Assembly: GCA_026003195.1 (NCBI GenBank)
Contig: BPGU01000005.1
Span: forward strand, 129,851 to 193,850
Direction of reading: 5' to 3'
DNA from: Armatimonadota bacterium
GTDB lineage: Bacteria > Armatimonadota > HRBIN16
Length of the DNA: 64,000 nt
In this document: positions 1 to 64,000 of the stretch, piece by piece
How positions within the stretch are numbered: the stretch's first letter is position 1
Layout of the letters: every line of letters begins with the position of its first letter
Notes under the pieces: generated by a model
The model's input: the letters and a program-made list of their open reading frames with translations, nothing else
What the model was told of the DNA's origin: nothing
Databases searched by the model: none
Program-made: the position numbers and the translations under genes

Positions 1-432
1 GGTGGTGCACCTAAAGCGCCAGGCGGTGCAGGATCGACAGGCGGTGCAGGATCGACAGGCAATAGAGGCTACGGTGAGGATTACAGCTGGGTACACGATT
101 TTGCTCAGGGCTTGAGATCTCATGGTGCCAATCCTTACGTGACGGTAGGTGCCATGTTTGCGGATGATTTGCTTGTGCTCGGATTATCCATAGGAGCTTA
201 TCTGTGGCATCGCAGACGACGCAAGCGTGAGGACGACGATGAGGGCTCTCTCGCCGCTGCAGAGAGCAGACAGTCTCGTGGTACTGGTATAGTGGGCAAC
301 AGTCGCTTTGCGGTGCATGCCGACCCGTTCAGCATCATGCCCGGTGGACATATCCGGTTCCATTCCGATTACCGCAGACCTTCCCAGCACAGACTGAGAC
401 GTATGGAACGCGATATGGAGGGATTGCTCTGA
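1..432 (+). CDS. 3'-end of upstream gene (5'-truncated); C-terminal transmembrane helix (VTVGAMFADDLLVLGLSIGAYLW) followed by a basic RRRRKRE stretch
   Basis: Frame 1 is open from position 1 to the stop at 430-432. An 18-bp tandem repeat (ggcggtgcaggatcgaca x2) encodes GGAGST. The hydrophobic helix plus positive-inside flank was read directly from the translation. Confidence 0.45.
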   Translation, partial: GGAPKAPGGAGSTGGAGSTGNRGYGEDYSWVHDFAQGLRSHGANPYVTVGAMFADDLLVLGLSIGAYLWHRRRRKREDDDEGSLAAAESRQSRGTGIVGNSRFAVHADPFSIMPGGHIRFHSDYRRPSQHRLRRMERDMEGLL

Positions 433-512
433 TAGACGCTCTGCATTCCCAACAACCGCCTCGTACCGGCGCCGGACACCTGTTCCCCATCAAGCCTGAT
501 GCGGGACTGCTG

Positions 513-1025
513 ATGGAAAGGTTCGAGCAACCGGTGATGGCGCTGCTGAAGGCGATCCACGAGACCCGTTCCAGGCTGAACAGGTATCTGCCACAAGAGC
601 ATCTGGTATCGCTTCCCGCAGGTGAATCCGCCCTGCGTGGCACCGTCCGTCGTGTTCAGTCCATGCTGGAGAGCAGAGACCAGTTCGGCTGGCAATGGCG
701 CAAGCAGAACAGACTCTTCCTTCAGCAGATCCAGCCTGTGCCCGCCGAGACGCTTGCGATGAGTTACCTGCCTCTGATGTCTGTGTATCAGTATGCGATG
801 TCCCGGTATTTTGATAAACCAGTGCCGATAGAGGAGCACCAGTACGATGTTATCGGCGAGGGCGTTCCTCCTGTTCCGTCGGTCAACTTCTCGCCGACTG
901 TGCAGTCGAGCACGCCAATACGTTTGGTGTCACGTGCGTACGATGCTCCGTTGACCAGGATGGACAACATCCGTCGTTCGCGAGTGCTTGCCAGATTGAT
1001 GGATTCCGGTCGTGAGAGGATATGA
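513..1025 (+). CDS. hypothetical protein (170 aa)
   Basis: ORF with protein-like composition, co-directional with the virion module. Confidence 0.5.
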   Translation: MERFEQPVMALLKAIHETRSRLNRYLPQEHLVSLPAGESALRGTVRRVQSMLESRDQFGWQWRKQNRLFLQQIQPVPAETLAMSYLPLMSVYQYAMSRYFDKPVPIEEHQYDVIGEGVPPVPSVNFSPTVQSSTPIRLVSRAYDAPLTRMDNIRRSRVLARLMDSGRERI

Positions 1026-1438
1026 GCAAAGAGACCACGCAGATACTGGATATGACTGTGCGTCAGGGCTCCCTGATGCCCGTGATATGGCAGGTGGTGG
1101 CTGTAGAGGGATCCGAGCAGGTGCACCTGCGCGGTAAGGTCATTCGCGTATTGATACGCGATACCGGCGTGCCGGAATACATCTCGGCCACCGTTCCCAG
1201 ATCGCGCATCCACGGCGGTCTGTACTTCATCCAGCCCGGCGTGATGCTGGTAAGCGCCCCTTACGGCAGTGACTGGTTACCTTCCGGTGGTGACTTGCAG
1301 TATGTTGCTGCGCCCATCGGTTTTGCCGATGCCGGAGTGCCTCAAGCCCCCACTGCCGGAACGCGGCGAGTTCTACTCCTGGTCTTATGTGGCTCAGATA
1401 GAGAACCACCGCCAGTTCTTTGTGCTCGCCACAGATGA
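1022..1438 (+). CDS. hypothetical protein (138 aa); its 3' part overlaps the start of the giant ORF in another frame
   Basis: The N-terminal two-thirds are protein-like. The last ~55 codons, which overlap the 1269 ORF, are low-complexity. Possible tail-assembly-chaperone-like overlap. Confidence 0.35.
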   Translation: MSKETTQILDMTVRQGSLMPVIWQVVAVEGSEQVHLRGKVIRVLIRDTGVPEYISATVPRSRIHGGLYFIQPGVMLVSAPYGSDWLPSGGDLQYVAAPIGFADAGVPQAPTAGTRRVLLLVLCGSDREPPPVLCARHR

Positions 1439-4400
1439 ATACACATCGAAGGTGGAGGGCGAGATCATCAGGGGTCAGGGCGGTCGTACGGGACGGGTGC
1501 AGATAGTGGTCGGTCAGCCTGCATCGCCGCGCGTGAAGCAGACGCTGATGAGTCGTTCCGAGTTTACCGCTAAGAGGAACGTGCGTCGCTACCATCCCTA
1601 TCGGGACGAGTTTGAGGCGCCGGTGATGTCCGAATGGACTTCTCTGGTTCCACCGCTGATGTTCGTGCCCGAGCTGATGGAGAACGAGAGCTATACTCTG
1701 CTAGGCTATGTGAGTATCCAGGTACCTCCACAGTCCATCCAGATCCGCAGGGAGCACGAGGTGGAGACCCAGCCGGTGTTGAGGTCTTCTACACTGCACA
1801 AGTCCGTTCGGGCGAACCTGACACATGAGTGGACGATGCAGTTCGTTGTGGAGGGCGAGGATATCAACAACAGGCTGGTGCCACTGCTCCGGCAGATAGA
1901 CCGGTGTCCGTTCCTGCCCATTGTGAACATCATGTTCAACCAGATGGGCATCACCGAGGTGGTTGTGGAGAGCGTGGAGATCTCCACCATACAGGACTAT
2001 CCGAACGCCCTGCAGGTTCAGCTCTCCGGCAGGAAGTTCGATACCGGCGGACTCGGCTTCATGATGCCGTTCGGTCTCAACTTCAACTGGCCGCTGTTCA
2101 AACTGTACACGGACTACCTGCCCCGATTCCTGCCCATAGATATTCCGATGAACGGCAAGGTGCAGTTGCTGGTGCCGAGCGACGAGTACATCGCGCAGGT
2201 GCTGGACAGGTTCTTTGAGACGGGCAGGATCGGTGAGAAGCTCGGATTCGCTCCTGGCGGTGGCTCGTCACCAACGGTAACGGTACCGCCGGAGATACTT
2301 ACGCAGCCGAACATCGGACATTTTGCGCTGCTCTCGCTACCGGATGATCCGAACCGTGTCGGTCGGTATGAGGTCGTCCGTGTAGATAACCCCAGGCATT
2401 TCAAGCATCTGGCACGTGCGGTAATGGACGGTGTTGTGGAGGGGCTGGAAGCCAGATCCATCACCGTTTCAGGGGGCGATGTGCAGATCTCGCGCGGTGT
2501 CATCCCGAACAGCGAGCTGGAGCGTCTTATCCGCAACGTGGATAGCGGTAAGCAGGGGCTGGCCCGGTCTGCGATGGAGAGCGTTGCCTTCTGCTGGCGC
2601 ATGGATTCCATCGGTAAGGTCTCCCGGTCCGAGCTGAACTCCACGCTCTCCAGAGTGCTGAACGCCACCTTCCAGAGCAAGCCCAGAGAGCGTGCCAGAT
2701 CAGCCGGTCCGGTATCGGACGGCGTGCCCAGGGCAGTGGATAAGCCCGATATGGTTCCTTTCCTGCCGGAAGGTTTGAACGTGGTCTGGCAGTCCGTATC
2801 GGTTGGATTCTCCAATATCGTGTCGGCGTTGAGACGCGATGTGGGCGACCCTGTGATGCAGTATCTGGGCAAATCGGACATCACCATCGTGCTTCAGGGC
2901 GTCGCCGATGCGGAAGGTCTATCCGTGTTACGCTCGCTGTTTGACCGGTTCATCGCCATCACCTACCTGTTAAGGGGCATCAGCTTCATCCAGCCCATAC
3001 GCATCCATTTCCGGATAGAGAACGAGATAGCGCGGCTGATGGGATTGGAGGAGGTGGTGCCCATCTCGCTGGACGTACACAATCTGGAGGGCAGCCCGGA
3101 CGCTTATGTAGTGACACTGACGTTTGTGAGCATGGACCCTGGCGGTGTGCAGCGTCGTGCCATGCGCAGACTCTCGGACAATATCACGCGCTCCGAATCC
3201 ATGTTCACGCTCACCTATTCCGGACTGGACGCCTCAAAGGAGCTGGACAGGTTGACCGCGGCGCTCAGACGGAGCGAGCTCTATCCGGACTTGAGGTTGC
3301 CCACGTACGGTCTGTTGCTGGAGTGGTGTCGCGCTCTGGCTTATAACCAGGGCATGGCACGCGACTTTGTGAACGAATCCCTGCGCGGACTGGCGCCTGG
3401 ACTGGAGCCGCAATATTATGAGCGATATGTGGCCAGCATACGTCGCGAGATGGCGCGGTTCCTCAGGGAGATCGGAGAGACCGGCCTGGTCAACCGCATG
3501 AGTCGTACCCCGTACGTGTTCGCCGATCCGGACTTCTTCTTCCATGATGGCAACGGTATCGGTTCCATCATCCGCCGTTCTATCCGGCAGCAGTTGTCCA
3601 GAGGCGCCGATACCGATGTGGTGGCGTATGACGATACCGGCGTGCAGGCTTCCATCACGGGCAACAGCGGTCGGTACAACGTTGCCATACACGATTCGCA
3701 CCAGTCGCTGGCGCAGTCCCTGCAAGAGGTGGCACGGCGCACGGTGGTCAATCATCCGTCTCTGGTTCACAGGGAGCAGGATATGTCCGAGTTGAACAGC
3801 TCCATCCTGCAGTCCTTTGTGGACCTGTCTGCAGAGTCTGCCGGTGTCTCCGAGGATCCGCTGGCGGCATCTGCGAGAGACCAGTCCGGCGCCTATCGGG
3901 AGTTCAGCGACAGGTTCAGGGATGCTTATGCCATCAAACGCAGTGATATCCTCATGCGCTACGATTACGATGTGCGGGACGATTCGCCTGCGCAGATGGT
4001 ATCGCAGCTGGAGAACGGTTCCATCAACCAGATGTATCTGGCCGCTCAGGCGCTACGTCAGCTCTTTGAAGGCAGGTCCGAGATAGACTTCCGTGAAGCC
4101 GCCCCTGTATCCGGTGTAGCCGGTGGCGTGATGCGCATCATCGACAGCGCGGTGGATTCGATGGTGCAACAGGCGGCTAATCCGCCGCTGGACAAGAGTT
4201 TCAAGGTGACCAACGCCGCCACGGACGCTCAGGTTCCCGCCACGTGGACGGTTGTGTGGAAGCCGGTACGCTGGGGACTTACCGTGCGAGTGTTGAGGCT
4301 GGTCGCGCCCAAACTCAAATCGTTCATGATGGGCATGATTGAACAGGAGTCCGGTTTCAATCCGTTCGCGGACTCCGGCAAGGCTTACGGTATCGGTCAG

Positions 4401-7400
4401 TTCACCGACGCCACGTGGAACGGTCTGCTCTCCAGCGGGAGGTTCGGCATCTATCTGCTCCGGGGCGGTCAGCGTAACTCGCCAGTCTCCGGTCCGGGCA
4501 GATGGGACGCGGCTACCATCATGAGTCTCTATTACCTGATGGAGCTGGTTACCGATGCGGTGTATAACGTGGTAGGCAAGGACGAACAGGTCCGTGATGA
4601 CTTTGCCGAGTATCTCTGTTTTGACCAGCCCGGTCTCAAGGCGAAGGTGAAGTCGGATCCGACCGCCGTGTTGAACGCGCCGGCGGGCTCCTCCGTTGCC
4701 GAGCGGTTACTGGTGCTCGGAGCCTGTCTGTACAACGCCGGACCGCAGGCTCTGCGTTCGGTGTTGAGGCAACTCGCTTCCAATGTGCGTTCGGGCAAAC
4801 GGGGCGCATCGTTGTTTGCGGTATCCCGAACGGACAGAGACCATGGCAGACTGGTCTATGAGCGGTATCAGAAGTGGTTGTCCAGATTGCCTTCAGGCGG
4901 TTCCGCAGGGATGACGTCGCAGCATCAGGAGGTATCGCATGTGAGCGGAGTCAATCCGACTTACTCGCCTGCGGTGCTTCGCCGGCCGGAGTATCAGCTA
5001 CCGGAGAACGCCGGTGATCCGTTCTACGATGTGCATAACGTCAAGAACTTCCCGCTCCTGCAGCTCACCGGCTGGTCGGATATGGCAAGGCATCAGCCTC
5101 ACGGCAGACTGCTCCAGTGTTTCCCCACCTACTGCATGTTGCTGGTTCAGGGCGGGCGCTGGGTACGCTGGACACGGTTCTGGGACCACTTCTACGGGCT
5201 GTTCTCCGTGATGTCCATCGATGTGCACAAGTCCAGAGAGAGTCCGCAGCATACGGCGGAGATCATCCTGGCGAACTCGTATCGGCAGCTCAGTAACCTG
5301 ACGGTCACGCAGGCTTACGCTCAGGCGGCTATAGCGGGCATGAGACCGTTCCAGTATGTGCAGGGCGAGGAGTTGATGCGCGGTAGCACCGGCAGCGACG
5401 CCACCGATTTCCTGGTGCAGCTGGTGAAGTCTGTGCAGAACTCGCTATTCCCGTTGCTGGGCGATTATGAGCGTCACGTCTGGAACCAGGAGATGAAGGC
5501 GCTCTTCCTGCATCCTGGCGAGCGTGTGCATCTGAGGATCGGTTATGGAGCCGATGCGGCGGCGTTACCGGTGGTCTTTAACGGTACCATCGCCAGCGTG
5601 GATATACAGGGCAGCGTCATCCGCATGCTGGCGCTCGGTGATGGGCGCGAGTTCCTGCGCGAGATCGCCACAGAAGGTCAGCCCTACAAGAACTCCAACC
5701 TGCTTGGGCAGACGGTAGAGGTGCGCAATATCCTGATAGATATGCTCGTATCCAGACGGGCGGACTCCATACCGGTTATCGGACCGGTGGTGTACACCTT
5801 CTCGGCGGGCGGTCTGCTCAACGATTCCCGGTTCGGTATAGAGAGCTTCGGTCGCATCGAGGCGCTTGCAGGTTCCACCGTCTTGCAGGACGTGAAGTCC
5901 GGTAACGTGAGTGTGCGCACTTTCAAGATACTGGGCATGGCCAGCTTCCAGGCGGGTGAGGGCGAGGTCGGTGTCAACATCTACAACAGTCAGCGTGATT
6001 CCAGCAATATCAGCATCGGCATGTTGCCTTTGCTGGACACGCTCACGCTGGGACTGTCCCAGATGGCACGCAACGGAGACTATATCGCCATCGAGTTGAA
6101 GCAGGGCACGGTATGGGACGTGTTCCGCAACTGCCAGCTGGCGGTGCTGGATGCTCTGATGAGCGTGGAGCCGTTCGGTTTGAGGAGCACTCTGTTCTTT
6201 GGACGCGGTAACCAGGCGTTGCATTACGATTACTACGATGCCGCCCAGATTGAGGCGCTCGGCTTGCCCGATGTGGCTTCGCATATCGCGCTCGGTGGAT
6301 ACTGGCGCATCATGAAGTTCAAGCAGTATCGGCAGTATCATCTGGCGGTATCCGAATGGAACCTCATTGCGAACGAGTTGACCGCATCGTCCGAGCGCAT
6401 GTGGAACGAGGTACAGAGTTTTGACGCGGAGGGCGTGCCCGGCAACAAGTTCACATTCGACCCGGCGATAGTGCCTGAGGAGCGCAAGCCTCTCTCTTTC
6501 CACTCCGCGTTGTCCACCACGCTCATGTCGCAGCTGTCGCTCGGTGCCGAGAGCAACTGGATATCCGTGCTCGCCAGGATAGGTATCGTGCGTAACCTGA
6601 TAGGGGAACGCGCCGGGCTGGCGATGCCTATTCGTGCGGTGAACAACGTGTCCGCCAACCTGGTGCGCGAGGGCGTGTCGCTCATGTATGACGGTTCCAT
6701 CGTGCTGGCAGGCGCGGCGGAGATTAAACCTCACGATTTCCTGTTCATCAGCGACCAGCTCCGCGCCATGCAGGGCACTGTGGTGGTGCGTGAGGTAGAG
6801 CATCACTTCTCCACGCAGCACGGTTATACCACGCTGATAGTGCCCGATGCGTGCGTGCTCGGTAACGGCGACCTGGACACCATCAACATCGTGCAGGCTT
6901 CCAAACAGGCGTGGAACCTCATACAGTTCTACCGGATGCGATCGGAGTTGTTGCTGATATATCGTTGCTATCTGATGGGCGTTCTGTACGGCGCCTCCAT
7001 GGCGCTTGGCAGGTTGCGGTTCATCACGCGCAGGATACCGGGCGCGGACAGGATGATGGACCGGTTCCTGGCGCTCATGTCGTCCGGTATGCAGCGGTTG
7101 AAGCCCACCAGGCAAGAGGTATGGAAGCTGGTGGTGAATGCGTTCAACTCGTCCCGCTACCTTGCCAATGACTTCTTTGGCACGCTGTTCCACGGCGCGT
7201 GGACGGTGAGAAGTATGGCGGACACACTGCGCGGTCTGGCGCTGGACAGTCTCGGTGCGGTTCGGTCACTGCTCAGTGGGCGCGGTATAGAGGCGTTCGG
7301 TAACGTGGCGTCCGCCGTGCAGAGACTCGCCGGACTGGGTGCAGCCAGACCGATATTTGCACTGCGTAACGTCGCTTCGGCTGTGGTCAAAGCGGTGGGC

Positions 7401-8324
7401 ACGCGCGGTAACCTGTTGTTGCTGTTGACTGGCGGAATCGTGGAGATGGTCAATCGCAAGCTGAACAGTTACTACTGTTGTCGTCTGTATCCGGTGCGCG
7501 TGAACGGGATGCCCCTGACCGCTGGTATACGCGGTCACTTTGGCACGGTGGAGGGCGACGATCCGGCGCCGATGCAGCGCGTGATGGATATCCTGACTCT
7601 GCAGGGGCTGAACATAGAGGAGCAGTCCCCTGCCGTTCTCAAAATGGGCGCCTCGCTGGTGAAGTTGTTGTGGCCGTTACAGCGCAACGTGAAGGCGACG
7701 CCAGGCACGGCGGACGAGGAGCTGGAGAACGCCAGACAGCAGTTCGAGCGACGCAGCCGATACGACATGATGGGCGTGTTCGGTAGCGTGGCGGAGATCT
7801 ATGGAGTGTCCGCTCCCACGTTACGGGAGGGTTCGGACGAGCTGGTGCGGCGTGAGCCGTTCCGCAGGAGCACGGTAGGCTACGCCCGTGGTGATGATCC
7901 CGCCAAGGGCGACTATCTCCTGGACTACATGCAGCCTCAGGCTTCGGCGATACTGAGGCAGCTGGTTCAGGAGCTCAGGCGACGCGGGGTGCAGGTGGCC
8001 ATCCATCAGGGCAGGCGTTCGCTGGAGGAACAGCGCAGACTCTATGCCCAGTTGCAGAGCGGGCAGCGTGGCAAAGCGGTTGCCAAACCGACGCCCGGTG
8101 CGCCTCATGTGTCCGGTAGAGCGATAGATGTGCAGTACAGGTATCCGGACGGCACATACCGGAGCTCACCGCCTCCTGACCAGGAGCGCATCATCCTGCA
8201 GGTGGTGCGGGAGTTCAACGTGCGGTACGCGCCTGCAAAGGTGCGCTGGCTGGGCGATCGCAGTCGGTATTCGGGCAGCGTGTATGAGCCCTGGCACTTT
8301 GACGTCTCCTTGCCTGGAAGCTAG
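1269..8324 (+). CDS. giant virion protein (2351 aa), tape-measure-like, with an internal lytic transglycosylase (SLT) domain and a C-terminal M15 (VanY / L-Ala-D-Glu peptidase-like) zinc peptidase domain
   Basis: SLT signature MMGMIEQESGFNPFADSGKAYGIGQFTDATW (nt ~4324-4440) with catalytic Glu in the EQES context. C-terminal HQGRRSLEEQRRLY...HVSGRAIDV...EPWHFD (nt ~7990-8310) matches the H-x(6)-D...H zinc ligands of M15 peptidases. Position ahead of baseplate-like genes supports the call. The exact start is uncertain (candidates at 1269, 1548, 1626). Confidence 0.8.
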   Translation: MTGYLPVVTCSMLLRPSVLPMPECLKPPLPERGEFYSWSYVAQIENHRQFFVLATDEYTSKVEGEIIRGQGGRTGRVQIVVGQPASPRVKQTLMSRSEFTAKRNVRRYHPYRDEFEAPVMSEWTSLVPPLMFVPELMENESYTLLGYVSIQVPPQSIQIRREHEVETQPVLRSSTLHKSVRANLTHEWTMQFVVEGEDINNRLVPLLRQIDRCPFLPIVNIMFNQMGITEVVVESVEISTIQDYPNALQVQLSGRKFDTGGLGFMMPFGLNFNWPLFKLYTDYLPRFLPIDIPMNGKVQLLVPSDEYIAQVLDRFFETGRIGEKLGFAPGGGSSPTVTVPPEILTQPNIGHFALLSLPDDPNRVGRYEVVRVDNPRHFKHLARAVMDGVVEGLEARSITVSGGDVQISRGVIPNSELERLIRNVDSGKQGLARSAMESVAFCWRMDSIGKVSRSELNSTLSRVLNATFQSKPRERARSAGPVSDGVPRAVDKPDMVPFLPEGLNVVWQSVSVGFSNIVSALRRDVGDPVMQYLGKSDITIVLQGVADAEGLSVLRSLFDRFIAITYLLRGISFIQPIRIHFRIENEIARLMGLEEVVPISLDVHNLEGSPDAYVVTLTFVSMDPGGVQRRAMRRLSDNITRSESMFTLTYSGLDASKELDRLTAALRRSELYPDLRLPTYGLLLEWCRALAYNQGMARDFVNESLRGLAPGLEPQYYERYVASIRREMARFLREIGETGLVNRMSRTPYVFADPDFFFHDGNGIGSIIRRSIRQQLSRGADTDVVAYDDTGVQASITGNSGRYNVAIHDSHQSLAQSLQEVARRTVVNHPSLVHREQDMSELNSSILQSFVDLSAESAGVSEDPLAASARDQSGAYREFSDRFRDAYAIKRSDILMRYDYDVRDDSPAQMVSQLENGSINQMYLAAQALRQLFEGRSEIDFREAAPVSGVAGGVMRIIDSAVDSMVQQAANPPLDKSFKVTNAATDAQVPATWTVVWKPVRWGLTVRVLRLVAPKLKSFMMGMIEQESGFNPFADSGKAYGIGQFTDATWNGLLSSGRFGIYLLRGGQRNSPVSGPGRWDAATIMSLYYLMELVTDAVYNVVGKDEQVRDDFAEYLCFDQPGLKAKVKSDPTAVLNAPAGSSVAERLLVLGACLYNAGPQALRSVLRQLASNVRSGKRGASLFAVSRTDRDHGRLVYERYQKWLSRLPSGGSAGMTSQHQEVSHVSGVNPTYSPAVLRRPEYQLPENAGDPFYDVHNVKNFPLLQLTGWSDMARHQPHGRLLQCFPTYCMLLVQGGRWVRWTRFWDHFYGLFSVMSIDVHKSRESPQHTAEIILANSYRQLSNLTVTQAYAQAAIAGMRPFQYVQGEELMRGSTGSDATDFLVQLVKSVQNSLFPLLGDYERHVWNQEMKALFLHPGERVHLRIGYGADAAALPVVFNGTIASVDIQGSVIRMLALGDGREFLREIATEGQPYKNSNLLGQTVEVRNILIDMLVSRRADSIPVIGPVVYTFSAGGLLNDSRFGIESFGRIEALAGSTVLQDVKSGNVSVRTFKILGMASFQAGEGEVGVNIYNSQRDSSNISIGMLPLLDTLTLGLSQMARNGDYIAIELKQGTVWDVFRNCQLAVLDALMSVEPFGLRSTLFFGRGNQALHYDYYDAAQIEALGLPDVASHIALGGYWRIMKFKQYRQYHLAVSEWNLIANELTASSERMWNEVQSFDAEGVPGNKFTFDPAIVPEERKPLSFHSALSTTLMSQLSLGAESNWISVLARIGIVRNLIGERAGLAMPIRAVNNVSANLVREGVSLMYDGSIVLAGAAEIKPHDFLFISDQLRAMQGTVVVREVEHHFSTQHGYTTLIVPDACVLGNGDLDTINIVQASKQAWNLIQFYRMRSELLLIYRCYLMGVLYGASMALGRLRFITRRIPGADRMMDRFLALMSSGMQRLKPTRQEVWKLVVNAFNSSRYLANDFFGTLFHGAWTVRSMADTLRGLALDSLGAVRSLLSGRGIEAFGNVASAVQRLAGLGAARPIFALRNVASAVVKAVGTRGNLLLLLTGGIVEMVNRKLNSYYCCRLYPVRVNGMPLTAGIRGHFGTVEGDDPAPMQRVMDILTLQGLNIEEQSPAVLKMGASLVKLLWPLQRNVKATPGTADEELENARQQFERRSRYDMMGVFGSVAEIYGVSAPTLREGSDELVRREPFRRSTVGYARGDDPAKGDYLLDYMQPQASAILRQLVQELRRRGVQVAIHQGRRSLEEQRRLYAQLQSGQRGKAVAKPTPGAPHVSGRAIDVQYRYPDGTYRSSPPPDQERIILQVVREFNVRYAPAKVRWLGDRSRYSGSVYEPWHFDVSLPGS

Positions 8325-8350
8325 TGCCAATTAGTTTAAGGAGTGATGTT

Positions 8351-8740
8351 ATGCTATCCGGTTCCATCAAGAGGCAGATAGGTCAGTCCGTTCAGAACAC
8401 CTGCACTTCTGTGGCGGCGGAGGTGTTCGGCGATCCCATTCGCATGCCGGACGGCACCTATCAGGTGGTGGTGGAGATGATAGGTGGCGGTTACGGCGGT
8501 CGTTCCACGCTGGTGGCGGTGTACACGGACCAGCAGACGGGGGTGACCGGTGCGAGTTTAAAGAGCGGCGATCTGGTGCTCGTCTCGTTTGACGAGAAGG
8601 GGAGCGCCTCGCCCCGTATCACCAGCGTCATCTCCAGATACACCGCTTTCAGCAACCAGAGCATCCGCAGTCGCCCTGCGGTGTCCGATGCAACTCGTGC
8701 GGACACCACATCGATGATGGTGGTAGGTGGTGCGCCATGA
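8351..8740 (+). CDS. hypothetical protein (129 aa)
   Basis: ATG at 8351 with AAGGAG 8 nt upstream. The ORF-track alternative start is at 8324. Confidence 0.5.
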   Translation: MLSGSIKRQIGQSVQNTCTSVAAEVFGDPIRMPDGTYQVVVEMIGGGYGGRSTLVAVYTDQQTGVTGASLKSGDLVLVSFDEKGSASPRITSVISRYTAFSNQSIRSRPAVSDATRADTTSMMVVGGAP

Positions 8741-8782
8741 GTGCCGGAGGTGGTGCGCCATGAGTGCCGGAGGTGTTATGCC

Positions 8783-9352
8783 ATGACGCTGGCGGAGAGT
8801 CTGGATGCACTGTTCGAGTTGATGGAGCGAAGCGAGCGGGATGTGGCGGTAGCGCAGGGCGACGAGCTGGTGGTAGCGCATCCGCAGGGCAGGCACGGAC
8901 TGTTTGTGCGGGACGGCGGGTTCGTGGATATAGCGTCCGGCACTCAGGTAGTCGGACTGAACAGCATGGGACTGGTTGCGGACCTGAACGTGCTGGACTG
9001 CAGGGCGTCGGTGGTGTCGATCAACACGCAGTCGCTGTGGATAAACACGTTGCCTGGCGGGTTAATAGTGGACGGATACGCCGCCGACGCAGGTATCCTG
9101 CATGGCGAGTTGATAGGTCGCTATCTGCGGGACGCGAAGGTGGTTATCACCAGAGGTTCGCTGAAGCAGATCCAGAAGGCGCGTGGTGATAAGGCTTCCA
9201 GTCCCGTAGAGTCCCCGGTCTGTCAGGAATGTCCCAATCTGGTATCGGTGCCGTTGTCCAGCCTCATCGAGCCGTTCGGCTGGAGCAGACCGCTGGATGC
9301 GAAGTTGCTCAGCAGGTTCAATCAGGTATTGAACAGGGTGAGAGGGCTATGA
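8783..9352 (+). CDS. hypothetical protein (189 aa)
   Basis: ATG 8783 (MTLAESLDALF) preceded by GGAGGTG. Upstream there is a 24-bp tandem duplication. Confidence 0.5.
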   Translation: MTLAESLDALFELMERSERDVAVAQGDELVVAHPQGRHGLFVRDGGFVDIASGTQVVGLNSMGLVADLNVLDCRASVVSINTQSLWINTLPGGLIVDGYAADAGILHGELIGRYLRDAKVVITRGSLKQIQKARGDKASSPVESPVCQECPNLVSVPLSSLIEPFGWSRPLDAKLLSRFNQVLNRVRGL

Positions 9353-9798
9353 GAGACCTTACTATCCAGACGGCGCGTGTGGACCGGTTTGTAGATATCC
9401 AGCTGGAGCCGAACGGTGATCTCAAGCTGTTACCGAACGGCGACCTTGCGCTGGATGACGATATAGACGCGGTGGAGCAGGCTATCCGCTGGCGGCTGTT
9501 GACGGAGCTGGGCAGCTGGTATCTGGAGCCGGAGTGCGGTAGCGAGATACTCTCCTTTGCAGGGCGACCGAACTCGCCGGAGACGGCGCAGCTGGTGGAG
9601 TCGGAGATATACAGGGCGCTCTCTCATGACGGCTTCATCATGCCCGATGAGATAGAGATACATACCGCGCCTCTGGACGCCAGTCGGATGACGGTGATCC
9701 TGATGGTGCGGGAGGCGCTCGGTGTGGAACGCGCAGCCTTCCAGTTTGAACTGAACCTCATATCTGGAGAGCTTACGGGATGGCAGAGAATCGCTTGA
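9351..9798 (+). CDS. baseplate protein, GpW/gp25-like (149 aa)
   Basis: Size, position after the TMP-like gene, and a pattern (LKLLPNGDLALDDD...AIRWRLLTELGSWYLEPECGSEI) resembling the GPW_gp25 family. Confidence 0.45.
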
Positions 9799-11573
9799 GA
9801 ATTGCCGGTCTGGCGTCGGACGATACCGGTTGTGGTCACTACCGGTTGATCCATCCACTCAAGGCGCTTTCCGATGCCGGTCACGATACGGTATGGAGCA
9901 CGGACCCGTTACAGTTCATGAATCTGGCAGAGCAGGCGGATGTGGTCATCCTGCAGAGATGTACCTATCCGCCGATAGTGGAGCAAATAGGGCGATGGAA
10001 GCGTTCTAAGCTGGTGATCTACGAGCTGGACGACCTACTGCACTGTATACCTCCGGATAATCCCTCCTTCCGTTACTACAAGCCAGGCGGTGACCTGTTG
10101 AAACATGCTACCAGAGCGATTGTGGAATCGGACGGGATGATAGTCTCCTCTTACGAGCTCTGGAAGTATTATCAGCGCTACAACAGGAACATCATCATCA
10201 TCCCGAACTTCATTGACTTCAAGCTACGGGATTGGCAGAGCGAGTATCCCCGTGCCCGGCATCGGATAGTGGTAGGCTGGTCCGGCGGAAGTCAGCATCA
10301 GCCGGACGCGCAGTTGATAGCCTCCGTGTTGAGGACGGCGCTGGAGTATCCGCAGGTGGATATCGGTCTGTACTGTCATCCCCATTTTGCAGGCTACTTG
10401 ATGCAGTATCTGCCCGATGTGCCGCCGGAGCGTGTATTGCTTTTGCCGGTACGTCCATTCCGCGATTATCCCTATCAGCTCGGAGCGTTCGATATCGCCA
10501 TCGCGCCGGTGGCGAACAACGAATTCAACCGCGCCAGGTGTCTGCATTCCGATACGCCGGTGTGGACGCCTGCCGGTATGAGCACTATCGGCGCGTTGAA
10601 GCCCGGCGATTGGGTATGGAACGGTGAGCGTTATGTGCATGTGCTGGCGGTTCATCATGATGGCGGCTCGCTGGGCATGGAGCTGGAGCTGGATTGTGGA
10701 TTGAGCGTTCAGCTCACACCGGAACACAGGGTACTTACATCTATTGGATGGCTCAACGCAGGTAAGCTCCGACGCGGGGACAGGATACAGCTGGCTGCGC
10801 CAAACTATTCCGGCTACGGCGAGAAGCGGTATTCGCCGCAGCAGGCAGCCGAGATCGCTATGGATAACCGCCTCCAGTTCAGACCACATGAGCTGTTCTC
10901 AGGATGGAGTAACGGGGATATGGTCGCCTGGGCGCAAGCTTTATGGAGCAGGTATGGTGGTCAGGACAGGCGTGGCAGGGTCTATCTCACCGTGAGGCGC
11001 GAGGTGGCTCCGTTCTTTGCTCTGGCTTTACTGCTCTCAGGCAGAGGTTGCAGGGCGAACTGGTATACGCGCTCCGTGCGGTTCACTCTGCTGGACGAGG
11101 GCGCTCCGGAGTATTCCAGCATCAGAGGTATCCGCGCCAGGTGGATTGATGCAGTGGATATTCAGGTTGAGGGTGAGTTGTTCTGCGCGAACGGCGTGGT
11201 ATCTCATAACTCCAGTTTGAAGCCGCTGGAGTATATGGCGCGTGGTGTGCCCTGTATCGCTTCCGATGTCGCCGAGTACCGTCTGTTGTACAGACAGGGT
11301 GCGCCCTTCCTGCTTGCAAACACCATGCAGGACTGGCGCAGATGTCTGGACGCTCTGATCACGCAGAGGGTTTCCCCGACGGAATGGGTACAGACGCATT
11401 ATGACCTGCACCAGAACGTGTATCGCTATGAGCAGGCGATACAACAGTTCCTGCAGTGGAAGCGTGAAGGGTGTGTCGGTAAGGGTCAGGTGTTTGTGCT
11501 GGAACGGAAGCATCCCTGTCCCTGCGGCAGTGGCGAGCGTTACGGACGTTGCTGCTATCCGGTATTTGGATAA
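9780..11573 (+). CDS. glycosyltransferase family 1 (GT-B)-like protein interrupted by an intein, with a C-terminal SEC-C metal-binding motif
   Basis: The extein junction NNEFNRAR|SLKPLEYMARGVPCIASDVAEY reconstitutes the GT4-type nucleotide-sugar binding (EX7E-like) motif. The C-terminal HPCPCGSGERYGRCC is a SEC-C motif. Confidence 0.7.
   Translation: MAENRLRIAGLASDDTGCGHYRLIHPLKALSDAGHDTVWSTDPLQFMNLAEQADVVILQRCTYPPIVEQIGRWKRSKLVIYELDDLLHCIPPDNPSFRYYKPGGDLLKHATRAIVESDGMIVSSYELWKYYQRYNRNIIIIPNFIDFKLRDWQSEYPRARHRIVVGWSGGSQHQPDAQLIASVLRTALEYPQVDIGLYCHPHFAGYLMQYLPDVPPERVLLLPVRPFRDYPYQLGAFDIAIAPVANNEFNRARCLHSDTPVWTPAGMSTIGALKPGDWVWNGERYVHVLAVHHDGGSLGMELELDCGLSVQLTPEHRVLTSIGWLNAGKLRRGDRIQLAAPNYSGYGEKRYSPQQAAEIAMDNRLQFRPHELFSGWSNGDMVAWAQALWSRYGGQDRRGRVYLTVRREVAPFFALALLLSGRGCRANWYTRSVRFTLLDEGAPEYSSIRGIRARWIDAVDIQVEGELFCANGVVSHNSSLKPLEYMARGVPCIASDVAEYRLLYRQGAPFLLANTMQDWRRCLDALITQRVSPTEWVQTHYDLHQNVYRYEQAIQQFLQWKREGCVGKGQVFVLERKHPCPCGSGERYGRCCYPVFG
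10539..11210 (+). other. intein (224 aa) within the GT-like gene
   Basis: N-terminal block A CLHSDTPVWTPAGMSTIGAL, block B TPEHRVLT, C-terminal VDIQVEGELFCANGVVSHN followed by +1 Ser. Coordinates derived from codon positions. Confidence 0.8.
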
Positions 11574-11582
11574 CAGCTGGAG

Positions 11583-11852
11583 GTGTTCAAGTTGAATGGT
11601 TGTCCACCATGCCCGCACTCTGACGAGATAGACCGGATTAGGGATTTACTGTACGGTAACGGTGACGAAGGTATCAGGACAAAGCTCGCCAGGATGGAGG
11701 AGCGGATGGAGCGGCTCAGTGACGACATCAAAGAGATTCATGAACAGTGGATGTATCGGATGGAAGTACGTCTGCGCTGGATGGTGGCGATAGCCACGTT
11801 GATAGGTAATCTGCTGATACAGCTTCTCATCAAGTATGGAGGTAAGTTATGA
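11583..11852 (+). CDS. small coiled-coil protein with C-terminal transmembrane helix (89 aa)
   Basis: ORF. Hydrophobic C-terminus VAIATLIGNLLIQLLI. Confidence 0.45.
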   Translation: MFKLNGCPPCPHSDEIDRIRDLLYGNGDEGIRTKLARMEERMERLSDDIKEIHEQWMYRMEVRLRWMVAIATLIGNLLIQLLIKYGGKL

Positions 11853-12193
11853 GATCTCTCTGGAACAAGATGGTGCGGTTTGTCAGGGACCTGTGGTACC
11901 GGTACCGGATGGGCGACCTGTTGAAGCGTGCACTGGCGGTAGCCCTGCTGGAGGCGGCGCAGTCGGTACTGCAGAAGGATTACGCCAGTCCCGCCAGGGT
12001 GAAGTCCGCGGTGCGGAACGCGCTGAGCCATGCGGTGGAGCGGTTACGGTTGCCGGAATCCTACCGGTCGTGGTTACTGGAGCCGTTGCTGGAGCTGTCA
12101 GACCAGCTGATAGACCGGCACTATGGCGACAACGGTGCGGTTCTCAACGCCCTGCGCGTTTACCTTTATGCCAGACTCGGTATCCGGGACTGA
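11849..12193 (+). CDS. hypothetical protein (114 aa)
   Basis: ORF with 4-nt overlap to the previous gene. Confidence 0.5.
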   Translation: MRSLWNKMVRFVRDLWYRYRMGDLLKRALAVALLEAAQSVLQKDYASPARVKSAVRNALSHAVERLRLPESYRSWLLEPLLELSDQLIDRHYGDNGAVLNALRVYLYARLGIRD

Positions 12194-12208
12194 TTCTGGA
12201 GGTGTAAA

Positions 12209-13300
12209 TTGGCGGTACTCCGTCCCAGTTATGAGGAGCTGGTTGAGAGGGCGAAGGCGTTAATCCAGACGCTGACGCCTATCAACCAGTTCCATGAGTC
12301 CTCTGTGGCAGGCGCCATCGTGCGTGTGTTCGCGGCGCTCATGTCGCAGATGTATGATACGCTGGAGCAACTCGAGCGGGACTCCAACCTCAGCACGGCA
12401 ACCGGACTGGCGCTGGACAGAATCGGTCAGACGTTCGGTGTGTTGAGGTTGCCCGCTCGACGCGCCTCATCCTTTGGGGCGGCGGAGCCGGTGAAGTTCA
12501 CCAACAACACCTCCGCAGCGGTCACCGTTCCTGCAGGTACCCGTGTGTTCAGCTCCAGGTTCCCCTACAAGGCTTATCGTACCGTAGACACCATCAACGT
12601 GCCTGCCGGTGGAGAGGCGTATGTGCATGTGGTTGCCGAAGGTGACGGCAGCGATTACAACGCCGGCGCCGGTGAGATAGACCGCCATAACCTGCCCGTT
12701 ACCGGTCTGCAGGTGGTGAACGTGGCGCCGCTGGTGGACGCATCAGACGCCGAATCTGACGAGAGCTACCGGGCACGGATAGCACAGGCGTTCCTCAGAC
12801 GTTACTACGGCTCCAGCGCAGCCATCACGGCCGCCTTGCGCGAACTGCCCGGTGTGGTGGATGTGGTGCTGTTGCCGACGCGACGAGGACCGGGCACGCT
12901 GGACGTGTTCGTGGTGCCTGCCGTTCTGCCCGCCGATGGCGAGTTCGTGCAGTCCCTGCAAGAGGTGCTGGACCGGGAGGTGGTGCCCGGTATAGACTGG
13001 CGGTTGATCATACCGGATCCGACGCCTGTGGATGTGATGGTGCGGGTCAAGATGCGCGTGGGATGGAGTCAGGCGCTGGTGGACTCTGTGCGGCTGGCTG
13101 TGCGTGGTTATGTGGATAACATCGGACTCGAGGGCACGCTCTATGCCAGCGAGTTGCTGTCCAGGGTGATGGATGTCTCTACAGATATAGAGGATGCCGA
13201 GGTGCGCGTGTTTGTGCGCGGGCTGGAGATAGGCAGGAGTTATACGGCCGATGTGATGGAAGTGTTGCGTTCGCGGAACGTAGATATTATGCCGTTCTGA
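12209..13300 (+). CDS. baseplate J-like protein (363 aa)
   Basis: N-terminal pattern resembles the Baseplate_J/gp47 family (conserved ...TATGLALDRIGQTFGVLRLPARRAS...). TTG start with GGAGGTG upstream. Confidence 0.55.
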   Translation: MAVLRPSYEELVERAKALIQTLTPINQFHESSVAGAIVRVFAALMSQMYDTLEQLERDSNLSTATGLALDRIGQTFGVLRLPARRASSFGAAEPVKFTNNTSAAVTVPAGTRVFSSRFPYKAYRTVDTINVPAGGEAYVHVVAEGDGSDYNAGAGEIDRHNLPVTGLQVVNVAPLVDASDAESDESYRARIAQAFLRRYYGSSAAITAALRELPGVVDVVLLPTRRGPGTLDVFVVPAVLPADGEFVQSLQEVLDREVVPGIDWRLIIPDPTPVDVMVRVKMRVGWSQALVDSVRLAVRGYVDNIGLEGTLYASELLSRVMDVSTDIEDAEVRVFVRGLEIGRSYTADVMEVLRSRNVDIMPF

Positions 13301-13307
13301 TGTTACC

Positions 13308-14267
13308 ATGCTACGATACGACTACCTCCAGAGCCCGCTGCTGCCGGCATGGATACCGCAGAGTGGGCTATTTGTTCTGTTCCTCAAAGGTGTGCTGGAC
13401 AACCACTTCCAGGATACCCTGTTGTCCATCATCTATCCGTCCCTGTTCCCGAACTACGCCTATGTGTGCGAATACGACGACCCGCCACAGACGCTCCTGG
13501 TCACATTGACACCTGGCGGTAACGTGCCTGTAACCATCAGCACGCAACGCACCGATGTCTATGATAATCCGCTCCCGTTTGCCCTGTATGATGGCAAATG
13601 GTTAGTGATATTCAACCTGCATACGGGCTCTGCTTCCGGCGGGGCGCCCGCATCTGGATTACCGCATCCGCTCTGGTGCGATGGCGAAGTGCCGGGCACC
13701 TTGTTGACGCTGAGCGACCATCTCGTGGGCGGAAGGGCGCTGTGGAGAACGCCTGGCGGGGTATGGCGCAGCGCCACGCTGGAGGAGCGCGGTCTGTTCG
13801 TTCCAGGATCCTATGCGAGCATAGAGTGTCGTTACGAGAGACGACCGCCATATCCGTCTGCGTCGTTACCGGACAGACCGTTGCAGTTCCGGTATCTGTG
13901 GAGCAGAGGAGACGATGTGCTCCGCCTGTATGGGATGCACAGACACCGCAGGAGTCTTGGTAGGGCTCTCCAGAACGTCCGTGGCAGGTTGCCCGGCGCG
14001 CATCAGTTTGGAATCGCCTCCGAGCTGGGACTGGTGGAATTTGTGCCACGACATGAGCTGTACATGCACTTCACTGCACCTGCGGGATGCAGCGCGTTGT
14101 ACGGCACCTATCTGGCTCGTCTGCTCCGGGCAGAGTATCCGAACACGCTGTCCGGCATGGACGCCATCCACCAGTCCGGAGAGACCTCCGTTGTGCTCAT
14201 AAAGAACCTGTGGGTGGACACGTTACCACTGAGCATACGCGGCGAGCTCACCGCTGATGTGACATGA
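13308..14267 (+). CDS. tail/baseplate protein, unknown function (319 aa)
   Basis: ORF placed between the J-like gene and the tail fibre. Confidence 0.5.
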   Translation: MLRYDYLQSPLLPAWIPQSGLFVLFLKGVLDNHFQDTLLSIIYPSLFPNYAYVCEYDDPPQTLLVTLTPGGNVPVTISTQRTDVYDNPLPFALYDGKWLVIFNLHTGSASGGAPASGLPHPLWCDGEVPGTLLTLSDHLVGGRALWRTPGGVWRSATLEERGLFVPGSYASIECRYERRPPYPSASLPDRPLQFRYLWSRGDDVLRLYGMHRHRRSLGRALQNVRGRLPGAHQFGIASELGLVEFVPRHELYMHFTAPAGCSALYGTYLARLLRAEYPNTLSGMDAIHQSGETSVVLIKNLWVDTLPLSIRGELTADVT

Positions 14268-17200
14268 TAAACACCTACTTCTGGATAATCGGATGGCTAT
14301 CCTTCTCCGGTATGCTGGGCGAGGTACAGGGCGCCTCGTCCGTCACCGGTGAGCTCAGCGTTCATCGCGCCGTGTATGTGCAGGTGGAGAGCAGCACGGC
14401 ATGTGAAGGCGAACTGCACGCATGGTATGCACTACACGTCAGTCCGTCCGGTCAGTCCGATGCGGATAGCACTCACCTGTCCGCCGTTCACGTCATAGAT
14501 TCCACCGTAGAATGTTCGTCTCAACCGGATGTTCATCTATCCCGCGTGCTCCCCATCGAAGCCGAATCGTCCGGCTCCAGCTCCGTCTCCGGCAGGATAA
14601 CGATCAATCAGGTAGATATCTACGACCTGCTGGTGAGCGGAGCGTGCTCCGTATCTGGAGATATCAACAGGTTATTCAAACTGGTAGCCGAGATATCCGC
14701 CGCGTCACAGGTGGACGGCGAGTTCCAGCTGGAGCGCAGTCCTGAAGTCACTGTAGAGACTCTATCCAGCGTATCCGCCGAACTGAATGCATACTACTCG
14801 GTAGATTCCGGGATAGATTGCTCGTCCGACGTATCCGCCCACATCACCGTTAATCCCGTCGAGATAGACGCCGACCTGGAGTGCAGCTCCGGGCTGTCCG
14901 CAGACCTGTCTGTCTACTTCGCTCTCGGTTCCGACGTATCCGGCTCTACAAGCATAAACGCCCAGCCCGATGTCACTCACACGCTCCGTATGAGCGGTGA
15001 GTCGTTCCCGAGCAGCACTGTATCCGCTAACCTGAACAAATGGGGCGCCGGATACAGTGTCGTTCAGGACAAGAGCGTCGTCTCCGGATACCTGAACGTG
15101 CAGTGGGCGCTCTGGTCTTTGCTCACCACGGCGCCGTTAAGCAACACCAGACTGGACGTACACCTTTCCGTCCGATACGAGACCTCGGTAAGCATCGTCA
15201 ACCTGAAATCTACCGTTAGCGGCTGGGTGGCAACCAGGTTCGGCGTCACTTCCGGTATAGACCAGAACGCATCCGTCGTGTTCGCCGACAAGATGACGCT
15301 CAATCCGGTCTGGTTCACCGGATTGCTCGTGCAGGGCGAGACCTCGCTGGATACCGATATGCACGCCAACCGCATGGTGGCGTCCGGCGTGTCCGGTTCC
15401 TCCAGCCTCGACGTCTGGATGAACCGCTACGGAGCCTGCTGGTCTCAGGTTACCGGTAATAGTGTATGCAGTGCCTACCTGAACCGCTACGCAGCTTGCT
15501 GGACCGATCTGAACAGCCAGTCTCAGGTCACCGGCACGCTGAACGTACACAGAGCCATCCAGTCCGAAGTGTCCGGCTCCACCTCGTTGAGTCTGGACTA
15601 CTCGAGGATGCGCAACCTGTACGGTGAGTGTTCGGACAACTCCACCACCATGACCGGTAAGGTCACCATGAACCCGGCATGGATAGTGGATGCGGTGTCC
15701 GAATGCTCATCGAGCGTTACCGGTGAACTGAACAGGAAGTTCGCGGTAGAAGGCTCATCGGGCGGCGATACCTCCATGCAGGCGGACTCATACCGCATGC
15801 GCAACCTGGAGACGCTGATCGAAGCATCGAGTTCGGTGTCCGCCAGTTTGAACGCAGCGTTTGCCGTCCGGTCAACCGTCCAGCCGAACACGCAGATCAA
15901 CGTCCATCTGTCCAGACGATTCTACCTGCCGGACGTTGCTGTTACCGGTATCACCAGCGCCACAGCTTATCTGTCCGCCATACGTCCGATATCGGCGTCC
16001 GTGCCGGACTGTCGCACAACGATAGATGCCAACGCTTACCGCAAACGCAACGCGGTGCCGGACCTCATCTACGGATACAGCGTCGTTTCAGGTCACCTCA
16101 CCATAAACGCGGTGGATATGGATGGGGAAGTGCCGAACGGAGCAACGCAGGTCGATGCGGAGCTCAAGGTCGGCAAGATGGTGGAAACCACCGTCTCCGG
16201 TTACTCGGACGTATCCGCGTATATCAACGTCCACTATGGGCTGTGGACGGTACCACAATGTAGCACGCTGGTTGATTCCGGTCTGAACGCATGGTTCGCC
16301 TGCCGGTCTCAACCGGAAGCTTCTACGGATGTTCAGGCTCATCTCTCCAGAAGGTTCTACCTGCCAGACAAGACGATAGACGGTCTGTCTCAGGTATCCG
16401 CCGATATCGGTGTCAAACGCGCCGTGCTTTCCGGCATAGATGGATGCGCCTCCGATCTTGATGTGGTGCTGAACGTGAGGCGCTCCATCCTGTCGGATGT
16501 GGTCAACAGCCACTCGTCCGTCACCGGTCTGTTGAGGAAGAACATCCGATCCGTGGAAGCCACGGTACCCGGTTGTTCTTGCCTGGTGGGCGCCACGCTG
16601 AACATCAAGATGGGCGTTGCCGGAGAGTGTTCAGGTGTTACGGACGTAGACTGTACCGCCTACCGCAAGCGCAACCTGGAGGTTGTGGTCCAAACTGAGA
16701 CGGAGCCGAGCTCGCATCTATCGCGCAGATTCTACTTTGACTGGACCACTCTGGACGGTCAATCCAGTCTGAGCGTCTACCTGTCCGCCATAAGACAGAT
16801 TACGGCATCCATCGCTGGCGTCACATCCATTGACTGTACGGCATACCGCAAACGCAACGTGGTGTCCGATACCGTTGCCGGATACAGTCTCGTATCCGGT
16901 CACGTGACGGTCAACCCGGTGGAGATAGATGGCGATTCCTCAGGCAGCACGCACCTTATCGGCACGCTTTCCCTGTTCGCCTCTGTACAGACCGATGCTA
17001 CCGGCGGTTCCCTGATAGAAGGCACTCTCAACGCCGAACGCAGCATCAAGTCCGATATCGTCGGAACTTCGAGCGTGCAGGCAACTCTCAACGCCGAACG
17101 CGCCATCGGTTCCGATATCCAGTGCTCCGACGATGCATCGGCGTATCTGAACGCATGGTACTCCTGCAACTGTCTGTGCGATGACAACGATACCACGCTC

Positions 17201-19327
17201 ACCGCAGACCTGAGCAGGCATATCGCCGTATGGAGCATCGTTAGCGGTCAGAGCGTTGTCACCGGTAACCTGACGCTGAACGCCAAGGCGATGGACGCCT
17301 CCTCCGCCGGATACAGCGGCGTCACAGGTGAGCTGGATACCGCTAAATATCTGTATGCCGATATAGCAGGCGATACGGTAGTAGATGCTACCGCTTACCG
17401 TATCGTGACACTGAGTGCGACGGTTGTCGGTAGCACTCAGGTATCCGCTTCGCTGTATTCTGTCGGATACCTCTCCTCGTCTGTATCAGGTAGCAGCGAG
17501 GTAAGCGGGCAGCTGAAGTTCGTCGCCAACCTGAGCGCGTCGGTTGGCGGATACAGCTATGTGTTCGGTTCTACAGGGGAGGACCTGTCTATATACGGTT
17601 CCTCTGCAGGCAGGTCCATCGTCACGGGCTATCTGAACCTGAAGGGCGAACTGTTCGGCGGCGATCCGGACGGAGTGGTCGCAGTAGCCGGTGGCGCTTA
17701 CCTGTTGACTCTGGTATCCGACGACGGCTCGCACGGTCTGCCGGACTGGCTCCGTGCGGACCGCGTGGAAGAGTCTACGCTGGGCGGGCTTGTGGAATCG
17801 ATCCGGTTGCATGTATCCGAGATGCTGGTGTCGGAGCTGTCCGCAATCGGTATGTCTCTCAAGCAACATGTCGCAGTCTGGAGCGCACCGATGCAGGAGA
17901 AGCCTCGGAAGGTCAGTCTGGTCACTTTGAGCGGCTCGCGCATGTTGCTGAGAGAGGCTTCATCCATGCACGACCTGGTGCACAGTCCATTACCGAGATG
18001 GTACTGGCAGGACGGACAGCTCATGGTAGCGCATGTGGACGGCGCCATGGAGCTGGTGCAACCGGACGGTGACCTGTTCCGACTGGCCCGAGCCGTGCAG
18101 ATAGACAGGAACCGACCGGTGTATCTGCTCTGGTCCCGTTCCAGAGGGGATATCGCTTACCTGCTCTCCGATGAGGAGCTGAACTTTGAGAACGGTAGAC
18201 TCGCCTCAGTGTCCCGGTTCGGGTATATCATCCACGCCAGGGACCTTCAGTTTGGAGCCGACTACGGAACCTACCAGGTGTCGGCAAAGGCGAATGTATG
18301 GTTGACCTTCCAGACATCATCCGGTGGTGATACCGTGCCGGAATGTGCTCCACTTCAGGTAACGCTGAACCGCAGAGGTTTTGTGTCCGTGCAGATGCAC
18401 GAGGATAACGCGATGTTCTGGGCGGCTCGTGGTCTGCAGGTCAATCATCCGGCGGAGGGATCCCTGTCCGGTTGCTACGGCGAGCGGGGACGGCTTGTTG
18501 GTGTATTTGTCGGCAGCTCGGCTCCTTCTACTGTGCCCTCTGCAGCCCCGACGGGGAACTATACACCGGAGATAGGGCAGGTGTTCATCATCGAGCCCGA
18601 TGCGCGATACGTGGTGCCATCCGGTGCGACCAGGCTGATGATAGGTTTCCTGAACGATACCGGCTATCGGTTCGGCACGGGCGGTGCGGTTATCACGGTG
18701 GTGCAGTACGAGCCGGACGGACTGCTGAGCGTGGTGTACACAGATAGCCAGCTCACCGCACACGAGGTGAACGTCGTTGCGGATGAGCAGCCGGTGACTC
18801 TAAGGGCTGTGACGTTGCCGTCGAACCGGTTCGCCATGTGGTCCCGTATGCTCGGTAATCCGTTGCGCATGTTCGGCTGGAACGGGCACGATATCCTGCC
18901 TGGTCTGATGGCCGTCGGTGTTCGCAAACCGGTTCTGCCCGGCATCAAGCCGGTGTGGTATGAATGGGACGGCATCAACTCCATCACGGTGTCCGGTATG
19001 GATGTGGATGTGCCTGGACTGCCTCGGTGGTTCACATTCCGCGGCAGACTGGAATCCAGCCGGTTACCTTACTATCCGTCCGGCAGGGTTCTGGTGGACG
19101 GAGTTTGGGGCGATGCTGTAGCCGGGGCGAACGTGGAGATGCTGGTGCCTCTGTGGTCCGGTCAGGTGTCCGGTAACTCTATCACGGTAATACCTTCCAG
19201 GAACATGATGCCAGGTGCACGTTATCTGGTTGCAGCGTTACCGTATCGTGTACAGACCATAGAACCTGTCGTTGTGCGGCAGGGCAACGGCAACAGGCTG
19301 TTCCAGTGGTCTGCGGAGGTCACGTAA
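14264..19327 (+). CDS. tail fibre-like protein (1687 aa): ~1100 aa of ~22-residue tandem repeats (x-S-x-V-S-G-x-L-N...) plus a non-repetitive ~560-aa C-terminal domain
   Basis: Dozens of repeats of the form SSVSGxLNxxxAxxSxV, with higher-order repeats (HLSRRFYLPD x3, AYRKRN x4). The C-terminal region is Trp/aromatic-rich. Confidence 0.75.
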   Translation: MINTYFWIIGWLSFSGMLGEVQGASSVTGELSVHRAVYVQVESSTACEGELHAWYALHVSPSGQSDADSTHLSAVHVIDSTVECSSQPDVHLSRVLPIEAESSGSSSVSGRITINQVDIYDLLVSGACSVSGDINRLFKLVAEISAASQVDGEFQLERSPEVTVETLSSVSAELNAYYSVDSGIDCSSDVSAHITVNPVEIDADLECSSGLSADLSVYFALGSDVSGSTSINAQPDVTHTLRMSGESFPSSTVSANLNKWGAGYSVVQDKSVVSGYLNVQWALWSLLTTAPLSNTRLDVHLSVRYETSVSIVNLKSTVSGWVATRFGVTSGIDQNASVVFADKMTLNPVWFTGLLVQGETSLDTDMHANRMVASGVSGSSSLDVWMNRYGACWSQVTGNSVCSAYLNRYAACWTDLNSQSQVTGTLNVHRAIQSEVSGSTSLSLDYSRMRNLYGECSDNSTTMTGKVTMNPAWIVDAVSECSSSVTGELNRKFAVEGSSGGDTSMQADSYRMRNLETLIEASSSVSASLNAAFAVRSTVQPNTQINVHLSRRFYLPDVAVTGITSATAYLSAIRPISASVPDCRTTIDANAYRKRNAVPDLIYGYSVVSGHLTINAVDMDGEVPNGATQVDAELKVGKMVETTVSGYSDVSAYINVHYGLWTVPQCSTLVDSGLNAWFACRSQPEASTDVQAHLSRRFYLPDKTIDGLSQVSADIGVKRAVLSGIDGCASDLDVVLNVRRSILSDVVNSHSSVTGLLRKNIRSVEATVPGCSCLVGATLNIKMGVAGECSGVTDVDCTAYRKRNLEVVVQTETEPSSHLSRRFYFDWTTLDGQSSLSVYLSAIRQITASIAGVTSIDCTAYRKRNVVSDTVAGYSLVSGHVTVNPVEIDGDSSGSTHLIGTLSLFASVQTDATGGSLIEGTLNAERSIKSDIVGTSSVQATLNAERAIGSDIQCSDDASAYLNAWYSCNCLCDDNDTTLTADLSRHIAVWSIVSGQSVVTGNLTLNAKAMDASSAGYSGVTGELDTAKYLYADIAGDTVVDATAYRIVTLSATVVGSTQVSASLYSVGYLSSSVSGSSEVSGQLKFVANLSASVGGYSYVFGSTGEDLSIYGSSAGRSIVTGYLNLKGELFGGDPDGVVAVAGGAYLLTLVSDDGSHGLPDWLRADRVEESTLGGLVESIRLHVSEMLVSELSAIGMSLKQHVAVWSAPMQEKPRKVSLVTLSGSRMLLREASSMHDLVHSPLPRWYWQDGQLMVAHVDGAMELVQPDGDLFRLARAVQIDRNRPVYLLWSRSRGDIAYLLSDEELNFENGRLASVSRFGYIIHARDLQFGADYGTYQVSAKANVWLTFQTSSGGDTVPECAPLQVTLNRRGFVSVQMHEDNAMFWAARGLQVNHPAEGSLSGCYGERGRLVGVFVGSSAPSTVPSAAPTGNYTPEIGQVFIIEPDARYVVPSGATRLMIGFLNDTGYRFGTGGAVITVVQYEPDGLLSVVYTDSQLTAHEVNVVADEQPVTLRAVTLPSNRFAMWSRMLGNPLRMFGWNGHDILPGLMAVGVRKPVLPGIKPVWYEWDGINSITVSGMDVDVPGLPRWFTFRGRLESSRLPYYPSGRVLVDGVWGDAVAGANVEMLVPLWSGQVSGNSITVIPSRNMMPGARYLVAALPYRVQTIEPVVVRQGNGNRLFQWSAEVT

Positions 19328-19423
19328 TGGGTACTGTTATATCGGATTACGTCCCCAATATCCCTGCCAATATTTATGCTGGTATCATACTCTTCCATTC
19401 AATAAGGAGGCTGATTAGAACCT
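19328..19423 (+). promoter_or_regulatory. AT-rich intergenic region with -10-like elements and a strong SD (AAGGAGG) upstream of the next gene
   Basis: The only clearly AT-rich intergenic stretch in the virion module. TATCAT/TATACT-like hexamers. Confidence 0.3.
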
Positions 19424-19873
19424 ATGCCTGGCAGCAAGTCCAACTACTTTGAGCGCGCCGTGCTGGACTGGGCGTTCCCGCCCACCGGTAGCGCCACTTC
19501 GTTCACTCCACCGTCCACCCTGTATGTGGCGTTATGCACCGGCACCGCCCCTACGTCGGACCCGGCTTCTCTGGCTGAGCCGAGCGGTGGCGGTTATGCC
19601 CGCGTGGCGATAGACAACACGCTGGGCACCACTTCCACGTGGGGACCGGCTACGACCGACGGTAGCGGTGTGACCACCAAGAAGAACGTGGTGGAGATCG
19701 AGTTCCCGCAGGCGACCGCCTCGTGGGGCACCATCACCTGGTTCGCCATCGTGGACTCGAACGGCGCCAACCCCAACATCCTGCTATGGGGCACGCTGAA
19801 CACGTCGGTCACCATCAACACCGGCGACACCGCCGTGTTCCGTATCAACGGTATCACTATCCAGGAAGACTGA
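19424..19873 (+). CDS. small virion structural protein (149 aa)
   Basis: Strong SD. Ser/Thr/Gly-rich beta-like composition typical of small tail or decorator proteins. Confidence 0.65.
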   Translation: MPGSKSNYFERAVLDWAFPPTGSATSFTPPSTLYVALCTGTAPTSDPASLAEPSGGGYARVAIDNTLGTTSTWGPATTDGSGVTTKKNVVEIEFPQATASWGTITWFAIVDSNGANPNILLWGTLNTSVTINTGDTAVFRINGITIQED

Positions 19874-19887
19874 TGGAGGTATAGACG

Positions 19888-21447
19888 TTGCCCTCTGGTA
19901 TCATCGCTCGCGGTGTCGGCGATACGGGGGATCTGGAGGTTCGTTATGGCATAGAGCCTGCTACGGACACTATCTATGCGTTCCTCAAGCCTGGTGTGTT
20001 CTACTCCGACAACGTGCGCAGGTTCCTTTATGCGGACGCCGTGTATGAGAACCTCGGAGCCAATAACGCATGGATGAATCGTTTCATCCTGTCCAGACCG
20101 GCGGCGACTCCCGTATTGGCCAGAGCTCGCATCCGTATCGGTAGCGTCTGGAAAGACCTGACGCCTCTTTACAACGCTGTGGTGATGAACCATGTCAGTT
20201 ACTGGCAGCAGCGTGTGGACGGGCTCTGGGAGACTCCTGTCGACCTGGTGTATCCGTTGAAGGTGTACGATGTGTATGGCAACGGGTACTATCAGGTGGA
20301 CGAGTTCGATGATATCGGCGAGCACAGCTACTTCTTTGACCGTACCCGCAGATACCTTATCGCCATGAAGCCCGGTCTACTGATGGACGGACTGCGTACA
20401 TCTCCAACGGTGGAGGTGTATGAACGCGTCTATCCAGATGGTAACAAACTGCGCACCAGATGGAACGCAGCCGTCGTTCCCAGTAATCCCCAGATCAGCT
20501 GGGCTTATGCCATGTATGGCGATAAGGTGATAGCTCCCGATTCCATAGAGGGCAACGTCTGGACTTTTGCAAAGCCTCTGGACCCTGTGGTATGGGTTGT
20601 CCGCTACTTTGTGATGAACACCTTCTGCCTGTTCGGTAACGTGCTGGAGGTGTTCACCGAGATATGTGATGATATCTATGTGGAATACGATGCGGCCGAT
20701 ACCACCGGATTTGTGGAGTTTAACTCTTTTGCCGGTTCCTTTCTGAGAGGCACTCAGCTTCTCTGCGCTTCTGCGGAGGGAGCCAGCCGTACCAGTCCGC
20801 CCGCTCTGACAAATCGTGTACCGACTAAACTGGAGATGTCGGTGCTGGAGGACACTCCGTTCGGTCCGCCCGGCGTGATGTTCACCATCGGCGTCACCGC
20901 TCTGGACTCGGCGGGCAGACCGGTGCCGAGAGTGCCCGTCACCTTCAGCAGCACCAGAAGCGATGTGACCTTCGCTCCCGTGTCCGGCGAGACAGACATG
21001 TTCGGCGAGATATCCACCAACGTCTATGTGACCGGATCCACCGGACCGTGCCCCATCACTGCACAGAGCTCCACTTACGGTCTCTCCGTGACCAGAGATG
21101 TGGGATTGATAGGGGCGGGCAGCTCGCGCAACTACGTGGCGGTGCCTTTGCAGGTGTACTGGGAGCGTATCAGCAGACCGGAGCGCGATCTGGATGAGCT
21201 GATACTGCTGTTCTTCCATCCAAACGGCGCTCCTGTTAATCCGACGTCGGTAACCGTGCAGAGCGTATCCGGTCACATGTTCCGTGTGCCTGATGCAGCG
21301 GGCGACCTGGCAAAGTATACGTTCTCACAGAGCAATATGCACGGCGATGGTGTGTTGCTCATATTCATCCCCAAAGAGCCCTTATCGCTGGATCTCGTCA
21401 TACGTAACGAGGATATAGACCAGTTCTTCAGGATAGCGGAGGTGTAG
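19888..21447 (+). CDS. structural protein (519 aa)
   Basis: TTG start with GGAGGT 7 nt upstream. Confidence 0.65.
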   Translation: MPSGIIARGVGDTGDLEVRYGIEPATDTIYAFLKPGVFYSDNVRRFLYADAVYENLGANNAWMNRFILSRPAATPVLARARIRIGSVWKDLTPLYNAVVMNHVSYWQQRVDGLWETPVDLVYPLKVYDVYGNGYYQVDEFDDIGEHSYFFDRTRRYLIAMKPGLLMDGLRTSPTVEVYERVYPDGNKLRTRWNAAVVPSNPQISWAYAMYGDKVIAPDSIEGNVWTFAKPLDPVVWVVRYFVMNTFCLFGNVLEVFTEICDDIYVEYDAADTTGFVEFNSFAGSFLRGTQLLCASAEGASRTSPPALTNRVPTKLEMSVLEDTPFGPPGVMFTIGVTALDSAGRPVPRVPVTFSSTRSDVTFAPVSGETDMFGEISTNVYVTGSTGPCPITAQSSTYGLSVTRDVGLIGAGSSRNYVAVPLQVYWERISRPERDLDELILLFFHPNGAPVNPTSVTVQSVSGHMFRVPDAAGDLAKYTFSQSNMHGDGVLLIFIPKEPLSLDLVIRNEDIDQFFRIAEV

Positions 21448-21449
21448 CG

Positions 21450-24400
21450 ATGCCGTCGCTGTCGTCGGTGCCTTCAGTGGACATATTCTACGGATGCCCG
21501 GAGAAGGGAGTGGTGCTCTCCGCTATCTCTTCCCCTGTGCCGGACGATACATACGGTTACTATATTGAGACCGCAGCCGCTCTGAACAGACCGGACCTGA
21601 ACGTGAGTCTCACCTACGGGGAACGGTTTGCATGGCAGGAACAACCGCAGTACACCATGGCTCAGGCGAACGTGGTGCTCAATCCGTTCCTGCAGTATGC
21701 CGACGCCGGCAGTATCCCGTTGAACCAGATGCCTCCCCACTGGAGACTGGTCGACAGCTCCCAGACGAACGGCAGCCGATGGCGGTTCTATCCGTACAGC
21801 ATAAACCCGTCCGGCGCCACACAGAGACTACCGCACGAGCAGATCTATCGTCCCGCTCCATCCGGTGCCTACACCGTGTTCTTCCCGAACGGCTATGCGT
21901 TCCTGTACCCTGCAGACCATCCCATCCCCACCACCAGCGTCAACACCATGAAGTGTATCATAGCCGGGGAATGCGGTAACGTGCAGTTGAACAAGCCTTA
22001 TGTGCTGGAGATATACTATCTGCATGATGTCTGGCCGAGGTTCTCTACAACAGGACCTTCTCCTTATTCCTACGCTCCCAGCGGTCAAGAGAACAACTGG
22101 CGCGCTCTCTCTTACGTCCGTGTACGCGTGTTCGGTGTGGATTCTGGCGGCGTGACCACAGAGACCGCATTGCAGGCGGATTTAAAGAACGTGACGGCAT
22201 CCTCCGTGCCCGGTGTGACACGCATGGTGTTCCATGAGTACGAAGGTAGCGGTTACGGACATGCCGGCGGTGTGATGCGATGGCTGGTATCTTCCAATAT
22301 CGTGTTCTCCAACTCGTCTACGCAGAAGGCGGAGATAGAGATAGGTCTGTATGGGGCTCCTGGCTTCGCCGTCGTAGCGGTATTGATGTATCCGCTGGAA
22401 TCGCTGATGGTGTTCAATAAAGACGCTATGTCCTTCCACAGGACTCAGCAGTTGTTCAACCCGGGCATCGATTTCCTGAGCCGGTACGGTGGTGACACAG
22501 GTAACGGCACTGCGAGCTTAGAGCATGGCGTGCAGGCGCCTCTGTTTGGCGTGGCAGACAAGAGCGGATATTCCTCCAACGAGCCTGTGCCTGTGCCGTC
22601 TGAGAGTGTCGTGCCCATCTCAGAATGCCTGTCCGGCGAGCTGGTGATGTATGTGCGCAAGGCGCTGGGCAGACCGCCGTCGGTGCGTGTGAGCGGAAGT
22701 TATAGACCTGCGGAAGAATGGAGTTACGTGCCTGGTGACAGTTACTTCAAGCCTTCCAACTACGGCGTGTTGAGCTATCCATACACCGGCGGTTATACGA
22801 ATCGCCCGTTGAACATCGCGCGTGGTCAGGTATTAAAGACCTATTCCGCTCCTTCGAGCAAGCCGTACGCAACCTTTGTGGAGTTCCTGAGCTCGGATAT
22901 ACCGGTAAGACCGAACATCCGGTACGGACTACATCTGACCTCAACGATAGACAGACTAACCGGAATATGGCCGAATCCATCGTACAACTCAGCCCCTTAC
23001 GCCCGTTATTCCACCATGTGTTATCAGGTGGCAGTGTACGGTTACGATAAAGATAACAATCTGGTGGAGACTGCGTTCCTTTCCCTGCTGGACAGGTCTG
23101 CCGGTGGATATAACATCGTGGTTCCTGCGGCCACTATGGATTCACTGGAAAGCTACGTTGCACCAGACAACAGGGGATATCGTGTTTATCCGTCCATCTC
23201 TCAACCGTTCGGGTACATCATCTTCCAGAACAGCAGCGTCGTGAAGGCGAGGATAGCGGCTATCGTTTGCCAGCCTTATGTGAGGGTGTCGGATACTAAC
23301 ATCTGGGGCGGATGGCCTCCTTCTGGAGACGACACCACACCTTACCTGATGCTACCGCATCCGTCTCATGATAAGCTGAGGATTCAGAACTGGGGACTGT
23401 TCGAGCTCTGGCCAGAGCCTTTTGCCGCCGGTTCAGCCGATTTCATCCCCTCCGGCATGGCGGACTTCACATCCGGTGGATGGACCGCTTCCGGTCTGGT
23501 ATCCATATCCACCACCGGTTCTGAAGCGCCTGGATCATCTGGATACGCGCAGATTACATCCGGGTTCGCCGGCGGATCCATTTATTGCTCTCTGCCGTGG
23601 AGTCAGAGCTCGGAGAGGCAGTTATGGTTCTGCATACGGTTACGTTTACATACTACAGCCACCTACAATGGCGAGCCCCACTTTGGGGCGTTCCGGTTCA
23701 CGCTTATCTGGAAACGGTCTTCCAGAACCGTAAGGGGCACGGTGTTCTACATCAATCCCAAAGCTTCCCAGATGACCAGTCTTGGAGGTGGCTGGTACGA
23801 GGTAGAGTCTCCGGTGTTTACAAACGTTACTCCGTTTGGCATAACCGGTCCGGACTATCCGGATACGCTGGATATAGAGATATTTATGTCTCTGGTTCAG
23901 CCCGGAACGGTGAAGGTAGGATACGTCAACATCGGCTTCAAAGACGATGCGCGGTTCCACAGCACCAGGAAGGAGCGTGTATCGGTCGGTGTCGGTCCGA
24001 GTGTATCTCTGGATCTCACGAACAGGAGTCCGCGCGTGGTGGGTATCAGTCGTGTGAGCAAACACCACTGGGCGTTGAAGGTCAGACCGGGTATAGCCTA
24101 TGTGGATTACACCATACCGTCCTGTGAAAGCAGTCACAGCTGGTTAATAGAAGCCGGGTTCAATCCAGGTGACCGGTTGATGCTGGTCTATACGCTACCG
24201 GAGTATTCCCGGTTGATTCTCAACGGCGTACCTACTCTCTACGCCAGGGAGCGCGTGTTTGTCAAGAACGGTGTGTTCCGTGTATCTCGTCCGGTGAACA
24301 GCCGTATGGACATCGTTCTCACGCTGGACAACGGCACTTCCATATCAGGCAACGGGTCCGGTAGCGTGTTCCATGCAGGAATGTTTGAACAGGAGGTAAC

Positions 24401-25148
24401 TATCCGACAACCATCGTTGTCCGGATATACCGGCGAGGCGGAGGTCTACTATCCGTATTATACAACCGAGTACCTCTATACCGGTTGCTGGCATGGCAGC
24501 AAGCGATGCTATTTGAACCTCAGCGTGCACAGCACCAGCGTCGCTTCTGCACCGTTTGTCTACGGATACCTGTTCTTCCCGGACCCTCCAGATGGGAGTA
24601 CGCAGCCTCCATCCGGGCACGCCAACCGTCTGGGGTTCTACATCTGTCTGAGGCCCAGCATGGCGATACCGTACACAGACTACCAGAACGGCGTGCGTAC
24701 GGGAGTTGTGCTTCCTGCGAATGGTAATCCGGAGACGGCGAACTATCTGTACCATCTGATGGGCGTTTACTATCCGCCGAGGATGAAGAACTTTATCTTT
24801 TATGATCCCACACCGGAAACAACTCCGAACCCTCGTCAAATCGCCTCTATGGTGCTGGCGTGGGTTGCCTTCATGAAACCGCTCGGTTACGCCTACGTGG
24901 ACTTCCTGGACGTGCGCAATCGCGGGGGCGGTCTGCCTGAGGGATACCAGCCTGCCAATGAGACTTTATGGGATGTGGGGAGCTGGGACGGCGACTCGTC
25001 CCGCAGCGCAGGTCGTGCCATTGTGCGGTTGCCGGCATCGCTCTTGCAACCTGCACCGGACAGGGACGCTTTCACGCATGAACAGATCCTGGAGATAGTG
25101 GGCAGGTATCTGCCTGCCGGTATAGATTATGAGGTGGAGTATGTTTAG
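21450..25148 (+). CDS. large structural protein (1232 aa)
   Basis: ATG with GGAGGTG upstream, tightly packed with neighbours. Confidence 0.7.
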   Translation: MPSLSSVPSVDIFYGCPEKGVVLSAISSPVPDDTYGYYIETAAALNRPDLNVSLTYGERFAWQEQPQYTMAQANVVLNPFLQYADAGSIPLNQMPPHWRLVDSSQTNGSRWRFYPYSINPSGATQRLPHEQIYRPAPSGAYTVFFPNGYAFLYPADHPIPTTSVNTMKCIIAGECGNVQLNKPYVLEIYYLHDVWPRFSTTGPSPYSYAPSGQENNWRALSYVRVRVFGVDSGGVTTETALQADLKNVTASSVPGVTRMVFHEYEGSGYGHAGGVMRWLVSSNIVFSNSSTQKAEIEIGLYGAPGFAVVAVLMYPLESLMVFNKDAMSFHRTQQLFNPGIDFLSRYGGDTGNGTASLEHGVQAPLFGVADKSGYSSNEPVPVPSESVVPISECLSGELVMYVRKALGRPPSVRVSGSYRPAEEWSYVPGDSYFKPSNYGVLSYPYTGGYTNRPLNIARGQVLKTYSAPSSKPYATFVEFLSSDIPVRPNIRYGLHLTSTIDRLTGIWPNPSYNSAPYARYSTMCYQVAVYGYDKDNNLVETAFLSLLDRSAGGYNIVVPAATMDSLESYVAPDNRGYRVYPSISQPFGYIIFQNSSVVKARIAAIVCQPYVRVSDTNIWGGWPPSGDDTTPYLMLPHPSHDKLRIQNWGLFELWPEPFAAGSADFIPSGMADFTSGGWTASGLVSISTTGSEAPGSSGYAQITSGFAGGSIYCSLPWSQSSERQLWFCIRLRLHTTATYNGEPHFGAFRFTLIWKRSSRTVRGTVFYINPKASQMTSLGGGWYEVESPVFTNVTPFGITGPDYPDTLDIEIFMSLVQPGTVKVGYVNIGFKDDARFHSTRKERVSVGVGPSVSLDLTNRSPRVVGISRVSKHHWALKVRPGIAYVDYTIPSCESSHSWLIEAGFNPGDRLMLVYTLPEYSRLILNGVPTLYARERVFVKNGVFRVSRPVNSRMDIVLTLDNGTSISGNGSGSVFHAGMFEQEVTIRQPSLSGYTGEAEVYYPYYTTEYLYTGCWHGSKRCYLNLSVHSTSVASAPFVYGYLFFPDPPDGSTQPPSGHANRLGFYICLRPSMAIPYTDYQNGVRTGVVLPANGNPETANYLYHLMGVYYPPRMKNFIFYDPTPETTPNPRQIASMVLAWVAFMKPLGYAYVDFLDVRNRGGGLPEGYQPANETLWDVGSWDGDSSRSAGRAIVRLPASLLQPAPDRDAFTHEQILEIVGRYLPAGIDYEVEYV

Positions 25149-28100
25149 CGATTGGGAGCGACTGTACTCAACATGGGAGGATATCGCGTCGGCGGATGAA
25201 CGCAACGCTGCGTCGGTGTTACGTATTGGGCTGGAAGCGATACTGGAGGCGATGACCGACCTTTACCGGCAGTATGATGCCCTGGTGGAGGATATGCAGG
25301 CTGCCCATAACGCCATGTTGAGACAGATCAGCACGGTACAGACGCTGCTGGCGGACACGCGCAAGCGCATGAACGCCATATTGAAGTCCTCCATCGTGCC
25401 TGGCGGCAAAGGGCTGCATGTGCTCCAGGATATCTGTCTGCTCAACGGGTGCACATACAACTCGTTCTATGACGGTTATGCGCCGAACCCGGCTTTTATG
25501 CATGAGCCTTTGCGCAGGAGCAGGTTATCCCATTCTGAGGTGGTGGTGGACTACGCTACGGGCGATGTGACCGTAGAGGGCGACTGGTCCAGTCTGTGGG
25601 ACGGCAGTGACGATACCGCCGTGCGTTTGATAGTGCACTCTCCCGCTCCGGTATCGCTGGATAACTCCAACCTCAACGTGATAGGCAACTATACCGGTGG
25701 CGCCATTGTGAGGTTGCGCATTGGGTTCGGCGAGTATATCGCCATGAACCAGATAGTGCTGGAGACGGACGAGAAGGTGAAGGTGCTCGGCTACGGTTTG
25801 GAGAGCCCGAACTCCATCAACGGCTTGAACGTGTTTGCCGATCCGAACGTGACCGGCACGTGGTACAACGCAGCGGGTAACTATGCACTCACTCAATACG
25901 ATGAAGTCGTTGCCAGAAACGTGTTAACTCTTATCCCTGAGACGGAGAACGCCTTCGCCAGATACAACGCGGCGAACAGGGCTATTCCCTCCGGTTATGC
26001 CAGTCCTCCATATAGCTCGGGCATCTATCATTCCAGCATCTACAGGCTTCGCGTTCGGTGTCGGGCTCTGGACGCGCCGGTGGAGGCCACTTTCCGTGTA
26101 TTTGACCAGAACGACCGAACCTGTATCACTCACACGGAGGTCATACAGCCCGGGCGCGGTTATTTTGATGTGTACGCTCGTGGTGCGATGCCTAACTCCA
26201 CGCAGATAGGGGTAAGTATATCTGTCAAGCGGGTGGGATGGAATGCCGGTCGACTGCGCGTGCGGGAGGTCACGGTAGTGGACGAGTTCTTCCAGTTCGT
26301 TGTGAACCTGCCATACAGTAACAGGTTCGCGTTTCCCACGTATTACGTCAGACCGATGCGCACGATGACCATCACGCTGGGGCTACAGCACGCTCAGACC
26401 TCTCCTGATGGCGGTATAGACTATGTATGCACCATCCGCAGGCTGGATCTCAGGTTCCCCCAGTACACGAACACCGCCATGATGGTAGCTCCTCCTGTCA
26501 GACAGACCACGCATCCGATTACGGAGGTGCGCGTGTTCGTGGAGGGCGAGAACCTGGAGAACAGCTCCATCGTTGTCGGCTCGGACAGCTCGTTCCTGCA
26601 CTCCGTGACTATCCCGGCGTCTGAGGCTCAATCACCTTCTGGGGTAACGGTCACCTTCCAGCCCACTCTGGGATCGTTGCCACAACCTTCTGGATACAAT
26701 ATCCCGGTGCCGCTACAGTATGCGGTGGAGCAGTTTGAATACGGTCAGGAGTTCGAGCTATCCTATGTGCCCTACTGCAGTGCCTATGCGGTGCGCCAGA
26801 TGCTGGAAAGGATCGGCAAATACGATGCCAATCTCGACCTGAGCGAGGTGGACTTCGACTCGCTGTCCGAGATGGGATTCTCGCAGTTCCGGTCGCTTGT
26901 TACCACCGTAGATACAAACAGCGGTGAATGGTCAGGCACGTTGCTCGGTCAGAATCGCAACCTTCAGTTTGAGGACAATCCAGACTTCGTTGCCCTGTAC
27001 GGCACGCTGCCAGCCTCCGGAGGCGGTGCGGAGGATGTGGACCTGATTAACATATCCGTGCGGACGGTAGAGGGCTATCCGACGGTGGTCAAGAACGGTA
27101 GTGGCCAGCCGGGCGATAGCTGGAGCGTGACCGGTGCATGGATTTATAACACCACCGAGAGCGCCGTTCTGCCGCCTCGTGGCGCTGTGGTGCGTGGAGG
27201 AAGAACGTACACCAACCCGTTTGATTACCAGGCGCTGTTGTTAAGGGGCTATCCGCCGGGCACGAGCTTCAGCATTTATTCCAACCAGTTTACCATGGCG
27301 CCGGACAGGGATTATGTGATTCGTTACGAGATCAAGCGCGGCGATGGCGTTACCGGTACACCGGCTAACTTTGTCACCCTGTTCTATGACGGTAACCGCA
27401 GAGATTTGAAGTCCACATGGTCGCCGGATGAACTTTACTCTCAGGAGCTGCAGGTACGGTTACCGTCCAGGTCTGGGAACTATAACGCCACGCTGTTCCT
27501 GTCTACCAGAGATGGCGAAGCGCCGGTGATCAGTCCCATACAGGTGTCCCCTCTGTTCCGCTATCTGAACAGAACGGTGACTGGAGACTATGAGATCACG
27601 GAATACTCGATACCCGGTGGAGTCGTTCATACCGAGTACGTGCGCATATACATCGCATTGTATGGGGCTCCTGTGATATCTGAAGGTCAGCGCATCCGGA
27701 TTCCTGAGATATATGTGTCGGGCGCAAGCGGCTCCGGCTCCAGACCGGATATCACTATGTCTGTTAGACCTCAGGATTCGGATGGCTGGATCAACCTTGG
27801 GGCTCCGACAAACGCATCCTATTCCGGCAGCTCCGACACCGGCACCTTCACCAATCTGGAGTGGACGATGCCTGCAGGGTTTGGGAGCAGACCGGTACAC
27901 TACATAGCCATCCTTGTCCGCAGGAGCTCGGATACCGGTCTGACCATGACGCTCCGCATGAAGTTGCTCGGCAACAATGTGGGCAACAGGCTGGAGCTGG
28001 TGCGCTCTGTGGCCATACCGGATCCGAACAACGTGTCGGCGTCGTTGAGCTGGTCCGCTTCGTCGACAGACCGTGTTATCCGTTTGAGTGACAGGGAGGC

Positions 28101-29133
28101 GCTGTCCATACCGCTGGTTCTGAAGGGGTTTGGCAACAACTCCATCTCCGTCTACGTGAACAACCGCGCCTGGCCTTCGGATCTGGTGCGCATCAATGAT
28201 CCAGAGTACTTCGGTCCGGCTTCGGAGAGCGTGGAGCGTCGGTTGAGTCTGCTCATCTACGGTCAGGGTCAGCAGTTTGTGGTGGAGGATATAGACCTGG
28301 TGGCGAACGGAATGTTAAAGGACCATCCGGTGCCTGTAGCTCTCAAGGCGGGCAGACAGTTCCGCAAGATGTCCACCTTCCAGACCATCGTGCCCGTCAA
28401 GGTGACCGTGGACACTCCGTTCGGGCTGTTCAGACCGGACATCACGGGCGAGTTGCCCCTGTCCGGTAACCGCGAGGTAAGAGACGAGCGTCTGGAGCTG
28501 GCTTCGGACCTGGTGCTGGAGCAGTATGAACAGGACGTGGTGAGCGGACTCATCTCACGGAGCATCCGGTATGATAAGCCGGTATATGCCACCAGGTTCG
28601 CGCCCATAGCCCTGCACCAGAACGGTAATCCCAGACTGGAGTTAAGGATACATAAACGCTCGGACGGTTCGCTGTTCAAGAGGCTTGAGCGTCGCGACTA
28701 TGTGCTCGATCACAGGCGCGGTCTGATACAGCTTCTGGACGATCCCGGCTCGGACTATTACGTTGTCGCCGACTACTGGTTCACCGTGGTGAGCGAGGCG
28801 CAGCTCAGGGCGTATAACGAGCAGGTGCGCGGGGACTGGATAACCAGGAACAGGACGGACTACCTGTCTGGAACAATACCTTCCCTGAAGTCGCTTCGCT
28901 TCACCGCAGACGAGGTATCCGGCTATCCTGTGCTGGAGTACTACCATAACGGTAACAGGCTGATACTCTCACAGGAGATACCGCCTCCTGCCGATGCACG
29001 ATACGCCGTATCGGTAGCTTACTGGTATCTGCCGGTCAATCCGGCGGTGAAGGTCATACTGCGCCCTGGTTATGATTCCACGCTTGAGGTGAACGTGCCT
29101 CCCGTACTGCGCAGACTGGTGGTGATGACATGA
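25139..29133 (+). CDS. large structural protein (~1331 aa)
   Basis: ATG 25139 with GGTGGAG upstream. The ORF-track start is 25129. Confidence 0.7.
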
Positions 29134-30842
29134 AGCAGACTCTCATACCGGCCGAGTGGAACGGTCGTGTTGCCTCCGAACTGCCGCTGGAGGTGATATC
29201 GCTCTGCCAGGATGCACAGCAGCGGATGGAGTCCATTCAATCTGCCGCTCAGCAGCAGATAGAGAGCCTGAACCTTTCCGTGCAGGCGATGGAGTTGCAG
29301 ATAAACGAGATGAACTCTCTCATCTCCAGCATGATGCATCGGGAGCAACCGCTGGACAGGATACTTGTGCCGGAGCGGTTCCTGGAGGACTCGTCCGGTC
29401 AGGGCACGCTGGAGCGCGACGAGTTCACGGGCTCTCTGAGGCTGAAGTCCAACTCCATGCAGGTGGTCAATAACCTGATAAGCGCCGTGTGGATAGACCG
29501 GCAGAACTCTATCGGCATACCGGGCAACAACATGGTGGTTCAGTCTATTGAACAGGGCGAGAAGGGTCTGCCCACGGTGCGTCTGGTTTCCGAGACCGAT
29601 CCCCATGCGAACATCCTGCTCGCCTTTGACAACGGTCTGGACACCTGGCTGGAGTGGGAGCGACTGATGGTGATACCAAAGCAGAGACTGCGCAAGGTGG
29701 AGGACTGTGCCTACTTTGCCGACGAAGCGGGCGAGCTACTCAGCGTGCGGGACGTGACCGCCGGACACGGCTGGACCGTTCGTGTGGCCTATCCCGGTCA
29801 CGAACAGCTGGTGTCCGGTGTGCCGCTGGCTACCTTCAAGGAGGAGCCTTCCGTTGAGGACGCTCCTGCCAGGCTGGCGCTGGAGCTGGAGTTCGCCGAG
29901 ACGCTGAACGGAGTCTGGCTGGAGATAGCGCCATACCGTATCGGCGGACGCGGCACGGTGCTGGAATCGGCGTGGGTGAGCGAGGACGGCGTGAACTGGA
30001 GGAAGTCCGCCACGGGCACGGTGGTGCCGGTGGACGGCGAGGTGAACGGTATCCGCGTGTATCTGCACAATGTGCGGTATGCACGCATCTGGCTCAGGTC
30101 CACCGGCTGGTATATGCCGAGGCTGGGGCTCGGTCATCCGTTCGCAGCCGCTTTCATGAAGCAGACCAGACGCAGTTCGTTGCTTGGGTTCATCCCGCTC
30201 GGTTCGTCTACATCCAGATGGGTGGAGCGGTTGCCCACGGACGAGATATCGGTGGGCACGCTCTCCGTGGCGGAGGACGGGAACACGAAGTTTGTGTCGC
30301 GTGTGGTTGGCGGCGCCGTGGGACTGGCGACAGGTATATCCATGAAGATATTGACACAGGCGATCGGTTCCGCTGCGGTCACCGCGCTCGGTGCAGCCGC
30401 ACCGGTGATAGGCTTCCTGATCGGCGCCGTGGTGCTGGGCGGACTGATATCCACAAAGGTGACGCGCGAGGTGGAGCGCGTCGTGAACGGTGTGGATGTG
30501 TTCAAGGGCTGGCGTTCCGCTGTGGGCGTGCGCGAGATACGGGTGGTGCGCAGAAGCTATGAATCCTATGGGGAATGGACGTCCAGAACATACATGTTCT
30601 CCAAACCGGTGAAACAGATAGCGTTGTGGGTGCATGATGAGGTGCCTGAGGGCACGGAGATCCATTACTTCATCAAAGCGGGCGGTGGCGACTGGGTGGA
30701 ACTGGATGTGAGCAAAGGCAGGAGTTCCAAACTGGACCTGGATATCCCTGTGGAGGATGCACAGGTGAGGATCCAGATGCGAAGCACCGGTGAGGATGCA
30801 ACGCCGGTGGTGTACAGTTTTGTGCTGGAGGGTTATGCGTAA
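29130..30842 (+). CDS. structural or injection protein with N-terminal coiled coil and a cluster of 2-3 transmembrane helices (570 aa)
   Basis: Heptad-like N-terminus. Hydrophobic block VVGGAVGLATGISMKILTQAIGSAAVTALGAAAPVIGFLIGAVVLGGLI. Confidence 0.65.
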   Translation: MKQTLIPAEWNGRVASELPLEVISLCQDAQQRMESIQSAAQQQIESLNLSVQAMELQINEMNSLISSMMHREQPLDRILVPERFLEDSSGQGTLERDEFTGSLRLKSNSMQVVNNLISAVWIDRQNSIGIPGNNMVVQSIEQGEKGLPTVRLVSETDPHANILLAFDNGLDTWLEWERLMVIPKQRLRKVEDCAYFADEAGELLSVRDVTAGHGWTVRVAYPGHEQLVSGVPLATFKEEPSVEDAPARLALELEFAETLNGVWLEIAPYRIGGRGTVLESAWVSEDGVNWRKSATGTVVPVDGEVNGIRVYLHNVRYARIWLRSTGWYMPRLGLGHPFAAAFMKQTRRSSLLGFIPLGSSTSRWVERLPTDEISVGTLSVAEDGNTKFVSRVVGGAVGLATGISMKILTQAIGSAAVTALGAAAPVIGFLIGAVVLGGLISTKVTREVERVVNGVDVFKGWRSAVGVREIRVVRRSYESYGEWTSRTYMFSKPVKQIALWVHDEVPEGTEIHYFIKAGGGDWVELDVSKGRSSKLDLDIPVEDAQVRIQMRSTGEDATPVVYSFVLEGYA

Positions 30843-32728
30843 TGGACCCCATGGCTCTGGTTCAGTATCAGATGCTGAGGGAGCGTGTTATCGCGCAGTG
30901 GTTGCAGACCAACAACACGCTGCCGTTGCTGGAAGAGGAGTACCGTGAGATAGCAAAACTGGCTCCTTACGGGCTGGGTAAGCCACTGCCTTTGCCGTCG
31001 CCGGAATTGGTGGACTGGGAGAGTCTGAGGGACGCTTACACCACGTTGTGGTGGAACTACCTGTTCCTGCGCGAGGGGCTATCCAGGATCGAGCGGCGCT
31101 GGGATAAGGCGATACTGGCTGTGAGGTCCAGAGTGCAGGCGTTACAGAGGGAGTTAAGCGCCGAGCGCAGGCGTGTGCAGGCGCTTGCCGATCGTGATCC
31201 GAGCGTTGTGTACACGCGCTATGATTCCTTTGATACGATGGAATATGTGCATTCGTCTACGGATGCGGTGGTGGACACATCGAGCGGTGTGGTGCGTCTG
31301 GGATATTCCAACTCGCTGGTATCGAGTAGATACAGGACACTGCAGACGGAGAACGGCGTCCGTCTGGTGTTTGACCAGCCTGCAGAGGTCAGCGGATTGC
31401 GTGTACATGTAGACGGCAGTGGCGTGTTATCTATACAGGTTCAGACGGAGACCGGTACGGAGGACGTGTTCCGTTCCGCATTTGGCGGTGAGGGCGATGT
31501 GGAGTTCGGTGCCAGAAAGGCTATGGAGATCATGCTGTCCATCAGCAAGGGCGTCATCCGGTCCGTGGTGCCTTTCAACAGGCGGTACAACGATTCCAGT
31601 TATCTGGTGAGCACGGTATGGTCTATCCCTGCCGGTATACGCGGACAGCTCAGTTCCGCGTTGAAGCTGAGTGTGGAAGCGGATATGCCGCAGGGCACGT
31701 CTGTGCGCGGGTTTGTAAGGTTCACGTCGGGTAGCAGTTCCGGGAACTGGTTAGACGCTTCCAGACCGGTGCCTCTGCCGGTACTGACGGAACAGGTGGA
31801 GTTGTCGCCCGAGCAGTGGCAGCTTCAGCCGGAAGGCGTATATCGCCATCCCTATCTGTTCGATGTGGACAACCTGCGCGTGGAGGTGGGGATAGACCAG
31901 TGGTCTATCCAGTACTCACCCATGGATTCGGACGAGGTAACTCGCGTGGCTTCCCGGAAGCCCATCTCGGTGAATCCCGGCAGGTTCTCCTCCGCGCCGG
32001 GCTTCTTGAGGAGTGTGGAATGCAGTCCGATGTATGAGTCGGACGGCACTCTGAGCTCGGTGCGTCCGGTATCTCCAGTGGACCAGAACGATATACTCTA
32101 TCTGCTCATCGGCTCGGAGGCACGGTTCGCCCTGTCCGCTCACAGACTGCAGCCCGGCACGTTGTATATGATCAGCGCCTATGTGCATTCGCAGGGCGAC
32201 TCGGAGCGTGTGGTGTTCATGGAGTTGCACGGTACGAACGACAGGGTGTGTGCCGGCATGTTTGTGAATTCCCAGCAGGTGCTGTCCCATCGTATAGGTA
32301 GCGGGGAGGCGGCGGACAGGAAACAGCGTGCTACGGTGAAGTTACGCGATGGATGGAACCTGGTGCAGTTGATATTCGCCACCGCATCAGAGGATACGTT
32401 GTGGCTGGTGTTCGGGTTCGGGGCAAGGAACGTCCGGGCGTTCAACACTCCGTTTACAGAGTGTTCGCCACACCTGTTGCGGTATGATCCGCGTTACCTG
32501 AACGGATACTATGCGCTCTATCCGGTGTCCGGTGGAGTGAACGTGGAGATGGCGATGCCCATGCGCAGTATCGCTGTGGGTGGCATTGTCACCAGACCGC
32601 CTCGTGTCACCGTCACCACGTCCAGACTGGATAACGTGGACGGCGTGCAGGTGATGTTGCAGCTGGCTACCGGCGATGGTTCGGTCTCGCCTGTTGTGAA
32701 GGCTTACAGGCTGGAGGTGCTGGAATGA
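30842..32728 (+). CDS. structural protein (628 aa)
   Basis: ORF with ATGA overlap to the upstream gene. Confidence 0.65.
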   Translation: MDPMALVQYQMLRERVIAQWLQTNNTLPLLEEEYREIAKLAPYGLGKPLPLPSPELVDWESLRDAYTTLWWNYLFLREGLSRIERRWDKAILAVRSRVQALQRELSAERRRVQALADRDPSVVYTRYDSFDTMEYVHSSTDAVVDTSSGVVRLGYSNSLVSSRYRTLQTENGVRLVFDQPAEVSGLRVHVDGSGVLSIQVQTETGTEDVFRSAFGGEGDVEFGARKAMEIMLSISKGVIRSVVPFNRRYNDSSYLVSTVWSIPAGIRGQLSSALKLSVEADMPQGTSVRGFVRFTSGSSSGNWLDASRPVPLPVLTEQVELSPEQWQLQPEGVYRHPYLFDVDNLRVEVGIDQWSIQYSPMDSDEVTRVASRKPISVNPGRFSSAPGFLRSVECSPMYESDGTLSSVRPVSPVDQNDILYLLIGSEARFALSAHRLQPGTLYMISAYVHSQGDSERVVFMELHGTNDRVCAGMFVNSQQVLSHRIGSGEAADRKQRATVKLRDGWNLVQLIFATASEDTLWLVFGFGARNVRAFNTPFTECSPHLLRYDPRYLNGYYALYPVSGGVNVEMAMPMRSIAVGGIVTRPPRVTVTTSRLDNVDGVQVMLQLATGDGSVSPVVKAYRLEVLE

Positions 32729-33399
32729 GATACTTCCAGAGCATGCACTATCGGGACTGGTCGCTTCCTGTGCAGGGCGGTATCACGCTTGCGCCGGGCG
32801 CTTCCGACACGTTCCGCATGGTGCTCTACACGAGGAGCATACCGTCCGGCACGAGTGCGGCTTCGGCGCTGGTGCATCTGTACCTTTATGTGCAGACGGA
32901 CGGTCCGGTACGGTTCTCCTTCGGGAGCTCTCAGGTTGACCTGACGGAGACCGGTATAGCCTGTCTGCTCATTCCAGGCAACCAGCTTCCAGGCATAGCG
33001 TCGTATTTTGGTAACTTCGGTGGTCCGGCGTATTACGATGTGTATATCACCGCAACCAATATCGGTAATGCGCCTGTAACGTTCAAGATAAGGCATTACC
33101 AGCCCTTTATCGATTACACCAGTCTGGGTGTTCCCAATCCGGTCTATCATGGCACGGAGCCTGATACCGAATATAACAGACCGGACGCCTGCTTCCTTGC
33201 GACCAGGTTTGTGTATCGCGGTGTGCGCAGCGCGTTTCCGTTCATGACCATGTTGCAGAACACCACTCAGGGGCTGGGCACCGCGATGGTATCTGCCAGC
33301 ATCGCGCCGGTGCAGGCGAGCGGTATGAAGTCGCTCGTCTCGGCGATATTAAGACGGGAGCGGATGTTCTTCAGGGACGGAGTTTATGGAGGTGTCTGA
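32725..33399 (+). CDS. structural protein (224 aa)
   Basis: ATG with GGAGGTG upstream. Confidence 0.6.
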   Translation: MRYFQSMHYRDWSLPVQGGITLAPGASDTFRMVLYTRSIPSGTSAASALVHLYLYVQTDGPVRFSFGSSQVDLTETGIACLLIPGNQLPGIASYFGNFGGPAYYDVYITATNIGNAPVTFKIRHYQPFIDYTSLGVPNPVYHGTEPDTEYNRPDACFLATRFVYRGVRSAFPFMTMLQNTTQGLGTAMVSASIAPVQASGMKSLVSAILRRERMFFRDGVYGGV

Positions 33400-33853
33400 G
33401 GTGGCTGATCTGGACAAAGACTTCATTGTGCGTTATGCTCGTGAAATCGGTCTGGAGTGGTTGGAGTCGGCGATAGAGCCCGGTGCGCTGGCTACCAGTG
33501 AGACTCTGAACAGGTTCCGTCGCAACGTGGAGGAAGCCGTTCAGCAGATGACTTCACAGTTCAGGCAGTACGAGATGAGCAACCAGCAATCGTCCGGCTG
33601 GGTGGCTTCTATGGCAACGTGGCTGTTGAACCAGATAAACTCCACCTTAGACGCCTATAACACTCTATCGTCGGGCTGGCAGTACCGGTTTGCCGATCCT
33701 TTCATCACTCGCGGATGGACGACCAGTTCCTCCAGCATGCATAACCTCACGTTCGGGCAGATCACGCCGCCGGTGGACGATTCCACGATGGTGATGAACA
33801 GCAAAAGGAAGGTGTACTTCTCCGCCTCACAACTCGTTACCGACTCCTCATGA
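33386..33853 (+). CDS. hypothetical protein (155 aa)
   Basis: ORF overlapping the upstream stop. Confidence 0.55.
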   Translation: MEVSEVADLDKDFIVRYAREIGLEWLESAIEPGALATSETLNRFRRNVEEAVQQMTSQFRQYEMSNQQSSGWVASMATWLLNQINSTLDAYNTLSSGWQYRFADPFITRGWTTSSSSMHNLTFGQITPPVDDSTMVMNSKRKVYFSASQLVTDSS

Positions 33854-33863
33854 TGGCGGCGAT

Positions 33864-34439
33864 ATGGAGTTCGACCTGACCGGGATGATGGAGGATCCCA
33901 ACTGGAACTATCCGATTCCCCTGCCGGATATGGGCAGACAGTATCTCTGGTTGTATATGCCTCTGATTGAGTCCAGCCTGTTACCGAACAATCTGGAGTT
34001 TGCGGTGATGCCTGGCGGTTCGGTATATGTGCGTTATGTGTATGTGCGCACGAGCTCCGGCTGGGTTCAGGTGATAAATGGGCATTCCAACCTGATGGCG
34101 GGCAGGTTCTGGTGGGATGTGAGGTCTACCGGCAGAGTGACTGCGGTAGGTGTATCGCTGATAAGGAGCAATCTCTCTATGAGAACGGCGCTGGTTCGCA
34201 TGGTTCCTTACAGCACCAGGTTCCAGGAGAGCGGTGTCGCCGAGTTTGATACAAGAGCGGGATTCCTGGACTCGTCGTTCAGCGTCAAGTCCTGGACGTT
34301 GTACCCATCGTTCCCCAGCAGTCCTTCCATGACGGCATCACTGAGCGGCTCAGGTAACAGCGTGATCCGGGTTGTGATAAACAGGTTGACGCCATATGTG
34401 CCGTCCATCTTGTCCGGCATCCGTGTAGAGAAGCTGTAG
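33864..34439 (+). CDS. hypothetical protein (191 aa)
   Basis: ORF. Confidence 0.55.
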   Translation: MEFDLTGMMEDPNWNYPIPLPDMGRQYLWLYMPLIESSLLPNNLEFAVMPGGSVYVRYVYVRTSSGWVQVINGHSNLMAGRFWWDVRSTGRVTAVGVSLIRSNLSMRTALVRMVPYSTRFQESGVAEFDTRAGFLDSSFSVKSWTLYPSFPSSPSMTASLSGSGNSVIRVVINRLTPYVPSILSGIRVEKL

Positions 34440-34486
34440 TGCGTGGGTACTGATATGGTAGATGCACTGAGGAGGTGTGTTCTACC

Positions 34487-35074
34487 ATGCAAGTACCCCA
34501 TTTGCCAGGATATTATCCGCGTGATGTCTGGACCAGCGTACGTCCCCAGTTCTCCGTCAGAGTGTTAGCCAGAGGTATTGTCTTGCACCACAGCGCCGGT
34601 CCGAATGCGGAGCCCAGATCGGGACAGGAGGAGGTGCATCGGTTTGCTGCGGTTGTGCGCAGCTTCTACGATCACCACACAAAGAGCAACGGCTGGAAGG
34701 ATATCGGTTATCACTTTGTTATCAGCCGCGGCGGATTGATCTTTGAGGCGCGGAACGGTTCCGGAAAGGCTTTGATAGACGGTCTCATCCCTGTTGGTGC
34801 GCACTGTCCTGGCAAGAACGCAACCCATATTGGTATCTGTTTGGAAGGTAACTACCAGTTAGCCAGCGAGCTGCCAAGTAGTTTATGGGAGTCTCTGGTG
34901 CGGCTTATGGCGCGGTTATCTTTGGCGGCTGGTATCGAGTTGAACCGCGCCACGGTGTTGTTGCACCGTGATGTGGTAAGCACTGTGTGTCCAGGCGACA
35001 CTGTGCAGAACAAGCTGGATGCGATCATTACGCATGCCAATCGTATCAAAGACCAGATTCGTGGAGGTGCATAG
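34487..35074 (+). CDS. N-acetylmuramoyl-L-alanine amidase (Amidase_2 / PGRP fold) endolysin
   Basis: GIVLHHSAG...GYHFVISRGGLIFEARN...HCPGKNATHIGICLEGNY matches the zinc-amidase PGRP/T7-lysozyme family. ATG with GGAGGTG 10 nt upstream. Confidence 0.8.
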   Translation: MQVPHLPGYYPRDVWTSVRPQFSVRVLARGIVLHHSAGPNAEPRSGQEEVHRFAAVVRSFYDHHTKSNGWKDIGYHFVISRGGLIFEARNGSGKALIDGLIPVGAHCPGKNATHIGICLEGNYQLASELPSSLWESLVRLMARLSLAAGIELNRATVLLHRDVVSTVCPGDTVQNKLDAIITHANRIKDQIRGGA

Positions 35075-35509
35075 ATGGCTGTTATCGATGACGAGATCGT
35101 GCTCCAGTGGTTACAGGAGGATTTGCGTGGTGAGCAGCAGGCAGCTCATCAGTACCTGATAGCGCACTGGTTACTTCAGGGCGCCTTACGTCCGATGTAT
35201 CGTGACCTGTTCCGCAAGTGGGCGGTAGAAGAGATGAAGCATCTGGACGAGTTGGGCGAGTGGGTAGTGAAGTTCGGTGGTGTGCCTGACCTGTTGCATC
35301 CGCTGGCGCTGGAGGAGGTGCGAACGCCCACTCAGGCCATATCGCGTTCTTTGCAACTGGAGCAGGAGACGGTGCAGAGGTATATGGGCAGGGTGCAGGC
35401 TTTGTCCGGTACCGAGTATGAGGATCTCTCGCAGCTCTATCAGCAGTTACTGCTGGATGAATCGGAGCACCGTAACGAACTGTTGCAGATGAACGGCGGT
35501 GAGATGTGA
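35075..35509 (+). CDS. ferritin-like / bacterioferritin-like four-helix-bundle protein (144 aa)
   Basis: EEMKHLDELGEWVVKFGGVP resembles the bacterioferritin E-x-x-H iron-site motif, with a second ESEHRNEL near the C-terminus. Confidence 0.5.
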   Translation: MAVIDDEIVLQWLQEDLRGEQQAAHQYLIAHWLLQGALRPMYRDLFRKWAVEEMKHLDELGEWVVKFGGVPDLLHPLALEEVRTPTQAISRSLQLEQETVQRYMGRVQALSGTEYEDLSQLYQQLLLDESEHRNELLQMNGGEM

Positions 35510-36081
35510 TAAGGCTGATTGCCTCCATACCGTCCCTGCCACTGCCGGATCCGCTGTGGTACGGCTTCCTGCAACGCATATTCCCTGAACAGCCGGATAT
35601 CGTGCTGGATCTGGTGCAAATCACCTCTCAGGCGGAGTACACGGGGTTTACAATAGTAGACTATATTCTGTATAATTATGGAGGAGATGCTGGTGCTCAG
35701 TATCCACGTCATCGTCACTCCATACACAACGGCATCGTGTTGCTCTTGTCTGAGCGGGATATCGTGCGGTGGCAGGATATCGAGTTACCTGTTCCATTTG
35801 CCGTGCAGTGTTACGAGCATGGTCATCCTGAGGAGTGGGTAGAGCGCTATCCCGACCGTTTATGGGTGACCAGATTCTGGTTTGGCGGTCCGGTATGGCT
35901 CAGCTATCTTGGATGTGACCACATCGTGTTTGACATACCGCCCCTTCTCAGCCCTGCATGGAAGGGCGTATTGAGCAGGTTGGTCGGTTTTGTCGGTTCG
36001 TCTCATGCGGAGCTTGTGGAGCATATACCCGGGTTCTTAAATCGCGTTTGCGAGACCGTTTATGGAGGTAACCATGTCTGA
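35506..36081 (+). CDS. hypothetical protein (191 aa)
   Basis: ORF. Confidence 0.5.
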   Translation: MIRLIASIPSLPLPDPLWYGFLQRIFPEQPDIVLDLVQITSQAEYTGFTIVDYILYNYGGDAGAQYPRHRHSIHNGIVLLLSERDIVRWQDIELPVPFAVQCYEHGHPEEWVERYPDRLWVTRFWFGGPVWLSYLGCDHIVFDIPPLLSPAWKGVLSRLVGFVGSSHAELVEHIPGFLNRVCETVYGGNHV

Positions 36082-36334
36082 CGATTTGTTGACTGCGGTG
36101 TGGTTGTGCGGGAGCGTCGTGAAGTGGATATTCATGCCGCTTCTGGAGAGCTTTCCACGTATAAATGGGCTTCAAATCGGTCAAAAGCGAGGGCTGGTGC
36201 TGGTACTTTGCACGATGCTATCGCCTATCTTTTACCAGTGTAAGGGGATATCGGACCTGTTGCTGGTGGGTATGTCTGCCGGGCTGGTCGCAGTAGGTCA
36301 ACACCATCTGTTTAAGGGCAACAAGGAGAAGTGA
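36074..36334 (+). CDS. small 2-TM membrane protein, holin-like (86 aa)
   Basis: Two hydrophobic helices (LLTAVWLCGSVVKWIFMPLL; LVLVLCTMLSPIFY...LLLVGMSAGLVAV) and a charged C-terminus. GGAGGT 5 nt upstream of ATG 36074. Confidence 0.5.
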   Translation: MSDDLLTAVWLCGSVVKWIFMPLLESFPRINGLQIGQKRGLVLVLCTMLSPIFYQCKGISDLLLVGMSAGLVAVGQHHLFKGNKEK

Positions 36335-36335
36335 C

Positions 36336-36740
36336 ATGACGGACAAAGAGTTCATGCTGTTGCAGATTCCAGGGCGTGAGGATGCCACGATAAACATTAT
36401 TCTGGACAAGTCGGTTAATAACGACTATCCATATCAAGCCAAGCATGTTCGGAGGCTGGCGTGGTTGTTGTCTCAGGCTTTACCACTGCATGTGATTGAG
36501 AGTCTCATTCATGAGTTGATGTTATATGCTCAGGAGACCATCATCCGCGGTGCGCGTATGGAGGCGTCACAGAAGGGCAAGAGGCTGGTGTTCTCCGTGA
36601 AGGACGAGGCGGAATCTCCGTTCCCGGGACAGCTGATGCTCTGGTATGATGACCGGCCAGTGGAAGATGGAGCGCCTTCAGATGAGCTGGAGATAATAGA
36701 CGAACCTTTTGATGACCTGGAGGACGAGTCCGATGAATAG
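36336..36740 (+). CDS. hypothetical protein with highly acidic C-terminus (134 aa)
   Basis: ORF with AAGGAG SD. C-terminal DELEIIDEPFDDLEDESDE. Confidence 0.5.
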   Translation: MTDKEFMLLQIPGREDATINIILDKSVNNDYPYQAKHVRRLAWLLSQALPLHVIESLIHELMLYAQETIIRGARMEASQKGKRLVFSVKDEAESPFPGQLMLWYDDRPVEDGAPSDELEIIDEPFDDLEDESDE

Positions 36741-36936
36741 CCCCGCTATCTCTGAATACCAGTGTCCCAATCCAAATTGTAAGCAAGGTAAGGATAGAAA
36801 CAGGTACTTATACATGCCCAATTTGCCGTTTGAGAGGATAGAATATGTACAGATTGACCAGTTTGGCAATGAGATAAGCTCCCGTGTGGTATATCGATGC
36901 AGATACTGTGGGACGGAGTTCACGGTGCAGAGGTAG
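36733..36936 (+). CDS. zinc-ribbon protein (67 aa)
   Basis: CPNPNC...CRYC four-Cys arrangement. Confidence 0.45.
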   Translation: MNSPAISEYQCPNPNCKQGKDRNRYLYMPNLPFERIEYVQIDQFGNEISSRVVYRCRYCGTEFTVQR

Positions 36937-36940
36937 TGGT

Positions 36941-37462
36941 ATGTCCAGAAACAGTGGTCTTGCCTTTGAACGTGAGTTGCTGGCGTCTGCATCCTCCTGC
37001 GAGCACCTCGTGCTTGTGAAGATCCCTGTCGGATACTCTCCACTCAAACGCTTCGCCGGTGGTGGTTATGCGGATATGGTAGGCAATCTACACGGCATCG
37101 CCATCGCCATCGAAGCCAAGAGCTGTCGAGGCGGGCGCTTCAGCCTTGGCAGGATCACTGACAAACAGTTAGACTTCCTTCTCAAATGGCAGCAGGCTGG
37201 CGGATACGCCTTCGTGCTGCTGCGCTATGGATATCGTAACGTGCGCCTTGTTGTGATCGATGTGCGGCAGCTGCTGGCGTGGAAGGCTAAAGGCAAGAAG
37301 GGCATATCTGAGCGCGATATCCAGTATCTTCCATGCATCCCTCGGCGTGGTGCAAGGTGGTGCATGGAGGCTCTATATTCTATCATTCAGGAGGATGTAG
37401 ATGGCCATAAGCGATTTGAACGGCAAGATTCACAGGCTGGTGTTACCGGCGAAGCAAGGTGA
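36941..37462 (+). CDS. Holliday junction resolvase, archaeal Hjc / PD-(D/E)xK type
   Basis: GLAFERELL...GG..ADMVG......AIAIEAKS follows the Hjc motif order (E-R-x-L ... D ... E-x-K). Confidence 0.6.
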   Translation: MSRNSGLAFERELLASASSCEHLVLVKIPVGYSPLKRFAGGGYADMVGNLHGIAIAIEAKSCRGGRFSLGRITDKQLDFLLKWQQAGGYAFVLLRYGYRNVRLVVIDVRQLLAWKAKGKKGISERDIQYLPCIPRRGARWCMEALYSIIQEDVDGHKRFERQDSQAGVTGEAR

Positions 37463-37973
37463 TTATCAGTCGCTCTGTGAGCTCTGGGGCACGGTTCGTG
37501 GCTTCCTGATCAGGCGGTTTGCCGACAGTCTGAGGCGTGCCCGTTTGTATGATGGCGATATTGAGGGATTCTGCTACCTTGCGTTCCATGAAGCCCTGCA
37601 AAGGTATGATCCAGACCGTGGGTTCCCGTTCCTCACGTATTGCTTCTATATCCTGAAGTATCACACCATTGCCTATATGCGAGAGCGGCATCGCGTGCGT
37701 GACCTGGAGATACCGTTCCGTAACTTCTCCGATGAGGAAGGCGAATCCTGTGACGAGCTGCTGATGCGCGATATGGTGTCTCCTTCGTTTGACGATGATG
37801 TTATTACGAGAGTATGGGCGTCCGGTATACGAGAGCCTGACTGCCGTATAGCGCTGATGTTGATGGAAGGTTACACCGTCACTGAGGTGATGTATGAGTT
37901 AAAGATATCCAAATCCACCTTCTACAGGGCAAGGAACAGGATACGTCGGGCTTTGAAGGAGGTAATGCCATGA
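37401..37973 (+). CDS. sigma-70 family (ECF-like) sigma factor
   Basis: Region 2-like GFPFLTYCFYILKYHTIAYMRERHR. Region 4 HTH EGYTVTEVMYELKISKSTFYRARNRIRRALKE. Confidence 0.65.
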   Translation: MAISDLNGKIHRLVLPAKQGDYQSLCELWGTVRGFLIRRFADSLRRARLYDGDIEGFCYLAFHEALQRYDPDRGFPFLTYCFYILKYHTIAYMRERHRVRDLEIPFRNFSDEEGESCDELLMRDMVSPSFDDDVITRVWASGIREPDCRIALMLMEGYTVTEVMYELKISKSTFYRARNRIRRALKEVMP

Positions 37974-38308
37974 AGCCTGTATCCCAGTTGTTGCGCGGCA
38001 GGTTCTACTCCACGCATCTCACCGTGCGCTGTTCGGAATATCATCGATGTCTGGTGTGTGGAGGCTGTCGCCACTACGACCGTAACAGTCTGGTGTGTCG
38101 CAACTGTGAGGGGATGAAGGCTGCGCCGAACTGCAGTTGCAAGCCGTCCAGTCTGCTTGCGGTGCGTTTGATAACGCGCAAGCTGGGATACGAGATGCTC
38201 CATGCGGATATGCCCCGCAAGAGCACCGTAGTCACGCTGGAGGAGGATCCGGAGATGCAGAGGTTTATCAGTGAGAACTTGAATGCAGTGAAGGAGAGTG
38301 ACGACTAA
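37970..38308 (+). CDS. Cys-rich zinc-finger protein (112 aa)
   Basis: CLVCGGCRHYDRNSLVCRNCEGMKAAPNCSC. Confidence 0.5.
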   Translation: MKPVSQLLRGRFYSTHLTVRCSEYHRCLVCGGCRHYDRNSLVCRNCEGMKAAPNCSCKPSSLLAVRLITRKLGYEMLHADMPRKSTVVTLEEDPEMQRFISENLNAVKESDD

Positions 38309-38340
38309 CGTGGCCGGTATATCCCCCGCGTTGAGGTGCT

Positions 38341-38976
38341 GTGAACTATGATCACATCGATGATCTCGTTCGTCGGTTCCGTGAAGGTGATAGCGAGGCG
38401 GCGGAACAGCTCATACAGATGTTCCAGCCGATTATCCAGCGTGCTTTCCGGTTCTTGAGGCATGGTTATGTGGGCAACGATGAGATATTTGCGGGGCTCT
38501 GTAAGGTGTACGGCTCCGGTAAGGTGTCTGAAGGCGCCCGCATCATCGCTGACAGGCTGGGCACGCTGGAGGATGATGAACTTATTGCAGAGATACACTA
38601 CTGCTTCCTGCTGGCCGCTCATTCCAGCAGCAATCTCCAGTATGGGTTCCGCAGAAACATCGCCCGTCGCGTAGGGCATCTGCTCGCCAGGAAGAGACGC
38701 GACGTGATCTATCTGGAGGATATACCTTCAGACCATCCTTCCGATGATAACGAGATGGAGTACATCAACTGGGTGATGGGCATATCCGCTTCCGAGCCGT
38801 TTGACAGCCTCACCGAGGAGGAACGCGAGCTGCTGTACCTCCGCATCGTGCTGGAGAAGCCGTTCTCATACATCGCCGAACGGTTCGGCGCGGACGAACA
38901 ACAGCTGGTGAAGCGGTATCAACAGCTTATCAGGCGGTTGAAGGAACTCCATCTGAACACATCCTCCGGGAACTGA
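38341..38976 (+). CDS. sigma-70-like protein, divergent (211 aa)
   Basis: C-terminal region-4-like EERELLYLRIVLEKPFSYIAERFGADEQQLVKRYQQLIRRL. GTG start. Confidence 0.5.
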   Translation: MNYDHIDDLVRRFREGDSEAAEQLIQMFQPIIQRAFRFLRHGYVGNDEIFAGLCKVYGSGKVSEGARIIADRLGTLEDDELIAEIHYCFLLAAHSSSNLQYGFRRNIARRVGHLLARKRRDVIYLEDIPSDHPSDDNEMEYINWVMGISASEPFDSLTEEERELLYLRIVLEKPFSYIAERFGADEQQLVKRYQQLIRRLKELHLNTSSGN

Positions 38977-39398
38977 AGCGACAGGTGCAGCTCGTGCAAG
39001 GCGACTGGTCTCAATCTGAACTCGGATAGCTTCTGCTCTAAAAGCGGGAGAGGCTCGCCCATATCGCGCGCCGCCAGGCTGATACCGTACAGTATCATCA
39101 TGGCGGGAATGCTGTATGGTATCAGTCTGCTTCTCAGATAGACGGAACGGACCATCTGCTTCTTCAAAGTGCTCCTGGCGAGCACCTTCCATCCCTCATA
39201 ACTGCAAATCACCACATGATGAATGGGCGATTCGGAGCGCCTGCTCACTTTGAGATGTCCTACCAGCAAAGCGAGTTTAGGCACGTCCGATGCCATCATG
39301 CCCAGATAGAGCACGTTGTCCTGGATACACAGCCTGTCGTCCTCCGTAACGATAACTTTCAGCCCTTCATCCTGAAGCAACCGGATAAGGTCTTCCAT
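38919..39398 (-). CDS. hypothetical protein (159 aa), last gene of the minus-strand replication operon
   Basis: Protein-like ORF immediately downstream of the primase. Convergent 58-nt overlap with 38341..38976. Confidence 0.45.
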   Translation of the reverse strand: MEDLIRLLQDEGLKVIVTEDDRLCIQDNVLYLGMMASDVPKLALLVGHLKVSRRSESPIHHVVICSYEGWKVLARSTLKKQMVRSVYLRSRLIPYSIPAMMILYGISLAARDMGEPLPLLEQKLSEFRLRPVALHELHLSLQFPEDVFRWSSFNRLISC

Positions 39399-39417
39399 GG
39401 TTTGGACCTCTCTGGCA

Positions 39418-40398
39418 TTATCGGTTGATGGCGCTCAGGATAGGTTCCACACCGTACATCATCACGAAGTCGTCCGGCGCCATCCGACGCTCGCCTTCCA
39501 TCAACTGCAAACGTATGACACCGGCCCCTATCCTCCTCGCCAGTCTGTGAGCCGCTCTCGTTACCTGCACATTATCCTGTTCGCTGTCAAAGAGTACAAA
39601 CCTGCTTTTGAACCTGTAAATCTCGCAAATCTGTTGCAGATGATTCCATGCCGCCGTCACGCCGGGCAACGCCATCACGCTGATATTATCGGGCAGATGG
39701 TCTGCCAACACCATAGCCTTGAACTCGCCTTCTACCACAATCATCGTGGTCTGTTCCACCGCACGCGCAATGTACACACGGGCAGGATAGCCCTTCAAGG
39801 ACAGATACCTCGGCGTGTCGTCCCGGTCCAGCACCTTCCTGCTCCTGACGCTTATCACCTTCCCGTCCTGGAAATAAGGGATAATCACACGACTCGCGTC
39901 AAACACGCGCCGGAAGCATAAATCACCATACCTCTCATAAGCCAGACCGGCAGCGATTATCTCCTCACGGGAGAACCTTAAGCGCTTAATCGTCCTTGTC
40001 ACAAAACAGGCATCCGCCACCATGTAGCGATTGTGCCGAATACCTCGTCTATTCAGCTCTTTGATTGTCAACTTCTGTTCTGACTGTACAAAATTATCCC
40101 ATACAGCTGTGAGTATGTCAACTCCCAAATCGGTATCTACGGTATGGGATGGTGCAAAATCAGGTATATTTACAGTTACGTTCCTGGTGCCGTTCATGCC
40201 AAGCGCCCGCAGAATCTGATCTCTGTGGCATCCGGCGAAGCATTTGACGTTCAGCCTGTTCGCTCTCCATTCGATGATAAGACTGGGATCGTTATCGTGG
40301 TGGCAGGGGCACTGACTGCGGATGCGGTGTCCATGAACGGTGAACCGCAGACCGAGCTGTTTGAGTCGGCTCTGTATCTCCAGCCAGTCCATAAGCAT
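39418..40398 (-). CDS. DNA primase (CHC2 zinc finger + Toprim domain)
   Basis: Zinc finger CPCHHDNDPSLII...KCFAGCH. Toprim MIVVEGEFKAMVLADH...FVLFDSEQDN. The true start is probably the third Met (40390), preceded by GAGGAG. Confidence 0.8.
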   Translation of the reverse strand: MLMDWLEIQSRLKQLGLRFTVHGHRIRSQCPCHHDNDPSLIIEWRANRLNVKCFAGCHRDQILRALGMNGTRNVTVNIPDFAPSHTVDTDLGVDILTAVWDNFVQSEQKLTIKELNRRGIRHNRYMVADACFVTRTIKRLRFSREEIIAAGLAYERYGDLCFRRVFDASRVIIPYFQDGKVISVRSRKVLDRDDTPRYLSLKGYPARVYIARAVEQTTMIVVEGEFKAMVLADHLPDNISVMALPGVTAAWNHLQQICEIYRFKSRFVLFDSEQDNVQVTRAAHRLARRIGAGVIRLQLMEGERRMAPDDFVMMYGVEPILSAINR

Positions 40399-40402
40399 CT
40401 CC

Positions 40403-40816
40403 TCAGTATAGCATCTGTCTGAACTGCTCGATATCCATCACTGTCCATTCCCCATACCGGGACAGAACGGTCTCGCCTGGCCTTAGCGAGCCAGGCGAGA
40501 CGATTCTGCTTCTCCAGTCGGCATCGCCCTCACGACGGCGATGCAACACCAGCACCAGCATCTGCTGGTGCTCGTAACTGTGATGGAACACCACCACCAG
40601 CGCGGCGCTCAATCCCGACTCCAGCGACTGCTTCGCCAGCTTGTCCAGCATGTTCACAGTCAATCGGAACTGCTGTTTGCCGGTGGTCTTGCATTCCACC
40701 ATCCAGTCCTTGCCTATCCAGATGTCGCCCTTGCGGTAACCGCAACCGGAACCGGCGACACGTTTGCCTCCAAACAGGTAAGCCAGACGCTTCTCATGTA
40801 GTTTCCATGCATCCAT
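40403..40816 (-). CDS. PD-(D/E)xK nuclease, Hjc-like resolvase paralogue
   Basis: HEKRLAYLFGGKRVAGSG...GDIWIG...MVECK motif order. Confidence 0.5.
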   Translation of the reverse strand: MDAWKLHEKRLAYLFGGKRVAGSGCGYRKGDIWIGKDWMVECKTTGKQQFRLTVNMLDKLAKQSLESGLSAALVVVFHHSYEHQQMLVLVLHRRREGDADWRSRIVSPGSLRPGETVLSRYGEWTVMDIEQFRQMLY

Positions 40817-40819
40817 CGC

Positions 40820-41270
40820 TTAACCTCTGTGTCTACTCACGTCACGCAGCGTGTACATCACCCGGTCCAGCCAGCTCGCATACTCCGTAAGGATATGCTC
40901 CAGTCTCTCCAGCGGCTGTAACCACGCATCCACCTGCTTGCGCTTCATCTCCACGCCCTTGGCGTCGGAATGCTGGAGCGCCACATACTCCGCCATGATG
41001 CGTAACGACTTGACCAGAGCGGTCGGCTCGATGATCTGGAACCGTAACAGGTCGCCATGCTTCATCAACTCGCCGGCGCTCTCCGGATGCAACTCGCTGC
41101 GCTTGACCAGGAACTGGTAGTGCTCCATAAAAGCCCTGCACTCTTTCAGGGCGACCTCTATCTGCTCCAGATGAGGTTGCAGAGCGCCCGCGATGCGGGC
41201 GCTCAACTGCTCGGGAACCTCGATCTCCAGTGCAGACTGAATCTGCTCTACTAACCGATAGACTTGCATG
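40820..41270 (-). CDS. hypothetical protein (~150 aa)
   Basis: ATG at 41270 with AGGAGG upstream. The ORF-track start is 41344. Confidence 0.5.
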
Positions 41271-41285
41271 TGAACCTCCTTCTGG

Positions 41286-44087
41286 CTATTTGACCGGACA
41301 GGCGCCGGTAGAACAGTCCTCCTCATACGATGCGTTCTGTACACGAGTGGCGCTTAGCTCATACTGCTCTCTGCTGATGCGCTCCAGCGGCGACTGCGGA
41401 CGACTGGACTCGGGGAACATGGTCACTCCCTTCAATCTTGGCAAATAGAGCAACAGTAACTCGCGGATCCGGTCTGCACGCTGCTCCTCTGCACTGATGT
41501 TGATGGTGATGCTCACTGCGTTGTCCGCATACTCGCGCTGCACCAGCTCCTGCACGCGCAGGAAGTCCGATACGTCCAGATCAAACTGGCTCTCCAGCAA
41601 CGAGAGCACCTGCTCGTAATCGCCCAGATGACTCACCAGCCTGTCCACAGTGATATCCCGACACACATACGATACTACCGTCGTGTTGGGCTCGTTGATG
41701 GCAGACTCCACATGGTGGTAATCGCCACGCTCCAGCACGCGCTGTAGCTCCGTGTCGGAGTTGCTATACCGTACACGACGGATGTAGAACGGGGAATAGA
41801 GGGGCTGGATGCCCGATGTCACACCGGGGATGTTGTTGATGGTGCCGGTAGGAGCTACCGTGGTGCACTTGATAGGCTCCGCAATCCGCATCTGCCTGGC
41901 ATAACGACGCGCCTCCTCGCGCACCACCTCCCGGAACTTCCTGAGCTGACGCGCTACCCACGGTGAGGAACTGGCTTCTGAATACCGGATACCGTGCTTG
42001 ACCAGCCACTCGTGGAAGCCCAGGAAACCGACACCTATTCTCCTGTTCCGCTGCACGTTCTGCCTGGTCAACTCGTCCGAGAGCTCCGCAAAGGTAGCTC
42101 TCAACAGGAACCGGGACATCAACCGGAAGCATTCTACAGGGTCCTCCGCAAACGCCAGGTTCACATGACCGAGACAACATACGTCAAAACTGCGCATGTC
42201 AGGATAGCGCATCATCGCGATCTCGCCGCAGTTGTGACTGACAAAGCCGTTGGAGACGTAGCAGTGTGCACCTTCTACCGTGCAATCGTATACCTCCATC
42301 TCGCCCAGCGGACTCACCTGTTGCACCTGCTCCAGCCATTCGCCACGATGCTTCTTGCTCGTACGATTCAACCGGCGCAGACGCATCGCCTGACGAGCCT
42401 GCCGCATATACTGCTTGTCTATCCTCAAAGACCACGTGTCCAGCGACGGTCGGTATACCAGCACAGACTTGATGCCCAGCATGTTCAGATGCGCTTTCCA
42501 CCTGTACGGGTCCACTTTGTCCGGTAACCAGATGAACTCCGTGCCATCACTGGATTCCGAACCGAGTAGACTCAACATGTCCTGCAAGCTGTCGAACTCG
42601 TCGTCCGCGACGATCGCGCCCTGTATGACCACGCTGTCGCCAGGCTTCAAATCGGATATGGGAACCCATTGCTTTGTGCCGTCACGCTCCACCAGTAACC
42701 GATGGTCAGCAGTGGCTTCCAGACGCGAACCCTGCACGGTCAGTACCTCATACACGGGCTTCTTGCCGGTGCTGAAGAACCCGGAACTGTGGAAGAACTC
42801 ACCGTTATATACCGCCGTGAACTCGTCCCTCAGCTCCTTCACCGGCACCATGCCACGATCGGTCAAGACGAGCGTGTTCTCCGTCACGCACGGATTGGTG
42901 GAATAGAAGGTGGCGCCCGGCGCCTCGTCCACCTCGCACTGCGAGGCGTTGATGAATCCGGGCTCGCCGTTGGTCAACATGCCTTCTATCACCTCGTCCA
43001 GCACACGGTTCGCCCAGCCGTGTAGCGGATGCTTCCTGTTGCGTACCGCACGGAAGAACTCGTCGTCCACCACAACGGAGATGTTCGTCGTCCAGTGTAA
43101 CCGGAAGTCGCGCTTGCAGTGGATGAACTCAAAGATATCCTTGTCCGTCCACCACTTCATGGACATCCTGGCGGAACGCCTGGTGCCTCCGGCTATAACC
43201 GCCTGCGCGATGTAGTGGTCTATCTCCATATAGTCCAGACTGCTTAGCGGCGTGCCTGTGCGACTGTTCAACAGTCTGTTGATGCGATACAGCATCACCA
43301 TGAGCGCACCAGGTCCGGACGCCTTGCCCCCGAACCCCTTCAACTCCGCACCGTAAGGGCGAACGTTGCCTACATCTACCACAAAGTCCACCTCTCCACG
43401 ACCGGACAGGTGTAACTGCAACAGCTTCTCCAGTGCCTCAGCCCAGCCTTCACGACTGTCGTCCACGCGCAGGTAGTTGCCGTTCTCCGCACCGTCGTAA
43501 TCTACCGGATAGCGCGTGCTCAGCATGTCCCTCAAAGTGCGGAAAGGCTCGTCCGACTCCGCACCTACAGGTCGGTCTATGTCCTGATGGTTCGGGGAAC
43601 ACAGGAAATGAAGGTTCACAACGGTGTCCGGAACCCAGTAACCGTTCACCTGGTTCGGATTGGAATGGATGAACCGGTCGGAATAGTTTGCACCTACTCC
43701 ACCACCTTCCATCAACCGCAGGAAGGTGTAGGTGAAGTGTTTGTGGAACTCGTCGGTGAAATCCGCTACGAAGCAGTTGTTCACGAACTGCCGATACTTG
43801 TGGATGCCGGTAGCCCAGAGATGCCGACCGGCAGGGATGATCTGCATCGTCACCATCAGATGGAACAGCTTCTGGGGCTCCTCCGGCTCTATGAACCTGG
43901 AATCCACCAGACTGCAGTTGCCGTTGACTACTCTGGCACAGATGTCGTACCAGTCCTCTATACCGCCGTCTTGCTTGGCACGTGCATAGGTGCGACGGAT
44001 GACCGTCTCACCAAGGGGACCGAGATTCAATGGGATGCTCTGACGAGCCTGCTGAACCATCTCTGCAGTGATGTACTTCAACGCCAT
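41286..44087 (-). CDS. nrdJ: ribonucleotide reductase catalytic subunit (probably class II, NrdJ-like) containing an intein
   Basis: RNR core motifs reconstituted across the intein (STNPC|GEIAMMRY). C-terminal Cys pair. No NrdB-like gene nearby, which is the only basis for the class II guess. Confidence 0.85.
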   Translation of the reverse strand: MALKYITAEMVQQARQSIPLNLGPLGETVIRRTYARAKQDGGIEDWYDICARVVNGNCSLVDSRFIEPEEPQKLFHLMVTMQIIPAGRHLWATGIHKYRQFVNNCFVADFTDEFHKHFTYTFLRLMEGGGVGANYSDRFIHSNPNQVNGYWVPDTVVNLHFLCSPNHQDIDRPVGAESDEPFRTLRDMLSTRYPVDYDGAENGNYLRVDDSREGWAEALEKLLQLHLSGRGEVDFVVDVGNVRPYGAELKGFGGKASGPGALMVMLYRINRLLNSRTGTPLSSLDYMEIDHYIAQAVIAGGTRRSARMSMKWWTDKDIFEFIHCKRDFRLHWTTNISVVVDDEFFRAVRNRKHPLHGWANRVLDEVIEGMLTNGEPGFINASQCEVDEAPGATFYSTNPCVTENTLVLTDRGMVPVKELRDEFTAVYNGEFFHSSGFFSTGKKPVYEVLTVQGSRLEATADHRLLVERDGTKQWVPISDLKPGDSVVIQGAIVADDEFDSLQDMLSLLGSESSDGTEFIWLPDKVDPYRWKAHLNMLGIKSVLVYRPSLDTWSLRIDKQYMRQARQAMRLRRLNRTSKKHRGEWLEQVQQVSPLGEMEVYDCTVEGAHCYVSNGFVSHNCGEIAMMRYPDMRSFDVCCLGHVNLAFAEDPVECFRLMSRFLLRATFAELSDELTRQNVQRNRRIGVGFLGFHEWLVKHGIRYSEASSSPWVARQLRKFREVVREEARRYARQMRIAEPIKCTTVAPTGTINNIPGVTSGIQPLYSPFYIRRVRYSNSDTELQRVLERGDYHHVESAINEPNTTVVSYVCRDITVDRLVSHLGDYEQVLSLLESQFDLDVSDFLRVQELVQREYADNAVSITINISAEEQRADRIRELLLLYLPRLKGVTMFPESSRPQSPLERISREQYELSATRVQNASYEEDCSTGACPVK
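42231..42890 (-). other. intein (220 aa) inserted at the RNR active-site NPC|GEI motif
   Basis: Begins CVTENTLVLTDRGMVPV and ends HCYVSNGFVSHN followed by +1 Cys. Coordinates derived from codon positions. Confidence 0.85.
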
Positions 44088-44796
44088 ACCTCCGTTCCAT
44101 CATGGATGTAATGTAGTCTGTCAGATTGTCCAGATAGGGGATAAGATCAACGGGGCAGGAATCTCTGAGTCGTCTCAACGATACGAAGGTGTGCTCCAGA
44201 CAGCTGCTGCTCTCGCAATCGTCCATGACAGATAACAACTGCTGCCATAGCGATTTGCCCAGCAAGTCCATGATGTCCAGAACCGTCTCATCGTACTCGT
44301 TATCATTGTAGCCAAACGCGCTTTCCATGATGCTGGAATCCAGAAGCACCGGACTCCTCAACATGTAAGCGTTGTGCAGATGCTCCGGCAGATCTTCCAC
44401 GTCGTACCCGTTGCGCTGATACGCGCGGATGCGCTTGCTGATGTCGCGTGGAACAGGCAACTCATCCAGTACCTTGTTATACACGTAGCGCTTGACGTAG
44501 GAGACAAGATAGACGGCAAAGTCGGAGCCCCTGGTGCAATCGTACCGGTCTAGCGCTTCCAGCGCCGCCAGCCTCGCCCACTGCATCATGTCCTCACGAG
44601 GCACGCCCAGCGAATGGAGCGCCCTGTGCTGCCAGATGACCAGATAGTTCAGCAACTCCTCAACATTGCTCACATAACTCTCTAATAACCGAACCCGATG
44701 GAGCTCGTCATAACACCTGTGGTAACGCTCCGCCAGATCCTGCAAACATGGAGATATCCTGGTACGGAGGGTCTTGAATGCACTGCTCATTCCCAC
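44008..44796 (-). CDS. sigma-70 region-2-like protein (262 aa), possible third phage sigma factor
   Basis: WARLAALEALDRYDCTRGSDFAVYLVSYVKRYVYNKV resembles sigma region 2.1-2.4. Confidence 0.45.
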   Translation of the reverse strand: MGMSSAFKTLRTRISPCLQDLAERYHRCYDELHRVRLLESYVSNVEELLNYLVIWQHRALHSLGVPREDMMQWARLAALEALDRYDCTRGSDFAVYLVSYVKRYVYNKVLDELPVPRDISKRIRAYQRNGYDVEDLPEHLHNAYMLRSPVLLDSSIMESAFGYNDNEYDETVLDIMDLLGKSLWQQLLSVMDDCESSSCLEHTFVSLRRLRDSCPVDLIPYLDNLTDYITSMMERRYGVEVHHCRDGSAGSSEHPIESRSPW

Positions 44797-44922
44797 ACCT
44801 CTGAATGTGGACGGAAGCGAAGCGGCGGGATGGACGTCGCGGTCTTATCATCCCTGAGCTTCTAAACTTCCGTCTGGTTTATCAAATGATAGAGATAGTC
44901 TTGAGGCGTGGGAATGGTACCG

Positions 44923-46365
44923 CTATTGCCGGAACATTCCCGGAAGTTCTGTGCTCACATCCCACCCCACGGCGGCGCACAGGGCGCGTCGCTCCCTGAG
45001 GTAACCATCCAGCGTCGGGAAGCTGCGACTCATCTCCTTCACTATCGCCAGAACGTCCCGGTAACCGTCCACCGTGACGCTCTCCCACGGCGAACGGTCA
45101 CGGAACCTGTTACGCATCACCAGCAGCCGATAAACCAGCTCGTTGAGGGTGCGGGGCGGATACACCTGTACCAGAAGCTGGTTGAGCAGCGAAGCCAGCG
45201 TCCAGCGGTGTGTGTATCTCCGTTCTACTCTACCGCCTTCCCCGTCATCCACCTCGAACTCCCGACCGGTGATGAACATACCGCTGATTAACATGCTCGC
45301 CAGCCTGTCCAGCGCATACAGCACCTGCATCGGGCTCTCTAACCTCAACCGGACCGGATAGCCAGCCTGTTCGAACTGGTCGTAGCTCTGGTATTGCTCA
45401 AAATCTATCTGGACGCCCGTCATCAGGTCCAGAGTGTCCGCACTGGGGACGGGAACCACAAGGTCTATCTCACGACCGTCGCAGGGGATGTCCATCGGAA
45501 CCGTGTCCGACACCTGCACCGCCTGCCCGTTGACGAACAGACGACCATCTTGCACCTCATACTCCAGACAAGGGAACATCTCAGCGGGCTCCAGAGGCAA
45601 CGGACGAGCCAGCTGCACGGCAACCCCATCTCCGCTCTGCTGCCAGTACGGGTGCAGGTAGACCCTTAAACCGTTATCGCCCTGCGGGTGGAACACGGAG
45701 GAATAGCTGAACCAGTTGTGCAGAAACGGATACTCCGGGACAAGATACAACCTGTCCTGCTCGGCGTATGGATTGAGCACATCTGCCCGCGCGGACACGT
45801 ATCCCAGCGACATCACGGCGATATGCTTGCTGGACTGGATGAAATCCATCATGTGCAGGTGCGGGTTGCGACGCTCTATCCGCTCCACCAGCAGCAGGTT
45901 GCGGAAGAGTTTTGCTATCGTCTCGCCGTTGTACCTGTCCAGACTGCCTATTCGGGATTCAATGTATTTCAGCATCCCTGAAACGTCAGAGATGCCCAGT
46001 CGGTTCGCTTCCCATAAGGCGTATTCATCACGTCGGATCTCGTACTCCAGTCTGTCCTCGATTTGTTGACGGAGATGCTCCTTCAACACCTGCGAGGCGT
46101 CGGGGAAGGTTGCCCAAGGCTTTACAGCCTGGAAGAGTTGCTGTTGTTCCAGCAGGAACAGTTTGAGGTGCGCAGGACACACGATATCGGCGTGGACGGG
46201 ATGCTCGTAGAGTGCGCCCATAACATCCTCTGAGAACACCGATACCTTCACGTTCATACCGCGCTGCAGCACCTCTATCAAGTTCTCATAGGGCAGTCCC
46301 TCCTCTACACGCATGACCTTTACACGGCGATTACCGACGGATATAGCACAACGTACGTTCATCAT
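44923..46365 (-). CDS. hypothetical protein (480 aa)
   Basis: Long ORF with SD AGGAGG. Confidence 0.6.
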   Translation of the reverse strand: MMNVRCAISVGNRRVKVMRVEEGLPYENLIEVLQRGMNVKVSVFSEDVMGALYEHPVHADIVCPAHLKLFLLEQQQLFQAVKPWATFPDASQVLKEHLRQQIEDRLEYEIRRDEYALWEANRLGISDVSGMLKYIESRIGSLDRYNGETIAKLFRNLLLVERIERRNPHLHMMDFIQSSKHIAVMSLGYVSARADVLNPYAEQDRLYLVPEYPFLHNWFSYSSVFHPQGDNGLRVYLHPYWQQSGDGVAVQLARPLPLEPAEMFPCLEYEVQDGRLFVNGQAVQVSDTVPMDIPCDGREIDLVVPVPSADTLDLMTGVQIDFEQYQSYDQFEQAGYPVRLRLESPMQVLYALDRLASMLISGMFITGREFEVDDGEGGRVERRYTHRWTLASLLNQLLVQVYPPRTLNELVYRLLVMRNRFRDRSPWESVTVDGYRDVLAIVKEMSRSFPTLDGYLRERRALCAAVGWDVSTELPGMFRQ

Positions 46366-46399
46366 TGCCTCCTGTGTACTCTTTGTTGTGGTGTCGTAG

Positions 46400-48022
46400 A
46401 TGGCTTACATTTACACGGAATCGGATTATCCTCCGCTATATCAATCCATGCGCAGACTGGTGGAGTCGGATGTCAGGCTCAGCGCATGGAACTACCTGTT
46501 CCCGGCATCTCAGGCTGATGTGCTGGCGCATGCCCGTACCAGTCCGCAGATGGTGACGGCTCTTGCCTATGCGCCCAGTCATCCCAATATCCTGAACCAT
46601 CCGTTAACTTATACCACCGTCGTGGAGCGTGGTAGACGCAGGAACGCCTCGTCTCAGACCGCCCGGCTGTTCTCCGATATACTGGACACCCTGTACAGAG
46701 AGATGGGCGAGCGTCCCATATACAGTCTGTACGCCAGCCCCACCATCCCGTCACCGGCGTTTGCGCATCAGGACGACCCTGCGTTCCGACCGGGATTGAG
46801 ACCAGGCTCTGTAGAGAGCATCATCCGGCAGATGACGCCTGGGCATGTGTTCCTTGCCAGAGTGCCGTCTGACGAGTTGACGAATCCTGCACCGGCTGAA
46901 TCTGCAGAGGACCTGTCCAGAGTGCTCGGGGAATACGACGCACGTGAAGGCTTCCGGCGACTGGCGCTCCTGTATGAACGGTCGCCCGGTAAGAGCTCGC
47001 TGCTGTCCACTCTCTCCAGACAAACCGGCGCCGATGCTGATCAGATCGCCAGAGCGCTGGAGGCGAGCTCTGCTATCGGCACTGCACGCGATGCCAGGTC
47101 CATGATCCGCACGGTCGCCCATGAGTTCGCACATGCCAACATCCAGCCGGTGCCGCCCATTGCCACCTCGGCGCTGTTCAGGATGTTACGGGGCAAGACC
47201 AGTCCGACAGATGTTGCGGTTGCGGAGCTGATGCAGTCCCAGTATCTGGACGAAGCGCTATCTGATACATTCGCCGCAGCGGTCTCACTGGATCCTGAAG
47301 GCATCGCTCATTCCCGGTACGCGTTCGCCGCCGCATCACAGATATATGCAGCGGCACGCAGGAACAGGCAGGAGCTGAAGGGCTGGAAGTATGGAGACCC
47401 GTTCAAGCTGGTGGTCATGGATCCCAAACTGGTGGAGGATGTGGATTCCCCGCTTGGTAGACTGCTGAGGGACGAGTTGCGCAGGTATCCGCTGGACAAA
47501 ATCGCGGATGTGGACCAGATAGAGGACGAGAAGGGCGAGTTGAACATCGAGGCGTTGACCGGCGTTATCTCCCGAATCAGCGGTATCAACAGCACCGTCG
47601 CGCAGGAACTGTATCGCAAGCTGAGCGGGGGCACGCTGGACCTCAGTCGCTACGGTGGCGACGAGCGCCAGCTACGTCAGGTGATAGAGACCTGGGGCAG
47701 CAGACTCTGGAGCACCGCCTACATGATAGGCAAAGCCTCGCCGGAGCTGATAGGCAAGGAGATAGAGGTCACTCCGGAAGGCGTGTTCATGGACGGTGAG
47801 AAGCTGGACCTCGCTAAGACAGGTATCCCCGACCTGGACTATCTGTCCTTGACCGGCAGGGGCGAGATGCATCCGGAACAGCTGGAACGCGCCCATAACG
47901 CGCTGGAGATGTATCGTCGTGCCAAACGGGCGCTCCTGAGAGGCAAACGACTCGTTCTGCAGGCTGGTATGGCAGCCACCGAGATCGTGCAGTCGTGGAG
48001 GCGCGAGTTCGGCGCCATCTGA
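46400..48022 (+). CDS. HExxH zinc-metallopeptidase-like protein, tandem paralogue 1 (540 aa)
   Basis: HEFAH + downstream Glu. Shares GWKYGDP, IGKxxPELIGKEIxVTPEG and HPEQLER blocks with the next two genes. Confidence 0.65.
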   Translation: MAYIYTESDYPPLYQSMRRLVESDVRLSAWNYLFPASQADVLAHARTSPQMVTALAYAPSHPNILNHPLTYTTVVERGRRRNASSQTARLFSDILDTLYREMGERPIYSLYASPTIPSPAFAHQDDPAFRPGLRPGSVESIIRQMTPGHVFLARVPSDELTNPAPAESAEDLSRVLGEYDAREGFRRLALLYERSPGKSSLLSTLSRQTGADADQIARALEASSAIGTARDARSMIRTVAHEFAHANIQPVPPIATSALFRMLRGKTSPTDVAVAELMQSQYLDEALSDTFAAAVSLDPEGIAHSRYAFAAASQIYAAARRNRQELKGWKYGDPFKLVVMDPKLVEDVDSPLGRLLRDELRRYPLDKIADVDQIEDEKGELNIEALTGVISRISGINSTVAQELYRKLSGGTLDLSRYGGDERQLRQVIETWGSRLWSTAYMIGKASPELIGKEIEVTPEGVFMDGEKLDLAKTGIPDLDYLSLTGRGEMHPEQLERAHNALEMYRRAKRALLRGKRLVLQAGMAATEIVQSWRREFGAI

Positions 48023-48064
48023 TTGTTGCGCCATCTGATTGTTGCGCCATCTGATTGTCCACCG
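48020..48064 (+). repeat. 16-bp direct repeat x ~2.7 (cgccatctgattgttg) overlapping the stop of paralogue 1
   Basis: Read directly from the sequence. Confidence 0.7.
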
Positions 48065-48253
48065 TGTGTACTGGTAAGCACGGTGGATACGGATGTACAT
48101 ATTCTCCGAACAGGACCTCAACCGATCCTGGCAGGCGTTTAACGAGCTCTTCCAGCAAGACGTTGTACCCCGCATCAAGGCGAGCATCATGGGGCACTAC
48201 ATGCAGCATAAGACGCCCTATGATGCGTTCCGATACTCGCCCGCCGTCTGGTA

Positions 48254-49777
48254 GTGTCTGCCCAGTCCGCCGAGGAGCTCCGCTCCGGCATGCTCATGGG
48301 CGTAGAACGCGCCGTCATGGAAGCGGTAGGGCCTGATAACAAGCGCAGGAACCTCGCCGTATACCTGCGCGGTCAACCTGTCACCGGTCAGGCACAGGAT
48401 ATCGCCAGAGTCGGAGGCGGCGAACTCTACCATTCCATCTACAGCGAGCTTGCCAGAGCCGTAGGTGGCGCACAGTTCAACCTGTATGCCAGCAAGGAAG
48501 GACACTCTGCATGGGGACAGGAAGCCATCACGGACTATCCGGATATCAACCTGTCCGCAAGGATGCTCGCAGGTGACCGCACCGAGCTGATGCGCGAGGT
48601 AGCACGTCAGACCGCGCCGGTATATCAGATAGCGTACAAATACAACGCCCCCAACGGTGGGGATCCCGCTTCCGTACCGAGCAACCTCGTGGCTCCCATA
48701 CATGCCGGAATGGATCCAGATGAAGCCAAACGGTTGGTAAGGGAATCTTACAGATACGCTACCGGTCAGGAAGATGATCTTCCCATCTCGCTGGCAGCCC
48801 ACGAGTTCGCACACACCACGCTTCAGCCCAGCAGGATGGTTCCGCACAGCGTGGTTCAGGAATACGTGCAGGGCAAGAGATCTCTGGCGGATATCCTCAC
48901 ACGCGGCGTGCTGGAATCGCAGTTCCTCAACGAGGCTCGCGCGGACATGTTCTCCATGGCGATCAGTCTCAACCCGCAGGCGATGGTGCGCGGGCGCTAC
49001 GCGATGGGCGCATACGGTAAAGCGCTGTCCAGTCGCAGCGGCGAGATGCAGGGCTGGAAGTTCGGTGACCCCCTCAACGTGCGCGTGATTGATCCCCAGA
49101 TGATTGAATCGGAGACGTCACCGCTGGCGCAACTGGTCAACCGATACGCCACAGCGGTCTCCGAACGGATACTCCACAATACCGCCAGAACGGGTGACCT
49201 GATGGCGGATGCCGCCGCTTCTGCAATGGACCAGCAAACGGTTGAGAAGCTAAGAGCGACAATGGACCCGTTAAACATGGTGAGGAATGCGAAGCTGGAC
49301 ATCTATGCCTCCGCATACTTCTCCAGAACGATAAAGAGACTCAGCAGTGATATCATGCGCCCCATCATTGAGGACTACCGTTCCGGAATGCTCGGTAACC
49401 TGCACCCGGATGTGGAGGAGCTGATCAAGTATCAGGGCACGAGACTTTGGGCTCTCGGATACATGGTGGGCAAGAGCAGACCGGACCTGATCGGCGAGCA
49501 GTTGAGCGTAACCCCAGACTCTGTTCGTGTCGCATCCACAGGCGAGGAGTTGAACATCGCCGAGCTTTTACCTTCACTCAACATCTCATCCATGTACGGT
49601 CCGCAGGTGATGCATCCCGTGCAGATGGAGCGGGGCTTCAAGGCGCTGGAGATATACGACAGGGCGAGAGAGGCTATCAGGCAAGGTGTTCGGTTGAACC
49701 TGTCGCCCGGCACACCAGCCGCCGATGTCGTGTCCGCATGGCGCGACCGGTTCTGGAAGGTGATGAACGATGTCTAA
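48254..49777 (+). CDS. HExxH zinc-metallopeptidase-like protein, tandem paralogue 2 (507 aa)
   Basis: HEFAH. GWKFGDP. VGKSRPDLIGEQLSVTPDS. Confidence 0.65.
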   Translation: MSAQSAEELRSGMLMGVERAVMEAVGPDNKRRNLAVYLRGQPVTGQAQDIARVGGGELYHSIYSELARAVGGAQFNLYASKEGHSAWGQEAITDYPDINLSARMLAGDRTELMREVARQTAPVYQIAYKYNAPNGGDPASVPSNLVAPIHAGMDPDEAKRLVRESYRYATGQEDDLPISLAAHEFAHTTLQPSRMVPHSVVQEYVQGKRSLADILTRGVLESQFLNEARADMFSMAISLNPQAMVRGRYAMGAYGKALSSRSGEMQGWKFGDPLNVRVIDPQMIESETSPLAQLVNRYATAVSERILHNTARTGDLMADAAASAMDQQTVEKLRATMDPLNMVRNAKLDIYASAYFSRTIKRLSSDIMRPIIEDYRSGMLGNLHPDVEELIKYQGTRLWALGYMVGKSRPDLIGEQLSVTPDSVRVASTGEELNIAELLPSLNISSMYGPQVMHPVQMERGFKALEIYDRAREAIRQGVRLNLSPGTPAADVVSAWRDRFWKVMNDV

Positions 49778-51425
49778 GTTCATCCAGAACCTGCTCAAAC
49801 GCGCCGACCGGTTCCAGAGCCCTGCACAGGAGGTAATAGCCGACAGTCCCGCTCAGGAGATTCTTGAGCAGGATGTTCTTGCTACTGAGCAGGAGGTTCT
49901 TGCCGATAGCCCGGCACAGCAGGCGCTGGGCACGAGCTATGTACGGAGCTTACTGGCCGGTAACGCATTCCCCATCTACACGCAGGAGCATCTCAGGGAC
50001 TTTGAACAGCGATTCCTGTCCGCATGGAGCGATATCCAGAGCCCGGTGCGCATTCAGGAAGCGCTGGACAGGCTTCCGATGGAGTTGCTGGCTGCCACCA
50101 ACACCATCTGGGAGCCGGACGCATCCATGAGCACCGCCTATCGGGAAGGCGAGTGGAAGGTGAAGCGACCGCCCATAGGATTAAGATTGTATCAGGAAGC
50201 TTCAACCGAAGTGGACCGGATACTGGGCTATGAGAATAAGGTCAATCTGTACAGCTCGTTCCTGTCCGGTCCCTCTATGCGCGGACTGGACCCGCTTCAA
50301 CCGGACAGGACGGTTGAACCGTCAGGGCTGTTGAAGGAGACGATGCCCGCTACCAGACTGGTGTATCTGGATATGATGAACTCACCGTTTATAAGGGAGT
50401 ATATGGATGAGTACGAACGGGTCAGTCCGGAGCTCAAGCGGGTGATACAGGGCGTGCAGGACGTGGAGGTGGTGAACCGGGTGACGCCGTTCACATACCT
50501 GCACGAGTACACGCACGGCGTGATGTTCCCGCTATCCACGATAACCTACAGCAACCTGCAACGCCACCTGAGCGGCGAGTTAGGGATGACGGATATCGTC
50601 ACCAGATCGTATATGAACTACGCCATGATTCAGGAGGCGGTCGCCGATGCCATCGGAGCCGCACTGTCCGGCGACCTGGAAGGCGCATTGACCATGCGAT
50701 ATAGCGCCGAGATGGCAGTGCACGCCGGTGACGATGTGAAGCCCAGATACGGCGACCCTATCCGTCTGGAGGTAATAGACCCGGCACTGATAGAGGATAC
50801 CGAGAACAGTCCGCTCTGGCAGATGGTAAGGCAAGCCGCAAGCGATATCGAGCAGAGACGACCGAACAAGTTTATCGATGAACCGAACGTCATGAGGTAT
50901 TCCCTGGAACGCCGAGACCTGAGGGCTTTCACAACCGCCATGCAGAGTCTGGAACATATCACCAGCATGGTATACGATAAACTGATAAGCGCCGCGGAAT
51001 CCGGTAGTCTGGATAGACAACTCCGTGAGACCATCATGGGACAGGCTTCCAGAATCTGGATCTATCCCTACTTCATCGGTAAAGCCAGACCGGACCTCAT
51101 CGGTAAGGAGATAAACATCCTGCCCGAATCGATTGAGGTGGCAGAGACCGGTGAGAAGCTGAACCTTGCGGAGATACTGCCGGATATCGCACCGTTAGGA
51201 TTAATAGACGAATCCGTTGTGCATCCGGAACACCTGCGTCGTTCCTTCAAGCTGATCGAGTTATACGACCGTGCCAGGGAAAGACTGAGGGCGGAACACG
51301 CCATGCAGCAGGCTTCGGAAGCGGAGGTAGTGCACCACAGGAACTACGAGACCGCACCGCCTCCGGATACAGGAGAAGCGGTGATAGAGCGCTGGCGGGA
51401 ATGGATCAGGAGCATAGCACCTTGA
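49770..51425 (+). CDS. HExxH zinc-metallopeptidase-like protein, tandem paralogue 3 (551 aa)
   Basis: HEYTH. PRYGDP. IGKARPDLIGKEINILPES. Confidence 0.65.
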   Translation: MSKFIQNLLKRADRFQSPAQEVIADSPAQEILEQDVLATEQEVLADSPAQQALGTSYVRSLLAGNAFPIYTQEHLRDFEQRFLSAWSDIQSPVRIQEALDRLPMELLAATNTIWEPDASMSTAYREGEWKVKRPPIGLRLYQEASTEVDRILGYENKVNLYSSFLSGPSMRGLDPLQPDRTVEPSGLLKETMPATRLVYLDMMNSPFIREYMDEYERVSPELKRVIQGVQDVEVVNRVTPFTYLHEYTHGVMFPLSTITYSNLQRHLSGELGMTDIVTRSYMNYAMIQEAVADAIGAALSGDLEGALTMRYSAEMAVHAGDDVKPRYGDPIRLEVIDPALIEDTENSPLWQMVRQAASDIEQRRPNKFIDEPNVMRYSLERRDLRAFTTAMQSLEHITSMVYDKLISAAESGSLDRQLRETIMGQASRIWIYPYFIGKARPDLIGKEINILPESIEVAETGEKLNLAEILPDIAPLGLIDESVVHPEHLRRSFKLIELYDRARERLRAEHAMQQASEAEVVHHRNYETAPPPDTGEAVIERWREWIRSIAP

Positions 51426-51741
51426 TAAGGTCTACACGTTCGGAATAGTCCTCCGGATCCGTCTGTCGGTACAACTTCATCAGCTTCTCCGCCAGCTCCG
51501 GTAACCTGCCGATACTGGGCATCAATGGATGCTTCAATCCTTCGGCGATCTCGCCACCGGCAAGCCGCCAGGCGAGTATCTCCTCAGGTGTGCCTTCCAC
51601 AAGCACCAGATGCGGCATGGCGCCCACATCCAGCACGAAGTTGCCCATGTCCATGTTGCCAATTTGTAAATGCAGGGCGATCGCCTTCTCCGCCAACTGC
51701 GCCGTGGCGTAACTGCCGTCCTTCTTGTCCAGAAGCTTCAT
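51406..51741 (-). CDS. hypothetical protein (111 aa), downstream of the mini-array
   Basis: ATG at 51741. The longer ORF-track form would run into the CRISPR repeats. Confidence 0.4.
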   Translation of the reverse strand: MKLLDKKDGSYATAQLAEKAIALHLQIGNMDMGNFVLDVGAMPHLVLVEGTPEEILAWRLAGGEIAEGLKHPLMPSIGRLPELAEKLMKLYRQTDPEDYSERVDLIKVLCS

Positions 51742-51778
51742 GATATGTCCCTCCGTTGCGCCAGTTTCTATCCTGCTC

Positions 51779-52020
51779 ATTTCTATCCTACTCAGGTATG
51801 TACCGAACTCAGCACGATGCCAGAGTGTATGCATACGGTATCATCAGTTTCTATCCTACTCAGGTATGTACCGAACAGCCTATGGAGGCTGCACAGCTCG
51901 CCAGACAGTTCGCATACAGATCGTTTGCGAACCGTGCGCTCTGCGCCGTGTTGATCGCTATCGCCATATACAATATCACTCCAGTGCACAGTTTCTATCC
52001 CACTTAGGTATGTGCCCAAC
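51779..52020 (-). CRISPR. mini-array: 3 variant repeats (51779-51808, 51847-51876, 51991-52020) with a 38-nt and a 114-nt spacer
   Basis: Repeats atttctatcctactcaggtatgtaccgaac, gtttctatcctactcaggtatgtaccgaac and gtttctatcccacttaggtatgtgcccaac. The last one overlaps the final 5 codons of the RNA ligase gene. Confidence 0.6.
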
Positions 52021-53080
52021 CTGAGTTCTCCATCTCACGTACCACGATCTTCCTTATGGACCGGTTGAACTTATCGCCGGTATAGGAGACCGTCCAGCGC
52101 CATGGCGGTGGGATGTCCAGCACACGGGCTCTGCCCAGCCCGGCATAACGCTGAGCCTGTTCCGTTACCTGCCGTTCCAGACTCTCTATCCGTGCAATCA
52201 GCTCTTGCACATGAGGCAGATACACCAGGAACTCCTCCACCTCGGCGACGGTCGCCCTTAACGCTTCCAGTCCGCCCTCCAGATACGTCCTCAGCATCCG
52301 GTTCGTGGTCATACCACGAACGCTTGCCAGTCGCTTCAGATACTCCGGCGACTTCAACTTGACGAGCAGGTTACCGTAACCGTGAGTATACTGCACCACA
52401 ACGCCTTCCCAGTCCGCATGTTCCGCCATCTCCACGAGCTGCACAGCCTCGTCAATGCTATACACGGGATACTGCTGTGGTAGTCTGAGTGGAGGCTCTA
52501 AGTGACTGTAGAACTCTACCGCCGGTATCAACTCCAGCGTGCTGAGGTCTCTGAGATAGAGTATTACCAGCGCAGGCTGCGCCGGTGGAGTGCACATGCC
52601 GGGTTGCCACACCTCGTTGTGTAACAACTCGGCAACCATCGTGTAGCCTTCAGGAAGCTGTATGCATCCACCGGCGAGCTGGCTGGCGATGACGGCAGCT
52701 CTTGTCCAGATGCCGTGTCGTGAAGCGAACACGAGTTCACCTTCATGATGGAATACCTGTATCATCACACCGTCCGCCTTCTCACAGACGCAACGCACGG
52801 TCTTGTCCGCAAGATGAGCCGGCGACGTCTCATCATGCTCGTTCAAGTTGAAGAACTTGACAAGCGGTAGCGACACCAGATTGTTCTCCGAATCGATGAC
52901 CAGCCCACGACAGACTCTGAGCCATGGCGTCCACATACCACGATAGCTGGCTTTATCGGTATAGTTCAGCAAGGTGAGGTTGCCATGTGTACGCACATTC
53001 AGTATCGTGGGATCATAATCGCCAGACCGGACGATGTGGATGGCCTCATCTATCGCCCTGCGGATCTCCCGTACGGTCAT
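52004..53080 (-). CDS. RNA ligase, T4 Rnl1 family
   Basis: VCRGLVID...LVKFFNLNEHDE... mirrors T4 Rnl1 ECRGIMFE...MEKFFNLNENP. Motif I KADG with no Arg at +5. EGVVVQ (motif IV) and LVKLK (motif V). ATG 53080 with AGGAGG upstream. Confidence 0.7.
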   Translation of the reverse strand: MTVREIRRAIDEAIHIVRSGDYDPTILNVRTHGNLTLLNYTDKASYRGMWTPWLRVCRGLVIDSENNLVSLPLVKFFNLNEHDETSPAHLADKTVRCVCEKADGVMIQVFHHEGELVFASRHGIWTRAAVIASQLAGGCIQLPEGYTMVAELLHNEVWQPGMCTPPAQPALVILYLRDLSTLELIPAVEFYSHLEPPLRLPQQYPVYSIDEAVQLVEMAEHADWEGVVVQYTHGYGNLLVKLKSPEYLKRLASVRGMTTNRMLRTYLEGGLEALRATVAEVEEFLVYLPHVQELIARIESLERQVTEQAQRYAGLGRARVLDIPPPWRWTVSYTGDKFNRSIRKIVVREMENSGWAHT

Positions 53081-53091
53081 GAACGTGCCTC

Positions 53092-53544
53092 CTAACCGTT
53101 TGGTGGGGCTCTGTGCTCGTTCAACCAGATGCATGCTCTGGTTACACCATCGCCGAACAGATCTTCAGAGTAGATAACCTTATCGGAGTGATACCATAGC
53201 CACGGATGGTACAGGTTCTGGTATCCTGTCACCAGCACGGTGGTCTTGCCCCACAGGCGGGCATAGAGCAACTCCATGCTGGTGCCGATACTTGCCCGTG
53301 CCATGATGGCGATGATGGCATCCGACTGTTTGAGAAGGCTGAGGTCCGACTGCACCAGCTGCTTGCAGGCTTCCCTGAAGTTCATCTGTTCGAGCAGTCT
53401 TGGCCAGATCTCCGGGTTCATGAAGTCCATCGGCGAGATGGGTTCCAGCCCATGAGACCGAACAAGCTCCGCTACCTGCTTGAACATCTGCTGGGGATCA
53501 TAGTCTCTGTGGTTGGAGATGGGCATTCCGATATAGACACGCAT
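53092..53544 (-). CDS. nucleoside 2-deoxyribosyltransferase-like protein
   Basis: MRVYIGMPI N-terminus and SIGTSMELLYARLWGKTTVLV resemble the NDT/DNPH1 family (catalytic Glu in the G-T-S-x-E-L context). Confidence 0.5.
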   Translation of the reverse strand: MRVYIGMPISNHRDYDPQQMFKQVAELVRSHGLEPISPMDFMNPEIWPRLLEQMNFREACKQLVQSDLSLLKQSDAIIAIMARASIGTSMELLYARLWGKTTVLVTGYQNLYHPWLWYHSDKVIYSEDLFGDGVTRACIWLNEHRAPPNG

Positions 53545-54108
53545 TCAGGCCACCTCCGGATTCAGCTCGCCGTGTATGAGGTTCTTGAACCACTCATCGT
53601 CGATCTTGTGGAGATGCCTGCTGTTGTCTTTGAGAAACGCCCAGGCGCCTCCTTCGCGGAATACGTAGAGCTCATACCCGCCGACAGGTATCTTGAAGAA
53701 GTAGTCTACGCTCCTGTCCAGCGTGTTGGGGACCAGCTCGTATTCCAGACTCTCCAGAACCTGGATGATTCGTTGCAGTTGCTGTTCCGTAATGGTGAGC
53801 GTGCCGTATCGGTATATACGCCCGGAGATTTGCCGGATGATATCCTGCACGGCATCGATGGGAACAGAATACCATTTCCCACGATAGCAGAAGGAGTAGC
53901 GTTCTACTGCGACGACAGAGACCTCCTTATCCTTGATGATTTGCAGATATTTGCACCAGTCCAGTTCCTCCACCGTCTGCTCGATCTGGTAGTCTCTGAC
54001 GACGAGACCGCCGACTGTTTCCTTGTCCAACATGAACAGATCGTGTTTGTCCAGTAGTAGAGTCACAGTATCGCTGTCGGATTGGCACCGTATGGCGTAG
54101 AACTTCAT
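53545..54108 (-). CDS. hypothetical protein (187 aa)
   Basis: ORF with AGGAG SD. Confidence 0.55.
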   Translation of the reverse strand: MKFYAIRCQSDSDTVTLLLDKHDLFMLDKETVGGLVVRDYQIEQTVEELDWCKYLQIIKDKEVSVVAVERYSFCYRGKWYSVPIDAVQDIIRQISGRIYRYGTLTITEQQLQRIIQVLESLEYELVPNTLDRSVDYFFKIPVGGYELYVFREGGAWAFLKDNSRHLHKIDDEWFKNLIHGELNPEVA

Positions 54109-54149
54109 GGTTGGAACTCCTGATGAGATTGTTGTTCACTATAAACTCT

Positions 54150-54179
54150 GTTTCTATCCTACTAAGGTATGTACCTAAC
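54150..54179 (-). CRISPR. solitary CRISPR repeat unit (gtttctatcctactaaggtatgtacctaac)
   Basis: 28/30 identity to the array repeat. Sits in a 90-nt intergenic space. Confidence 0.75.
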
Positions 54180-54198
54180 CACTATAACTCTTGGCAGG

Positions 54199-55251
54199 TT
54201 ATATGGGGCAATTGTTGAGGTCTATATCGTATTCCAGCAGCATCACCTTATCGCCCATCATCAGGGACACCTGTGGCGTCAATCTGGGCAGCTGGTTCAT
54301 GAGAGAGGCGATATGCATGAGGTTACCACGTGCCAGCGGTCGCACGAAGCAGCTGTTCTTTATGGGATGCGGGAACAGCTCGCTGACGGCGCTTCTCATT
54401 GTCATGCCGGGCTCCACAATGATGTATCGCTGGTAGACACTAATCACGTCATGGGTTTGTACCAGCACGTTGTTGATACGTACCAGGACGACGTTGAAGC
54501 GGATATCGTATCCAGATTTCAGGGCGAACCGAAGGGCGGCGAGCCGCACCATGTAATGAAGGAGATCTCTGGCAAGATGCTCTATACTCCTGTAACCGTA
54601 TGTGTCGTTGATCTCGCTTCTGCAGTTCAGGAGTTGCTCCTGTCTCACGAGCATGATGCGGTAGTGTCCTGCCGCTTCAGACTGCACATAGTTCGTGGAT
54701 AACAGATTGGCAAGAACCAATACGTCCTGGAACAGCTTATCCAGCGGTAAAGACTGCACAAAGTCCAGGAACGAAGCGGTGTACCGGATATGCTGTTCGG
54801 AAGCCTGTTCGCATGCCCTTATCCACTCCTGCCGTAGATAGTCAAAGAATGCGGATGATTCGTTGCACATCTGGCTTATCATCCTGCCCTGTCGTTCCTG
54901 GAGGGAATCATCGTTCTCAAGATGCTTCATCATCTGCATCAGCCAGTTGCGGGACGCTATTCTGGCACCGGGCAGGTTGTGACTGTGTTCGTTGATAGTT
55001 AGTTCCACGTCTCCTATGCGTAGCAGGATGGTGCCTGGAGTATCACTGTCTGCTGGCTGATAACGTAGAGACACACCATGGGGCAGCGTCCATCCGTAGG
55101 ACTCTGCAGGATAGACTATCCGCACGGGCCAGACGTCGGGGGGTCGAATGAACGGCTCCATGAAGAGCTCTCTGGTCTTGTTACGAACGAAGCTGATGAA
55201 CTTGAGTGGGGTGTTGACCATGCCCGGTTCTCCTCCATACACTAAGATCAT
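54199..55251 (-). CDS. unknown protein (350 aa), paralogue of the ORF at 63036..>64000
   Basis: Shared block FFDYLRQEWIRACEQASEQHIRYTASFLDFVQSL vs FFRRFRREWKDACEQALWEDATRYTAPFIKFISSL. Confidence 0.6.
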   Translation of the reverse strand: MILVYGGEPGMVNTPLKFISFVRNKTRELFMEPFIRPPDVWPVRIVYPAESYGWTLPHGVSLRYQPADSDTPGTILLRIGDVELTINEHSHNLPGARIASRNWLMQMMKHLENDDSLQERQGRMISQMCNESSAFFDYLRQEWIRACEQASEQHIRYTASFLDFVQSLPLDKLFQDVLVLANLLSTNYVQSEAAGHYRIMLVRQEQLLNCRSEINDTYGYRSIEHLARDLLHYMVRLAALRFALKSGYDIRFNVVLVRINNVLVQTHDVISVYQRYIIVEPGMTMRSAVSELFPHPIKNSCFVRPLARGNLMHIASLMNQLPRLTPQVSLMMGDKVMLLEYDIDLNNCPI

Positions 55252-55265
55252 AGTCTGTTCTGTAA

Positions 55266-55295
55266 GTTTCTATCCTACTTAGGTATGTATCTAAC
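55266..55295 (-). CRISPR. solitary CRISPR repeat unit (gtttctatcctacttaggtatgtatctaac) between cas3 and the 350-aa gene
   Basis: Lies 4 nt after the cas3 stop and 14 nt before the next start codon. Confidence 0.75.
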
Positions 55296-55299
55296 GTCA

Positions 55300-57366
55300 C
55301 TATACAATCAACGCTGAATTGCCTTCCCCCTTCTCCGGCTTGACTAGTCCGTACTCCTCCGAGTAGTCTGCATCAATAGTATACGAACCGCTTCCTATGT
55401 ACGATATCCTGTTCCCATACCACTGCTTCCATTCGAATGGAACAGGAACCAGTAGCTCCCTAGCTTGCAAATACCTGCCCTCGTCTGTCAGCTGCATGAA
55501 CTCATCGAGATAGCAAGCAGGAACGACGTCTATCGTACCTGCTATCTTTTGCTCGATGTCTTCCATTGTAGTGGTTATGTATGCTTTCATGCTCCTCACG
55601 TGATTCGAGAACACATCAAGCTTGCGTAGATATCTACGGTCCTGTAGCATGTTCTGATAGACATGGTTGACCCAATCCCGCTGGACGTGCCAGCTGATAG
55701 CCTGTTCCGATATTGCATTCAGCGTGTTCTTGAGGTACTCTTCATCGTAGACGTACTCCAGCTTGCCAGCATCATACGTCGTCGCTACATGCACATCGAC
55801 TATGCCGTGCTCACCGCGACGGTTGACTCTACCGAACCGCTGAAGCAGATCGTCAACAGGAGCTACTTCGGTATAGCATGTGTCATAGCTGATGTCCAGT
55901 GATACCTCCACAACTTGAGTGGCGATGAGTAGCTGAGGTTTGTGGTGCAGGATGTCGTTCTCTATCCGTGACCTATCCCTAATCATGAAGCGGGAGTGCA
56001 ATAGCCGTCTGGATGGGATATCGGAGAACGTCTGGTACATGGACACAGCTTGATCTACTCTGTTACAGACCACCAGCACGGACTTGCCCAGTTCCAGATC
56101 TCGGCGGATGAGAGGAATACAATCCTCCAGCGTCTGGTCCAAACGCTTCAGGTAGTGCCTGTCCGGCAACGCCACATCGGCAACAATGTGCTTCACGTTA
56201 TGTAGACGGCGTTTCAACTCGTCTACCAGTGGTTCAGGCAACGTGGCTGACATCACCATTACCTTGCCACCAAGCTGCTGAATCACATCAATCAATACCG
56301 TAATCATTGCCAGCGTACTGCTGTCGTATGCATGTATCTCATCGAACACGAAGCAGGCATCCTTCATCTGTACGATGCCTACTTCGAACCGCTTGATGCC
56401 GATCAGGTAATTCAATAGCTGATACGGTGTGGTTATCTTGACCGGCTTGTGCACCAGCCTGTTCAGGTTCGCATCCTGCTTAGCTTGCTGTGATGCCAAA
56501 TCCTCGTTACCTTCATCCATATACCTCCGGAATGCATATAGCATGTCACGCCCATGCACAACACCGACTTCATCCCCCTGGAACACACCTCGTTGAACAA
56601 ACCGCTCCTGCATTGCTTCAATAGACGATTGGTAAGGTAACACATAGAACAGCCGTCGGTTGCCGTTCCGGTTACGGTCATACCAGAGAAGGGCTGCCTC
56701 GGTCTTACCACTGCCGGTTGGTGCCTCCAGAATGAGGTTTCCTTCTGTCTCAGCTGCTTGTTGCTGGAAGCCGCGCGGTGAGATGTTGAGGTTGACCTTC
56801 TTGACCTGAACGGGCTGTTTCAGCCCGGCACTGGCGGCATGGTCTGCTGCGATCAGATAACCACGTAGCAGAACGTGATCCGTGTAGATACCTTCGTCTA
56901 TACCGTAGCGGAGGTACTTAGTATGCTCCACTAGCTTACGCACAATATCCTCTGGAACCGGTACAGGAAGCTCCCCGGCCTTATCAAGCACTATCCCTAT
57001 ATTGCGGAGGTGTGCAGAGATACTTCCCTCTGGCTCGCGGTTGTGTGGATGTTCTATATCTCGATGATGCGTAAGGATGGCTCCGAATACTGCAGGATCA
57101 AACTCCTCCTGCATGAGGTATATCAACGCTGATAGTACTTCGTGTCGGTAGTGCCACTTGAAACCACTATCCTCAAGCTGCCTTTGGAATCCGCTTGCTT
57201 GCTTACCGAGATCATGATAGACCGCCGCCAGATGAGCTCTCTCATCATCCGTTAAGTGCTTGATGTAGTTCAATACATCCAGCGTATGCTGCTTGAGTGT
57301 TGTGCCATCGGACTTAGCGAGGTAGCAATCAAGAGAATCGAACAGGGAAGAGTACCTTGCCTTCAT
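55300..57366 (-). CDS. cas3: Cas3 (HD nuclease fused to SF2 helicase)
   Basis: HD motifs HTLDV...AAVYHDLGK...FQ...IAADHAAS. Helicase motif I APTGSGKTEAAL, motif II DEIH, motif III SATLP. Confidence 0.85.
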   Translation of the reverse strand: MKARYSSLFDSLDCYLAKSDGTTLKQHTLDVLNYIKHLTDDERAHLAAVYHDLGKQASGFQRQLEDSGFKWHYRHEVLSALIYLMQEEFDPAVFGAILTHHRDIEHPHNREPEGSISAHLRNIGIVLDKAGELPVPVPEDIVRKLVEHTKYLRYGIDEGIYTDHVLLRGYLIAADHAASAGLKQPVQVKKVNLNISPRGFQQQAAETEGNLILEAPTGSGKTEAALLWYDRNRNGNRRLFYVLPYQSSIEAMQERFVQRGVFQGDEVGVVHGRDMLYAFRRYMDEGNEDLASQQAKQDANLNRLVHKPVKITTPYQLLNYLIGIKRFEVGIVQMKDACFVFDEIHAYDSSTLAMITVLIDVIQQLGGKVMVMSATLPEPLVDELKRRLHNVKHIVADVALPDRHYLKRLDQTLEDCIPLIRRDLELGKSVLVVCNRVDQAVSMYQTFSDIPSRRLLHSRFMIRDRSRIENDILHHKPQLLIATQVVEVSLDISYDTCYTEVAPVDDLLQRFGRVNRRGEHGIVDVHVATTYDAGKLEYVYDEEYLKNTLNAISEQAISWHVQRDWVNHVYQNMLQDRRYLRKLDVFSNHVRSMKAYITTTMEDIEQKIAGTIDVVPACYLDEFMQLTDEGRYLQARELLVPVPFEWKQWYGNRISYIGSGSYTIDADYSEEYGLVKPEKGEGNSALIV

Positions 57367-57955
57367 GCACTAAACCTCTCGCTTGCTGAACAGGTTGTTG
57401 CTTGCAATCGATAACAGTGAAGCTGCGTATGCTTGTTGGGTGACGCGGCTCGGTTCTGGTGAAGTCTATCGGTAGTGCGTAGATGGCGCCGAATAGTTCC
57501 AGCCGCTTCGCTTCGTCGCTATCTACTAATACACCTGATACCTCACCTTCTCCGTCGATGAGTTCTACAGTCTCTACGAGTTCGACAGTAGCGAGATCCT
57601 GGCTTCTGCCAAGTGTGAGGATACCATGGGGATTCTTCAATGCATACTCAAACTCTGGATCGATGTACAGATGCAGTGTTGTATTGTATAGAAACTCCCT
57701 GCTAACGATGTCTGTGCCCTTCTCGATTGCTTTGGTCTTGTAGATCTTCTCCACATCAATTCCACGCTCAGCGTATTCGAAACGATAGGCAAGGAACGAT
57801 ATCTCATCTGTGTCAACCCAGCGCCCCGCTGCGTTTCTGAGTAAGCCGATGATGGTGGAAGGTGGTGGCACAGACAACGTGGGCTGAGGTTTCATGAAGT
57901 AGTGTACTCTGAAGCTTGCCGTTTCAGATCTGATAACAGCATGTACAACTTGCAT
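57329..57955 (-). CDS. cas5: Cas5
   Basis: Hallmark N-terminal PTLSVPPPSTIIGLLRNAAG. GGAGG SD. Start abuts the degenerate end of the array. Confidence 0.7.
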   Translation of the reverse strand: MQVVHAVIRSETASFRVHYFMKPQPTLSVPPPSTIIGLLRNAAGRWVDTDEISFLAYRFEYAERGIDVEKIYKTKAIEKGTDIVSREFLYNTTLHLYIDPEFEYALKNPHGILTLGRSQDLATVELVETVELIDGEGEVSGVLVDSDEAKRLELFGAIYALPIDFTRTEPRHPTSIRSFTVIDCKQQPVQQARGLVHEGKVLFPVRFS

Positions 57956-57969
57956 TGCTGTAGAACCTC

Positions 57970-59416
57970 CGTTTCTATCGTTTCTATTCTAGCTTCCATC
58001 CTACTCACTTCTATCCTACTAAGGTATGTACCCAACTGGCTTAGGTATGTACCGAACTCAGCTCGTAGTCCTGAACCTCAAAGGTCACACCTTGAGTTTC
58101 TATCCTACTTATTTCTATCCTACTTAGGTATGTACCTGACCATTGCTGTATCTGGCGATGGCTGTCGGGGACTGGATTCGTTTCTATCCTACTTAGGTAT
58201 GTACCTGACTGATCAATCTGTAGACAACAGTGACTTCAACTTCACTGGTTTCTATCCTACTTAGGTATGTACCTGACGTGAGCACTCATGCCTGTTTCTA
58301 CCTTAACCTGGAGCTGTTTCTATCCTACTTAGGTATGTAACTGACTTGAAATCGCAATGTCACGATGATAACGATGCCTCCAGGTTTCTATCCTACTTAG
58401 GTATGTACCTGACCGCATTGGGCTGGTTAAGAACAGTAGCACGTTCTCCGTTTCTATCCTACTTAGGTATGTACCTGACTACCCGAACGTGCCTGCATGG
58501 TTGAGAGTGCCAGCGTTTCTATCCTACTTAGGTATGTACCTGACTGGCAAGGGTGCTGTTCGTTGGTGCTTCCCCCAACGACGTTTCTATCCTACTTAGG
58601 TATGTACCTGACACGATGAAGTAGACTTCGTCCCCTGCCCGCTCTGCAAGTTTCTATCCTACTTAGGTATGTACCTGACAACATCAGCGTGCGCCCAGTG
58701 CGCCGCGAGTTCGTGCGTTTCTATCCTACTTAGGTATGTACCTGACCCTTCATGATGACAAACAACTAACGAAACCAAAAGGGTTTCTATCCTACTTAGG
58801 TATGTACCTGACCGCGCCGGAAGAAGAGACGATAGTGTTTCGTGATGCAGTTTCTATCCTACTTAGGTATGTACCTGACACCTCCGAAGCCAGACTACTT
58901 CCGTGAGGTATCGGCGTTTCTATCCTACTTAGGTATGTACCTGACTGGCACGACGCTGACCAGGGTGAAGGGACAGTCGTTCGTTTCTATCCTACTTAGG
59001 TATGTACCTGACCTTTGCTTCACCCGTTAGTACGTCAACAATCCTGTACCGCGTTTCTATCCTACTTAGGTATGTACCTGACATAGCACGCGTCCTCAAG
59101 ACCACACCGGAATGGCTCGCGTTTCTATCCTACTTAGGTATGTACCTGACGAGTGTTTACGCTTCCTGTATGACCGCTTCCCGAATGGTTTCTATCCTAC
59201 TTAGGTATGTACCTGACCCGTACGGGAAAGAATACATACCTCTCTACGAAGATTGTTTCTATCCTACTTAGGTATGTACCTGACTGGTGTTCTCTGCCGA
59301 ACGCGCCATGATATAGCCGTGTTTCTATCCTACTTAGGTATGTACCTGACCACTCCTTTGTCAGACTTCACGTTTTCCGCGAATAGGTTTCTATCCTACT
59401 TAGGTATGTACCTGAC
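57970..59416 (-). CRISPR. CRISPR array: 20 full 30-nt repeats (58110-59416) plus a degenerate trailer (57970-58109), 19 spacers of 35-40 nt
   Basis: Consensus on plus strand GTTTCTATCCTACTTAGGTATGTACCTGAC. Transcribed sense GTCAGGTACATACCTAAGTAGGATAGAAAC (AUAGAAAC 5' tag). Degenerate repeats lie at the cas5-proximal (trailer) end. Confidence 0.9.
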
Positions 59417-59610
59417 CAAACCGACATGTCACTTGACTGATTAGTCATCAATCAAGTGACGCTAAACGTGTGTTTGAGTATGAGATAACTAATCACTGTG
59501 TTGTCTAAACCACAAACACAGTGCTAAATGAGTCGTCTACCTCCTTCGTGGAGATACCAAACCGGAGGTAGACGACTCTTGATGACAGCAGTCTACTCTT
59601 CACTAAGTTC
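59417..59610 (-). promoter_or_regulatory. putative CRISPR leader (AT-richer, two inverted repeats)
   Basis: Lies between the newest repeat and a solitary repeat. Palindromes gtcacttgactgattagtcatcaatcaagtgac and gagtcgtctacctcc...ggaggtagacgactc. Confidence 0.5.
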
Positions 59611-59640
59611 ATTTCTATCCTACTTAGGTATGTACCAAAC
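59611..59640 (-). CRISPR. solitary repeat unit (atttctatcctacttaggtatgtaccaaac) between the cas7 stop and the leader
   Basis: Lies 14 nt after the cas7 stop. Confidence 0.7.
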
Positions 59641-59654
59641 AGAGAGACAGCAGC

Positions 59655-60767
59655 CTACTCTTCATCGATCTCCCGCTGATCTGCCAGCTCCTGCTGTTCG
59701 TTCTGCTCCTTGCCCTGCTTCCTGCCCTTAGCCTTCTTAGCAGCCGCCGCGGCTTCTATGGACTGACGTAGAGATTCAGCATCCACTGCACGCTCTTCCT
59801 GCTGCAAGTCATCGTAGAACTTGTCTACTAAGTTTGCAACAGCAGTAACTAGTTCCTCCATCGTGCTGTGCCAGCGTACGAACTCTAGCTGTTTGACAGC
59901 CTGCTCGTTGATAACAACACCAGGCACAGCACTGATGTGAAGCTCTTCCAGCAGGTTGCGATCACGCAGGTACTTCAGTCGCTCTATGTCGATAATGATG
60001 CTATCGTCGCGCTTCTTGAAGATGCCCTGCAGTATTGCGTTGCCATGCTCGACCGCTGTCAGCACCAGCACCTGAGGTGTGACGTCTGTGTTGTTCCTGG
60101 CGAGATTCGCACCGCCCTCCAGCAACGTCAGCGCCTTCAGCAGATCCCTCACTCTGCGCTTGCGCTCGTCCCGACTCAATGCGAACTTATCATGCGTAAC
60201 CTGCACTAACTTGTTCGCATGATTCCGTAACGTCTCAGCGTCCAGCTCACCGCCAGCACGTCCCTCGACGAGCGGAGCCTCGAACACGCCGACACGCTCC
60301 AGATCCAGCGAGAAGTTCGCAGCCATCCACGCAGAGTATACTTCACGCTGAAATACAGCGTTGTCGCCGGCAACCGACAGGACACCGAAGTCAGACACTG
60401 GTCGAGCATCGTGGATAGCAGACAACGCAGAACAGTGAAGTGGCGACGTGCGCTTGATAGCGTTGTTGCCCTTCTCAGCACGCATGTAACCGAACAGGTC
60501 GTCATCCTCGTGCTCGACTGGATCACATGCAGCGTAGCCATGCGCACCGGCACCCTCCGCCTTCACCATCTCATAAGTGGTCGGATTCCAGCCGAAGTGG
60601 TTGTACAGCACATTACGCCACCAGTGACGCCATGCTTGACCGGATGCGTAAGGGCGATTGCCCACCTTCTTGACAAGGGAGATCTGTCCGATATCCGCTT
60701 GCTCAGTCTTATTGCAGTTCAATGCAGCAACATCTGCATAGATAGCAAATGTTCCGGTAAGTTTCAT
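59655..60767 (-). CDS. cas7: Cas7 (Csa2/Csh2-like backbone subunit)
   Basis: RPYASGQAWRHWWR corresponds to the VPVISGEALAHAYQ signature of Csa2-family Cas7. ATGA overlap with the upstream gene. Confidence 0.65.
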   Translation of the reverse strand: MKLTGTFAIYADVAALNCNKTEQADIGQISLVKKVGNRPYASGQAWRHWWRNVLYNHFGWNPTTYEMVKAEGAGAHGYAACDPVEHEDDDLFGYMRAEKGNNAIKRTSPLHCSALSAIHDARPVSDFGVLSVAGDNAVFQREVYSAWMAANFSLDLERVGVFEAPLVEGRAGGELDAETLRNHANKLVQVTHDKFALSRDERKRRVRDLLKALTLLEGGANLARNNTDVTPQVLVLTAVEHGNAILQGIFKKRDDSIIIDIERLKYLRDRNLLEELHISAVPGVVINEQAVKQLEFVRWHSTMEELVTAVANLVDKFYDDLQQEERAVDAESLRQSIEAAAAAKKAKGRKQGKEQNEQQELADQREIDEE

Positions 60768-62404
60768 TCCTCTACCTCCTGATCTTCAGTGTAGGTATCT
60801 TCCTCCTCTTCATCCTGGTCCTCGTCATCTACTTGAATGCCAAGCTCGCGTAGCTTGCTGGCGATGAGGATCTCCAGCACCTGCGCAGCTGCCCTGGCTC
60901 TCATGCGATTCTGCTTCTCTGTGTTAGCATCCAGCATGAAGTCTATAGGACACAGCAGAACGAAATCCTGCCAGCTGAGCTTCCCGATACGAGCGAGATA
61001 TGCATACAGCGATCGAATCGCCTTCATGTCGCCAGACCATGCAGCACTGCGTAGCCTCTTATGTAGCGTAGCAGCACGGTCCATCGATACGAAGCTATCA
61101 GCGATACGCTCCATCAGCAAGATTGCCTGATCCTGAGACTGTACCTGTTGCTGTACATTGTCGTCGAACTGTAAGCCAGTGTGTCGACAACGAACGTAGT
61201 CGTATACAGCAACAGAGAGGTATTGAAGCACTCTCGTCAGGTCATGATACAGGAACAGGGGAGCGAGCAGAGACGCATCCACCTTACCGTCTCTTGCCAG
61301 CCTCGTCAAGAACCGTATAGTCTTGTCCCTATCCCTGCTGTTCACCAGATTCAGCATCTCACGCTTCGCCGATTCCAGCACATCGTCGCTGTTTGATACA
61401 GACTGGTAGATATGATCGCCAGCAGCGATGGCAACCTGTGTCAACGCTGAAATCAATCCATTGTCCATTCCACGTACCTCCGTCAGGTATCTGCGTACTG
61501 CATACCATCTATCGCCCAGTTCAGGCTGGTACTTGCCCTGTAAGTAGAGGTCAAGCTGCGTGTCTCTACCACGCTGCTTGCACCGATCCTTCAATGTGTT
61601 GATGAAGTGGAAACTTGACAGCCCCATGTGATACTCTACGGTGTCAAGCTTCGTTATGTGGTCTATTACACGGTTCGGTATCACCATGTAGCTGATTTCA
61701 CCTTCACCCCGCTGCGAGCTGTTGATCAGCCATATCGTTACAGACTCGCCACGATAGGAGTTCTGTGCTACGATATCCTTGACAATATCCGCTCTCGCCT
61801 GCCCAGGAGTATCCATCCTGAACTTAGCTTGCTCTCCATTGGTGGAAGTTGCTACCTTCTGGTAGTTCTCTCTGTAGATCCTGTCTACTATCGCCTTGCC
61901 AACCAGTTCGTTCTGTATATGCGGTATCACCATATGCACGTTGTTGATGTGGTCGGCAGCGATGAAGGCGGAGAGTGCAGCCAGCTCACATAACCCGCAG
62001 ACTGGCATACCGTCCATCAGTGACGGATAGAAGTTGAACTCGCCATGCAGGAACGGTAGCACATGACGCTTCGCCGATACAATAGCCTCTTCTGGAACAC
62101 GCTTGCCACAGATATGACAGATGGAACTTCCAGAGGTCAGAGCCAGCTTGGCACGATGGATAAGCCGGTCAATGGCATCATTCCATTCTGGTTGTCCATA
62201 GGCGCCTTGAGTGAACACGCAGTTGGGAGTGAAGAAGCGCAACTTCTTACGGAATAGCTCGAAGCTCTCCTGGGCAAGCATATCCCTCAGCGGGCCTGCC
62301 ATATTGTCGATAGCCTGATCATCTATCTGGTTGCTACGGGAGATCTTCAGTATAGCGGTGAGCCCGTAGTCTACGACGAAGTGACCTGTCCACGGTACAG
62401 CCAT
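60764..62404 (-). CDS. Cas8-like large subunit (546 aa) with a four-Cys zinc finger and an acidic C-terminal tail
   Basis: Position immediately upstream of cas7. CHICGK...CGLCEL. C-terminal DEDQDEEEEDTYTEDQEVEE. Family assignment (Cas8a vs Cas8b) is uncertain. Confidence 0.5.
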   Translation of the reverse strand: MAVPWTGHFVVDYGLTAILKISRSNQIDDQAIDNMAGPLRDMLAQESFELFRKKLRFFTPNCVFTQGAYGQPEWNDAIDRLIHRAKLALTSGSSICHICGKRVPEEAIVSAKRHVLPFLHGEFNFYPSLMDGMPVCGLCELAALSAFIAADHINNVHMVIPHIQNELVGKAIVDRIYRENYQKVATSTNGEQAKFRMDTPGQARADIVKDIVAQNSYRGESVTIWLINSSQRGEGEISYMVIPNRVIDHITKLDTVEYHMGLSSFHFINTLKDRCKQRGRDTQLDLYLQGKYQPELGDRWYAVRRYLTEVRGMDNGLISALTQVAIAAGDHIYQSVSNSDDVLESAKREMLNLVNSRDRDKTIRFLTRLARDGKVDASLLAPLFLYHDLTRVLQYLSVAVYDYVRCRHTGLQFDDNVQQQVQSQDQAILLMERIADSFVSMDRAATLHKRLRSAAWSGDMKAIRSLYAYLARIGKLSWQDFVLLCPIDFMLDANTEKQNRMRARAAAQVLEILIASKLRELGIQVDDEDQDEEEEDTYTEDQEVEE

Positions 62405-62490
62405 GAGGTTCCTCCTGTTATTTCTGTGCTGCTCTGTTATGTTCCTGATGCTCCAGAGGACGAACCTTTGAGCTCGCCCTCTCGAGTCAT

Positions 62491-62688
62491 CTACACCTGG
62501 CTCACGCAGTAATCCTCCTCTATATCATCTGCCATCTCAGCGGTAACGTTGGTCAGCTCCCAGCGGGTACCGCACCGTGGGCACTCGCCGTCGTAGGTGT
62601 TCTGATACTGACCACCTACCAGCTCCAGCTGAACCTGAGAACCGCAGGGGCAGGTAATGATGATGTACTGGGGATTGGTGTTGTACAT
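62491..62688 (-). CDS. zinc-ribbon protein (65 aa)
   Basis: CPCGS...CPRCG. AAGGAG SD. Confidence 0.5.
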   Translation of the reverse strand: MYNTNPQYIIITCPCGSQVQLELVGGQYQNTYDGECPRCGTRWELTNVTAEMADDIEEDYCVSQV

Positions 62689-62705
62689 GGCTTCTTAACT
62701 CCTTC

Positions 62706-62767
62706 TTGTTCCCATCCTGCTTGTTCCCATCCTGCTTGTTTCTATCCTGCTCTGGTATGTTGCTAAC
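62706..62767 (-). CRISPR. degenerate solitary repeat (62738-62767, gtttctatcctgctctggtatgttgctaac) embedded in a 15-bp x3 tandem repeat (cttgttcccatcctg)
   Basis: Read directly. The conserved GTTTCTATCC end is retained. Confidence 0.5.
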
Positions 62768-62996
62768 GTGTGTTCTCGTCAATGTTAGCTTCCTGCCTCT
62801 GGATGGTCTCCCTGACACGCTCCCACGCTTCGTCCAGCTCGTCTCTGGTTAACTGCAGTCGCCACTGCTCCATATCGATAAGGTGCTGGTAAGCGAACAG
62901 GAGCATGTCCTCCAGATCCAGGGATTGCTCTTGCTGTTTCATGAACAGCACATCCTGTAACATGAACTCAACTGCTTCCTGTACCCGTTCGTCCAT
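62763..62996 (-). CDS. hypothetical acidic protein (77 aa)
   Basis: GGAGG SD 7 nt upstream. Confidence 0.5.
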   Translation of the reverse strand: MDERVQEAVEFMLQDVLFMKQQEQSLDLEDMLLFAYQHLIDMEQWRLQLTRDELDEAWERVRETIQRQEANIDENTR

Positions 62997-63035
62997 GTCG
63001 TATACCTCCAGATAATGTATTTGTGCACGCCAGGT

Positions 63036-64000
63036 CTAACATGATAGCACTTCCAAGAGTGCCTCAACACCTTTGTCACCACGTACGCTATACTCCAGCA
63101 CAAGCGCTTGCATGTCCTGACCGGTCTCCACCTTCTGCCAGGTAACCTCATGCACAATGGGCTGGGTGTTCAGTATGCGGTCTATTAATGTAGCCAGATA
63201 GGGCAGACTGCCCTTGCAAAGCCTCTCCAGAGCGTCGTCCAATCTGAAGGTTCTAATAAGCCTGCGTGCTTCCGCTTCCAGATTGGCATCTGGAGCCAGA
63301 ACCCTGTACGAGCTTGCAGAGACGTCGTAATATGCATGGATCAGTAAGTTGTCTATGATGACCAGATTCCTGGCGTCCTTCAGATCCATGCCTCTGCGTA
63401 GATACTGCTCCATGGATGCAAGCGATATCAGATCTGCAGCCAAACGACGACCATACAGGAGCAGATCGTCGTACCTATCGTATAGCGTATTCCTGAACTC
63501 ACTTTTGGCTATCCGGGATTGATAGTCCAGCGCATCTCTCAGAGTCTCGATAACGTGTCTGGAGTAATATGTATCCCTCATGCCGTACATGAGCTCTGCC
63601 CTTACTACAGCGTTGGTGAACCGATCCTTGATAGACAGGGAGCTGATGAACTTGATGAAAGGAGCCGTGTATCTCGTAGCGTCCTCCCAAAGAGCCTGTT
63701 CACAGGCATCTTTCCATTCCCGACGGAACCGCCTGAAGAACGTGCAGGCATCCCTGTGAGCCCGTTCCACTTCGTTACCGTACAGGTAGTGGTACATTCG
63801 AGAGCCGTCCGGGTTACTCAGAATGGACTCCCTGAGCATCCCTTCTCCTGCGCGGATGAAGGAATCGCTGAAGGCTGCCCCATCATCGTATTCAGATACA
63901 GCAACTTCCATATCGCCTGCGCGTACAACAAACGTACCCTGCTCATCGATATGCCTGCCCGGTTTGTACAGGAGAGTGGTGCCAGGAGTGAGTTCTACCT
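63036..64000 (-). CDS. unknown protein, paralogue of 54199..55251; 5'-truncated, the ORF stays open to the window end
   Basis: The frame is open upstream of Met63911 through position 64000. Shared EW(K/I)(D/R)ACEQA...RYTA.F..F..SL block with the 350-aa protein. Confidence 0.55.
   Translation of the reverse strand, partial: VELTPGTTLLYKPGRHIDEQGTFVVRAGDMEVAVSEYDDGAAFSDSFIRAGEGMLRESILSNPDGSRMYHYLYGNEVERAHRDACTFFRRFRREWKDACEQALWEDATRYTAPFIKFISSLSIKDRFTNAVVRAELMYGMRDTYYSRHVIETLRDALDYQSRIAKSEFRNTLYDRYDDLLLYGRRLAADLISLASMEQYLRRGMDLKDARNLVIIDNLLIHAYYDVSASSYRVLAPDANLEAEARRLIRTFRLDDALERLCKGSLPYLATLIDRILNTQPIVHEVTWQKVETGQDMQALVLEYSVRGDKGVEALLEVLSC

Follow-up and report, generated by a model that had tools for sequence, protein, structure and literature searches.

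Inteins of phages, such as those of ribonucleotide reductase, the terminase large subunit and the DnaB helicase, are selfish elements lodged in the catalytic motifs of conserved phage genes, and published intein surveys are dominated by host proteins of replication, repair and nucleotide metabolism (PMC4760082). A 2025 survey of actinobacteriophage inteins recorded 19 host genes, none of which encodes a glycosyltransferase, and we came across no glycosyltransferase intein in our literature search. Class 1 inteins of the LAGLIDADG type, such as the Mtu RecA intein (PI-MtuI) and the archaeal VMA inteins, have a HINT fold, an N-terminal Cys1, a TPxH(R/K)VLT motif and a terminal HN, and those of the PI-MtuI type carry a central endonuclease domain. 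The GT4 glycosyltransferases of the GT-B fold (MshA, BshA, GlgM, PimA, PglA) are built from two Rossmann domains and share the EX7E motif. Glycosyltransferases of mycobacteriophages have been described as modifying capsid and tail tube subunits, in the outline of Freeman et al. 2023 that is given in PMC12619734. Both the C-terminal zinc-binding domain of SecA and proteins of the YchJ type display a CxCxSGx8CC spacing.

The locus described here is part of a 64,000 nt stretch of DNA (the window) and consists of a class 1 intein within a glycosyltransferase-like gene of a phage baseplate cassette. The element is of a known kind, and what is new is its host protein and its insertion site. It has the fold and terminal motifs of PI-MtuI, and its central domain is at the same position, but it differs from PI-MtuI in host protein and site, in having Ser rather than Cys at the +1 position, in an endonuclease of which only a dead half-domain, about 80 aa long, is left, and in overall sequence (about 18% identity). 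Like the phage inteins mentioned above, it occupies a catalytic motif of a conserved phage gene; unlike them, its host is a sugar-nucleotide enzyme encoded in a cassette of structural genes.

Anatomy of the precursor gene and evidence for the intein

The 597 aa ORF and its 224 aa intein were found as originally predicted (Table 1). A ribosome-binding site (GGAGAG) lies 8 nt 5' of the ATG, the reading frame is intact, all splicing catalytic residues are present, and the intein has the same GC and GC3 as the exteins. A near-identical precursor from a public assembly (P0001) differs by the substitution R253K.

Table 1. Features of the glycosyltransferase locus and its flanking baseplate genes (window coordinates)
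Feature	Position (nt)	Strand	Description
gp25/GPW-like baseplate wedge (sheath initiator) gene	9349..9798	+	ORF 9229-9798, probable start 9349; directly upstream
Precursor gene	9780..11573	+	597 aa + stop; GT-B glycosyltransferase-like, SEC-C tail, intein inside
N-extein	9780..10538	+	aa 1-253; N-terminal Rossmann-like domain and first half of C-terminal domain
Class 1 intein	10539..11210	+	precursor aa 254-477, 224 aa; CLHSDTP...VVSHN
Intein block A	10539..10577	+	CLHSDTPVWTPAG; Cys1 = N-terminal nucleophile
Intein block B	10698..10739	+	GLSVQLTPEHRVLT; TxxH at intein T60, H63
Vestigial LAGLIDADG homing-endonuclease remnant	10824..11072	+	intein aa 96-178; first half-domain deleted, second motif degenerate
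Intein blocks F and G	11145..11210	+	IDAVDIQVEGELFCANGVVSHN; D207, penultimate H223, terminal N224
C-extein	11211..11573	+	aa 478-597; first residue Ser478 = +1 nucleophile, then SLKPLEYMARGVPCIAS with invariant Glu484
SEC-C zinc-binding motif	11517..11555	+	CPCGSGERYGRCC; aa 580-592, C-terminal tail
Baseplate_J gene	12209..13300	+	Pfam Baseplate_J 100 bits; phrog_6 E 7e-45; downstream

The N-extein contains a GWSGGSQHQPD motif and ends in FNRAR. The intein does follow NEFNRAR, as had been proposed, whereas the C-extein start given with that junction needed correction, as it reads SSLKPLEY, with two Ser residues; the restored junction is NEFNRAR/SSLKPLEYMARGVPCIAS and the spliced extein has 373 aa, in which E484 of the precursor becomes E260.

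The presence of a class 1 intein in ORF 9780-11573 is confirmed, with blocks, fold and intein-free alleles all in agreement. The identification is far beyond chance, given the match to a solved intein, the pattern of presence and absence at a single peptide bond and the HINT fold of the model. The best sequence match of the window intein is the solved Mtu RecA intein, with an E value of 1.4e-7. The insert lies between K/R and an invariant Ser (Ser478, the +1 nucleophile, is invariant across the glycosyltransferase family) and is present at exactly this bond in 11 homologues and absent from 10 others, in which FNRxK/SxLKxxEY is contiguous, without a gap. Some of the homologues with an intein at this bond have an intact endonuclease. 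The AlphaFold2 model of the intein (pLDDT 94.3, pTM 0.89) retrieved from the PDB, among the top 50 Foldseek matches, only inteins and hedgehog or bacterial intein-like (BIL) HINT domains, the best being the Mtu RecA intein (E 2.3e-9).

Conservation of the splicing residues is close to complete. In block A, all 11 inteins of this site (site b) have C1, T6, V8 and G13, and all have T60 and H63 in block B, whose aligned counterpart in the Mtu RecA intein is TPDHKVLT. N224 is also invariant in the 11 inteins and D207 and H223 are each kept in 10; the stretch that spans blocks F and G is 73% identical to that of the intein at locus L009 over 22 aa. In precursor numbering the class 1 residues are C254, T313 and H316, D460, H476, N477 and, at +1, S478.

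Formal intein models gave a divided result, as the window intein scored below threshold (Intein_splicing 20.9 against 35.8; TIGR01445 18.9 against 24.5) whereas the L009 intein at the same site passed (Intein_splicing 42.8). Since the window's own sequences fall below the gathering scores of the Pfam models concerned, both the intein and the glycosyltransferase assignments rest on homologues, profiles and structure. A search with the intein alone of an index of 5.8 billion proteins returned no match, but it also missed the near-identical P0001, so it was not counted as evidence. The low Pfam score, together with the intein being the shortest of its clade and having an extra central deletion of about 25 aa, might be taken as signs of an inactive domain insertion or a decaying pseudogene that does not splice. 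We regard this as exceedingly improbable, because the ORF is intact with every catalytic residue in place, intein and extein motifs alike persist in 10 diverged homologues, and the deletion is confined to the dispensable endonuclease remnant.

Decay of the homing endonuclease

The centre of the window intein is the remnant of a dead LAGLIDADG homing endonuclease. Its second motif reads VAWAQALWSRYGG, compared with RAFLRGYFESDGT in L009, and a Tyr stands where L009 and L013 have the Asp of ESDG. Pfam LAGLIDADG searches of the window-type inteins gave no match, and the window intein lacks the pair of motifs with catalytic acidic residues that an active endonuclease has. At the same insertion site, the intein of L009 has 371 aa and a LAGLIDADG_3 match of 97 bits, that of L013 has 373 aa and a LAGLIDADG match of 79 bits, and that of L008 has 327 aa and a degenerate endonuclease, while inteins of the window clade have 224–250 aa and no endonuclease match. 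A single site displays the whole course of decay, with an intact LAGLIDADG intein at one end and a dead remnant at the other. The additional deletion of the window intein falls within this remnant. In the extein tree, the window clade uniformly carries the intein, and occupancy is sporadic elsewhere.

Within the 10-member clade, pairwise identity is 64% in the N-terminal splicing region and 72% over the last 30 aa, compared with 32% in the centre and 58–60% in the exteins. The splicing domain is thus kept as well as the exteins across about 45% sequence divergence, and the model still gives the central remnant a confident fold. It could be argued from this that the element now serves as a switch, splicing in response to, for instance, redox state (via Cys1), temperature or the state of assembly, and so holding the enzyme back until late in infection. 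Other inteins with conditional splicing are on record in the work covered by PMC5790916. A role of this kind seems very unlikely for the present element, as an intein fixed in a gene that is needed would keep its splicing residues in any case, many close relatives function without an intein, and no regulatory feature was found. We favour the view that the intein is a selfish element rather than a regulator.

The host enzyme

The original prediction of a GT-B glycosyltransferase-like host was borne out by structure and profile comparisons. The model of the spliced extein (pLDDT 90.2) is of high confidence across the junction, and Foldseek returned 430 PDB matches at E ≤ 0.001, headed by the GT4 enzymes GlgM, BshA, MshA, PimA and PglA (E about 1e-13, TM 0.62–0.68). 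A family profile matched MshA (E 1.5e-12), and a search of the viral structure library BFVD returned glycosyltransferases only (TM 0.77). In Pfam the window's spliced extein remained under the cut-offs (Glyco_trans_1_4 24.4 against 27; another glycosyltransferase model 20.6 against 25), while the homologues P0012, P0023 and P0024 have precomputed matches to PF00534, PF13524 and PF13692. Close homologues scoring above the Pfam cut-offs are domains of multi-domain glycan synthases, in which they are fused to GT2 and methyltransferase domains. For annotation, standard domain searches miss the glycosyltransferase because of the intein unless the latter is first removed in silico. A degenerate DNA pattern for FNRxKSxLKxxEY found matches in genome contigs of many bacterial and archaeal phyla, a distribution that points to a broad cellular glycosyltransferase family.

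Insertion into the donor-binding motif was also as proposed, since the part of the protein that corresponds to EX7E of GT4 enzymes contains the splice site. Family conservation at the junction reaches the 99.3rd percentile, in the most conserved stretch of the protein, and next to it stands an invariant Glu (E484), which in the alignment is the counterpart of the second Glu of EX7E. As in GT4 enzymes, this Glu is followed by a Gly-x-Pro-x-x-Ala/Ser strand. Unlike them, the window family has a five-residue insert (NRxKS) between the two Glu positions of the EX7E region, the position of the first Glu is variable in the family alignment, and the Arg/Lys pair that binds the diphosphate in GT4 enzymes is replaced, Gly and Ala standing opposite the Arg and Lys of MshA in the alignment. 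The signatures of the family are its own and not those of GT4: DxxGCGxYR, YELDD, GWxGxxxHxxD and FNRxKSxLKxxEY. Conserved polar residues are (in spliced numbering) R22, D84, D85, H173, D176, N250, K/R253, S254, K257 and E260.

Given the missing first Glu and Arg/Lys pair, the chemistry may differ from that of GT4 enzymes, or the protein may only bind sugar. Taken further, the same losses and the conserved place in a baseplate cassette would fit a structural or sugar-binding baseplate part that has given up transfer and merely tolerates the intein. This is doubtful in our view, since the polar residues that remain conserved are typical of an active site, the cellular multi-domain glycan synthases keep the same motifs, and homing sites of endonucleases are usually in catalytic motifs. 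An active, GT4-like enzyme is the preferred reading.

Phage members of the family differ from GT4 enzymes by the addition of a SEC-C tail. The predicted tail motif was recovered by Pfam (PF02810) at 20.7 bits in the spliced protein, against a cut-off of 20.4, and at 19.9 bits in the precursor, and a family profile matched solved SecA C-terminal zinc peptides and YchJ-C (E about 1e-5). The tail follows the pattern CxCxSGx8C(C/H), with the Cys residues conserved among homologues that have such a tail, and it is a low-confidence part of the spliced extein model. The spacing is that of SecA and YchJ but, unlike in those proteins, the motif is fused to a phage glycosyltransferase.

Gene neighbourhood

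A baseplate location had been suggested for the gene, and it is found between a gp25-like gene and Baseplate_J both in the window and in all 12 of the related loci examined, with identities down to about 30%. A search with the SEC-C pattern confirmed 10 loci as relatives, eight of them (L006–L013) with the full gene. The glycosyltransferase is a conserved member of the baseplate cassette in a group of large phages. In the window its start overlaps the gp25-like gene by 19 nt (the counterpart of the latter in L001 has 149 aa and matches PF10934), and two small ORFs (11583-11852 and 11849-12193) separate it from Baseplate_J. Most of the neighbouring ORFs had no match in PHROGs or Pfam, and a BLASTn comparison of the region with 50,697 phage records also gave none; the lineage of the window phage is very divergent. 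The closest homologues in cultured phages, at about 27% identity, are encoded outside baseplate cassettes. A tBLASTn match in Escherichia phage phiWec188 was considered as a functional clue but dropped, as the gene lies among small hypothetical genes and not in a baseplate cassette.

The glycosyltransferases of mycobacteriophages are likewise phage genes beside structural genes, and provide a precedent for virion glycosylation, but they belong to siphoviruses of Actinobacteria and their likeness to the window family is one of gene placement. The strictly conserved order of gp25-like gene, glycosyltransferase/SEC-C and Baseplate_J in large uncultured phages is a lead toward glycosylation of virions or modification of receptors beyond the actinobacteriophages. 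The original suggestion that the enzyme may glycosylate the virion or the host surface is a reasonable one.

The same anatomy would also accommodate an enzyme that acts on the host envelope. The basic SEC-C tail would then bring it to the inner membrane or the Sec machinery, where it would glycosylate a lipid-linked or surface glycan and, for example, mask the phage receptor against superinfection or the loss of progeny on debris. Many of the nearest solved folds (PimA, MshA, PglA) are enzymes of the membrane or its vicinity whose acceptors are lipids or small molecules, the homologues in cells form part of multi-domain polysaccharide synthases, and the SEC-C motif matches the C-terminal domain of SecA, which binds SecB, ribosomes and anionic lipids. 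Genes that mask receptors can adjoin genes for receptor binding, as does llp of phage T5 beside the pb5 gene. The first of the small ORFs downstream (11583-11852) specifies 89 aa with a hydrophobic C-terminal segment. Against this, conservation of the small ORFs does not extend beyond the closest relative, the surroundings show no sign of a lysogeny module, and the strict position between the gp25-like gene and Baseplate_J in 12 of 12 loci better suits a role linked to the virion. We consider an envelope function of this description possible but, on balance, rather unlikely.

Proposed maturation and function

As an account of the whole locus, a precursor with a self-splicing class 1 intein in the most conserved loop of a GT4-like enzyme of the baseplate cassette is very probably correct. 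We infer that Cys254 forms a thioester with Arg253, which would be attacked by Ser478; cyclisation of Asn477 would release the intein, and an O-to-N shift would then give a normal peptide bond and a contiguous loop, FNRAR-SSLKPLEY, as in the intein-free relatives. An intact sugar-donor site is expected only in the spliced protein. Homing by the LAGLIDADG endonuclease would have brought the intein to the site, where it became fixed in the window clade and then lost the endonuclease, keeping a folded remnant.

The mature enzyme would be made late in infection together with the tail proteins, and would move a sugar from a nucleotide-sugar to a protein of the virion, in the tail or baseplate. Glycosylation of a virion protein by a late-made enzyme is the most likely function, a cell-envelope acceptor at the membrane being nearly as likely, and the identity of the acceptor in the model proposed here is a guess. 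Glucosylation of DNA as in T4 is unlikely, given the position in a structural cassette and the GT4-like fold.

A broader proposal would make the SEC-C glycosyltransferase a core baseplate-linked enzyme of widespread, uncultured large phages that modifies proteins of the tail or baseplate with sugar, or is itself carried in the virion. Its high conservation would make it a major target of inteins outside nucleic-acid metabolism, with three well-supported sites and one tentative site occupied by class 1 and class 3-like elements, and its intein load would gate activity post-translationally. In this full form the proposal is speculative and, we think, unlikely.

Inteins elsewhere in the window and the family

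The description of this element as the second intein of the window was accurate, since the class II ribonucleotide reductase gene holds another. Each is a mini-intein of about 220 aa whose centre has decayed, and the idea that they might be copies of each other was rejected (22% identity, E 0.005).

The rarity of inteins among glycosyltransferases that had been expected agrees with the published surveys. This family departs from it: of its 112 short representatives, at least 23 are intein-bearing, and the inteins occupy three well-supported sites plus one that is tentative. Here a sugar-nucleotide enzyme encoded among structural genes has been invaded repeatedly, with at least about a fifth of the family representatives occupied. 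The family fits the view that inteins settle in any motif conserved enough for homing, and not specifically in proteins that handle DNA. The new mini-inteins, with Ser or Thr at the +1 position, are also candidates for protein-engineering tools.

Precursor and Identity of the Intein

The precursor ORF is, as predicted, one open frame, preceded by a ribosome-binding site (GGAGAG) 8 nt upstream of its ATG, and removal of the insert gives a spliced protein (the extein) of 373 aa. The limits originally predicted for the intein stood; the sole correction concerns the start of the C-extein, which reads SSLKPLEY, with two Ser. Searches with the spliced extein returned nine further long homologues (614–629 aa, ~55% extein identity) and eight short ones (373–465 aa, 30–35% identity). 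The homologue alignment shows the insert in 11 proteins and its absence from 10, and in all 11 it occupies the same position, between K/R and an invariant Ser inside FNRxK↓SxLKxxEY (the arrow marks the insertion bond).

The original prediction had called this insert an intein, and the intein blocks are found on alignment: Cys1, Thr60 and His63 of block B, Asn224 and the +1 Ser are invariant in all 11 inteins, and Asp207 of block F and the penultimate His223 are each kept in ten. Intein HMMs gave the prediction less backing, with scores below cut-off for both Pfam Intein_splicing (20.9 vs 35.8 bits) and TIGR01445 (18.9 vs 24.5). The sequence matches that of the solved Mtu RecA intein (E 1.4e-7), TPEHRVLT lying opposite TPDHKVLT, and an AlphaFold2 model made from the 11 inteins (pLDDT 94.3, pTM 0.89) returned inteins or other HINT domains, without exception, as its best 50 PDB matches. 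Curated models alone are weak for this element; we regard its identity as settled by the intein-free alleles, catalytic residues, sequence similarity and predicted fold taken together. Within the ten-member clade of the window, identity is 64% in the N-terminal splicing region, 72% over the last 30 residues and 32% in the centre. The exteins of these proteins share 58–60%, the splicing regions being conserved at least as well, a pattern that would be expected of a working splicing domain surrounding a decaying core. The precursor presumably does splice, and its unspliced form is probably inactive.

Glycosyltransferase-Like Host Protein

The spliced extein was modelled with high confidence (pLDDT 90.2, pTM 0.87), including the junction region, and shows the strand-helix alternation of two Rossmann-like domains, in agreement with the predicted GT-B-like host. 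Foldseek against the PDB placed retaining GT4 enzymes first (GlgM, BshA, MshA, PimA and PglA; E ~1e-13, TM 0.6–0.68), and a viral structure library returned glycosyltransferases only (TM up to 0.78). The family profile matches MshA (E 1.5e-12) over an aligned stretch that includes PladneFNrcKSaLKvlEyaAvGvPvvaS. This alignment puts the splice site inside the region equivalent to EX7E, in a family-specific insert of five residues just before an invariant Glu (E484 of the precursor), which is aligned with the second Glu of EX7E. In GT4 enzymes this residue binds the nucleotide ribose. Neither the first Glu of EX7E nor the Arg/Lys pair of GT4 is conserved in the homologue and MshA profile alignments, and the protein is therefore named GT4-like rather than a member of GT4.

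The family is large (5,355 representatives at E <= 1e-30). Its signature, FNxx[KR]Sx[LIVM][KR]xxE, is uninterrupted in 128 of 175 collected proteins, some of them giant multi-domain fusions with GT2, additional GT1 and methyltransferase domains that pass Pfam cut-offs, and it is also present in genomes of numerous phyla, both bacterial and archaeal. This breadth and these fusions support a family of catalytic glycosyltransferases, and the spliced protein is probably an active transferase. Of all positions in the family, the splice junction ranks at the 99.3rd percentile for conservation.

Once the intein is removed, the SEC-C tail noted earlier (CPCGSGERYGRCC) attains the Pfam SEC-C score, and the family profile matches YchJ-C and solved SecA zinc-binding peptides (~1e-5). 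It is present in 62 of 137 short, phage-type homologues vs none of 38 giant ones. Its low confidence in the extein model is expected, as the zinc site was modelled without metal.

Intein History and Further Insertion Sites

Larger inteins at the same bond (site b) came from IMG/VR loci and an exhaustive search. Those of loci L009 (371 aa; LAGLIDADG_3 97 bits, Intein_splicing 42.8 bits, over cut-off) and L013 (373 aa; LAGLIDADG_3 79 bits) carry an endonuclease domain, which is degenerate in the 327-aa intein of L008/P0019 (16.8 bits) and gives no match in the 224–250 aa inteins of the window's clade. The window and L009 inteins share 38% identity across the N-terminal 85 aa (E 8.5e-13), rising to 73% in the final 22 aa. 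The centre of the former aligns to the second LAGLIDADG half of the latter with its acidic residue gone (ESDG to SRYG), and the first half is deleted. In a neighbour-joining tree of spliced exteins, every member of the window's clade bears the intein; elsewhere occupancy is patchy, L012 having none and its sister L013 two. Intein GC and GC3 equal those of the exteins. The simplest reading is that homing invasion would have been followed by fixation and vertical descent in the window's clade, and then by endonuclease decay.

The best 150 representatives from the exhaustive search were surveyed for further inserts. Of these, 112 are under 1,300 aa in length, and at least 23 of that subset have one or two large insertions with intein signatures, at up to four sites. 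The further-site proteins fall within P0036–P0135, and three (P0047, P0057 and P0073, the last corresponding to L013, locus 5962–8955) have two inteins each.

Intein insertion sites in the glycosyltransferase family
Site	Motif	Representatives	Intein features	Conservation percentile
a	GG[ST]↓[ST]HxxD	13	C...GN↓T/S; one tested insert passes LAGLIDADG_3	79
b (window)	FNxxK↓S	10	class 1, C...HN↓S	99.3
c	GK↓[TS]VxYExDD	2	class 3-like because of Gly start, block B Trp, block F Cys and THN end; LAGLIDADG_3 passes	64
d	PN↓[S/C]IDF	1	tentative, motif-level evidence only	93

The window element is of a known kind: a class 1 intein whose LAGLIDADG domain has decayed. Full-text literature searches on inteins in glycosyltransferases found no report of such a host or of this insertion site. 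In a large survey of bacterial and archaeal inteins, the hosts belong mostly to replication, recombination and repair (61.5% bacterial, 66.9% archaeal) and to nucleotide metabolism (21.7% and 8.3%) (PMC4760082), and a 2025 actinobacteriophage survey gave 19 host genes, a glycosyltransferase not among them. What stands out is the multi-site hotspot, together with the conserved glycosyltransferase of the baseplate cassette; the splicing mechanism itself is textbook.

Baseplate Cassette

The predicted baseplate setting was recovered, with a gp25/GPW-like wedge gene upstream and Baseplate_J downstream, past two small ORFs. The order gp25-like, glycosyltransferase, Baseplate_J is held in 12 of 12 related loci examined (contigs of 11–217 kb, extein identity as low as ~30%), independently of intein presence or absence. 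Because it is kept in each of these loci, the glycosyltransferase gene belongs stably to the baseplate cassette in a group of large phages. A virion protein is favoured as the acceptor, because the gene is presumably expressed together with those of the tail and because mycobacteriophages offer a precedent for virion glycosylation (cited in PMC12619734). Almost equally plausible is an acceptor in the membrane or envelope, reached via the SEC-C tail.

For the gp25-like gene the probable start is the ATG at 9349, directly against the stop of the preceding ORF; this start gives 149 aa, the gene size in L001, the closest relative. The two small ORFs are conserved in L001 only; the hydrophobic segment of the first suggests that its product may be membrane-anchored. 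Further upstream in the window a giant protein of 2,351 aa is encoded, whose counterparts in related loci have 2,500–2,640 aa. In L004 (15323–18403), a more distant relative with the same cassette, RuvC and a Cpn60/GroEL-type chaperonin lie just downstream.

Other Features of the Window

Most other large ORFs (14264–32728 and 46400–51425) have no Pfam or PHROG family match, an indication that this lineage of large phages is very divergent. A phage-borne CRISPR-Cas locus is also present. The glycosyltransferase intein had been counted as the second of the window; the other is a mini-intein that interrupts a B12-dependent (class II) ribonucleotide reductase at NP↓CGE, the active-site Cys motif. 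With Pfam Intein_splicing it scores 59 bits, and its identity to the glycosyltransferase intein is just 22%.

Features of the window
Feature	Position	Strand	Details
Giant protein	1269–8324	+	2,351 aa, ahead of baseplate genes; SLT/lysozyme-like segment near aa 1020; C-terminal VanY D,D-carboxypeptidase domain, aa 2220–2344
gp25-like ORF	9229–9798	+	189 aa as listed
Glycosyltransferase precursor	9780–11573	+	597 aa
Glycosyltransferase intein	10539–11210	+	224 aa, Cys254 (CLHSDTP) to Asn477 (VVSHN), then Ser478
Small ORF	11583–11852	+	89 aa; predicted coiled region, hydrophobic C-terminal segment WMVAIATLIGNLLIQLLI
Small ORF	11849–12193	+	
Ribonucleotide reductase	41286–44087	-	
Ribonucleotide reductase intein	42231–42890	-	220 aa, aa 400–619
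Sigma-70 region 2 protein	44008–44796	-	
T4-type RNA ligase	52004–53134	-	PF09511
CRISPR-Cas locus	55300–62404	-	
CRISPR-Cas helicase	55300–57366	-	
Cas5	57329–57955	-	PF09704
CRISPR array	~58006–59416		~21 repeats of ~30 nt (GTTTCTATCCTACTTAGGTATGTACCTGAC), period 66–69
Cas7/DevR	59655–60767	-	PF01905
ORF of CRISPR-Cas locus	60764–62404	-	546 aa

Follow-up and report, generated by a model that had tools for sequence, protein, structure and literature searches.

A class 1 intein directly before the catalytic cysteine of a phage-type monomeric class II ribonucleotide reductase, with a probable vestige of a homing endonuclease

Introduction

An open reading frame in a contig assigned to an Armatimonadota bacterium (GenBank assembly GCA_026003195.1, contig BPGU01000005.1) appears to encode a ribonucleotide reductase (RNR) whose active-site motif is interrupted by a long in-frame insert. 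The locus raises three questions: what the insert is, at exactly which peptide bond it is lodged, and whether it retains the means to move. A preliminary description of the sequence proposed a 220-aa intein between the NPC and GEI residues of the motif, considered it probably too small for a full homing endonuclease, and viewed the surrounding element as rich in mobile DNA. These proposals are examined here for the window, that is the whole stretch of 64,000 nucleotides between positions 129,851 and 193,850 of the contig; coordinates below are those of the window.

Results

The open reading frame at 41286-44087 on the minus strand is unbroken and specifies a 933-aa precursor followed by a stop codon, which is read as a class II monomeric RNR (NrdJm/RTPR) that holds an intein in frame. 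Translation may start at the ATG at 44087 or at Met10 (44060); the public annotation corresponds to the latter (924 aa), and the gene is labeled 'hypothetical protein' in the public MAG. The N-extein (precursor aa 1-399; 42891-44087, minus strand) ends in FYSTNP and includes the RNR_Alpha domain, the RNR-II insertion (dimer-mimic) domain and Cys105. The C-extein (precursor aa 620-933; 41289-42230, minus strand) starts with CGEIAMM and includes the invariant Cys637 and the C-terminal pair Cys925 and Cys930 (CSTGAC). The extein scored 408.3 bits with TIGR02505 (RTPR), for which the curated cut-off is 340.05, and ~60 bits with PF21995, the dimer-mimicking insertion domain (cut-off 27), and the RTPR of L. 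leichmannii (1L1L) matched the precursor at 2e-57. Residues Cys105, Cys620 (the +1 residue of the intein), Cys637, Cys925 and Cys930 are invariant in all 46 homologues that were compared. As Cys105 aligns with C119 and Cys620 with C408 of the L. leichmannii enzyme, we take the five residues, by alignment and spacing and in line with the known cysteines of RTPR, to be the equivalents of C119, C408, C419, C731 and C736. On these profile and residue comparisons the host protein is a monomeric class II (adenosylcobalamin) RNR of the NrdJm/RTPR type, which both upholds and refines its earlier designation as a ribonucleotide reductase.

Computational splitting of the open reading frame delimited an insert of exactly 220 aa (precursor aa 400-619; 42231-42890), and translation of the junctions gave TNP/CVTEN...VSHN/CGEI in agreement with the Cys1, terminal His-Asn and +1 Cys that had been proposed. 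With a Cys at both junctions, there is one canonical way to divide the sequence, N-P / intein / C-G-E-I. It follows from these junctions that the +1 Cys of the intein is the thiyl-radical cysteine of the enzyme, so that a single codon (precursor aa 620; 42228-42230, minus strand) would provide both the nucleophile for trans-thioesterification and the catalytic Cys of NPCGEI. By this reading of the translated junctions, the insertion site is directly N-terminal to the catalytic Cys and not between 'NPC' and 'GEI': the preliminary description identified the correct motif, but misplaced the exact point within it. In intein-less homologues (for example, P0012 and P0014) the NPCGEI motif is contiguous, and 1214 phage RNR genes, headed by that of mycobacteriophage Bxz2, align as two pieces that skip the insert. 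A split intein or fractured gene was rejected as one unbroken open reading frame covers both exteins and the intein.

The N-terminal splicing region of the insert (intein aa 1-95; 42606-42890, minus strand) includes block A with Cys1 (CVTENTLVLT) and block B (EATADHRLLV), in which the T60-x-x-H63 motif takes the form T60-A-D-H63. The C-terminal splicing region (intein aa 183-220; 42231-42344, minus strand) includes block F (EVYDCTVEGAHCYV) with D202, and block G (SNGFVSHN) with H219 and N220. Residues C1, T60, H63, D202, H219 and N220 are invariant across 15 allelic inteins, and the presence of blocks A, B, F and G argues against a non-splicing domain. The insert scored 63.3 bits with the Pfam Intein_splicing model (cut-off 35.8), 30.4 bits with TIGR01445 for the N-terminal splicing blocks A/B (cut-off 24.5) and 27.4 bits with TIGR01443 for the C-terminal splicing blocks F/G (cut-off 15.6), and the intein assignment was therefore sustained by three profiles above their curated cut-offs. 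A single-sequence AlphaFold run on the intein was unusable (pLDDT 44.5) and was replaced by an AF2 run with an alignment of the 15 sequences, which predicted a HINT fold with a pLDDT of 94.5 and a pTM of 0.91. Foldseek searches with this model matched the Ssp DnaB, Mxe GyrA, Npu DnaB and Mtu RecA inteins with E values of 1e-9 to 1e-6, the Ssp DnaB mini-intein giving 8e-10 and being followed closely by Mxe GyrA and Npu DnaB, and also recovered viral intein-bearing RNRs, terminases and helicases. Overall the motifs, profile scores and predicted fold confirm far beyond chance that the insert is a canonical class 1 intein. Assignment to class 3, which is marked by a WCT triad, was rejected: Cys1 is present, and position F:4 is Asp (VYD-C) with the Cys one position later.

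The thiyl-radical Cys is the most frequent intein site in RNRs (Dassa et al., PMC2677866). Of the 120 closest homologue clusters, at least 36 have an intein at this position, which bears out the earlier remark that insertion here is classic. The allelic inteins at this site comprise mini-inteins of 134-139 aa, inteins of 220-233 aa that form the clade of the window's intein, an HNH-containing intein of 241 aa, and inteins of 303-370 aa with two clear LAGLIDADG motifs and a match to PF14528. The intein is confirmed as real but ordinary, as inteins at this most often used RNR site are well known. As the intein sits in the catalytic loop, RNR activity would depend strictly on splicing. This dependence would suit co-option of the intein as a conditional switch, in which splicing is gated by temperature or by redox state through disulfides of Cys1, Cys+1 and Cys203, and active reductase appears only in suitable conditions in the infected thermophilic host. 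In keeping with such a switch, Cys1 and Cys+1 are accompanied by a further near-invariant Cys in block F (VYDC), and a diverged lineage has kept the intein. Other inteins with Cys1 and Cys+1, for instance Pab PolII and mycobacterial DnaB and SufB, are documented to splice in a redox-sensitive manner. However, the sequence offers nothing to tell regulation apart from simple selfish persistence, related elements commonly carry orthologues that lack the intein, and the site is simply the one that RNR inteins occupy most often. A regulatory role is considered unlikely.

The splicing halves are separated by a central insert of 87 aa (intein aa 96-182; 42345-42605, minus strand) that was predicted at a pLDDT of 86-96 to adopt an alpha-beta-beta-alpha-beta-beta-alpha topology (H96-109, E110-112, E118-122, H128-137, E142-147, E152-157 and H159-173), an order of elements that agrees with that of a LAGLIDADG half-domain. 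No Pfam match to LAGLIDADG (PF14528, PF00961, PF03161), HNH or GIY-YIG families was obtained at E <= 10 in the 15 clade inteins. Together with the span of only 87 residues, this result accords with the view that the intein lacks a full homing endonuclease (HEN). With regard to LAGLIDADG or HNH remnants, profile searches recovered no family, but the strings LLGSESSDG and LNMLGIKS within the central domain may be vestiges of one. The former is the only LAGLIDADG-like string in the window's intein. Its 'SDG' is placed by the AF2 model in a hairpin turn and not at the end of a helix, so that its likeness to the LAGLIDADG motif may in part be coincidence. The second string, LNMLGIxS in the clade, resembles LARLGIRS of HEN domain II in allelic inteins, and an HMM of HEN domain II gave a weak signal centered on it, with scores of at least 5 bits in 5 of 12 clade members versus 2 of 600 shuffles. 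An HMM of HEN domain I gave no signal above shuffles with the clade central domains. Alignment of the central domains with full-length allelic LAGLIDADG inteins by hhalign was not significant (probability 1.8%), and comparison of the central-domain profile with PDB sequences yielded chance matches only, such as antibody light chains at an E value of 0.5. Superposition of the entire intein model gave TM-scores of 0.61-0.73 with HEN-associated inteins versus ~0.5 with mini-inteins. Predicted topology, position and weak motif similarity suggest that the central domain is a vestigial single LAGLIDADG-type half-domain.

The GC content (0.568) and GC3 (0.741) of the intein equal those of the exteins, and recent acquisition signaled by a compositional anomaly was rejected on this basis. 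Moreover, every relative with at least 60% extein identity carries the same intein architecture. The compositional match and the shared architecture are both consistent with long residence of the intein in the gene. Nevertheless, inheritance has not been purely vertical, as intein and extein similarity matrices are incongruent among relatives and a recent recombination tract is evident in two of them. The intein of P0011 is 53-61% identical to those of P0004-6 although the exteins are about 50% identical, and the intein of P0008 is nearest to the window's intein, yet the P0008 extein is distant. In the loci L003 and L004, a tract of 95-100% nucleotide identity lies inside otherwise diverged genes and covers only the 5' half of the intein, which shows that intein DNA has been transferred since the short architecture originated.

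These patterns bear on whether the 87-aa domain might be a still-active endonuclease with a single LAGLIDADG motif that homodimerizes like I-CreI, which would render the 220-aa intein homing-competent. The incongruence seen with P0011 and P0008 and the movement of intein DNA recorded by the L003/L004 tract would be expected of such an enzyme, the central domain has been kept at similar length in 12 of 12 clade members, and the D-G of LLGSESSDG is retained in five of them. However, the 12 clade inteins share no conserved acidic residue where helix 1 ends. In a close pair of relatives the alpha1-beta1-beta2 portion, which would be the catalytic and DNA-contacting part, is near-neutral with a dN/dS of 0.64 versus 0.21 for alpha2-beta3-beta4-alpha3, and strands beta1 and beta2 are just 3-5 residues long in the model. 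The failure of LAGLIDADG HMMs to match even at E <= 10 points in the same direction, and a tract confined to the 5' half of the intein is more readily explained by ordinary phage recombination than by homing. An active endonuclease is accordingly judged improbable, and the central domain probably is no longer a nuclease.

Selection on the gene was assessed from relatives that carry the same intein: dN/dS values were 0.08-0.10 for the exteins, and 0.10 for the C-terminal splicing region of the intein in a close pair. The alternative of a defunct intein or a non-splicing insertion, which would make the gene a pseudogene or its product inactive, finds no specific support beyond the circumstance that splicing here is predicted from sequence, and is very improbable in view of these ratios, the intact catalytic intein residues that are invariant among relatives, the uninterrupted open reading frame and the conservation of the five essential RNR cysteines.

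The RNR gene is flanked by genes for a sigma factor, a Holliday-junction resolvase and a primase, a baseplate J protein and a giant endolysin-like protein are encoded elsewhere in the window, and the sigma-RNR gene order is common to L003 and L004. On this gene context the RNR gene is phage-encoded and the region is phage-like. No tRNAs were found. A glycosyltransferase gene contains a second intein, of 224 aa (10539-11210). A custom HMM scan of the 310 six-frame open reading frames of the window recovered only the RNR and glycosyltransferase inteins; the description of the element as mobile-DNA rich is supported in part, by the second intein, but gains nothing from further ones. A CRISPR-Cas locus also is present nearby, and CRISPR spacers matched nothing in the window or in the retrieved loci.

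Discussion

The locus is very probably explained by a class 1 cis-splicing intein in the active-site finger loop of a phage monomeric adenosylcobalamin RNR, in which the endonuclease has decayed and persistence has been mainly vertical. The analysis establishes the anatomy of the insert, its motifs, a fold prediction, its absence from homologues, the occupancy of the site and the pattern of selection; splicing itself, the inactivity of the central domain and its LAGLIDADG ancestry are what we infer. The 933-aa precursor would be translated in an inactive form. Cys1 would perform an N-S acyl shift, the resulting thioester would be attacked by the +1 Cys, the later thiyl-radical Cys, and Asn220 would cyclize with the help of His219 and free the intein. 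An S-N shift would then remake the peptide bond to give ...TNP-CGEI..., and the 713-aa reductase would work only after these steps. The homing endonuclease is envisaged to have decayed to one small alpha-beta-beta-alpha-beta-beta-alpha domain, which may be kept because its packing against the HINT domain stabilizes the latter. Within a lineage of hot-spring phage-like elements the intein would be passed on mostly by vertical descent, with occasional reshuffling when relatives recombine.

A functional role for the central domain, either as a minimal homodimerizing LAGLIDADG-type endonuclease or as a DNA-binding or splicing-assisting module, is improbable. In either form the domain would keep the 220-aa intein mobile among diverged phage RNR alleles, which would explain both the mismatch between intein and extein similarities and the tract of recent gene conversion in relatives. 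No single-motif LAGLIDADG enzyme nested in an intein would have preceded such an endonuclease, and a functional one-domain remnant would be relevant both to intein evolution and, as a very small endonuclease or splicing scaffold, in its own right. With the favored reading of a decayed endonuclease, the mini-inteins, one-domain remnant, two-domain LAGLIDADG inteins and HNH intein constitute a natural series at one site that illustrates late stages of homing endonuclease decay. The annotation of the gene should be changed to intein-containing NrdJm, with the surrounding contig region noted as phage-like.

The closest known parallels are the contiguous RIR1-type inteins of class I and class II RNRs (InBase 'RIR1' alleles), for example one of those in Pyrococcus class II RNR, which are inserted at the same point, likewise use the catalytic Cys as the +1 nucleophile and share the class 1 chemistry motifs. 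The NCBIfam model PRK08332, which describes an intein-bearing RNR of Pyrococcus type, spans the intein C-terminus and the extein junction (query 582-704 to model 1204-1334). In contrast, the sequence of the window's intein is very divergent, and its host is a monomeric NrdJm/RTPR in a phage-like element whereas the RIR1 hosts are cellular dimeric NrdJ or NrdA. A word-indexed homologue search with the intein alone as query found nothing, and in an exhaustive HMMER search only the splicing halves aligned outside its own metagenomic clade, with ~30-45% identity. The NrdJ-1 and NrdJ-2 split inteins from metagenomes (Dassa et al. 2009) also reside in phage-like class II RNRs at the NPC(G/S)EI active-site motif. 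However, they are split with a free-standing endonuclease gene between the halves and are located one residue further C-terminal, after the Cys, whereas the window's intein is contiguous and precedes it.

Progressive HEN decay toward mini-inteins, and a possible HINT-HEN mutualism, have been described (PMC8966425). The PhoVMA intein (PDB 7QST) likewise has a HINT domain in which an apparently inactive remnant of an endonuclease is nested at the canonical point of insertion, and PhoVMA and TliVMA gave the best query TM-scores among solved structures (0.61-0.62). PhoVMA (376 aa) retains both LAGLIDADG half-domains and an accessory domain, whereas the window's intein possesses one unit of ~87 aa, the size of a half-domain, and would be at a later stage of decay.

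Among phages of thermophiles, the Thermus viruses P74-26, P23-45 and g20c also encode monomeric B12-dependent NTP reductases of NrdJm type, and the g20c copy was reported with a likely intein (PMC6459318), although no close sequence relationship to the window's RNR was seen. The best extein matches in cultured phages are intein-less RNRs of cluster-A mycobacteriophages (44% identity). When the intein was compared with cultured phage genomes, the only matches were distant ones to splicing domains within RNR, helicase and terminase genes. The locus adds a divergent, probably thermostable Cys1/Cys+1 intein, along with approximately a dozen metagenomic relatives, to the catalogue for the best-known RNR site.

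An intein in the active-site motif of the ribonucleotide reductase

The ribonucleotide reductase (RNR) precursor is encoded by an intact open reading frame of 933 aa (41286..44087, minus strand). The preliminary description had proposed that a 220-aa intein, beginning with Cys1, terminating with His-Asn and followed by a +1 Cys, resides in this gene, and each of these elements was recovered in the frame. Delimited at those motifs, the intein spans 42231..42890 (minus strand), corresponding to precursor residues 400–619, and the translated junctions (slashes) are TNP/CVTE upstream and VSHN/CGEI downstream. Interruption of the active-site NPCGEI motif therefore stands, and the exact split that had been suggested, NPC/GEI, is refined without being contradicted: as the Cys is duplicated, the single rule-abiding parse is NP/intein/CGEI, with the predicted insertion point between the proline and the catalytic cysteine.

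The insert scored 63.3 bits with Pfam Intein_splicing (cut-off 35.8), 30.4 bits with TIGR01445 (cut-off 24.5) and 27.4 bits with TIGR01443 (cut-off 15.6). A non-splicing domain devoid of blocks A, B, F and G had been raised as an alternative; all of these splicing blocks are present. In an alignment of 15 same-site inteins, C1, T60 and H63 (the block B TxxH), D202 (block F), H219 and N220 were invariant. When 1.84 billion representatives were searched exhaustively with HMMER, 2328 proteins reached E ≤ 0.001; in almost every case the match was to intein residues 1 to ~92 and 183–220, the two splicing halves. The AlphaFold model built from the 15-sequence alignment (pLDDT 94.5, pTM 0.91) retrieved only inteins from the PDB with Foldseek, headed by the Ssp DnaB mini-intein (8e-10), Mxe GyrA, Npu DnaB and Mtu RecA, and the matches in BFVD were viral intein-bearing RNRs, terminases and helicases. 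RNRs of cultured phages, foremost that of mycobacteriophage Bxz2 (44% identity), align in two pieces without the insert, and P0012 and P0014 are among the metagenomic homologues in which NPCGE is uninterrupted. Overall, the insert very probably is a splicing-competent canonical class 1 intein with a one-domain homing endonuclease (HEN) remnant. Its removal would be obligatory for RNR activity, since the intein splits the catalytic finger loop and the radical Cys serves as the +1 nucleophile.

Both the full frame and the in-silico spliced 713-aa product matched Ribonuc_red_lgC, RNR_Alpha and the B12-RNR insertion domain PF21995, and TIGR02505 (adenosylcobalamin-dependent ribonucleoside-triphosphate reductase) scored 408 bits (cut-off 340). 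Among solved relatives, the monomeric RTPR of L. leichmannii ranks first (1L1L; 2e-57); the two-piece alignment skips the insert and places HN-CGEI of the query over TNPCGEI at residues 405–411, so that the +1 Cys corresponds to C408 of that enzyme. Across 46 homologues, limited to sequences without other insertions, five cysteines were invariant (precursor C105, C620, which is the +1 Cys, C637, C925 and C930). On the basis of the alignment, together with what is established for the L. leichmannii enzyme, we take these to be the five functional cysteines of RTPR. Judged by the family matches and invariant cysteines, the extein without its insert has the appearance of a functional NrdJm.

The central domain of the intein

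The centre of the intein comprises residues 96–182 (42345..42605, minus strand). No endonuclease family matched this segment in any of 15 related inteins even at E ≤ 10, which agrees with the previous proposal that a full homing endonuclease is probably lacking. The predicted structure (pLDDT 86–96) consists of a helix (96–109), strands (110–112 and 118–122), a helix (128–137), strands (142–147 and 152–157) and a final helix (159–173). In the model this alpha-beta-beta-alpha-beta-beta-alpha order is that of one LAGLIDADG half-domain, situated at the canonical endonuclease insertion point. Weak sequence resemblances point the same way: phmmer alignments to full-length inteins extend past block B into LAGLIDADG block C (LLGSESSDGT/LLGSLVGDGT); LNMLGIxS, conserved in a clade of 12 inteins with the same short architecture, resembles LARLGIRS in endonuclease domain II of 303–370-aa inteins at the same RNR site; and an HMM of that domain gave at least 5 bits in 5 of the 12 clade members versus 2 of 600 shuffles. 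Query-normalised TM-scores lean weakly in this direction too: they were 0.61–0.62 against the VMA inteins of Pho and Tli, which bear a HEN, and reached 0.73 in BFVD, compared with ~0.5 against mini-inteins. Counting against a confident LAGLIDADG assignment, hhalign of the central domain returned a probability of 1.8% and the 'DG' of LLGSESSDG is placed by the AlphaFold model in a hairpin turn instead of at the helix end; the domain profile produced only chance matches to PDB sequences. On balance the central domain probably is a LAGLIDADG vestige, to which the HEN of the RNR intein would have decayed as a one-domain remnant.

An active nuclease is unlikely as no acidic residue in the helix-1/hairpin segment is conserved across the 12 clade inteins, and because dN/dS there is 0.64 between loci L003 and L004, which carry the relatives P0005 and P0006 and are the closest pair with DNA available. 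The corresponding values are 0.21 for alpha2-beta3-beta4-alpha3, 0.10 for the C-terminal splicing region and 0.08–0.10 for the exteins. We moderately favor an inactive LAGLIDADG vestige, the better-conserved second half of which may be kept as structural support for the splicing (HINT) domain; HINT-HEN mutualism provides a precedent for structural retention of a HEN remnant (PMC8966425).

Descent and exchange of the intein

A 924-aa protein on a 202-kb contig of a public MAG labelled Armatimonadota, annotated as 'hypothetical protein', matches the window protein with 100% identity across 99% of the query. Relatives with 60–79% extein identity all share the intein architecture, yet intein identity is 31–46%. 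The GC and GC3 values of the RNR intein equal those of the exteins, which points to long residence in the gene. For the homologues P0001–P0011 and P0018, the similarity matrix of the inteins does not agree with that of the exteins: the P0011 intein is 53–61% identical to those of P0004–P0006 and the exteins are ~50% identical, and P0008 has an intein among the closest to that of the window and a distant extein. Descent of the short-form intein is not purely vertical, and the incongruence implies past horizontal exchange between diverged RNR alleles.

Nucleotide comparison of the P0005 and P0006 genes (L003:2031-4856 and L004:3844-6669) revealed a block of ~330–360 nt (gene nt ~1141–1500) that is 95–100% identical and takes in the intein's 5' half, in genes that elsewhere share 75–80% identity. 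The block has a dS of 0.02 (0.023), against 1.1–1.4 for the exteins, and represents a tract of recent recombination or gene conversion that centres on the intein. Ordinary phage recombination accounts most simply for the tract; an active compact endonuclease is a low-probability explanation.

Phage context of the RNR gene

The RNR gene sits in a phage replication module with a Holliday-junction resolvase (40403..40816), a DNA primase (39418..40398) and an ORF of 174 aa without known function. A small sigma-factor-like gene (Sigma70_r2; 44008..44796, minus strand), also part of the module, overlaps the RNR start by 53–80 nt, and a second small one is located at 38341..38976 (plus strand). The sigma-RNR pair keeps its adjacency and order in L003 and L004 as well, suggesting that this phage transcription/replication module has been conserved. 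Other phage genes specify baseplate J, a virion structural protein and a 2351-aa protein with SLT and VanY domains (1269..8324, plus strand; phage endolysin family phrog_20474, 2.4e-100). Giant ORFs of 1687 aa (14264..19327), 1232 aa (21450..25148) and 1334 aa (25129..29133), all on the plus strand, had no Pfam or PHROG match. The wealth of ORFans in the window fits a large and highly divergent phage.

A CRISPR array (58111..59418), in which 20 copies of a 30-nt repeat (GTTTCTATCCTACTTAGGTATGTACCTGAC) separate 19 unique 35–40-nt spacers, is located at a distance of a few kb from phage genes for structure and replication. It is flanked on one side by cas3 (HD, DEAD and Cas3_C) together with cas5; the opposite flank has a cas7/DevR-like gene and an ORF of 546 aa (coordinates of the cas-like genes: 55300..57366, 57329..57955, 59655..60767 and 60764..62404, all minus strand). 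None of the 19 spacers matched the window or the fetched loci L001–L004. The locus represents a type I CRISPR-Cas system carried by the phage, or else it marks a prophage/host boundary. A repeat-like 15-mer also occurs at 51765..51794, and a T4 Rnl1-type RNA ligase homologue (52004..53134, minus strand; PF09511, 1.5e-12; phrog_562, 2e-29) is located in the interval that separates the cas genes from the phage-like block.

A second intein in a glycosyltransferase-like gene

A second intein of 224 aa (10539..11210, plus strand) is inside an ORF (9780..11573) for a GT4-type glycosyltransferase-like protein with a C-terminal SEC-C motif, an unusual intein host. The intein starts with CLHSDTPVW, includes LTPEHRVL as block B and ends with GVVSHN followed by Ser+1. 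Curated HMMs remained under their cut-offs (PF14890, 17 bits; TIGR01445, 19 bits), and a custom N-terminal splicing HMM gave E = 6e-11. The FNxxK/SxxKxLEY sequence is contiguous in the intein-less homologues P0282–P0290. Close relatives possess inteins of 224–250 aa at the same site, where P0280 and P0281 have inserts of 379–381 aa, both with LAGLIDADG_3 and the former also with Intein_splicing.

Comparison with known inteins

Among the 120 best homologue clusters, 43 include at least one intein and at least 36 have an intein at exactly NP/CGEI, which bears out the view that this is a classic RNR insertion site; Dassa et al. describe it as the one most often occupied by RNR inteins (PMC2677866). 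Inteins there are minis of 134–139 aa, the 220–233 aa forms of the clade of 12, a 241-aa form with HNH_3, and 303–370-aa forms with LAGLIDADG_3. The NrdJ split inteins of the same study differ in being inserted one residue further on, and a phage NrdJm with a likely intein is mentioned for Thermus virus g20c (PMC6459318). With many occupied clusters and this literature precedent, the RNR intein belongs to a known type, within which it is a divergent newcomer.

Follow-up and report, generated by a model that had tools for sequence, protein, structure and literature searches.

Three consecutive HExxH genes lie in the genome of a large tailed phage, and the question they raise is what kind of protein they encode and why the phage carries them side by side. 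The window, by which we mean the whole stretch of 64,000 nucleotides that was analysed, is assigned to such a phage by its baseplate wedge, virion protein and primase genes. The three genes, which a preliminary description had read as a tandem triplication of a putative gluzincin-like metalloprotease, are as follows.

46400 to 48022, plus strand: g1, a 540-aa HExxH paralogue (open reading frame call and motif translation)
48254 to 49777, plus strand: the main open reading frame of g2, 507 aa, with the whole catalytic core inside it (open reading frame call, alignment and translation)
49770 to 51425, plus strand: g3, a 551-aa HExxH paralogue (open reading frame call, alignment and translation)

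The three proteins are 29-35% identical to one another (29-33% when aligned over their full length), and the pairwise BLASTP E values (1e-37 to 1e-51) are far past chance, so their description as tandem paralogues is correct. Translation places HEFAH at 47120-47134 in g1 and 48800-48814 in g2, and HEYTH at 50502-50516 in g3. The downstream Glu lies in each case within an E-A-x-[SA]-D motif (EALSD, 47252-47266 in g1; EARAD, 48932-48946 in g2; EAVAD, 50634-50648 in g3). Most of the motif blocks that had been listed as shared are found in all three proteins, namely HExxH, the downstream Glu, IGKxxP(E/D)LIGK and HP..(L/M)(E/R)R; GWK(Y/F)GDP, however, is present in g1 and g2 only, and g3 shows only RYGDP. 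The N-terminal 200 residues are strongly divergent among the paralogues in the alignments. None of the translated proteins contains a Cys, a hydrophobic segment, a signal peptide or a transmembrane segment.

The genes had also been listed as three whole genes of about 510-550 aa, and for g2 this does not hold. There is an intact g2 of 561 aa in four near-identical contigs (L003-L006), and its ATG corresponds to position 48093 of the window. Alignment with these contigs shows that g2 is split in the window by a 1-nt deletion near 48245, because of which its first 53 codons are out of frame; the TAG that ends this part and the GTG at 48254 overlap. The 507-aa open reading frame is 97% identical to residues 55-561 of g2 in L004, and in the family alignment the N-terminal motif of the detached part is similar to that of other members. 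The start of g3 overlaps the stop of g2 by 8 nt in the window and by 4 nt in the related locus L012. The features around the start of g2 are:

48012 to 48058, plus strand: a perfect tandem repeat of 2.9 copies of a 16-bp unit (GCGCCATCTGATTGTT), spanning the g1 stop codon (Tandem Repeats Finder)
48059 to 48086, plus strand: an inverted repeat, CCACCGTG-N12-CACGGTGG, in the g1-g2 spacer (read from the sequence)
48093 to 48254, plus strand: the detached N-terminus of g2, 53 codons (MYIFSEQDLNRSWQAF...), in a frame different from that of the rest of g2 (translation and comparison with L003-L006)

The 16-bp unit is single-copy in L003-L006, and the window has two additional copies, a 32-bp expansion of the g1-g2 spacer. 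Like the 1-nt deletion, this expansion may be a real variant or an assembly error. The inverted repeat is invariant in the alignment with the related contigs and possibly forms an RNA hairpin. An Rfam search of 46-60 kb gave no match, and predicted sigma-70 promoter and terminator sites were no more numerous than in shuffled sequence. The first mini-array spacer had no second match within the window.

Relatives of the three proteins are few. At E <= 1e-3, a search of 1.84 billion proteins yields 17 representatives of the family, and a word-indexed protein search with alignments returned just three close relatives of g1. Neither g1, g2 and g3 nor all 19 members gave anything at threshold in Pfam, PHROGs, NCBIfam or PADLOC scans, and in Pfam there were no matches at E <= 1 to Peptidase_M4 or M4_C. 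There was no match for the triplet in 50,697 phage records by blastn and tblastn, and locus searches of IMG/VR viral contigs and 185,579 GTDB representative genomes found no relatives; the search of JGI metagenomes found three loci, of the P0006 clade. Orthologues of g1 are 99% identical in L003-L006 and about 50% identical in L001, L002 and L012, and g3 is 98% identical to P0004/GIV22189.1 and to g3 of L003-L006. The nearest relatives belong to a set of contigs that had been binned with hot-spring Armatimonadota. Judged by these searches, g1, g2 and g3 belong to a very rare, previously undescribed protein family, with members of 510-640 aa that are so far known from a handful of metagenomic phage contigs.

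Conservation within the family is concentrated on the putative active site. The only invariant columns of the 19-member alignment (mean column identity 17%) are M1, H241, E242, H245, E285, D289 and P477, and five of these seven make up H-E-x-x-H and E-x-x-x-D. All 20 copies from related loci have exactly one HExxH plus ExxxD, with the Glu 41-51 residues after the first His; in the window paralogues and most relatives it lies 44 residues past the first His, that is 40 past the second. A profile of the motif region (90 positions) gave 11 matches at E <= 10 among 177,635 PDB sequences, all of them zinc metallopeptidases: the M4 enzymes thermolysin, neutral protease and aureolysin, the M3 enzyme thimet oligopeptidase, and Wss1 and CapP. 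These matches are driven by short motifs and singly non-significant (E 0.3-4; thermolysin 0.3-0.5, Wss1 0.8). Thermolysin was matched at VVAHELTHA and NEAISDIFG, i.e. at both helices. PDB sequence searches with paralogue, whole-family and core profiles found nothing relevant, and a profile of the C-terminal domain found unrelated proteins only. When the core alignment was compared with thermolysin using hhalign, HExxH aligned and E285 and D289 (g1 numbering) fell on E166 and D170, which took a single insertion of 20 residues (probability 64.6%). Taken together, these results uphold the gluzincin-like reading, in that the motif-region profile draws only zincins from PDB and the residues H, E, H and E...D are invariant in every homologue checked. 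The conserved core looks like a gluzincin-type zinc metallopeptidase site, from which zinc binding and peptidase activity would follow.

The structure predictions bear on the fold. The AlphaFold model of the g2 core (pLDDT 84, pTM 0.78) has the element order strand, long helix, strand, strand, HExxH helix, Glu helix, which is the order described for the zincin core (PMC5512222). HExxH is helical in both models (232-247 in g1, 147-160 in the g2 core), as is the segment with E285 and D289 (269-295 in g1, 182-209 in the g2 core). In Foldseek searches, the best E value against PDB was 0.31 for the full g1 model and 1.4 for the g2 core model, the best against BFVD was 0.095, and the only zincin found with the two models in PDB and BFVD was one M1 peptidase at E 5.8. 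A thermolysin-like fold, for which structure prediction had been proposed as a check, is thus not confirmed by Foldseek; the predicted secondary-structure order is compatible with a zincin core.

Paralogue arrays recur in every relative with enough contig: there are two or three paralogues together in the window, L003-L006, L012, L010/L011, L008/L009 and L007. The pair in L010 is a more recent duplication (60% identical). The long proteins of L007 were considered as a fused dimer or fully duplicated module, but in their second half nothing beyond GKxxPxLxGK could be recognised, and that segment only weakly (probability 30%). In the Pfam scan, the neighbours of the triplet are a sigma-like factor and two orphan proteins, of 480 aa and 111 aa, with no immunity-like partner gene among them. 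Two of these genes lie upstream of g1:

44008 to 44796, minus strand: a sigma-70-like factor (Sigma70_r2; Pfam E 2.2e-6, above the curated cut-off)
44923 to 46365, minus strand: a 480-aa orphan gene, divergent from g1 across a 34-bp spacer

The 480-aa protein is 35% identical to its counterpart in L001 and is kept beside g1-like genes in the closest clades only; a single near-identical homologue was found. It is not a degenerate paralogue (hhalign probability 0.4% against the HExxH family), nor is it a conserved partner, having no homologue beyond the close clade and being unrelated to the L007 and L008 neighbours. The CRISPR module near the triplet had been taken as a clue to its function, but cas genes adjoin the family in the window lineage only, and a functional tie to CRISPR-Cas was rejected.

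We think it probable that g1, g2 and g3 are anciently diverged paralogues of a new, rare family with a gluzincin-type metallopeptidase core, inherited as an array and acting as intracellular endopeptidases. HExxH, on one helix, would supply two His ligands for the zinc, and the Glu of ExxxD, on a helix about 40 residues further on, would supply the third; the Glu of HExxH would act as general base and the Asp of ExxxD would buttress a His ligand, as in thermolysin. The proteins are predicted to be soluble and cytoplasmic, and are encoded outside the virion module of what appears to be a large hot-spring tailed phage. Two or three paralogues are passed on together as an array, usually next to a phage sigma-70-like factor, and the proteins would most likely cleave host or phage proteins inside the infected cell. 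The divergent N-terminal halves may give each paralogue its own specificity; alternatively, the paralogues may form a hetero-oligomer.

A rival reading is that these are ImmA/IrrE/CapP-type regulatory proteases: each paralogue would cut a transcription regulator and so switch transcription during infection. One candidate target is the sigma-like factor encoded next door, if it is made as a pro-protein; others are an anti-sigma factor and a host sigma factor or repressor. The faint matches of the family are all to protease families, the best being those of member P0014 to Peptidase_M78 (19.4 bits) and CapP (E 7e-5), which cover both catalytic helices, and CapP is also among the matches of the PDB motif search. 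Additionally, there is a Sigma70_r2 gene no more than 1-2 genes from family members in L001, L003, L005, L008, L009 and L012, that is in at least three diverged clades, and in L008/L009 it lies between two paralogues despite rearrangement. The Peptidase_M78 match, however, is below the Pfam cut-off of 22 and concerns one of the 19 members, and the family proteins are several-fold longer than the Peptidase_M78 (123 positions) and CapP (242 positions) profiles. There is no adjacent repressor gene of HTH_3/XRE type in the Pfam scan of the window or in the precomputed Pfam annotations of the related loci. No sigma gene adjoins the family genes in L010/L011 or L007, and the adjacency seen elsewhere need not reflect a functional link, since it could be synteny inherited in a single viral lineage. 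We regard a regulatory role of this type as unlikely.

A role in virion maturation or polyprotein processing, with the paralogues trimming structural or injected proteins at assembly, is quite unlikely. The window does encode very large structural proteins (2351, 1687, 1334 and 1232 aa), group 1 jumbo phages have a conserved zincin-like peptidase for which such a role has been suggested (PMC7824862), and zincin processing of polyvalent proteins has been suggested as well (PMC5512222). The triplet, however, lies about 8 kb past the structural block, amid RNR, sigma, RNA ligase and cas genes, and in other clades its relatives have DNA polymerase B, sigma and MoxR/VWA genes as neighbours rather than genes for heads or tails. 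Nor is there a fusion to a structural or effector domain.

The age of the array and the selection on it bear on the diversifying function that had been proposed for the triplication, in which tandem duplication of anti-defence effectors or toxins would yield new specificities in an arms race. Multi-copy, lineage-restricted zincins of jumbo phages have been read as hitting different host proteins (PMC7824862), and the divergent N-terminal regions, the recent duplicate pair in L010 and a HicAB pair after the g1-like gene in L001 would fit such a family. However, positional orthologues of g1 and g2 occur in L012, with copies that are 40-50% identical, and the array is therefore older than the split from the L012 phage; on this evidence the triplication is old. 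We estimated dN/dS from orthologue pairs because the synonymous sites of paralogue pairs, which were set aside, are saturated at about 30% amino-acid identity; a pair for the 480-aa gene was misaligned and left out. Between close strains, dN/dS is 0.23-0.37 for the family genes, which indicates purifying selection, is similar to the value for the RNA ligase gene (0.31) and argues against diversification. Additionally, PADLOC gave no significant match, the proteins have no secretion signal and no immunity gene beside them, and the CRISPR neighbourhood is confined to one lineage. Neither a diversifying function nor the anti-defence or toxin idea is borne out by these data, and we consider both very unlikely.

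More speculatively, a hetero-oligomeric zinc protease and the sigma-like factor might together form a host-takeover module, in which host sigma factors, anti-sigma factors or RNA polymerase subunits would be removed or processed and the phage factor would then capture transcription. Hints of this are the obligate multi-paralogue arrays, the g2-g3 overlap in two diverged clades, the fused long forms in L007 (a weak hint) and the adjacent sigma gene in L008/L009. We know of no proteolytic route to transcription takeover described for phages, and the proposal is highly improbable; if true, it would mean proteolytic capture of transcription by proteins whose fold lacks any close structural relative.

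Finally, it is extremely unlikely that HExxH and ExxxD bind metal for another hydrolytic or a structural role in a non-zincin fold: some zincin-fold proteins act on non-peptide substrates, and the family has no Foldseek neighbour for either model and no curated family match, but the thermolysin-like similarity reaches both helix flanks (aHEfaHa and l.EA.aDiFa.av), the predicted element order matches the zincin core, and the HExxH Glu, which a purely structural site does not need, is invariant.

The reading as intracellular endopeptidases would add a distinct family to the zincin metallopeptidases, one that lacks relatives in Pfam, PHROG, NCBIfam and PDB and has no neighbour in Foldseek. The value of the finding is moderate, since orphan HExxH families are common in phages. 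The stable arrays and the recurrent sigma-like neighbour nevertheless offer a testable handle on host reprogramming by poorly known large thermophilic phages, and the Cys-free proteins, from a phage whose closest relatives come from a hot spring, may suit biochemistry if they are thermostable and could show unusual specificities.

Among known systems, the thermolysin-type gluzincins (MEROPS clan MA(E), M4) share with the family the HExxH helix and a downstream N/x-E-A-x-[SA]-D-x-F helix (the family consensus l.EA.aDiFa.av is like NEAISDIFGTLV of thermolysin), as well as the strand/helix/strand/strand unit that precedes the catalytic helices in the AlphaFold model. In thermolysin 20 residues separate the second His from the Glu, whereas in the family the gap is about 40, and there is no significant sequence or Foldseek match to M4. 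M4 enzymes are secreted as pre-pro-enzymes, whereas the family proteins have no signal peptide or propeptide and are predicted to be cytoplasmic. They also have large helical insertions and, at the C-terminus, an unrelated, conserved domain of about 200 aa (RxW...Y.iGKarPdLiGKe...GE.iDl..lPd...W) for which no relative was found. Anthrax lethal factor and Pro-Pro endopeptidase (M34) have a HEFGHA-type motif with the Glu about 39-45 residues after the second His, within an N-E-A-x-x-x-A-E-A-F-like helix. This spacing is nearer to that of the family than thermolysin's is, but Pfam and PDB searches with the family gave no M34 or ATLF match.

ImmA/IrrE (Peptidase_M78) and CapP are likewise cytoplasmic, encoded on mobile elements and built around HExxH with a downstream Glu. 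They are the sole near-threshold families to cover both helices, and a transcription factor gene adjoins. They differ from the family in that the sub-cut-off match is limited to a single member, in the cognate HTH repressor (ImmR, DdrO or CapH type) that the family lacks as a neighbour, and in the family's much greater length, extra domains and arrays of two or three paralogues. The SprT-like and ArdC-like zincins of jumbo phages occur in 1-3 copies with a restricted phyletic range and have been proposed to cleave host or phage proteins (Iyer et al., 2021, PMC7824862; for polyvalent-protein domains, Iyer et al., 2017, PMC5512222). The family resembles them as a set of HExxH proteins of large phages with several copies and a narrow phyletic range, but it has no match to SprT, ArdC or any other Pfam or PHROG entry and, in contrast with the metallopeptidase domains of polyvalent proteins, its members stand alone with no additional recognised domains. 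Copy number is also variable among close jumbo phages, whereas in the family it is stable, at three, across diverged relatives.

Three neighbouring genes in the window, g1, g2 and g3, each encode a single HE(F/Y)(A/T)H motif:

46400-48022, plus strand: g1, ORF of 540 aa
48254-49777, plus strand: g2, counted as an ORF of 507 aa
49770-51425, plus strand: g3, ORF of 551 aa

Identity among the three proteins is 29-33% over end-to-end alignments, and BLASTP between pairs gives E-values of 1e-37 to 1e-51. The paralogy is therefore real, and the three consecutive HExxH paralogues reported in the preliminary description are borne out. An E-A-x-(S/A)-D motif lies 44 residues past the first His of HExxH in each protein (motif coordinates were checked by translation), and IGKxxP(E/D)LIGK and HP..(L/M)(E/R)R blocks are common to all three. 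The block described as GW(K/Y)(Y/F)GDP, however, is incomplete in g3: g1 and g2 have GWK(Y/F)GDP but g3 has RYGDP only.

The 507-aa ORF is not the whole of g2. The triplet is also present in four near-identical contigs (L003-L006; 96-100% identity at the amino-acid level), and in these g2 is 561 aa long and starts 39 nt past the g1 stop. DNA alignment with L003-L006 shows a window-specific 1-nt deletion near 48245, which leaves the 53 opening codons of g2 (ATG at 48093, MYIFSEQDLNRSWQAF...) out of frame; this segment terminates at a TAG overlapping the GTG at 48254. The alignment also shows that a 16-bp repeat unit spanning the end of g1 at its stop codon (48012-48058) is present three times in the window but only once in L003-L006 (32 bp extra). 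The remainder of g2 has no sign of decay (dN/dS 0.26 against L004), so the frameshift is either a very recent event or an assembly error. Either genuine strain variation or an error of assembly could account for the deletion, and likewise for the expansion.

Nei-Gojobori dN/dS between the window and L004, calculated from small counts (12-39 substitutions per gene), is 0.23 for g1, 0.26 for g2 and 0.37 for g3, with 0.31 for the RNA ligase gene. This indicates that the triplet is under purifying selection, with no sign of an arms-race family. The diversifying function proposed earlier is not borne out, and the accompanying anti-defence and toxin ideas are unsupported.

The active-site signature of the family is of the gluzincin type. 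In an alignment of 19 members the mean column identity is 17% and invariance is confined to the initial Met, H241, E242, H245, E285, D289 and P477 (g1 numbering). All 20 copies from related loci carry a single HExxH and, at the appropriate spacing, a single ExxxD, so loss of HExxH in homologues, which had been named as evidence against a metalloprotease, is not seen. A profile of the motif region (90 positions) gave 11 matches at E <= 10 among 177,635 distinct PDB sequences, all of them zinc metallopeptidases: they include thermolysin (at both VVAHELTHA and NEAISDIFGTLV), neutral protease, aureolysin, thimet oligopeptidase, Wss1 and CapP. A control profile of the C-terminal domain gave unrelated proteins only, for example armadillo repeats and TNFAIP8. 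In hhalign, the catalytic-core alignment matched thermolysin with a probability of 64.6% and a pairwise E-value of 6e-5, pairing HExxH with HExxH and, with a single insertion of 20 residues, the E/D with thermolysin E166/D170. In a distant member, P0014, matches below threshold span both helices, one to Peptidase_M78 (19.4 bits against a cut-off of 22) and one to CapP (E 7e-5). At the level of motif and profile, a metalloprotease signature is well supported.

The fold is less clear. AlphaFold2 models of full-length g1 (pLDDT 71.7, pTM 0.78) and of the g2 core (17 sequences; pLDDT 84.2, pTM 0.78) both place HExxH and ExxxD in helices. In the g2 core model these are preceded by a strand (4-9), a long helix (17-40) and two strands (46-51 and 95-100), a predicted order that fits the zincin core described in PMC5512222, in which a sheet of three strands with a helix at its N-terminal side leads into the HExxH helix, followed by the Glu helix. 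Foldseek, however, found no structural neighbour for either model (best E 0.31 and 1.4 in PDB, 0.095 in BFVD). A thermolysin-like fold is therefore not confirmed. At a minimum the fold is much elaborated: it has helical insertions and a conserved C-terminal domain (about 200 aa) with no relative. None of the three proteins has a hydrophobic segment, hydrophobicity maxima being far below transmembrane values, or any cysteine, so they should be soluble and cytoplasmic.

On balance, we think it likely that g1, g2 and g3 are active zinc metallohydrolases of the zincin type. Each would bind one zinc through the two His of HExxH and the downstream Glu, with the HExxH Glu as general base, and would act in the cytoplasm during infection by cleaving peptide bonds. 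Conservation covers the catalytic and C-terminal halves but not the N-terminal 200 residues, which suggests that each paralogue has its own substrate recognition. The g2 stop overlaps the g3 start by 8 nt in the window and by 4 nt in the related locus L012; with this overlap and the obligate multi-copy arrays, the paralogues may form a hetero-oligomer.

Copy number in related phages is three in L003-L006, and elsewhere as follows:

L012: three copies (534, 562 and 525 aa), the first 50% identical to g1, the second 41% to g2 and the third about 30% to everything
L010/L011: two copies, a tandem pair, 60% identical
L008/L009: two copies, with a sigma-like gene between them
L007: two copies (1013 and 1165 aa), adjacent long forms
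L001: one copy, g1-like, followed by HicAB

Multi-copy arrays of HExxH paralogues are thus the norm. Given the L012 orthologues of g1 and g2, the triplication is older than the split of phages whose orthologues are now 40-50% identical. In L007 (2509-9135; GCA_900175145.1) each long protein is one HExxH module followed by a second, HExxH-less region in which the GKxxPxLxGK segment is weakly repeated, and an HD-domain gene lies upstream of the pair. In L001 the HicA/HicB toxin-antitoxin pair (4490-4977) directly follows the g1-like gene, in place of g2 and g3.

In the window, L001, L003, L005, L008, L009 and L012, a family member has a Sigma70_r2 gene no more than one or two genes away; none is adjacent in L010/L011 or L007. 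Because of this recurrent neighbour, cleavage of transcription-related targets, by analogy with the logic of ImmA/IrrE/CapP, is the most testable guess. Virion or polyprotein processing and host-protein degradation by the putative proteases are also possible.

The window itself is from a tailed phage with a baseplate wedge protein, virion proteins and a primase. Its other features include:

1269-8324, plus strand: ORF of 2351 aa with a VanY D-Ala-D-Ala carboxypeptidase domain at its end
9780-11573, plus strand: protein of 597 aa that matches a phage glycosyltransferase at its N-terminus (phrog_7162, E 4e-28) and carries a SEC-C zinc motif at its C-terminus
41286-44087, minus strand: class II (B12-dependent) ribonucleotide reductase with an intein (Intein_splicing domain, residues ~435-618)
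51780-52016, 54151, 55267, 58008 and 59612: CRISPR-repeat-like units (TTTCTATCCTACTNAGGTATGTACC) outside the main array
55300-57955 and 59655-62404, minus strand: phage-borne type I CRISPR-Cas module, interrupted by the array
58112-59412: main CRISPR array, 20 repeats

The VanY-domain protein probably serves as a tape measure or is injected to degrade the cell wall. Several more ORFs, 1200-1700 aa long, match no family, and the glycosyltransferase/SEC-C gene sits within the structural block. The triplet lies about 8 kb beyond this block. To its left, on the minus strand, are a 480-aa orphan gene (34-bp divergent spacer), unrelated to the HExxH family and with no homologues outside close clades, a sigma-70-like factor and the ribonucleotide reductase. 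The right flank comprises a small orphan gene, a CRISPR-repeat-like mini-array, RNA ligase, nucleoside deoxyribosyltransferase, Cas3, Cas5 and the 20-repeat array; cas genes are found near the family only in the window lineage. The module encodes Cas3 (HD and helicase), Cas5d, a DevR/Cas7-like gene and a 546-aa gene, and the ORFs scanned included no Cas1, Cas2 or Cas4. Between the window and L004, Cas3 and Cas5 are almost the same, while flanking genes differ by 1-6% at synonymous sites. The mini-array just downstream of the triplet has three units, and its first spacer has no second match within the window. Single units lie in intergenic gaps between minus-strand genes, one directly after the Cas3 stop; such solitary units could have regulatory, RNA-processing or decoy functions.

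Near-identical g3 is annotated in the Armatimonadota MAG KatS3mg023 (contigs of 28 and 202 kb), and its protein cluster is also found on a 219-kb contig of GCA_017880035.1. The Katase hot-spring study found many circular contigs binned into MAGs to be phage-like, so the host is assigned by binning only.

The family is very rare and has no earlier description. Of 1.84 billion representative proteins, 17 were retrieved at E <= 1e-3 in an exhaustive HMM search, and a word-indexed protein search gave just three proteins, all close relatives of g1. There was no match to the triplet in 50,697 phage records (blastn and tblastn), no family locus in the IMG/VR viral contig scan and no member in one genome from each of 185,579 species; no family in Pfam, PHROGs, NCBIfam or PADLOC covers these proteins.

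In chemistry and motif, the sequences are nearest to the thermolysin-type gluzincins, but membership of family M4 fails on profile match, spacing and secretion. The nearest in biology are the M78/CapP regulatory proteases, where membership fails on threshold and the missing repressor partner, and the SprT-like/ArdC-like zincins of jumbo phages, to which no sequence membership was found. The latter occur in one to three copies and have been proposed to cleave different host proteins (PMC7824862). The triplet represents a truly orphan family whose multi-paralogue organisation is conserved and unusual, and it belongs to a phage lineage about which little is known.

Follow-up and report, generated by a model that had tools for sequence, protein, structure and literature searches.

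CRISPR systems that lack adaptation genes have been described before in phages. In the excerpted text of Al-Shayeb et al. 2020 (PMC7162821), the CRISPR-Cas systems of huge phages lack Cas1, Cas2 and Cas4 and carry spacers against other phages. The same excerpts report a type I variant without Cas6, which is I-C-like and has a Cas5d-like protein and a non-Cas3 helicase. Virus-borne mini-arrays serve in conflicts between related viruses, as cited in 10.1101/2023.03.03.530964.

The window analyzed here is a 64-kb stretch of a 202-kb contig, leaving about 138 kb outside view. The source contigs (202,060 and 218,776 bp) originate from hot-spring metagenomes, and both long contigs were binned as Armatimonadota. 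We interpret the locus as an accessory 7.8-kb type I-B interference module that targets a rival virus and belongs to a jumbo phage with a genome of about 200-220 kb, with a probability of roughly 70%. Coordinates refer to the window, and all genes, repeats and array elements located below lie on the minus strand.

The initial annotation had described a compact type I effector locus and suggested HMM searches of its four Cas proteins. These searches upheld the locus and all four calls, as type I-B, and the minus-strand order of cas8b, cas7, leader, 20-repeat array, cas5 and cas3 was the same on re-analysis. The cas8b gene (60764..62404) encodes a Cst1-like large subunit of 546 aa with two CxxC motifs (PADLOC Cas8b, E=5e-10), and its product scored 27.2 bits against TIGR01908 (Cas8b1/Cst1; cutoff 19.4). 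The cas7 gene (59655..60767) encodes a 370-aa protein of the type I-B Cst2/DevR kind (PADLOC Cas7b, E=1.7e-41; TIGR02585, 134.7 bits vs cutoff 72.75). The cas5 gene (57329..57955) encodes a 208-aa Cas5b/Cas5t protein (PADLOC Cas5b, E=5.7e-41; TIGR01895, 98.0 bits vs cutoff 96.7). The cas3 gene (55300..57366) encodes an HD nuclease fused to an SF2 helicase in 688 aa (PADLOC Cas3b, E=4e-171). Both domains of this previously proposed fusion are present: TIGR01587 and TIGR01596 each exceeded their own cutoff, and the catalytic motifs HDLGK, APTGSGKT and DEIH are legible in the sequence.

Based on these HMM results, in which all four effector proteins matched I-B models and most of them scored above curated cutoffs, the system is type I-B (Cst/Tneap). 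Type I-A was rejected, because Cas3 is a single HD-helicase fusion and not a split Cas3'/Cas3'', and no Csa2-type Cas7 is present. Assignment of cas7 to the Csa2 family was ruled out, as TIGR02583 (Csa2) reached 25.6 bits against a cutoff of 212.6 and TIGR02585 matched instead. Therefore, the I-B part of the former 'I-A/I-B-like' label is retained and the I-A part is dropped. The Csa5 small subunit gave no match in profile searches of the locus proteins.

The array is located between cas7 and cas5, as had been reported, and spans 58111..59416 with 20 copies of a 30-nt repeat (GTCAGGTACATACCTAAGTAGGATAGAAAC in RNA sense, which is the minus strand) and 19 spacers of 35-40 nt. It is preceded by a leader of 194 nt (59417..59610), in which a 49-nt hairpin (59578-59530) has stems identical to those of a distant relative, L001. 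The trailer (57971..58110) consists of a 15-nt unit (58096-58110), a half repeat, the degenerate repeat R4 (58007..58036) and, at 57971-58006, three short units of the repeat tail. It leads directly to the ribosome-binding site of cas5, in agreement with the earlier observation of a degenerate trailer abutting the cas5 SD.

Six of the 19 spacers (2, 3, 4, 5, 6 and 8) matched IMGVR_UViG_3300014796_000053 perfectly, over 36-40 of 36-40 positions and on both strands of this virus. The target virus is 35.7 kb in length, one protospacer lies inside its large terminase gene, and it shows no similarity to the window apart from the spacer matches. The 5' flanks of the six protospacers were CCG, CCA, CCG, CCG, CCA and GCT, so that 5'-CCR was found in five of six. 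When the target of a mini-array spacer in the sibling genome L009 was added, 5'-CC(A/G) was present at six of seven protospacers. This spacer matched L010, the other sibling, at 38/38 positions and the window at 36/38 positions with a CCA flank, and its target is the 187-aa gene (53545..54108) at 54082-54045. Genomes whose flanks are 98-100% identical had no array spacers in common; in this comparison, the L009 array represents a noisy consensus and assembly errors in L010 are possible. The array looks active.

In the proposed mechanism, Cas8b, Cas7 and Cas5 would form Cascade on crRNAs derived from the in-operon array of 20 repeats, and Cas3 would degrade DNA bearing a matching protospacer with a 5'-CCR flank. 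Because the main target is an unrelated 35.7-kb virus, we propose that the phage uses its CRISPR system to eliminate a co-infecting competitor. A use against competitors had been suggested before, and the six perfect spacers to an unrelated IMG/VR virus with a consistent 5'-CCR flank support it. The sibling's spacer is likewise directed at a variable gene, here of its own sister strains.

Models of Cas6, Cas1, Cas2 and Cas4 matched none of the 10 locus proteins and none of another 49 ORFs, drawn from the window, from the 3.8 kb past its end (in L009) and from L010, which brings the search to 59 proteins. The lack of adaptation genes and cas6 noted in the initial annotation extends, therefore, from the window to the 3.8 kb just beyond it, where that annotation had advised looking. 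In contrast, L134 and L135, two cellular relatives identified through Cas7, have cas6, cas1, cas2 and cas4 adjoining. Since only 64 kb of the contig is visible, cas6 or adaptation genes could sit elsewhere in the phage genome. The locus itself encodes neither pre-crRNA cutting nor uptake of new spacers, and both would have to come in trans, from a host CRISPR system or from the unseen part of the phage genome. No host genome or array with this repeat was among the matches listed. The fold of the repeat RNA was weak and non-significant (z about 0) and the repeat had no match in Rfam; thus, recognition by Cas6 cannot be argued from structure.

The CRISPR block is bordered by two paralogous genes that are 26% identical. 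Paralog A (63036..64000), on the left border, is represented by the C-terminal 291 codons of a 364-aa gene, which is complete in L009 (3682-4776); the '291-aa' ORF listed earlier at the window edge was corrected accordingly. The sole Pfam signal of paralog A was a weak sub-threshold PIN match. Paralog B (54199..55251), on the right border, is a 350-aa ORF with a likely start at 55221 giving 340 aa, and its AlphaFold model is mostly helical with low confidence (pLDDT 43.8). In L012, paralog B and the 187-aa gene come immediately after paralog A, and neither cas genes nor repeats intervene. Because this related phage shares the neighbourhood but not the 7.8-kb block, the CRISPR block is an accessory insertion.

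Further genes lie on both sides of the cas genes. A 77-aa ORF (62763..62996), taken from the ORF list and also called as a gene in L009, had no match in family profile searches. The following zinc-ribbon gene (62491..62688; 65 aa) has two CxxC motifs read from the sequence, and L001 likewise has a zinc-ribbon gene upstream of cas8. Beyond the 187-aa gene, a nucleoside 2-deoxyribosyltransferase-like gene (53092..53544; 150 aa; PF05014, E=2.9e-8) and an Rnl1-type RNA ligase gene (52004..53134; PF09511, E=1.5e-12) were found. The ligase has a likely start at 53080 giving 358 aa, the length called in L009 and L010. A 111-aa gene (51406..51741) is the last of the 12-kb co-directional string.

The earlier reading of the locus was correct in cas gene order and array, but it missed repeat copies between the genes. 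From 62767 to 51764, almost all intergenic gaps are occupied by solitary repeats, nine in total, and several 15-nt repeat-tail units. The nine repeats are sense-oriented without exception and fall inside intergenic gaps or at their margins, and no solitary repeat was found elsewhere in the 64 kb. R1 (62738..62767; 6 mismatches) overlaps the stop codon of the 77-aa ORF and is followed by two 15-nt units in tandem, each a copy of the 3' end of the repeat (AAGCAGGATGGGAAC; 62708..62737). After these come the ribosome-binding site and the start codon (ATG) of the zinc-ribbon gene. R2 (62420..62449; 9 mismatches) is positioned 15 nt upstream of the cas8 ATG, and L001 has a repeat-like element and a 14-nt unit in the same place. 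R3 (59611..59640; 3 mismatches) begins 14 nt after the cas7 stop codon, and R5 (55266..55295; 2 mismatches) begins 4 nt after that of cas3. R4 and R5 are identical across four independent assemblies. R6 (54150..54179; 2 mismatches) follows paralog B, and R7 (51991..52020; 4 mismatches) overlaps the ligase stop codon. Directly upstream of the 111-aa gene, a mini-array (51764..51876) contains R8, a 38-nt spacer, R9 and one 15-nt unit.

The 15-nt tail motif occurred 33 times where 0.08 matches would be expected, and every occurrence was on the minus strand, in the interval from 51764 to 62752. Most solitary repeats and units are just upstream of ribosome-binding sites, with distances of 14-44 nt from their ends to the downstream start codons. 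Mismatches of the solitary repeats cluster at positions 1-7, 16 and 29-30, and the core at positions 8-28 is conserved. The core held 8 of 29 mismatches against about 20 expected, a figure that treats the copies as independent, which they are not. A lone unit was also present before cas3 in L137.

The near-identical siblings L009 and L010 differ by gene cassettes with repeats as bounds, one of which is a primase gene inside an array. Tentatively, and at somewhat less than even odds, we predict from the sequence that the repeats serve as RNA-processing punctuation and as rearrangement sites. The repeat-specific RNase that makes crRNAs would also cut the repeat copies between genes, and one long transcript would be diced into crRNAs and separate mRNAs. 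Each mRNA would begin with the 8-nt handle, followed by a short leader bearing the ribosome-binding site. The same repeats may act as boundaries for the gain and loss of gene cassettes. A broader version, which we consider doubtful, treats the repeat as general operon punctuation and cassette boundary, with genes in 'spacer' positions of an extended array, a 12-kb transcript diced into crRNAs and mRNAs by one repeat-specific RNase, and integron-like gene capture. Cassettes such as the primase, paralog B and the ligase block would then enter and leave exactly at repeat-spacer boundaries, possibly using the spacer-integration machinery.

It is possible, with a lower likelihood than the punctuation reading, that array decay, slipped recombination and template switching in a phage region prone to recombination left the solitary repeats and 15-nt units behind as neutral debris, which persists only through intergenic landing. 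Several junctions look like imprecise joins in which a complete repeat is fused to mid-repeat or arbitrary sequence, and several rearrangement junctions do not have a repeat on each side. Short duplications of the kind that replication errors typically leave flank two repeats: an 18-nt direct duplication in the case of R3, with the same junction in L009 lacking R3, and a 12/13-nt duplication in that of R6, with the same junction in L012 lacking R6. Repeat content also varies between siblings, which carry different repeat sets, and the repeat has no stable fold. However, decay into debris does not readily agree with the retention of the core 8-28 and the 8-nt handle while positions 1-7 drift, with the sense orientation of all copies, or with their regular short spacing ahead of start codons. 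Furthermore, the same layout appears before cas8 and cas3 in L001 and L137, relatives whose protein identity to this locus is only about 40-47%.

A regulatory role of the solitary repeats appears unlikely. They would either be crRNA-like regulators (CreR/CreA) that repress cas or cargo promoters via Cascade, or Racr-type decoys for host Cas proteins. In type I systems, standalone repeats and mini-arrays often occur near cas8 and can repress cas promoters (10.1101/2023.03.03.530964; 10.1101/2023.03.10.532045), and solitary phage repeats can act as anti-CRISPR RNAs (PMC10651486). The position of R2 directly before cas8 and the R8-spacer-R9 mini-array would fit such a role. However, neither the 36-nt stretch downstream of each solitary repeat nor the R8-R9 spacer gave any match within the 64 kb beyond chance 11-12-mers, and no promoter complementarity of these pseudo-spacers was found beyond that level. 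Most copies are single and not paired, and they reach non-cas cargo genes. Decoys would poison the phage's own Cascade as well.

It is improbable that the locus is chromosomal, protecting an Armatimonadota cell from a prophage or defence island and not serving as the weapon of a free phage. The binning of both long contigs and the many nearest cellular Cas3 relatives from Armatimonadota or Fervidibacter point that way, and the assembly paper (PMC9671151) mentions phage-like contigs in genome bins that may be extrachromosomal prophages. However, the window carries genes for virion, lysis and replication functions (Baseplate_J, Gp80 fibre, amidase, RecU and an RNR with an intein insert), and no cellular, tRNA or housekeeping gene was seen in its 64 kb, in line with the phage-like context first described. 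The locus lacks the cas6 and adaptation genes of its cellular relatives, and the contig of the related phage is syntenic but has no such block. The module stays phage-borne even if the element is a prophage.

The interference module on a jumbo phage adds a clean case with identifiable targets, in which six perfect spacers against one rival virus give a readable PAM. The locus brings no crRNA-processing enzyme of its own, which prompts one to ask which enzyme does the cutting. What is unusual about the locus, and could alter current views, is the presence of repeat copies between genes. Should these copies be cleavage sites, natural CRISPR repeats would organize the expression of an operon that includes non-CRISPR cargo, and arrays would be able to host genes. 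Should integrase activity lie behind the cassette junctions at repeat ends, spacer acquisition would be linked to gene capture.

Compared with known type I-B systems (Cst/Tneap-Hmari: Cas8b1/Cst1, Cas7/Cst2-DevR, Cas5t and Cas3), the locus agrees in all four effectors, in a 30-nt repeat ending in ...GGATAGAAAC with spacers of 35-40 nt, and in a 5' PAM. The PAM of the Clostridioides I-B system is CCW, which the CCR found here resembles. The locus differs in that no cas6b and no cas4-cas1-cas2 were detected, the array is inside the effector operon (between cas7 and cas5) and not beside it, and repeat copies are present between genes. It resembles the huge-phage systems of the PMC7162821 excerpts in contigs of more than 200 kb, undetected Cas1, Cas2 and Cas4, and spacers against another virus, whereas the type I variant described there differs from this I-B locus with a complete Cas3. 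Those excerpts make no mention of repeat-punctuated operons, and no relatives of this Cas7 were found in IMG/VR.

The degenerate copies in the cas locus, one directly before cas8 and one forming a mini-array, are similar to CreR/CreTA and standalone repeats (10.1101/2023.03.03.530964; 10.1101/2023.03.10.532045), but here nine copies and the tail units extend over the whole operon and non-cas cargo and are mostly single. As in virus-borne mini-arrays, the spacer of the L009 mini-array has its match, with the right PAM, in a gene that varies among sister genomes; unlike them, the virus brings its own effector genes and a full array against an unrelated virus. To our knowledge, no natural operon punctuated by CRISPR repeats has been described so far. 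Synthetic Cas6/Csy4 cleavage sites are used for the engineered insulation of genes in operons. The proposed logic is shared, with a cut at the inter-cistron repeat leading to defined mRNA ends, engineered in the synthetic operons and predicted in this phage operon.

Profile searches supported the four Cas calls of the initial annotation, as CRISPR models matched all four effector proteins (Cas8, Cas7, Cas5, and Cas3). On the minus strand, the locus consists of cas8 (62404–60764; PADLOC Cas8b, E = 5e-10; TIGR01908, 27.2 bits against a cutoff of 19.4), cas7 (60767–59655; TIGR02585, 134.7 bits against 72.75), a 194-nt leader between cas7 and the array, the CRISPR array, cas5 (57955–57329; TIGR01895, 98.0 bits against 96.7), and cas3 (57366–55300; PADLOC Cas3b, E = 4e-171, with the motifs HDLGK, APTGSGKT, and DEIH in its sequence). 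This is the order originally read from the sequence, now confirmed by the profile matches, and the degenerate array trailer, described as abutting the cas5 ribosome-binding site, indeed continues straight into it. The label "I-A/I-B-like" stood for its I-B part, with four I-B matches. The I-A (Csa2) part was not upheld, because the window Cas7 scored 25.6 bits with the I-A Cas7 model, far below the cutoff of 212.6, and Cas3 was unsplit, unlike that of I-A; the subtype is therefore I-B. A PDB sequence search with Cas5, Cas7, and Cas8 returned no match. The locus carries the full set of I-B effector genes together with an array.

No match to Cas6, Cas1, Cas2, or Cas4 was obtained in profile searches of the ten locus proteins or of 49 more ORFs, which came from elsewhere in the window, from the next 3.8 kb past it (taken from the near-identical sibling genome L009), and from a second sibling genome, L010. 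The earlier claim that cas1, cas2, cas4, and cas6 are lacking therefore holds across the locus, the window ORFs, and the 3.8 kb past the window end, so that the locus is without cas6 and adaptation genes within the DNA searched, which on the source contig itself amounts to 64 kb of about 202 kb. Two cellular relatives (L134 and L135), with Cas7 proteins 26–28% identical, possess ordinary I-B loci carrying cas6, cas1, cas2, cas4, and a WYL regulator beside the Cas7 gene. Because these relatives have the full gene set, the window locus is regarded as a stripped-down derivative.

Paralog A (63036–64000, minus strand, the C-terminal part of a 364-aa gene) and paralog B (54199–55251, minus strand) bracket the CRISPR block. 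They belong to a family of 340–364 aa proteins that matches no database family; A and B are 26% identical, and paralog A gave a PIN match only, below threshold. Both were considered as a hidden Cas6 and dropped for want of support, not disproved: neither had a family or PDB match, and the AlphaFold model of the paralog B candidate was mostly helical with a pLDDT of 43.8.

The window Cas7 was identical to a protein on a 202,060-bp contig of an Armatimonadota-labelled bin from the KatS3mg series, and the window Cas3 was identical to proteins in three further assemblies, namely L009 (218,776-bp contig), L010 (91,847-bp JGI contig), and L011 (short Logan contig). The phage-like context proposed at the outset was borne out by genes for a baseplate J protein and a Gp80-like fibre, by an amidase and RecU, and by a ribonucleotide reductase with an inserted segment; Toprim primase domains and a glycosyltransferase were also found outside the locus, and no tRNA or housekeeping genes were seen in the window. 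The carrier genome fits a jumbo phage, either free or as an extrachromosomal prophage. The segment interrupting the ribonucleotide reductase large subunit (41286–44087) matched terminase and homing-type profiles and appears consistent with an intein. In a 2351-aa ORF (1269–8324), residues 1270–2099 matched a PHROG family annotated as endolysin, and the ORF probably encodes a giant lytic protein associated with the virion. The 16-nt sequence GCGCCATCTGATTGTT is repeated perfectly in tandem (48012–48058, 2.9 copies) across the stop codon of the 46400–48022 gene and the gap up to the next plus-strand gene. Neither megablast of the locus nor blastn of the array matched any of 50,697 phage records, and no relatives of the window Cas7 were found in IMG/VR by single-sequence or alignment queries.

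The more distant relative L012 ("bacterium HR16") has a paralog B that is 64% identical and the same upstream gene order. In this genome, only 13 nt separate the orthologues of paralogs A and B, the 187-aa gene then follows, and nothing corresponds to the 7.8-kb block that runs from the 77-aa gene to cas3 (window 63035–55252). Since the same neighbourhood exists without the block, the CRISPR module represents an accessory insertion that separates two tandem paralogs in a phage. L012 carries three tandem copies of the paralog family (7835–11038).

The CRISPR array (58111–59416, minus strand) comprises 20 copies of a 30-nt repeat and 19 spacers of 35–40 nt. The repeat in minus-strand reading is GTCAGGTACATACCTAAGTAGGATAGAAAC, and from position 23 on it reads AUAGAAAC... 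An exact search of IMG/VR with the first 24–25 nt of five window spacers gave matches for four, all on one 35.7-kb viral contig (IMGVR_UViG_3300014796_000053). After all window spacers were re-aligned to 17.5 kb of this contig, spacers 2, 3, 4, 5, 6, and 8 showed full-length, zero-mismatch matches on both strands. One protospacer lies in the large terminase gene, with a tail gene close by. The 5' flanks of the six protospacers were CCG, CCA, CCG, CCG, CCA, and GCT; a CC flank in five of six is far from chance at a C content of about 0.29, and the flanks are consistent with the transcription direction inferred from the genes. No other similarity between the target virus and the window was detected by blastn and tblastx, no decoy repeats occurred in the 17.5 kb scanned, and exact searches of IMG/VR with window spacer 1 and with one L010 spacer found nothing. 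Six window spacers thus match a rival virus perfectly with a consistent PAM, and the proposed use against competitors is supported by these six matches to an unrelated virus.

One target lies closer to home. Downstream of cas3 in L009, a 38-nt spacer stands between one repeat and a second, perfect one, and its sequence corresponds to the start of the 187-aa gene (38/38 in L010, 36/38 in the window, flank CCA), a gene that L009 itself lacks. The window, L009, and L010 arrays had no spacer in common, though their flanks were 98–100% identical. The L009 array (8191–9285) showed indels in many repeats and low-complexity spacers, and it resembles a consensus drawn from a population whose arrays differ; its spacers were left out of the analysis because of this noise. 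Taken together, the spacer data indicate that the system is live and turns its spacers over rapidly, and that it is directed mainly against a competing virus and, in at least one genome, against sister strains. Such a system would act by Cascade–Cas3 interference against the rival virus during co-infection, with crRNA processing and adaptation presumably supplied in trans.

The initial account of the locus included no solitary repeats. A scan allowing up to nine mismatches revealed nine further copies, all on the minus strand and none outside 51.7–62.8 kb. R1 (62767–62738) overlaps the stop of the 77-aa ORF, R2 (62449–62420) lies 15 nt before the cas8 ATG, R3 (59640–59611) 14 nt after the cas7 stop, R4 (58036–58007) in the trailer before cas5, and R5 (55295–55266) 4 nt after the cas3 stop. 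R6 (54179–54150) stands between paralog B and the 187-aa gene, R7 (52020–51991) overlaps the ligase stop, and R8 (51876–51847) and R9 (51808–51779) form a mini-array before the 111-aa gene. After several of these repeats, the last 12–15 nt of the repeat recur in one to three tandem copies, ahead of a ribosome-binding site and ATG. At up to one mismatch, the 15-nt motif RAGYAGGATRGRAAC occurred 33 times against 0.08 expected, always on the minus strand and between 51764 and 62752. For the zinc-ribbon gene, cas8, cas5, paralog B, and the 187-aa and 111-aa genes, the start codon lies 14–44 nt downstream of a repeat or unit end. A single repeat-tail copy within the cas3 coding sequence (56467–56481, AAGCAGGATGCGAAC, one mismatch) may be a chance match. 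An Rnl1-type RNA ligase gene and a nucleoside 2-deoxyribosyltransferase-like gene (52004–53544) lie downstream of cas3 in the repeat-punctuated string, and they may be counter-defence cargo.

Eight solitary copies, excluding the very degenerate R2, contained 29 mismatches, of which 17 fell at positions 1–7, five at position 16, and four at positions 29–30, and the remainder of positions 8–28 was almost invariant; this statistic overstates independence, as the copies are related by descent. All eight have T at position 3 where the array has C, and so represent an older lineage. R4 and R5 were identical across four independent assemblies and are therefore not assembly artefacts.

Related repeat elements were found in more distant relatives. 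Three short contigs (L001–L003) with Cas7 39–42% identical to that of the window have contiguous cas8-cas7-cas5. L001 carries a repeat-like element and a 14-nt unit immediately upstream of cas8, and its array lies downstream of cas5 behind a leader with a 49-nt hairpin. This leader-start hairpin (window 59530–59578; L001 4421–4469) has identical 15-bp stems despite only 39% Cas7 identity, while the loop and the remaining leader differ. Downstream of cas5, the L002 and L003 contigs break off inside the first repeat. A repeat of the L002/L003 type opens L139, where cas3 comes next; to judge from adjacent run accessions, this contig belongs to the L003 sequencing series. On L137, an eight-repeat array and an isolated 15-nt unit precede cas3 in that order, and neither cas6 nor cas1 lies beyond it. 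An array within the effector operon and repeat-derived elements before cas genes are therefore traits of the wider clade, with the exact array position varying among members.

The repeat itself had no match in IMG/VR or in GTDB representative genomes. Paired repeat tails (GGATAGAAAC twice) retrieved many arrays from GTDB genomes, none closer than 21/30 to the window repeat among the matches listed. Five JGI metagenome matches (L004–L008) were rejected as an unrelated conserved element, not a CRISPR array; they have in common a conserved element of about 70 nt that by chance includes 19 bases of the repeat core.

The sibling genomes differ around the repeats. Paralog B, the 187-aa gene, and the deoxyribosyltransferase gene are all missing from L009; there, the perfect repeat after cas3-R5 and the 38-nt spacer is followed 24 nt further on by the ligase ATG. 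In L010, a three-repeat array precedes, after 16 nt, genes for a 1094-aa D5-type primase and a 127-aa protein, and then a chimeric repeat, a perfect repeat, the trailer, and cas5-cas3. These two genes (L010 1733–5717) lie between CRISPR repeats, the primase ATG being 16 nt past a perfect repeat; the primase has no window counterpart, and no cas8 or cas7 occurs within the 18.6 kb available. A perfect repeat also truncates paralog B in L010, where the 187-aa and transferase genes are fused. A 198-nt stretch of the window (a spacer-like stretch, R8, a spacer, and part of R9) is absent from L009 and L010. In several of the variant-specific rearrangements, one junction coincides exactly with the 3' end of a complete repeat and the opposite end lies at an arbitrary site; the process is not one of simple recombination between repeats. 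AGAGTTATAGTG / AGAGTTTATAGTG flank R6, which is absent from the corresponding L012 junction; an 18-nt duplication flanks R3, which L009 lacks. It follows that repeats entered new intergenic sites by insertion, some of these sites lying outside the cas block.

The reading we favour, at a probability of roughly 0.4, is that the solitary repeats may serve as punctuation at the RNA level, since they all read in sense, keep a conserved core and handle, stand at regular positions ahead of ribosome-binding sites, and recur in distant relatives. Any rearrangement at the repeats would then be a by-product or a second use of such punctuation. A serious rival, somewhat unlikely in our estimate, is that the repeats and units are neutral debris; against this rival stand the orientation, conservation, placement, and recurrence of the copies. 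The repeat RNA had no significant fold and no Rfam family match. A promoter and terminator scan was uninformative, as it gave no more matches than shuffled sequence. A role as regulatory crRNA-like or decoy RNAs, for which repeat-based examples exist, is improbable, because no complementary target was found (pseudo-spacer complementarity within the 64 kb did not exceed chance) and decoys would damage the phage's own complex.

Overall, the initial observation was confirmed and its interpretation supported, with the subtype corrected to I-B. As an interference-only phage system, the locus is of a known kind: huge phages whose CRISPR systems lack Cas1, Cas2, and Cas4 have been described, including a type I variant that is devoid of Cas6, as have phage spacers directed at other phages (PMC7162821). 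Regulation of cas genes by standalone repeats and mini-arrays (10.1101/2023.03.03.530964, 10.1101/2023.03.10.532045) and solitary repeats acting as anti-CRISPR RNAs (PMC10651486) have been reported. A literature search for genes lying inside arrays, or for repeats that separate cas genes, gave nothing relevant, and this evidence of novelty is weak because coverage was incomplete and phrase matching crude. Compared with these systems, the new element is a repeat-punctuated operon with cassettes in "spacer" positions, its punctuation mechanism being putative.
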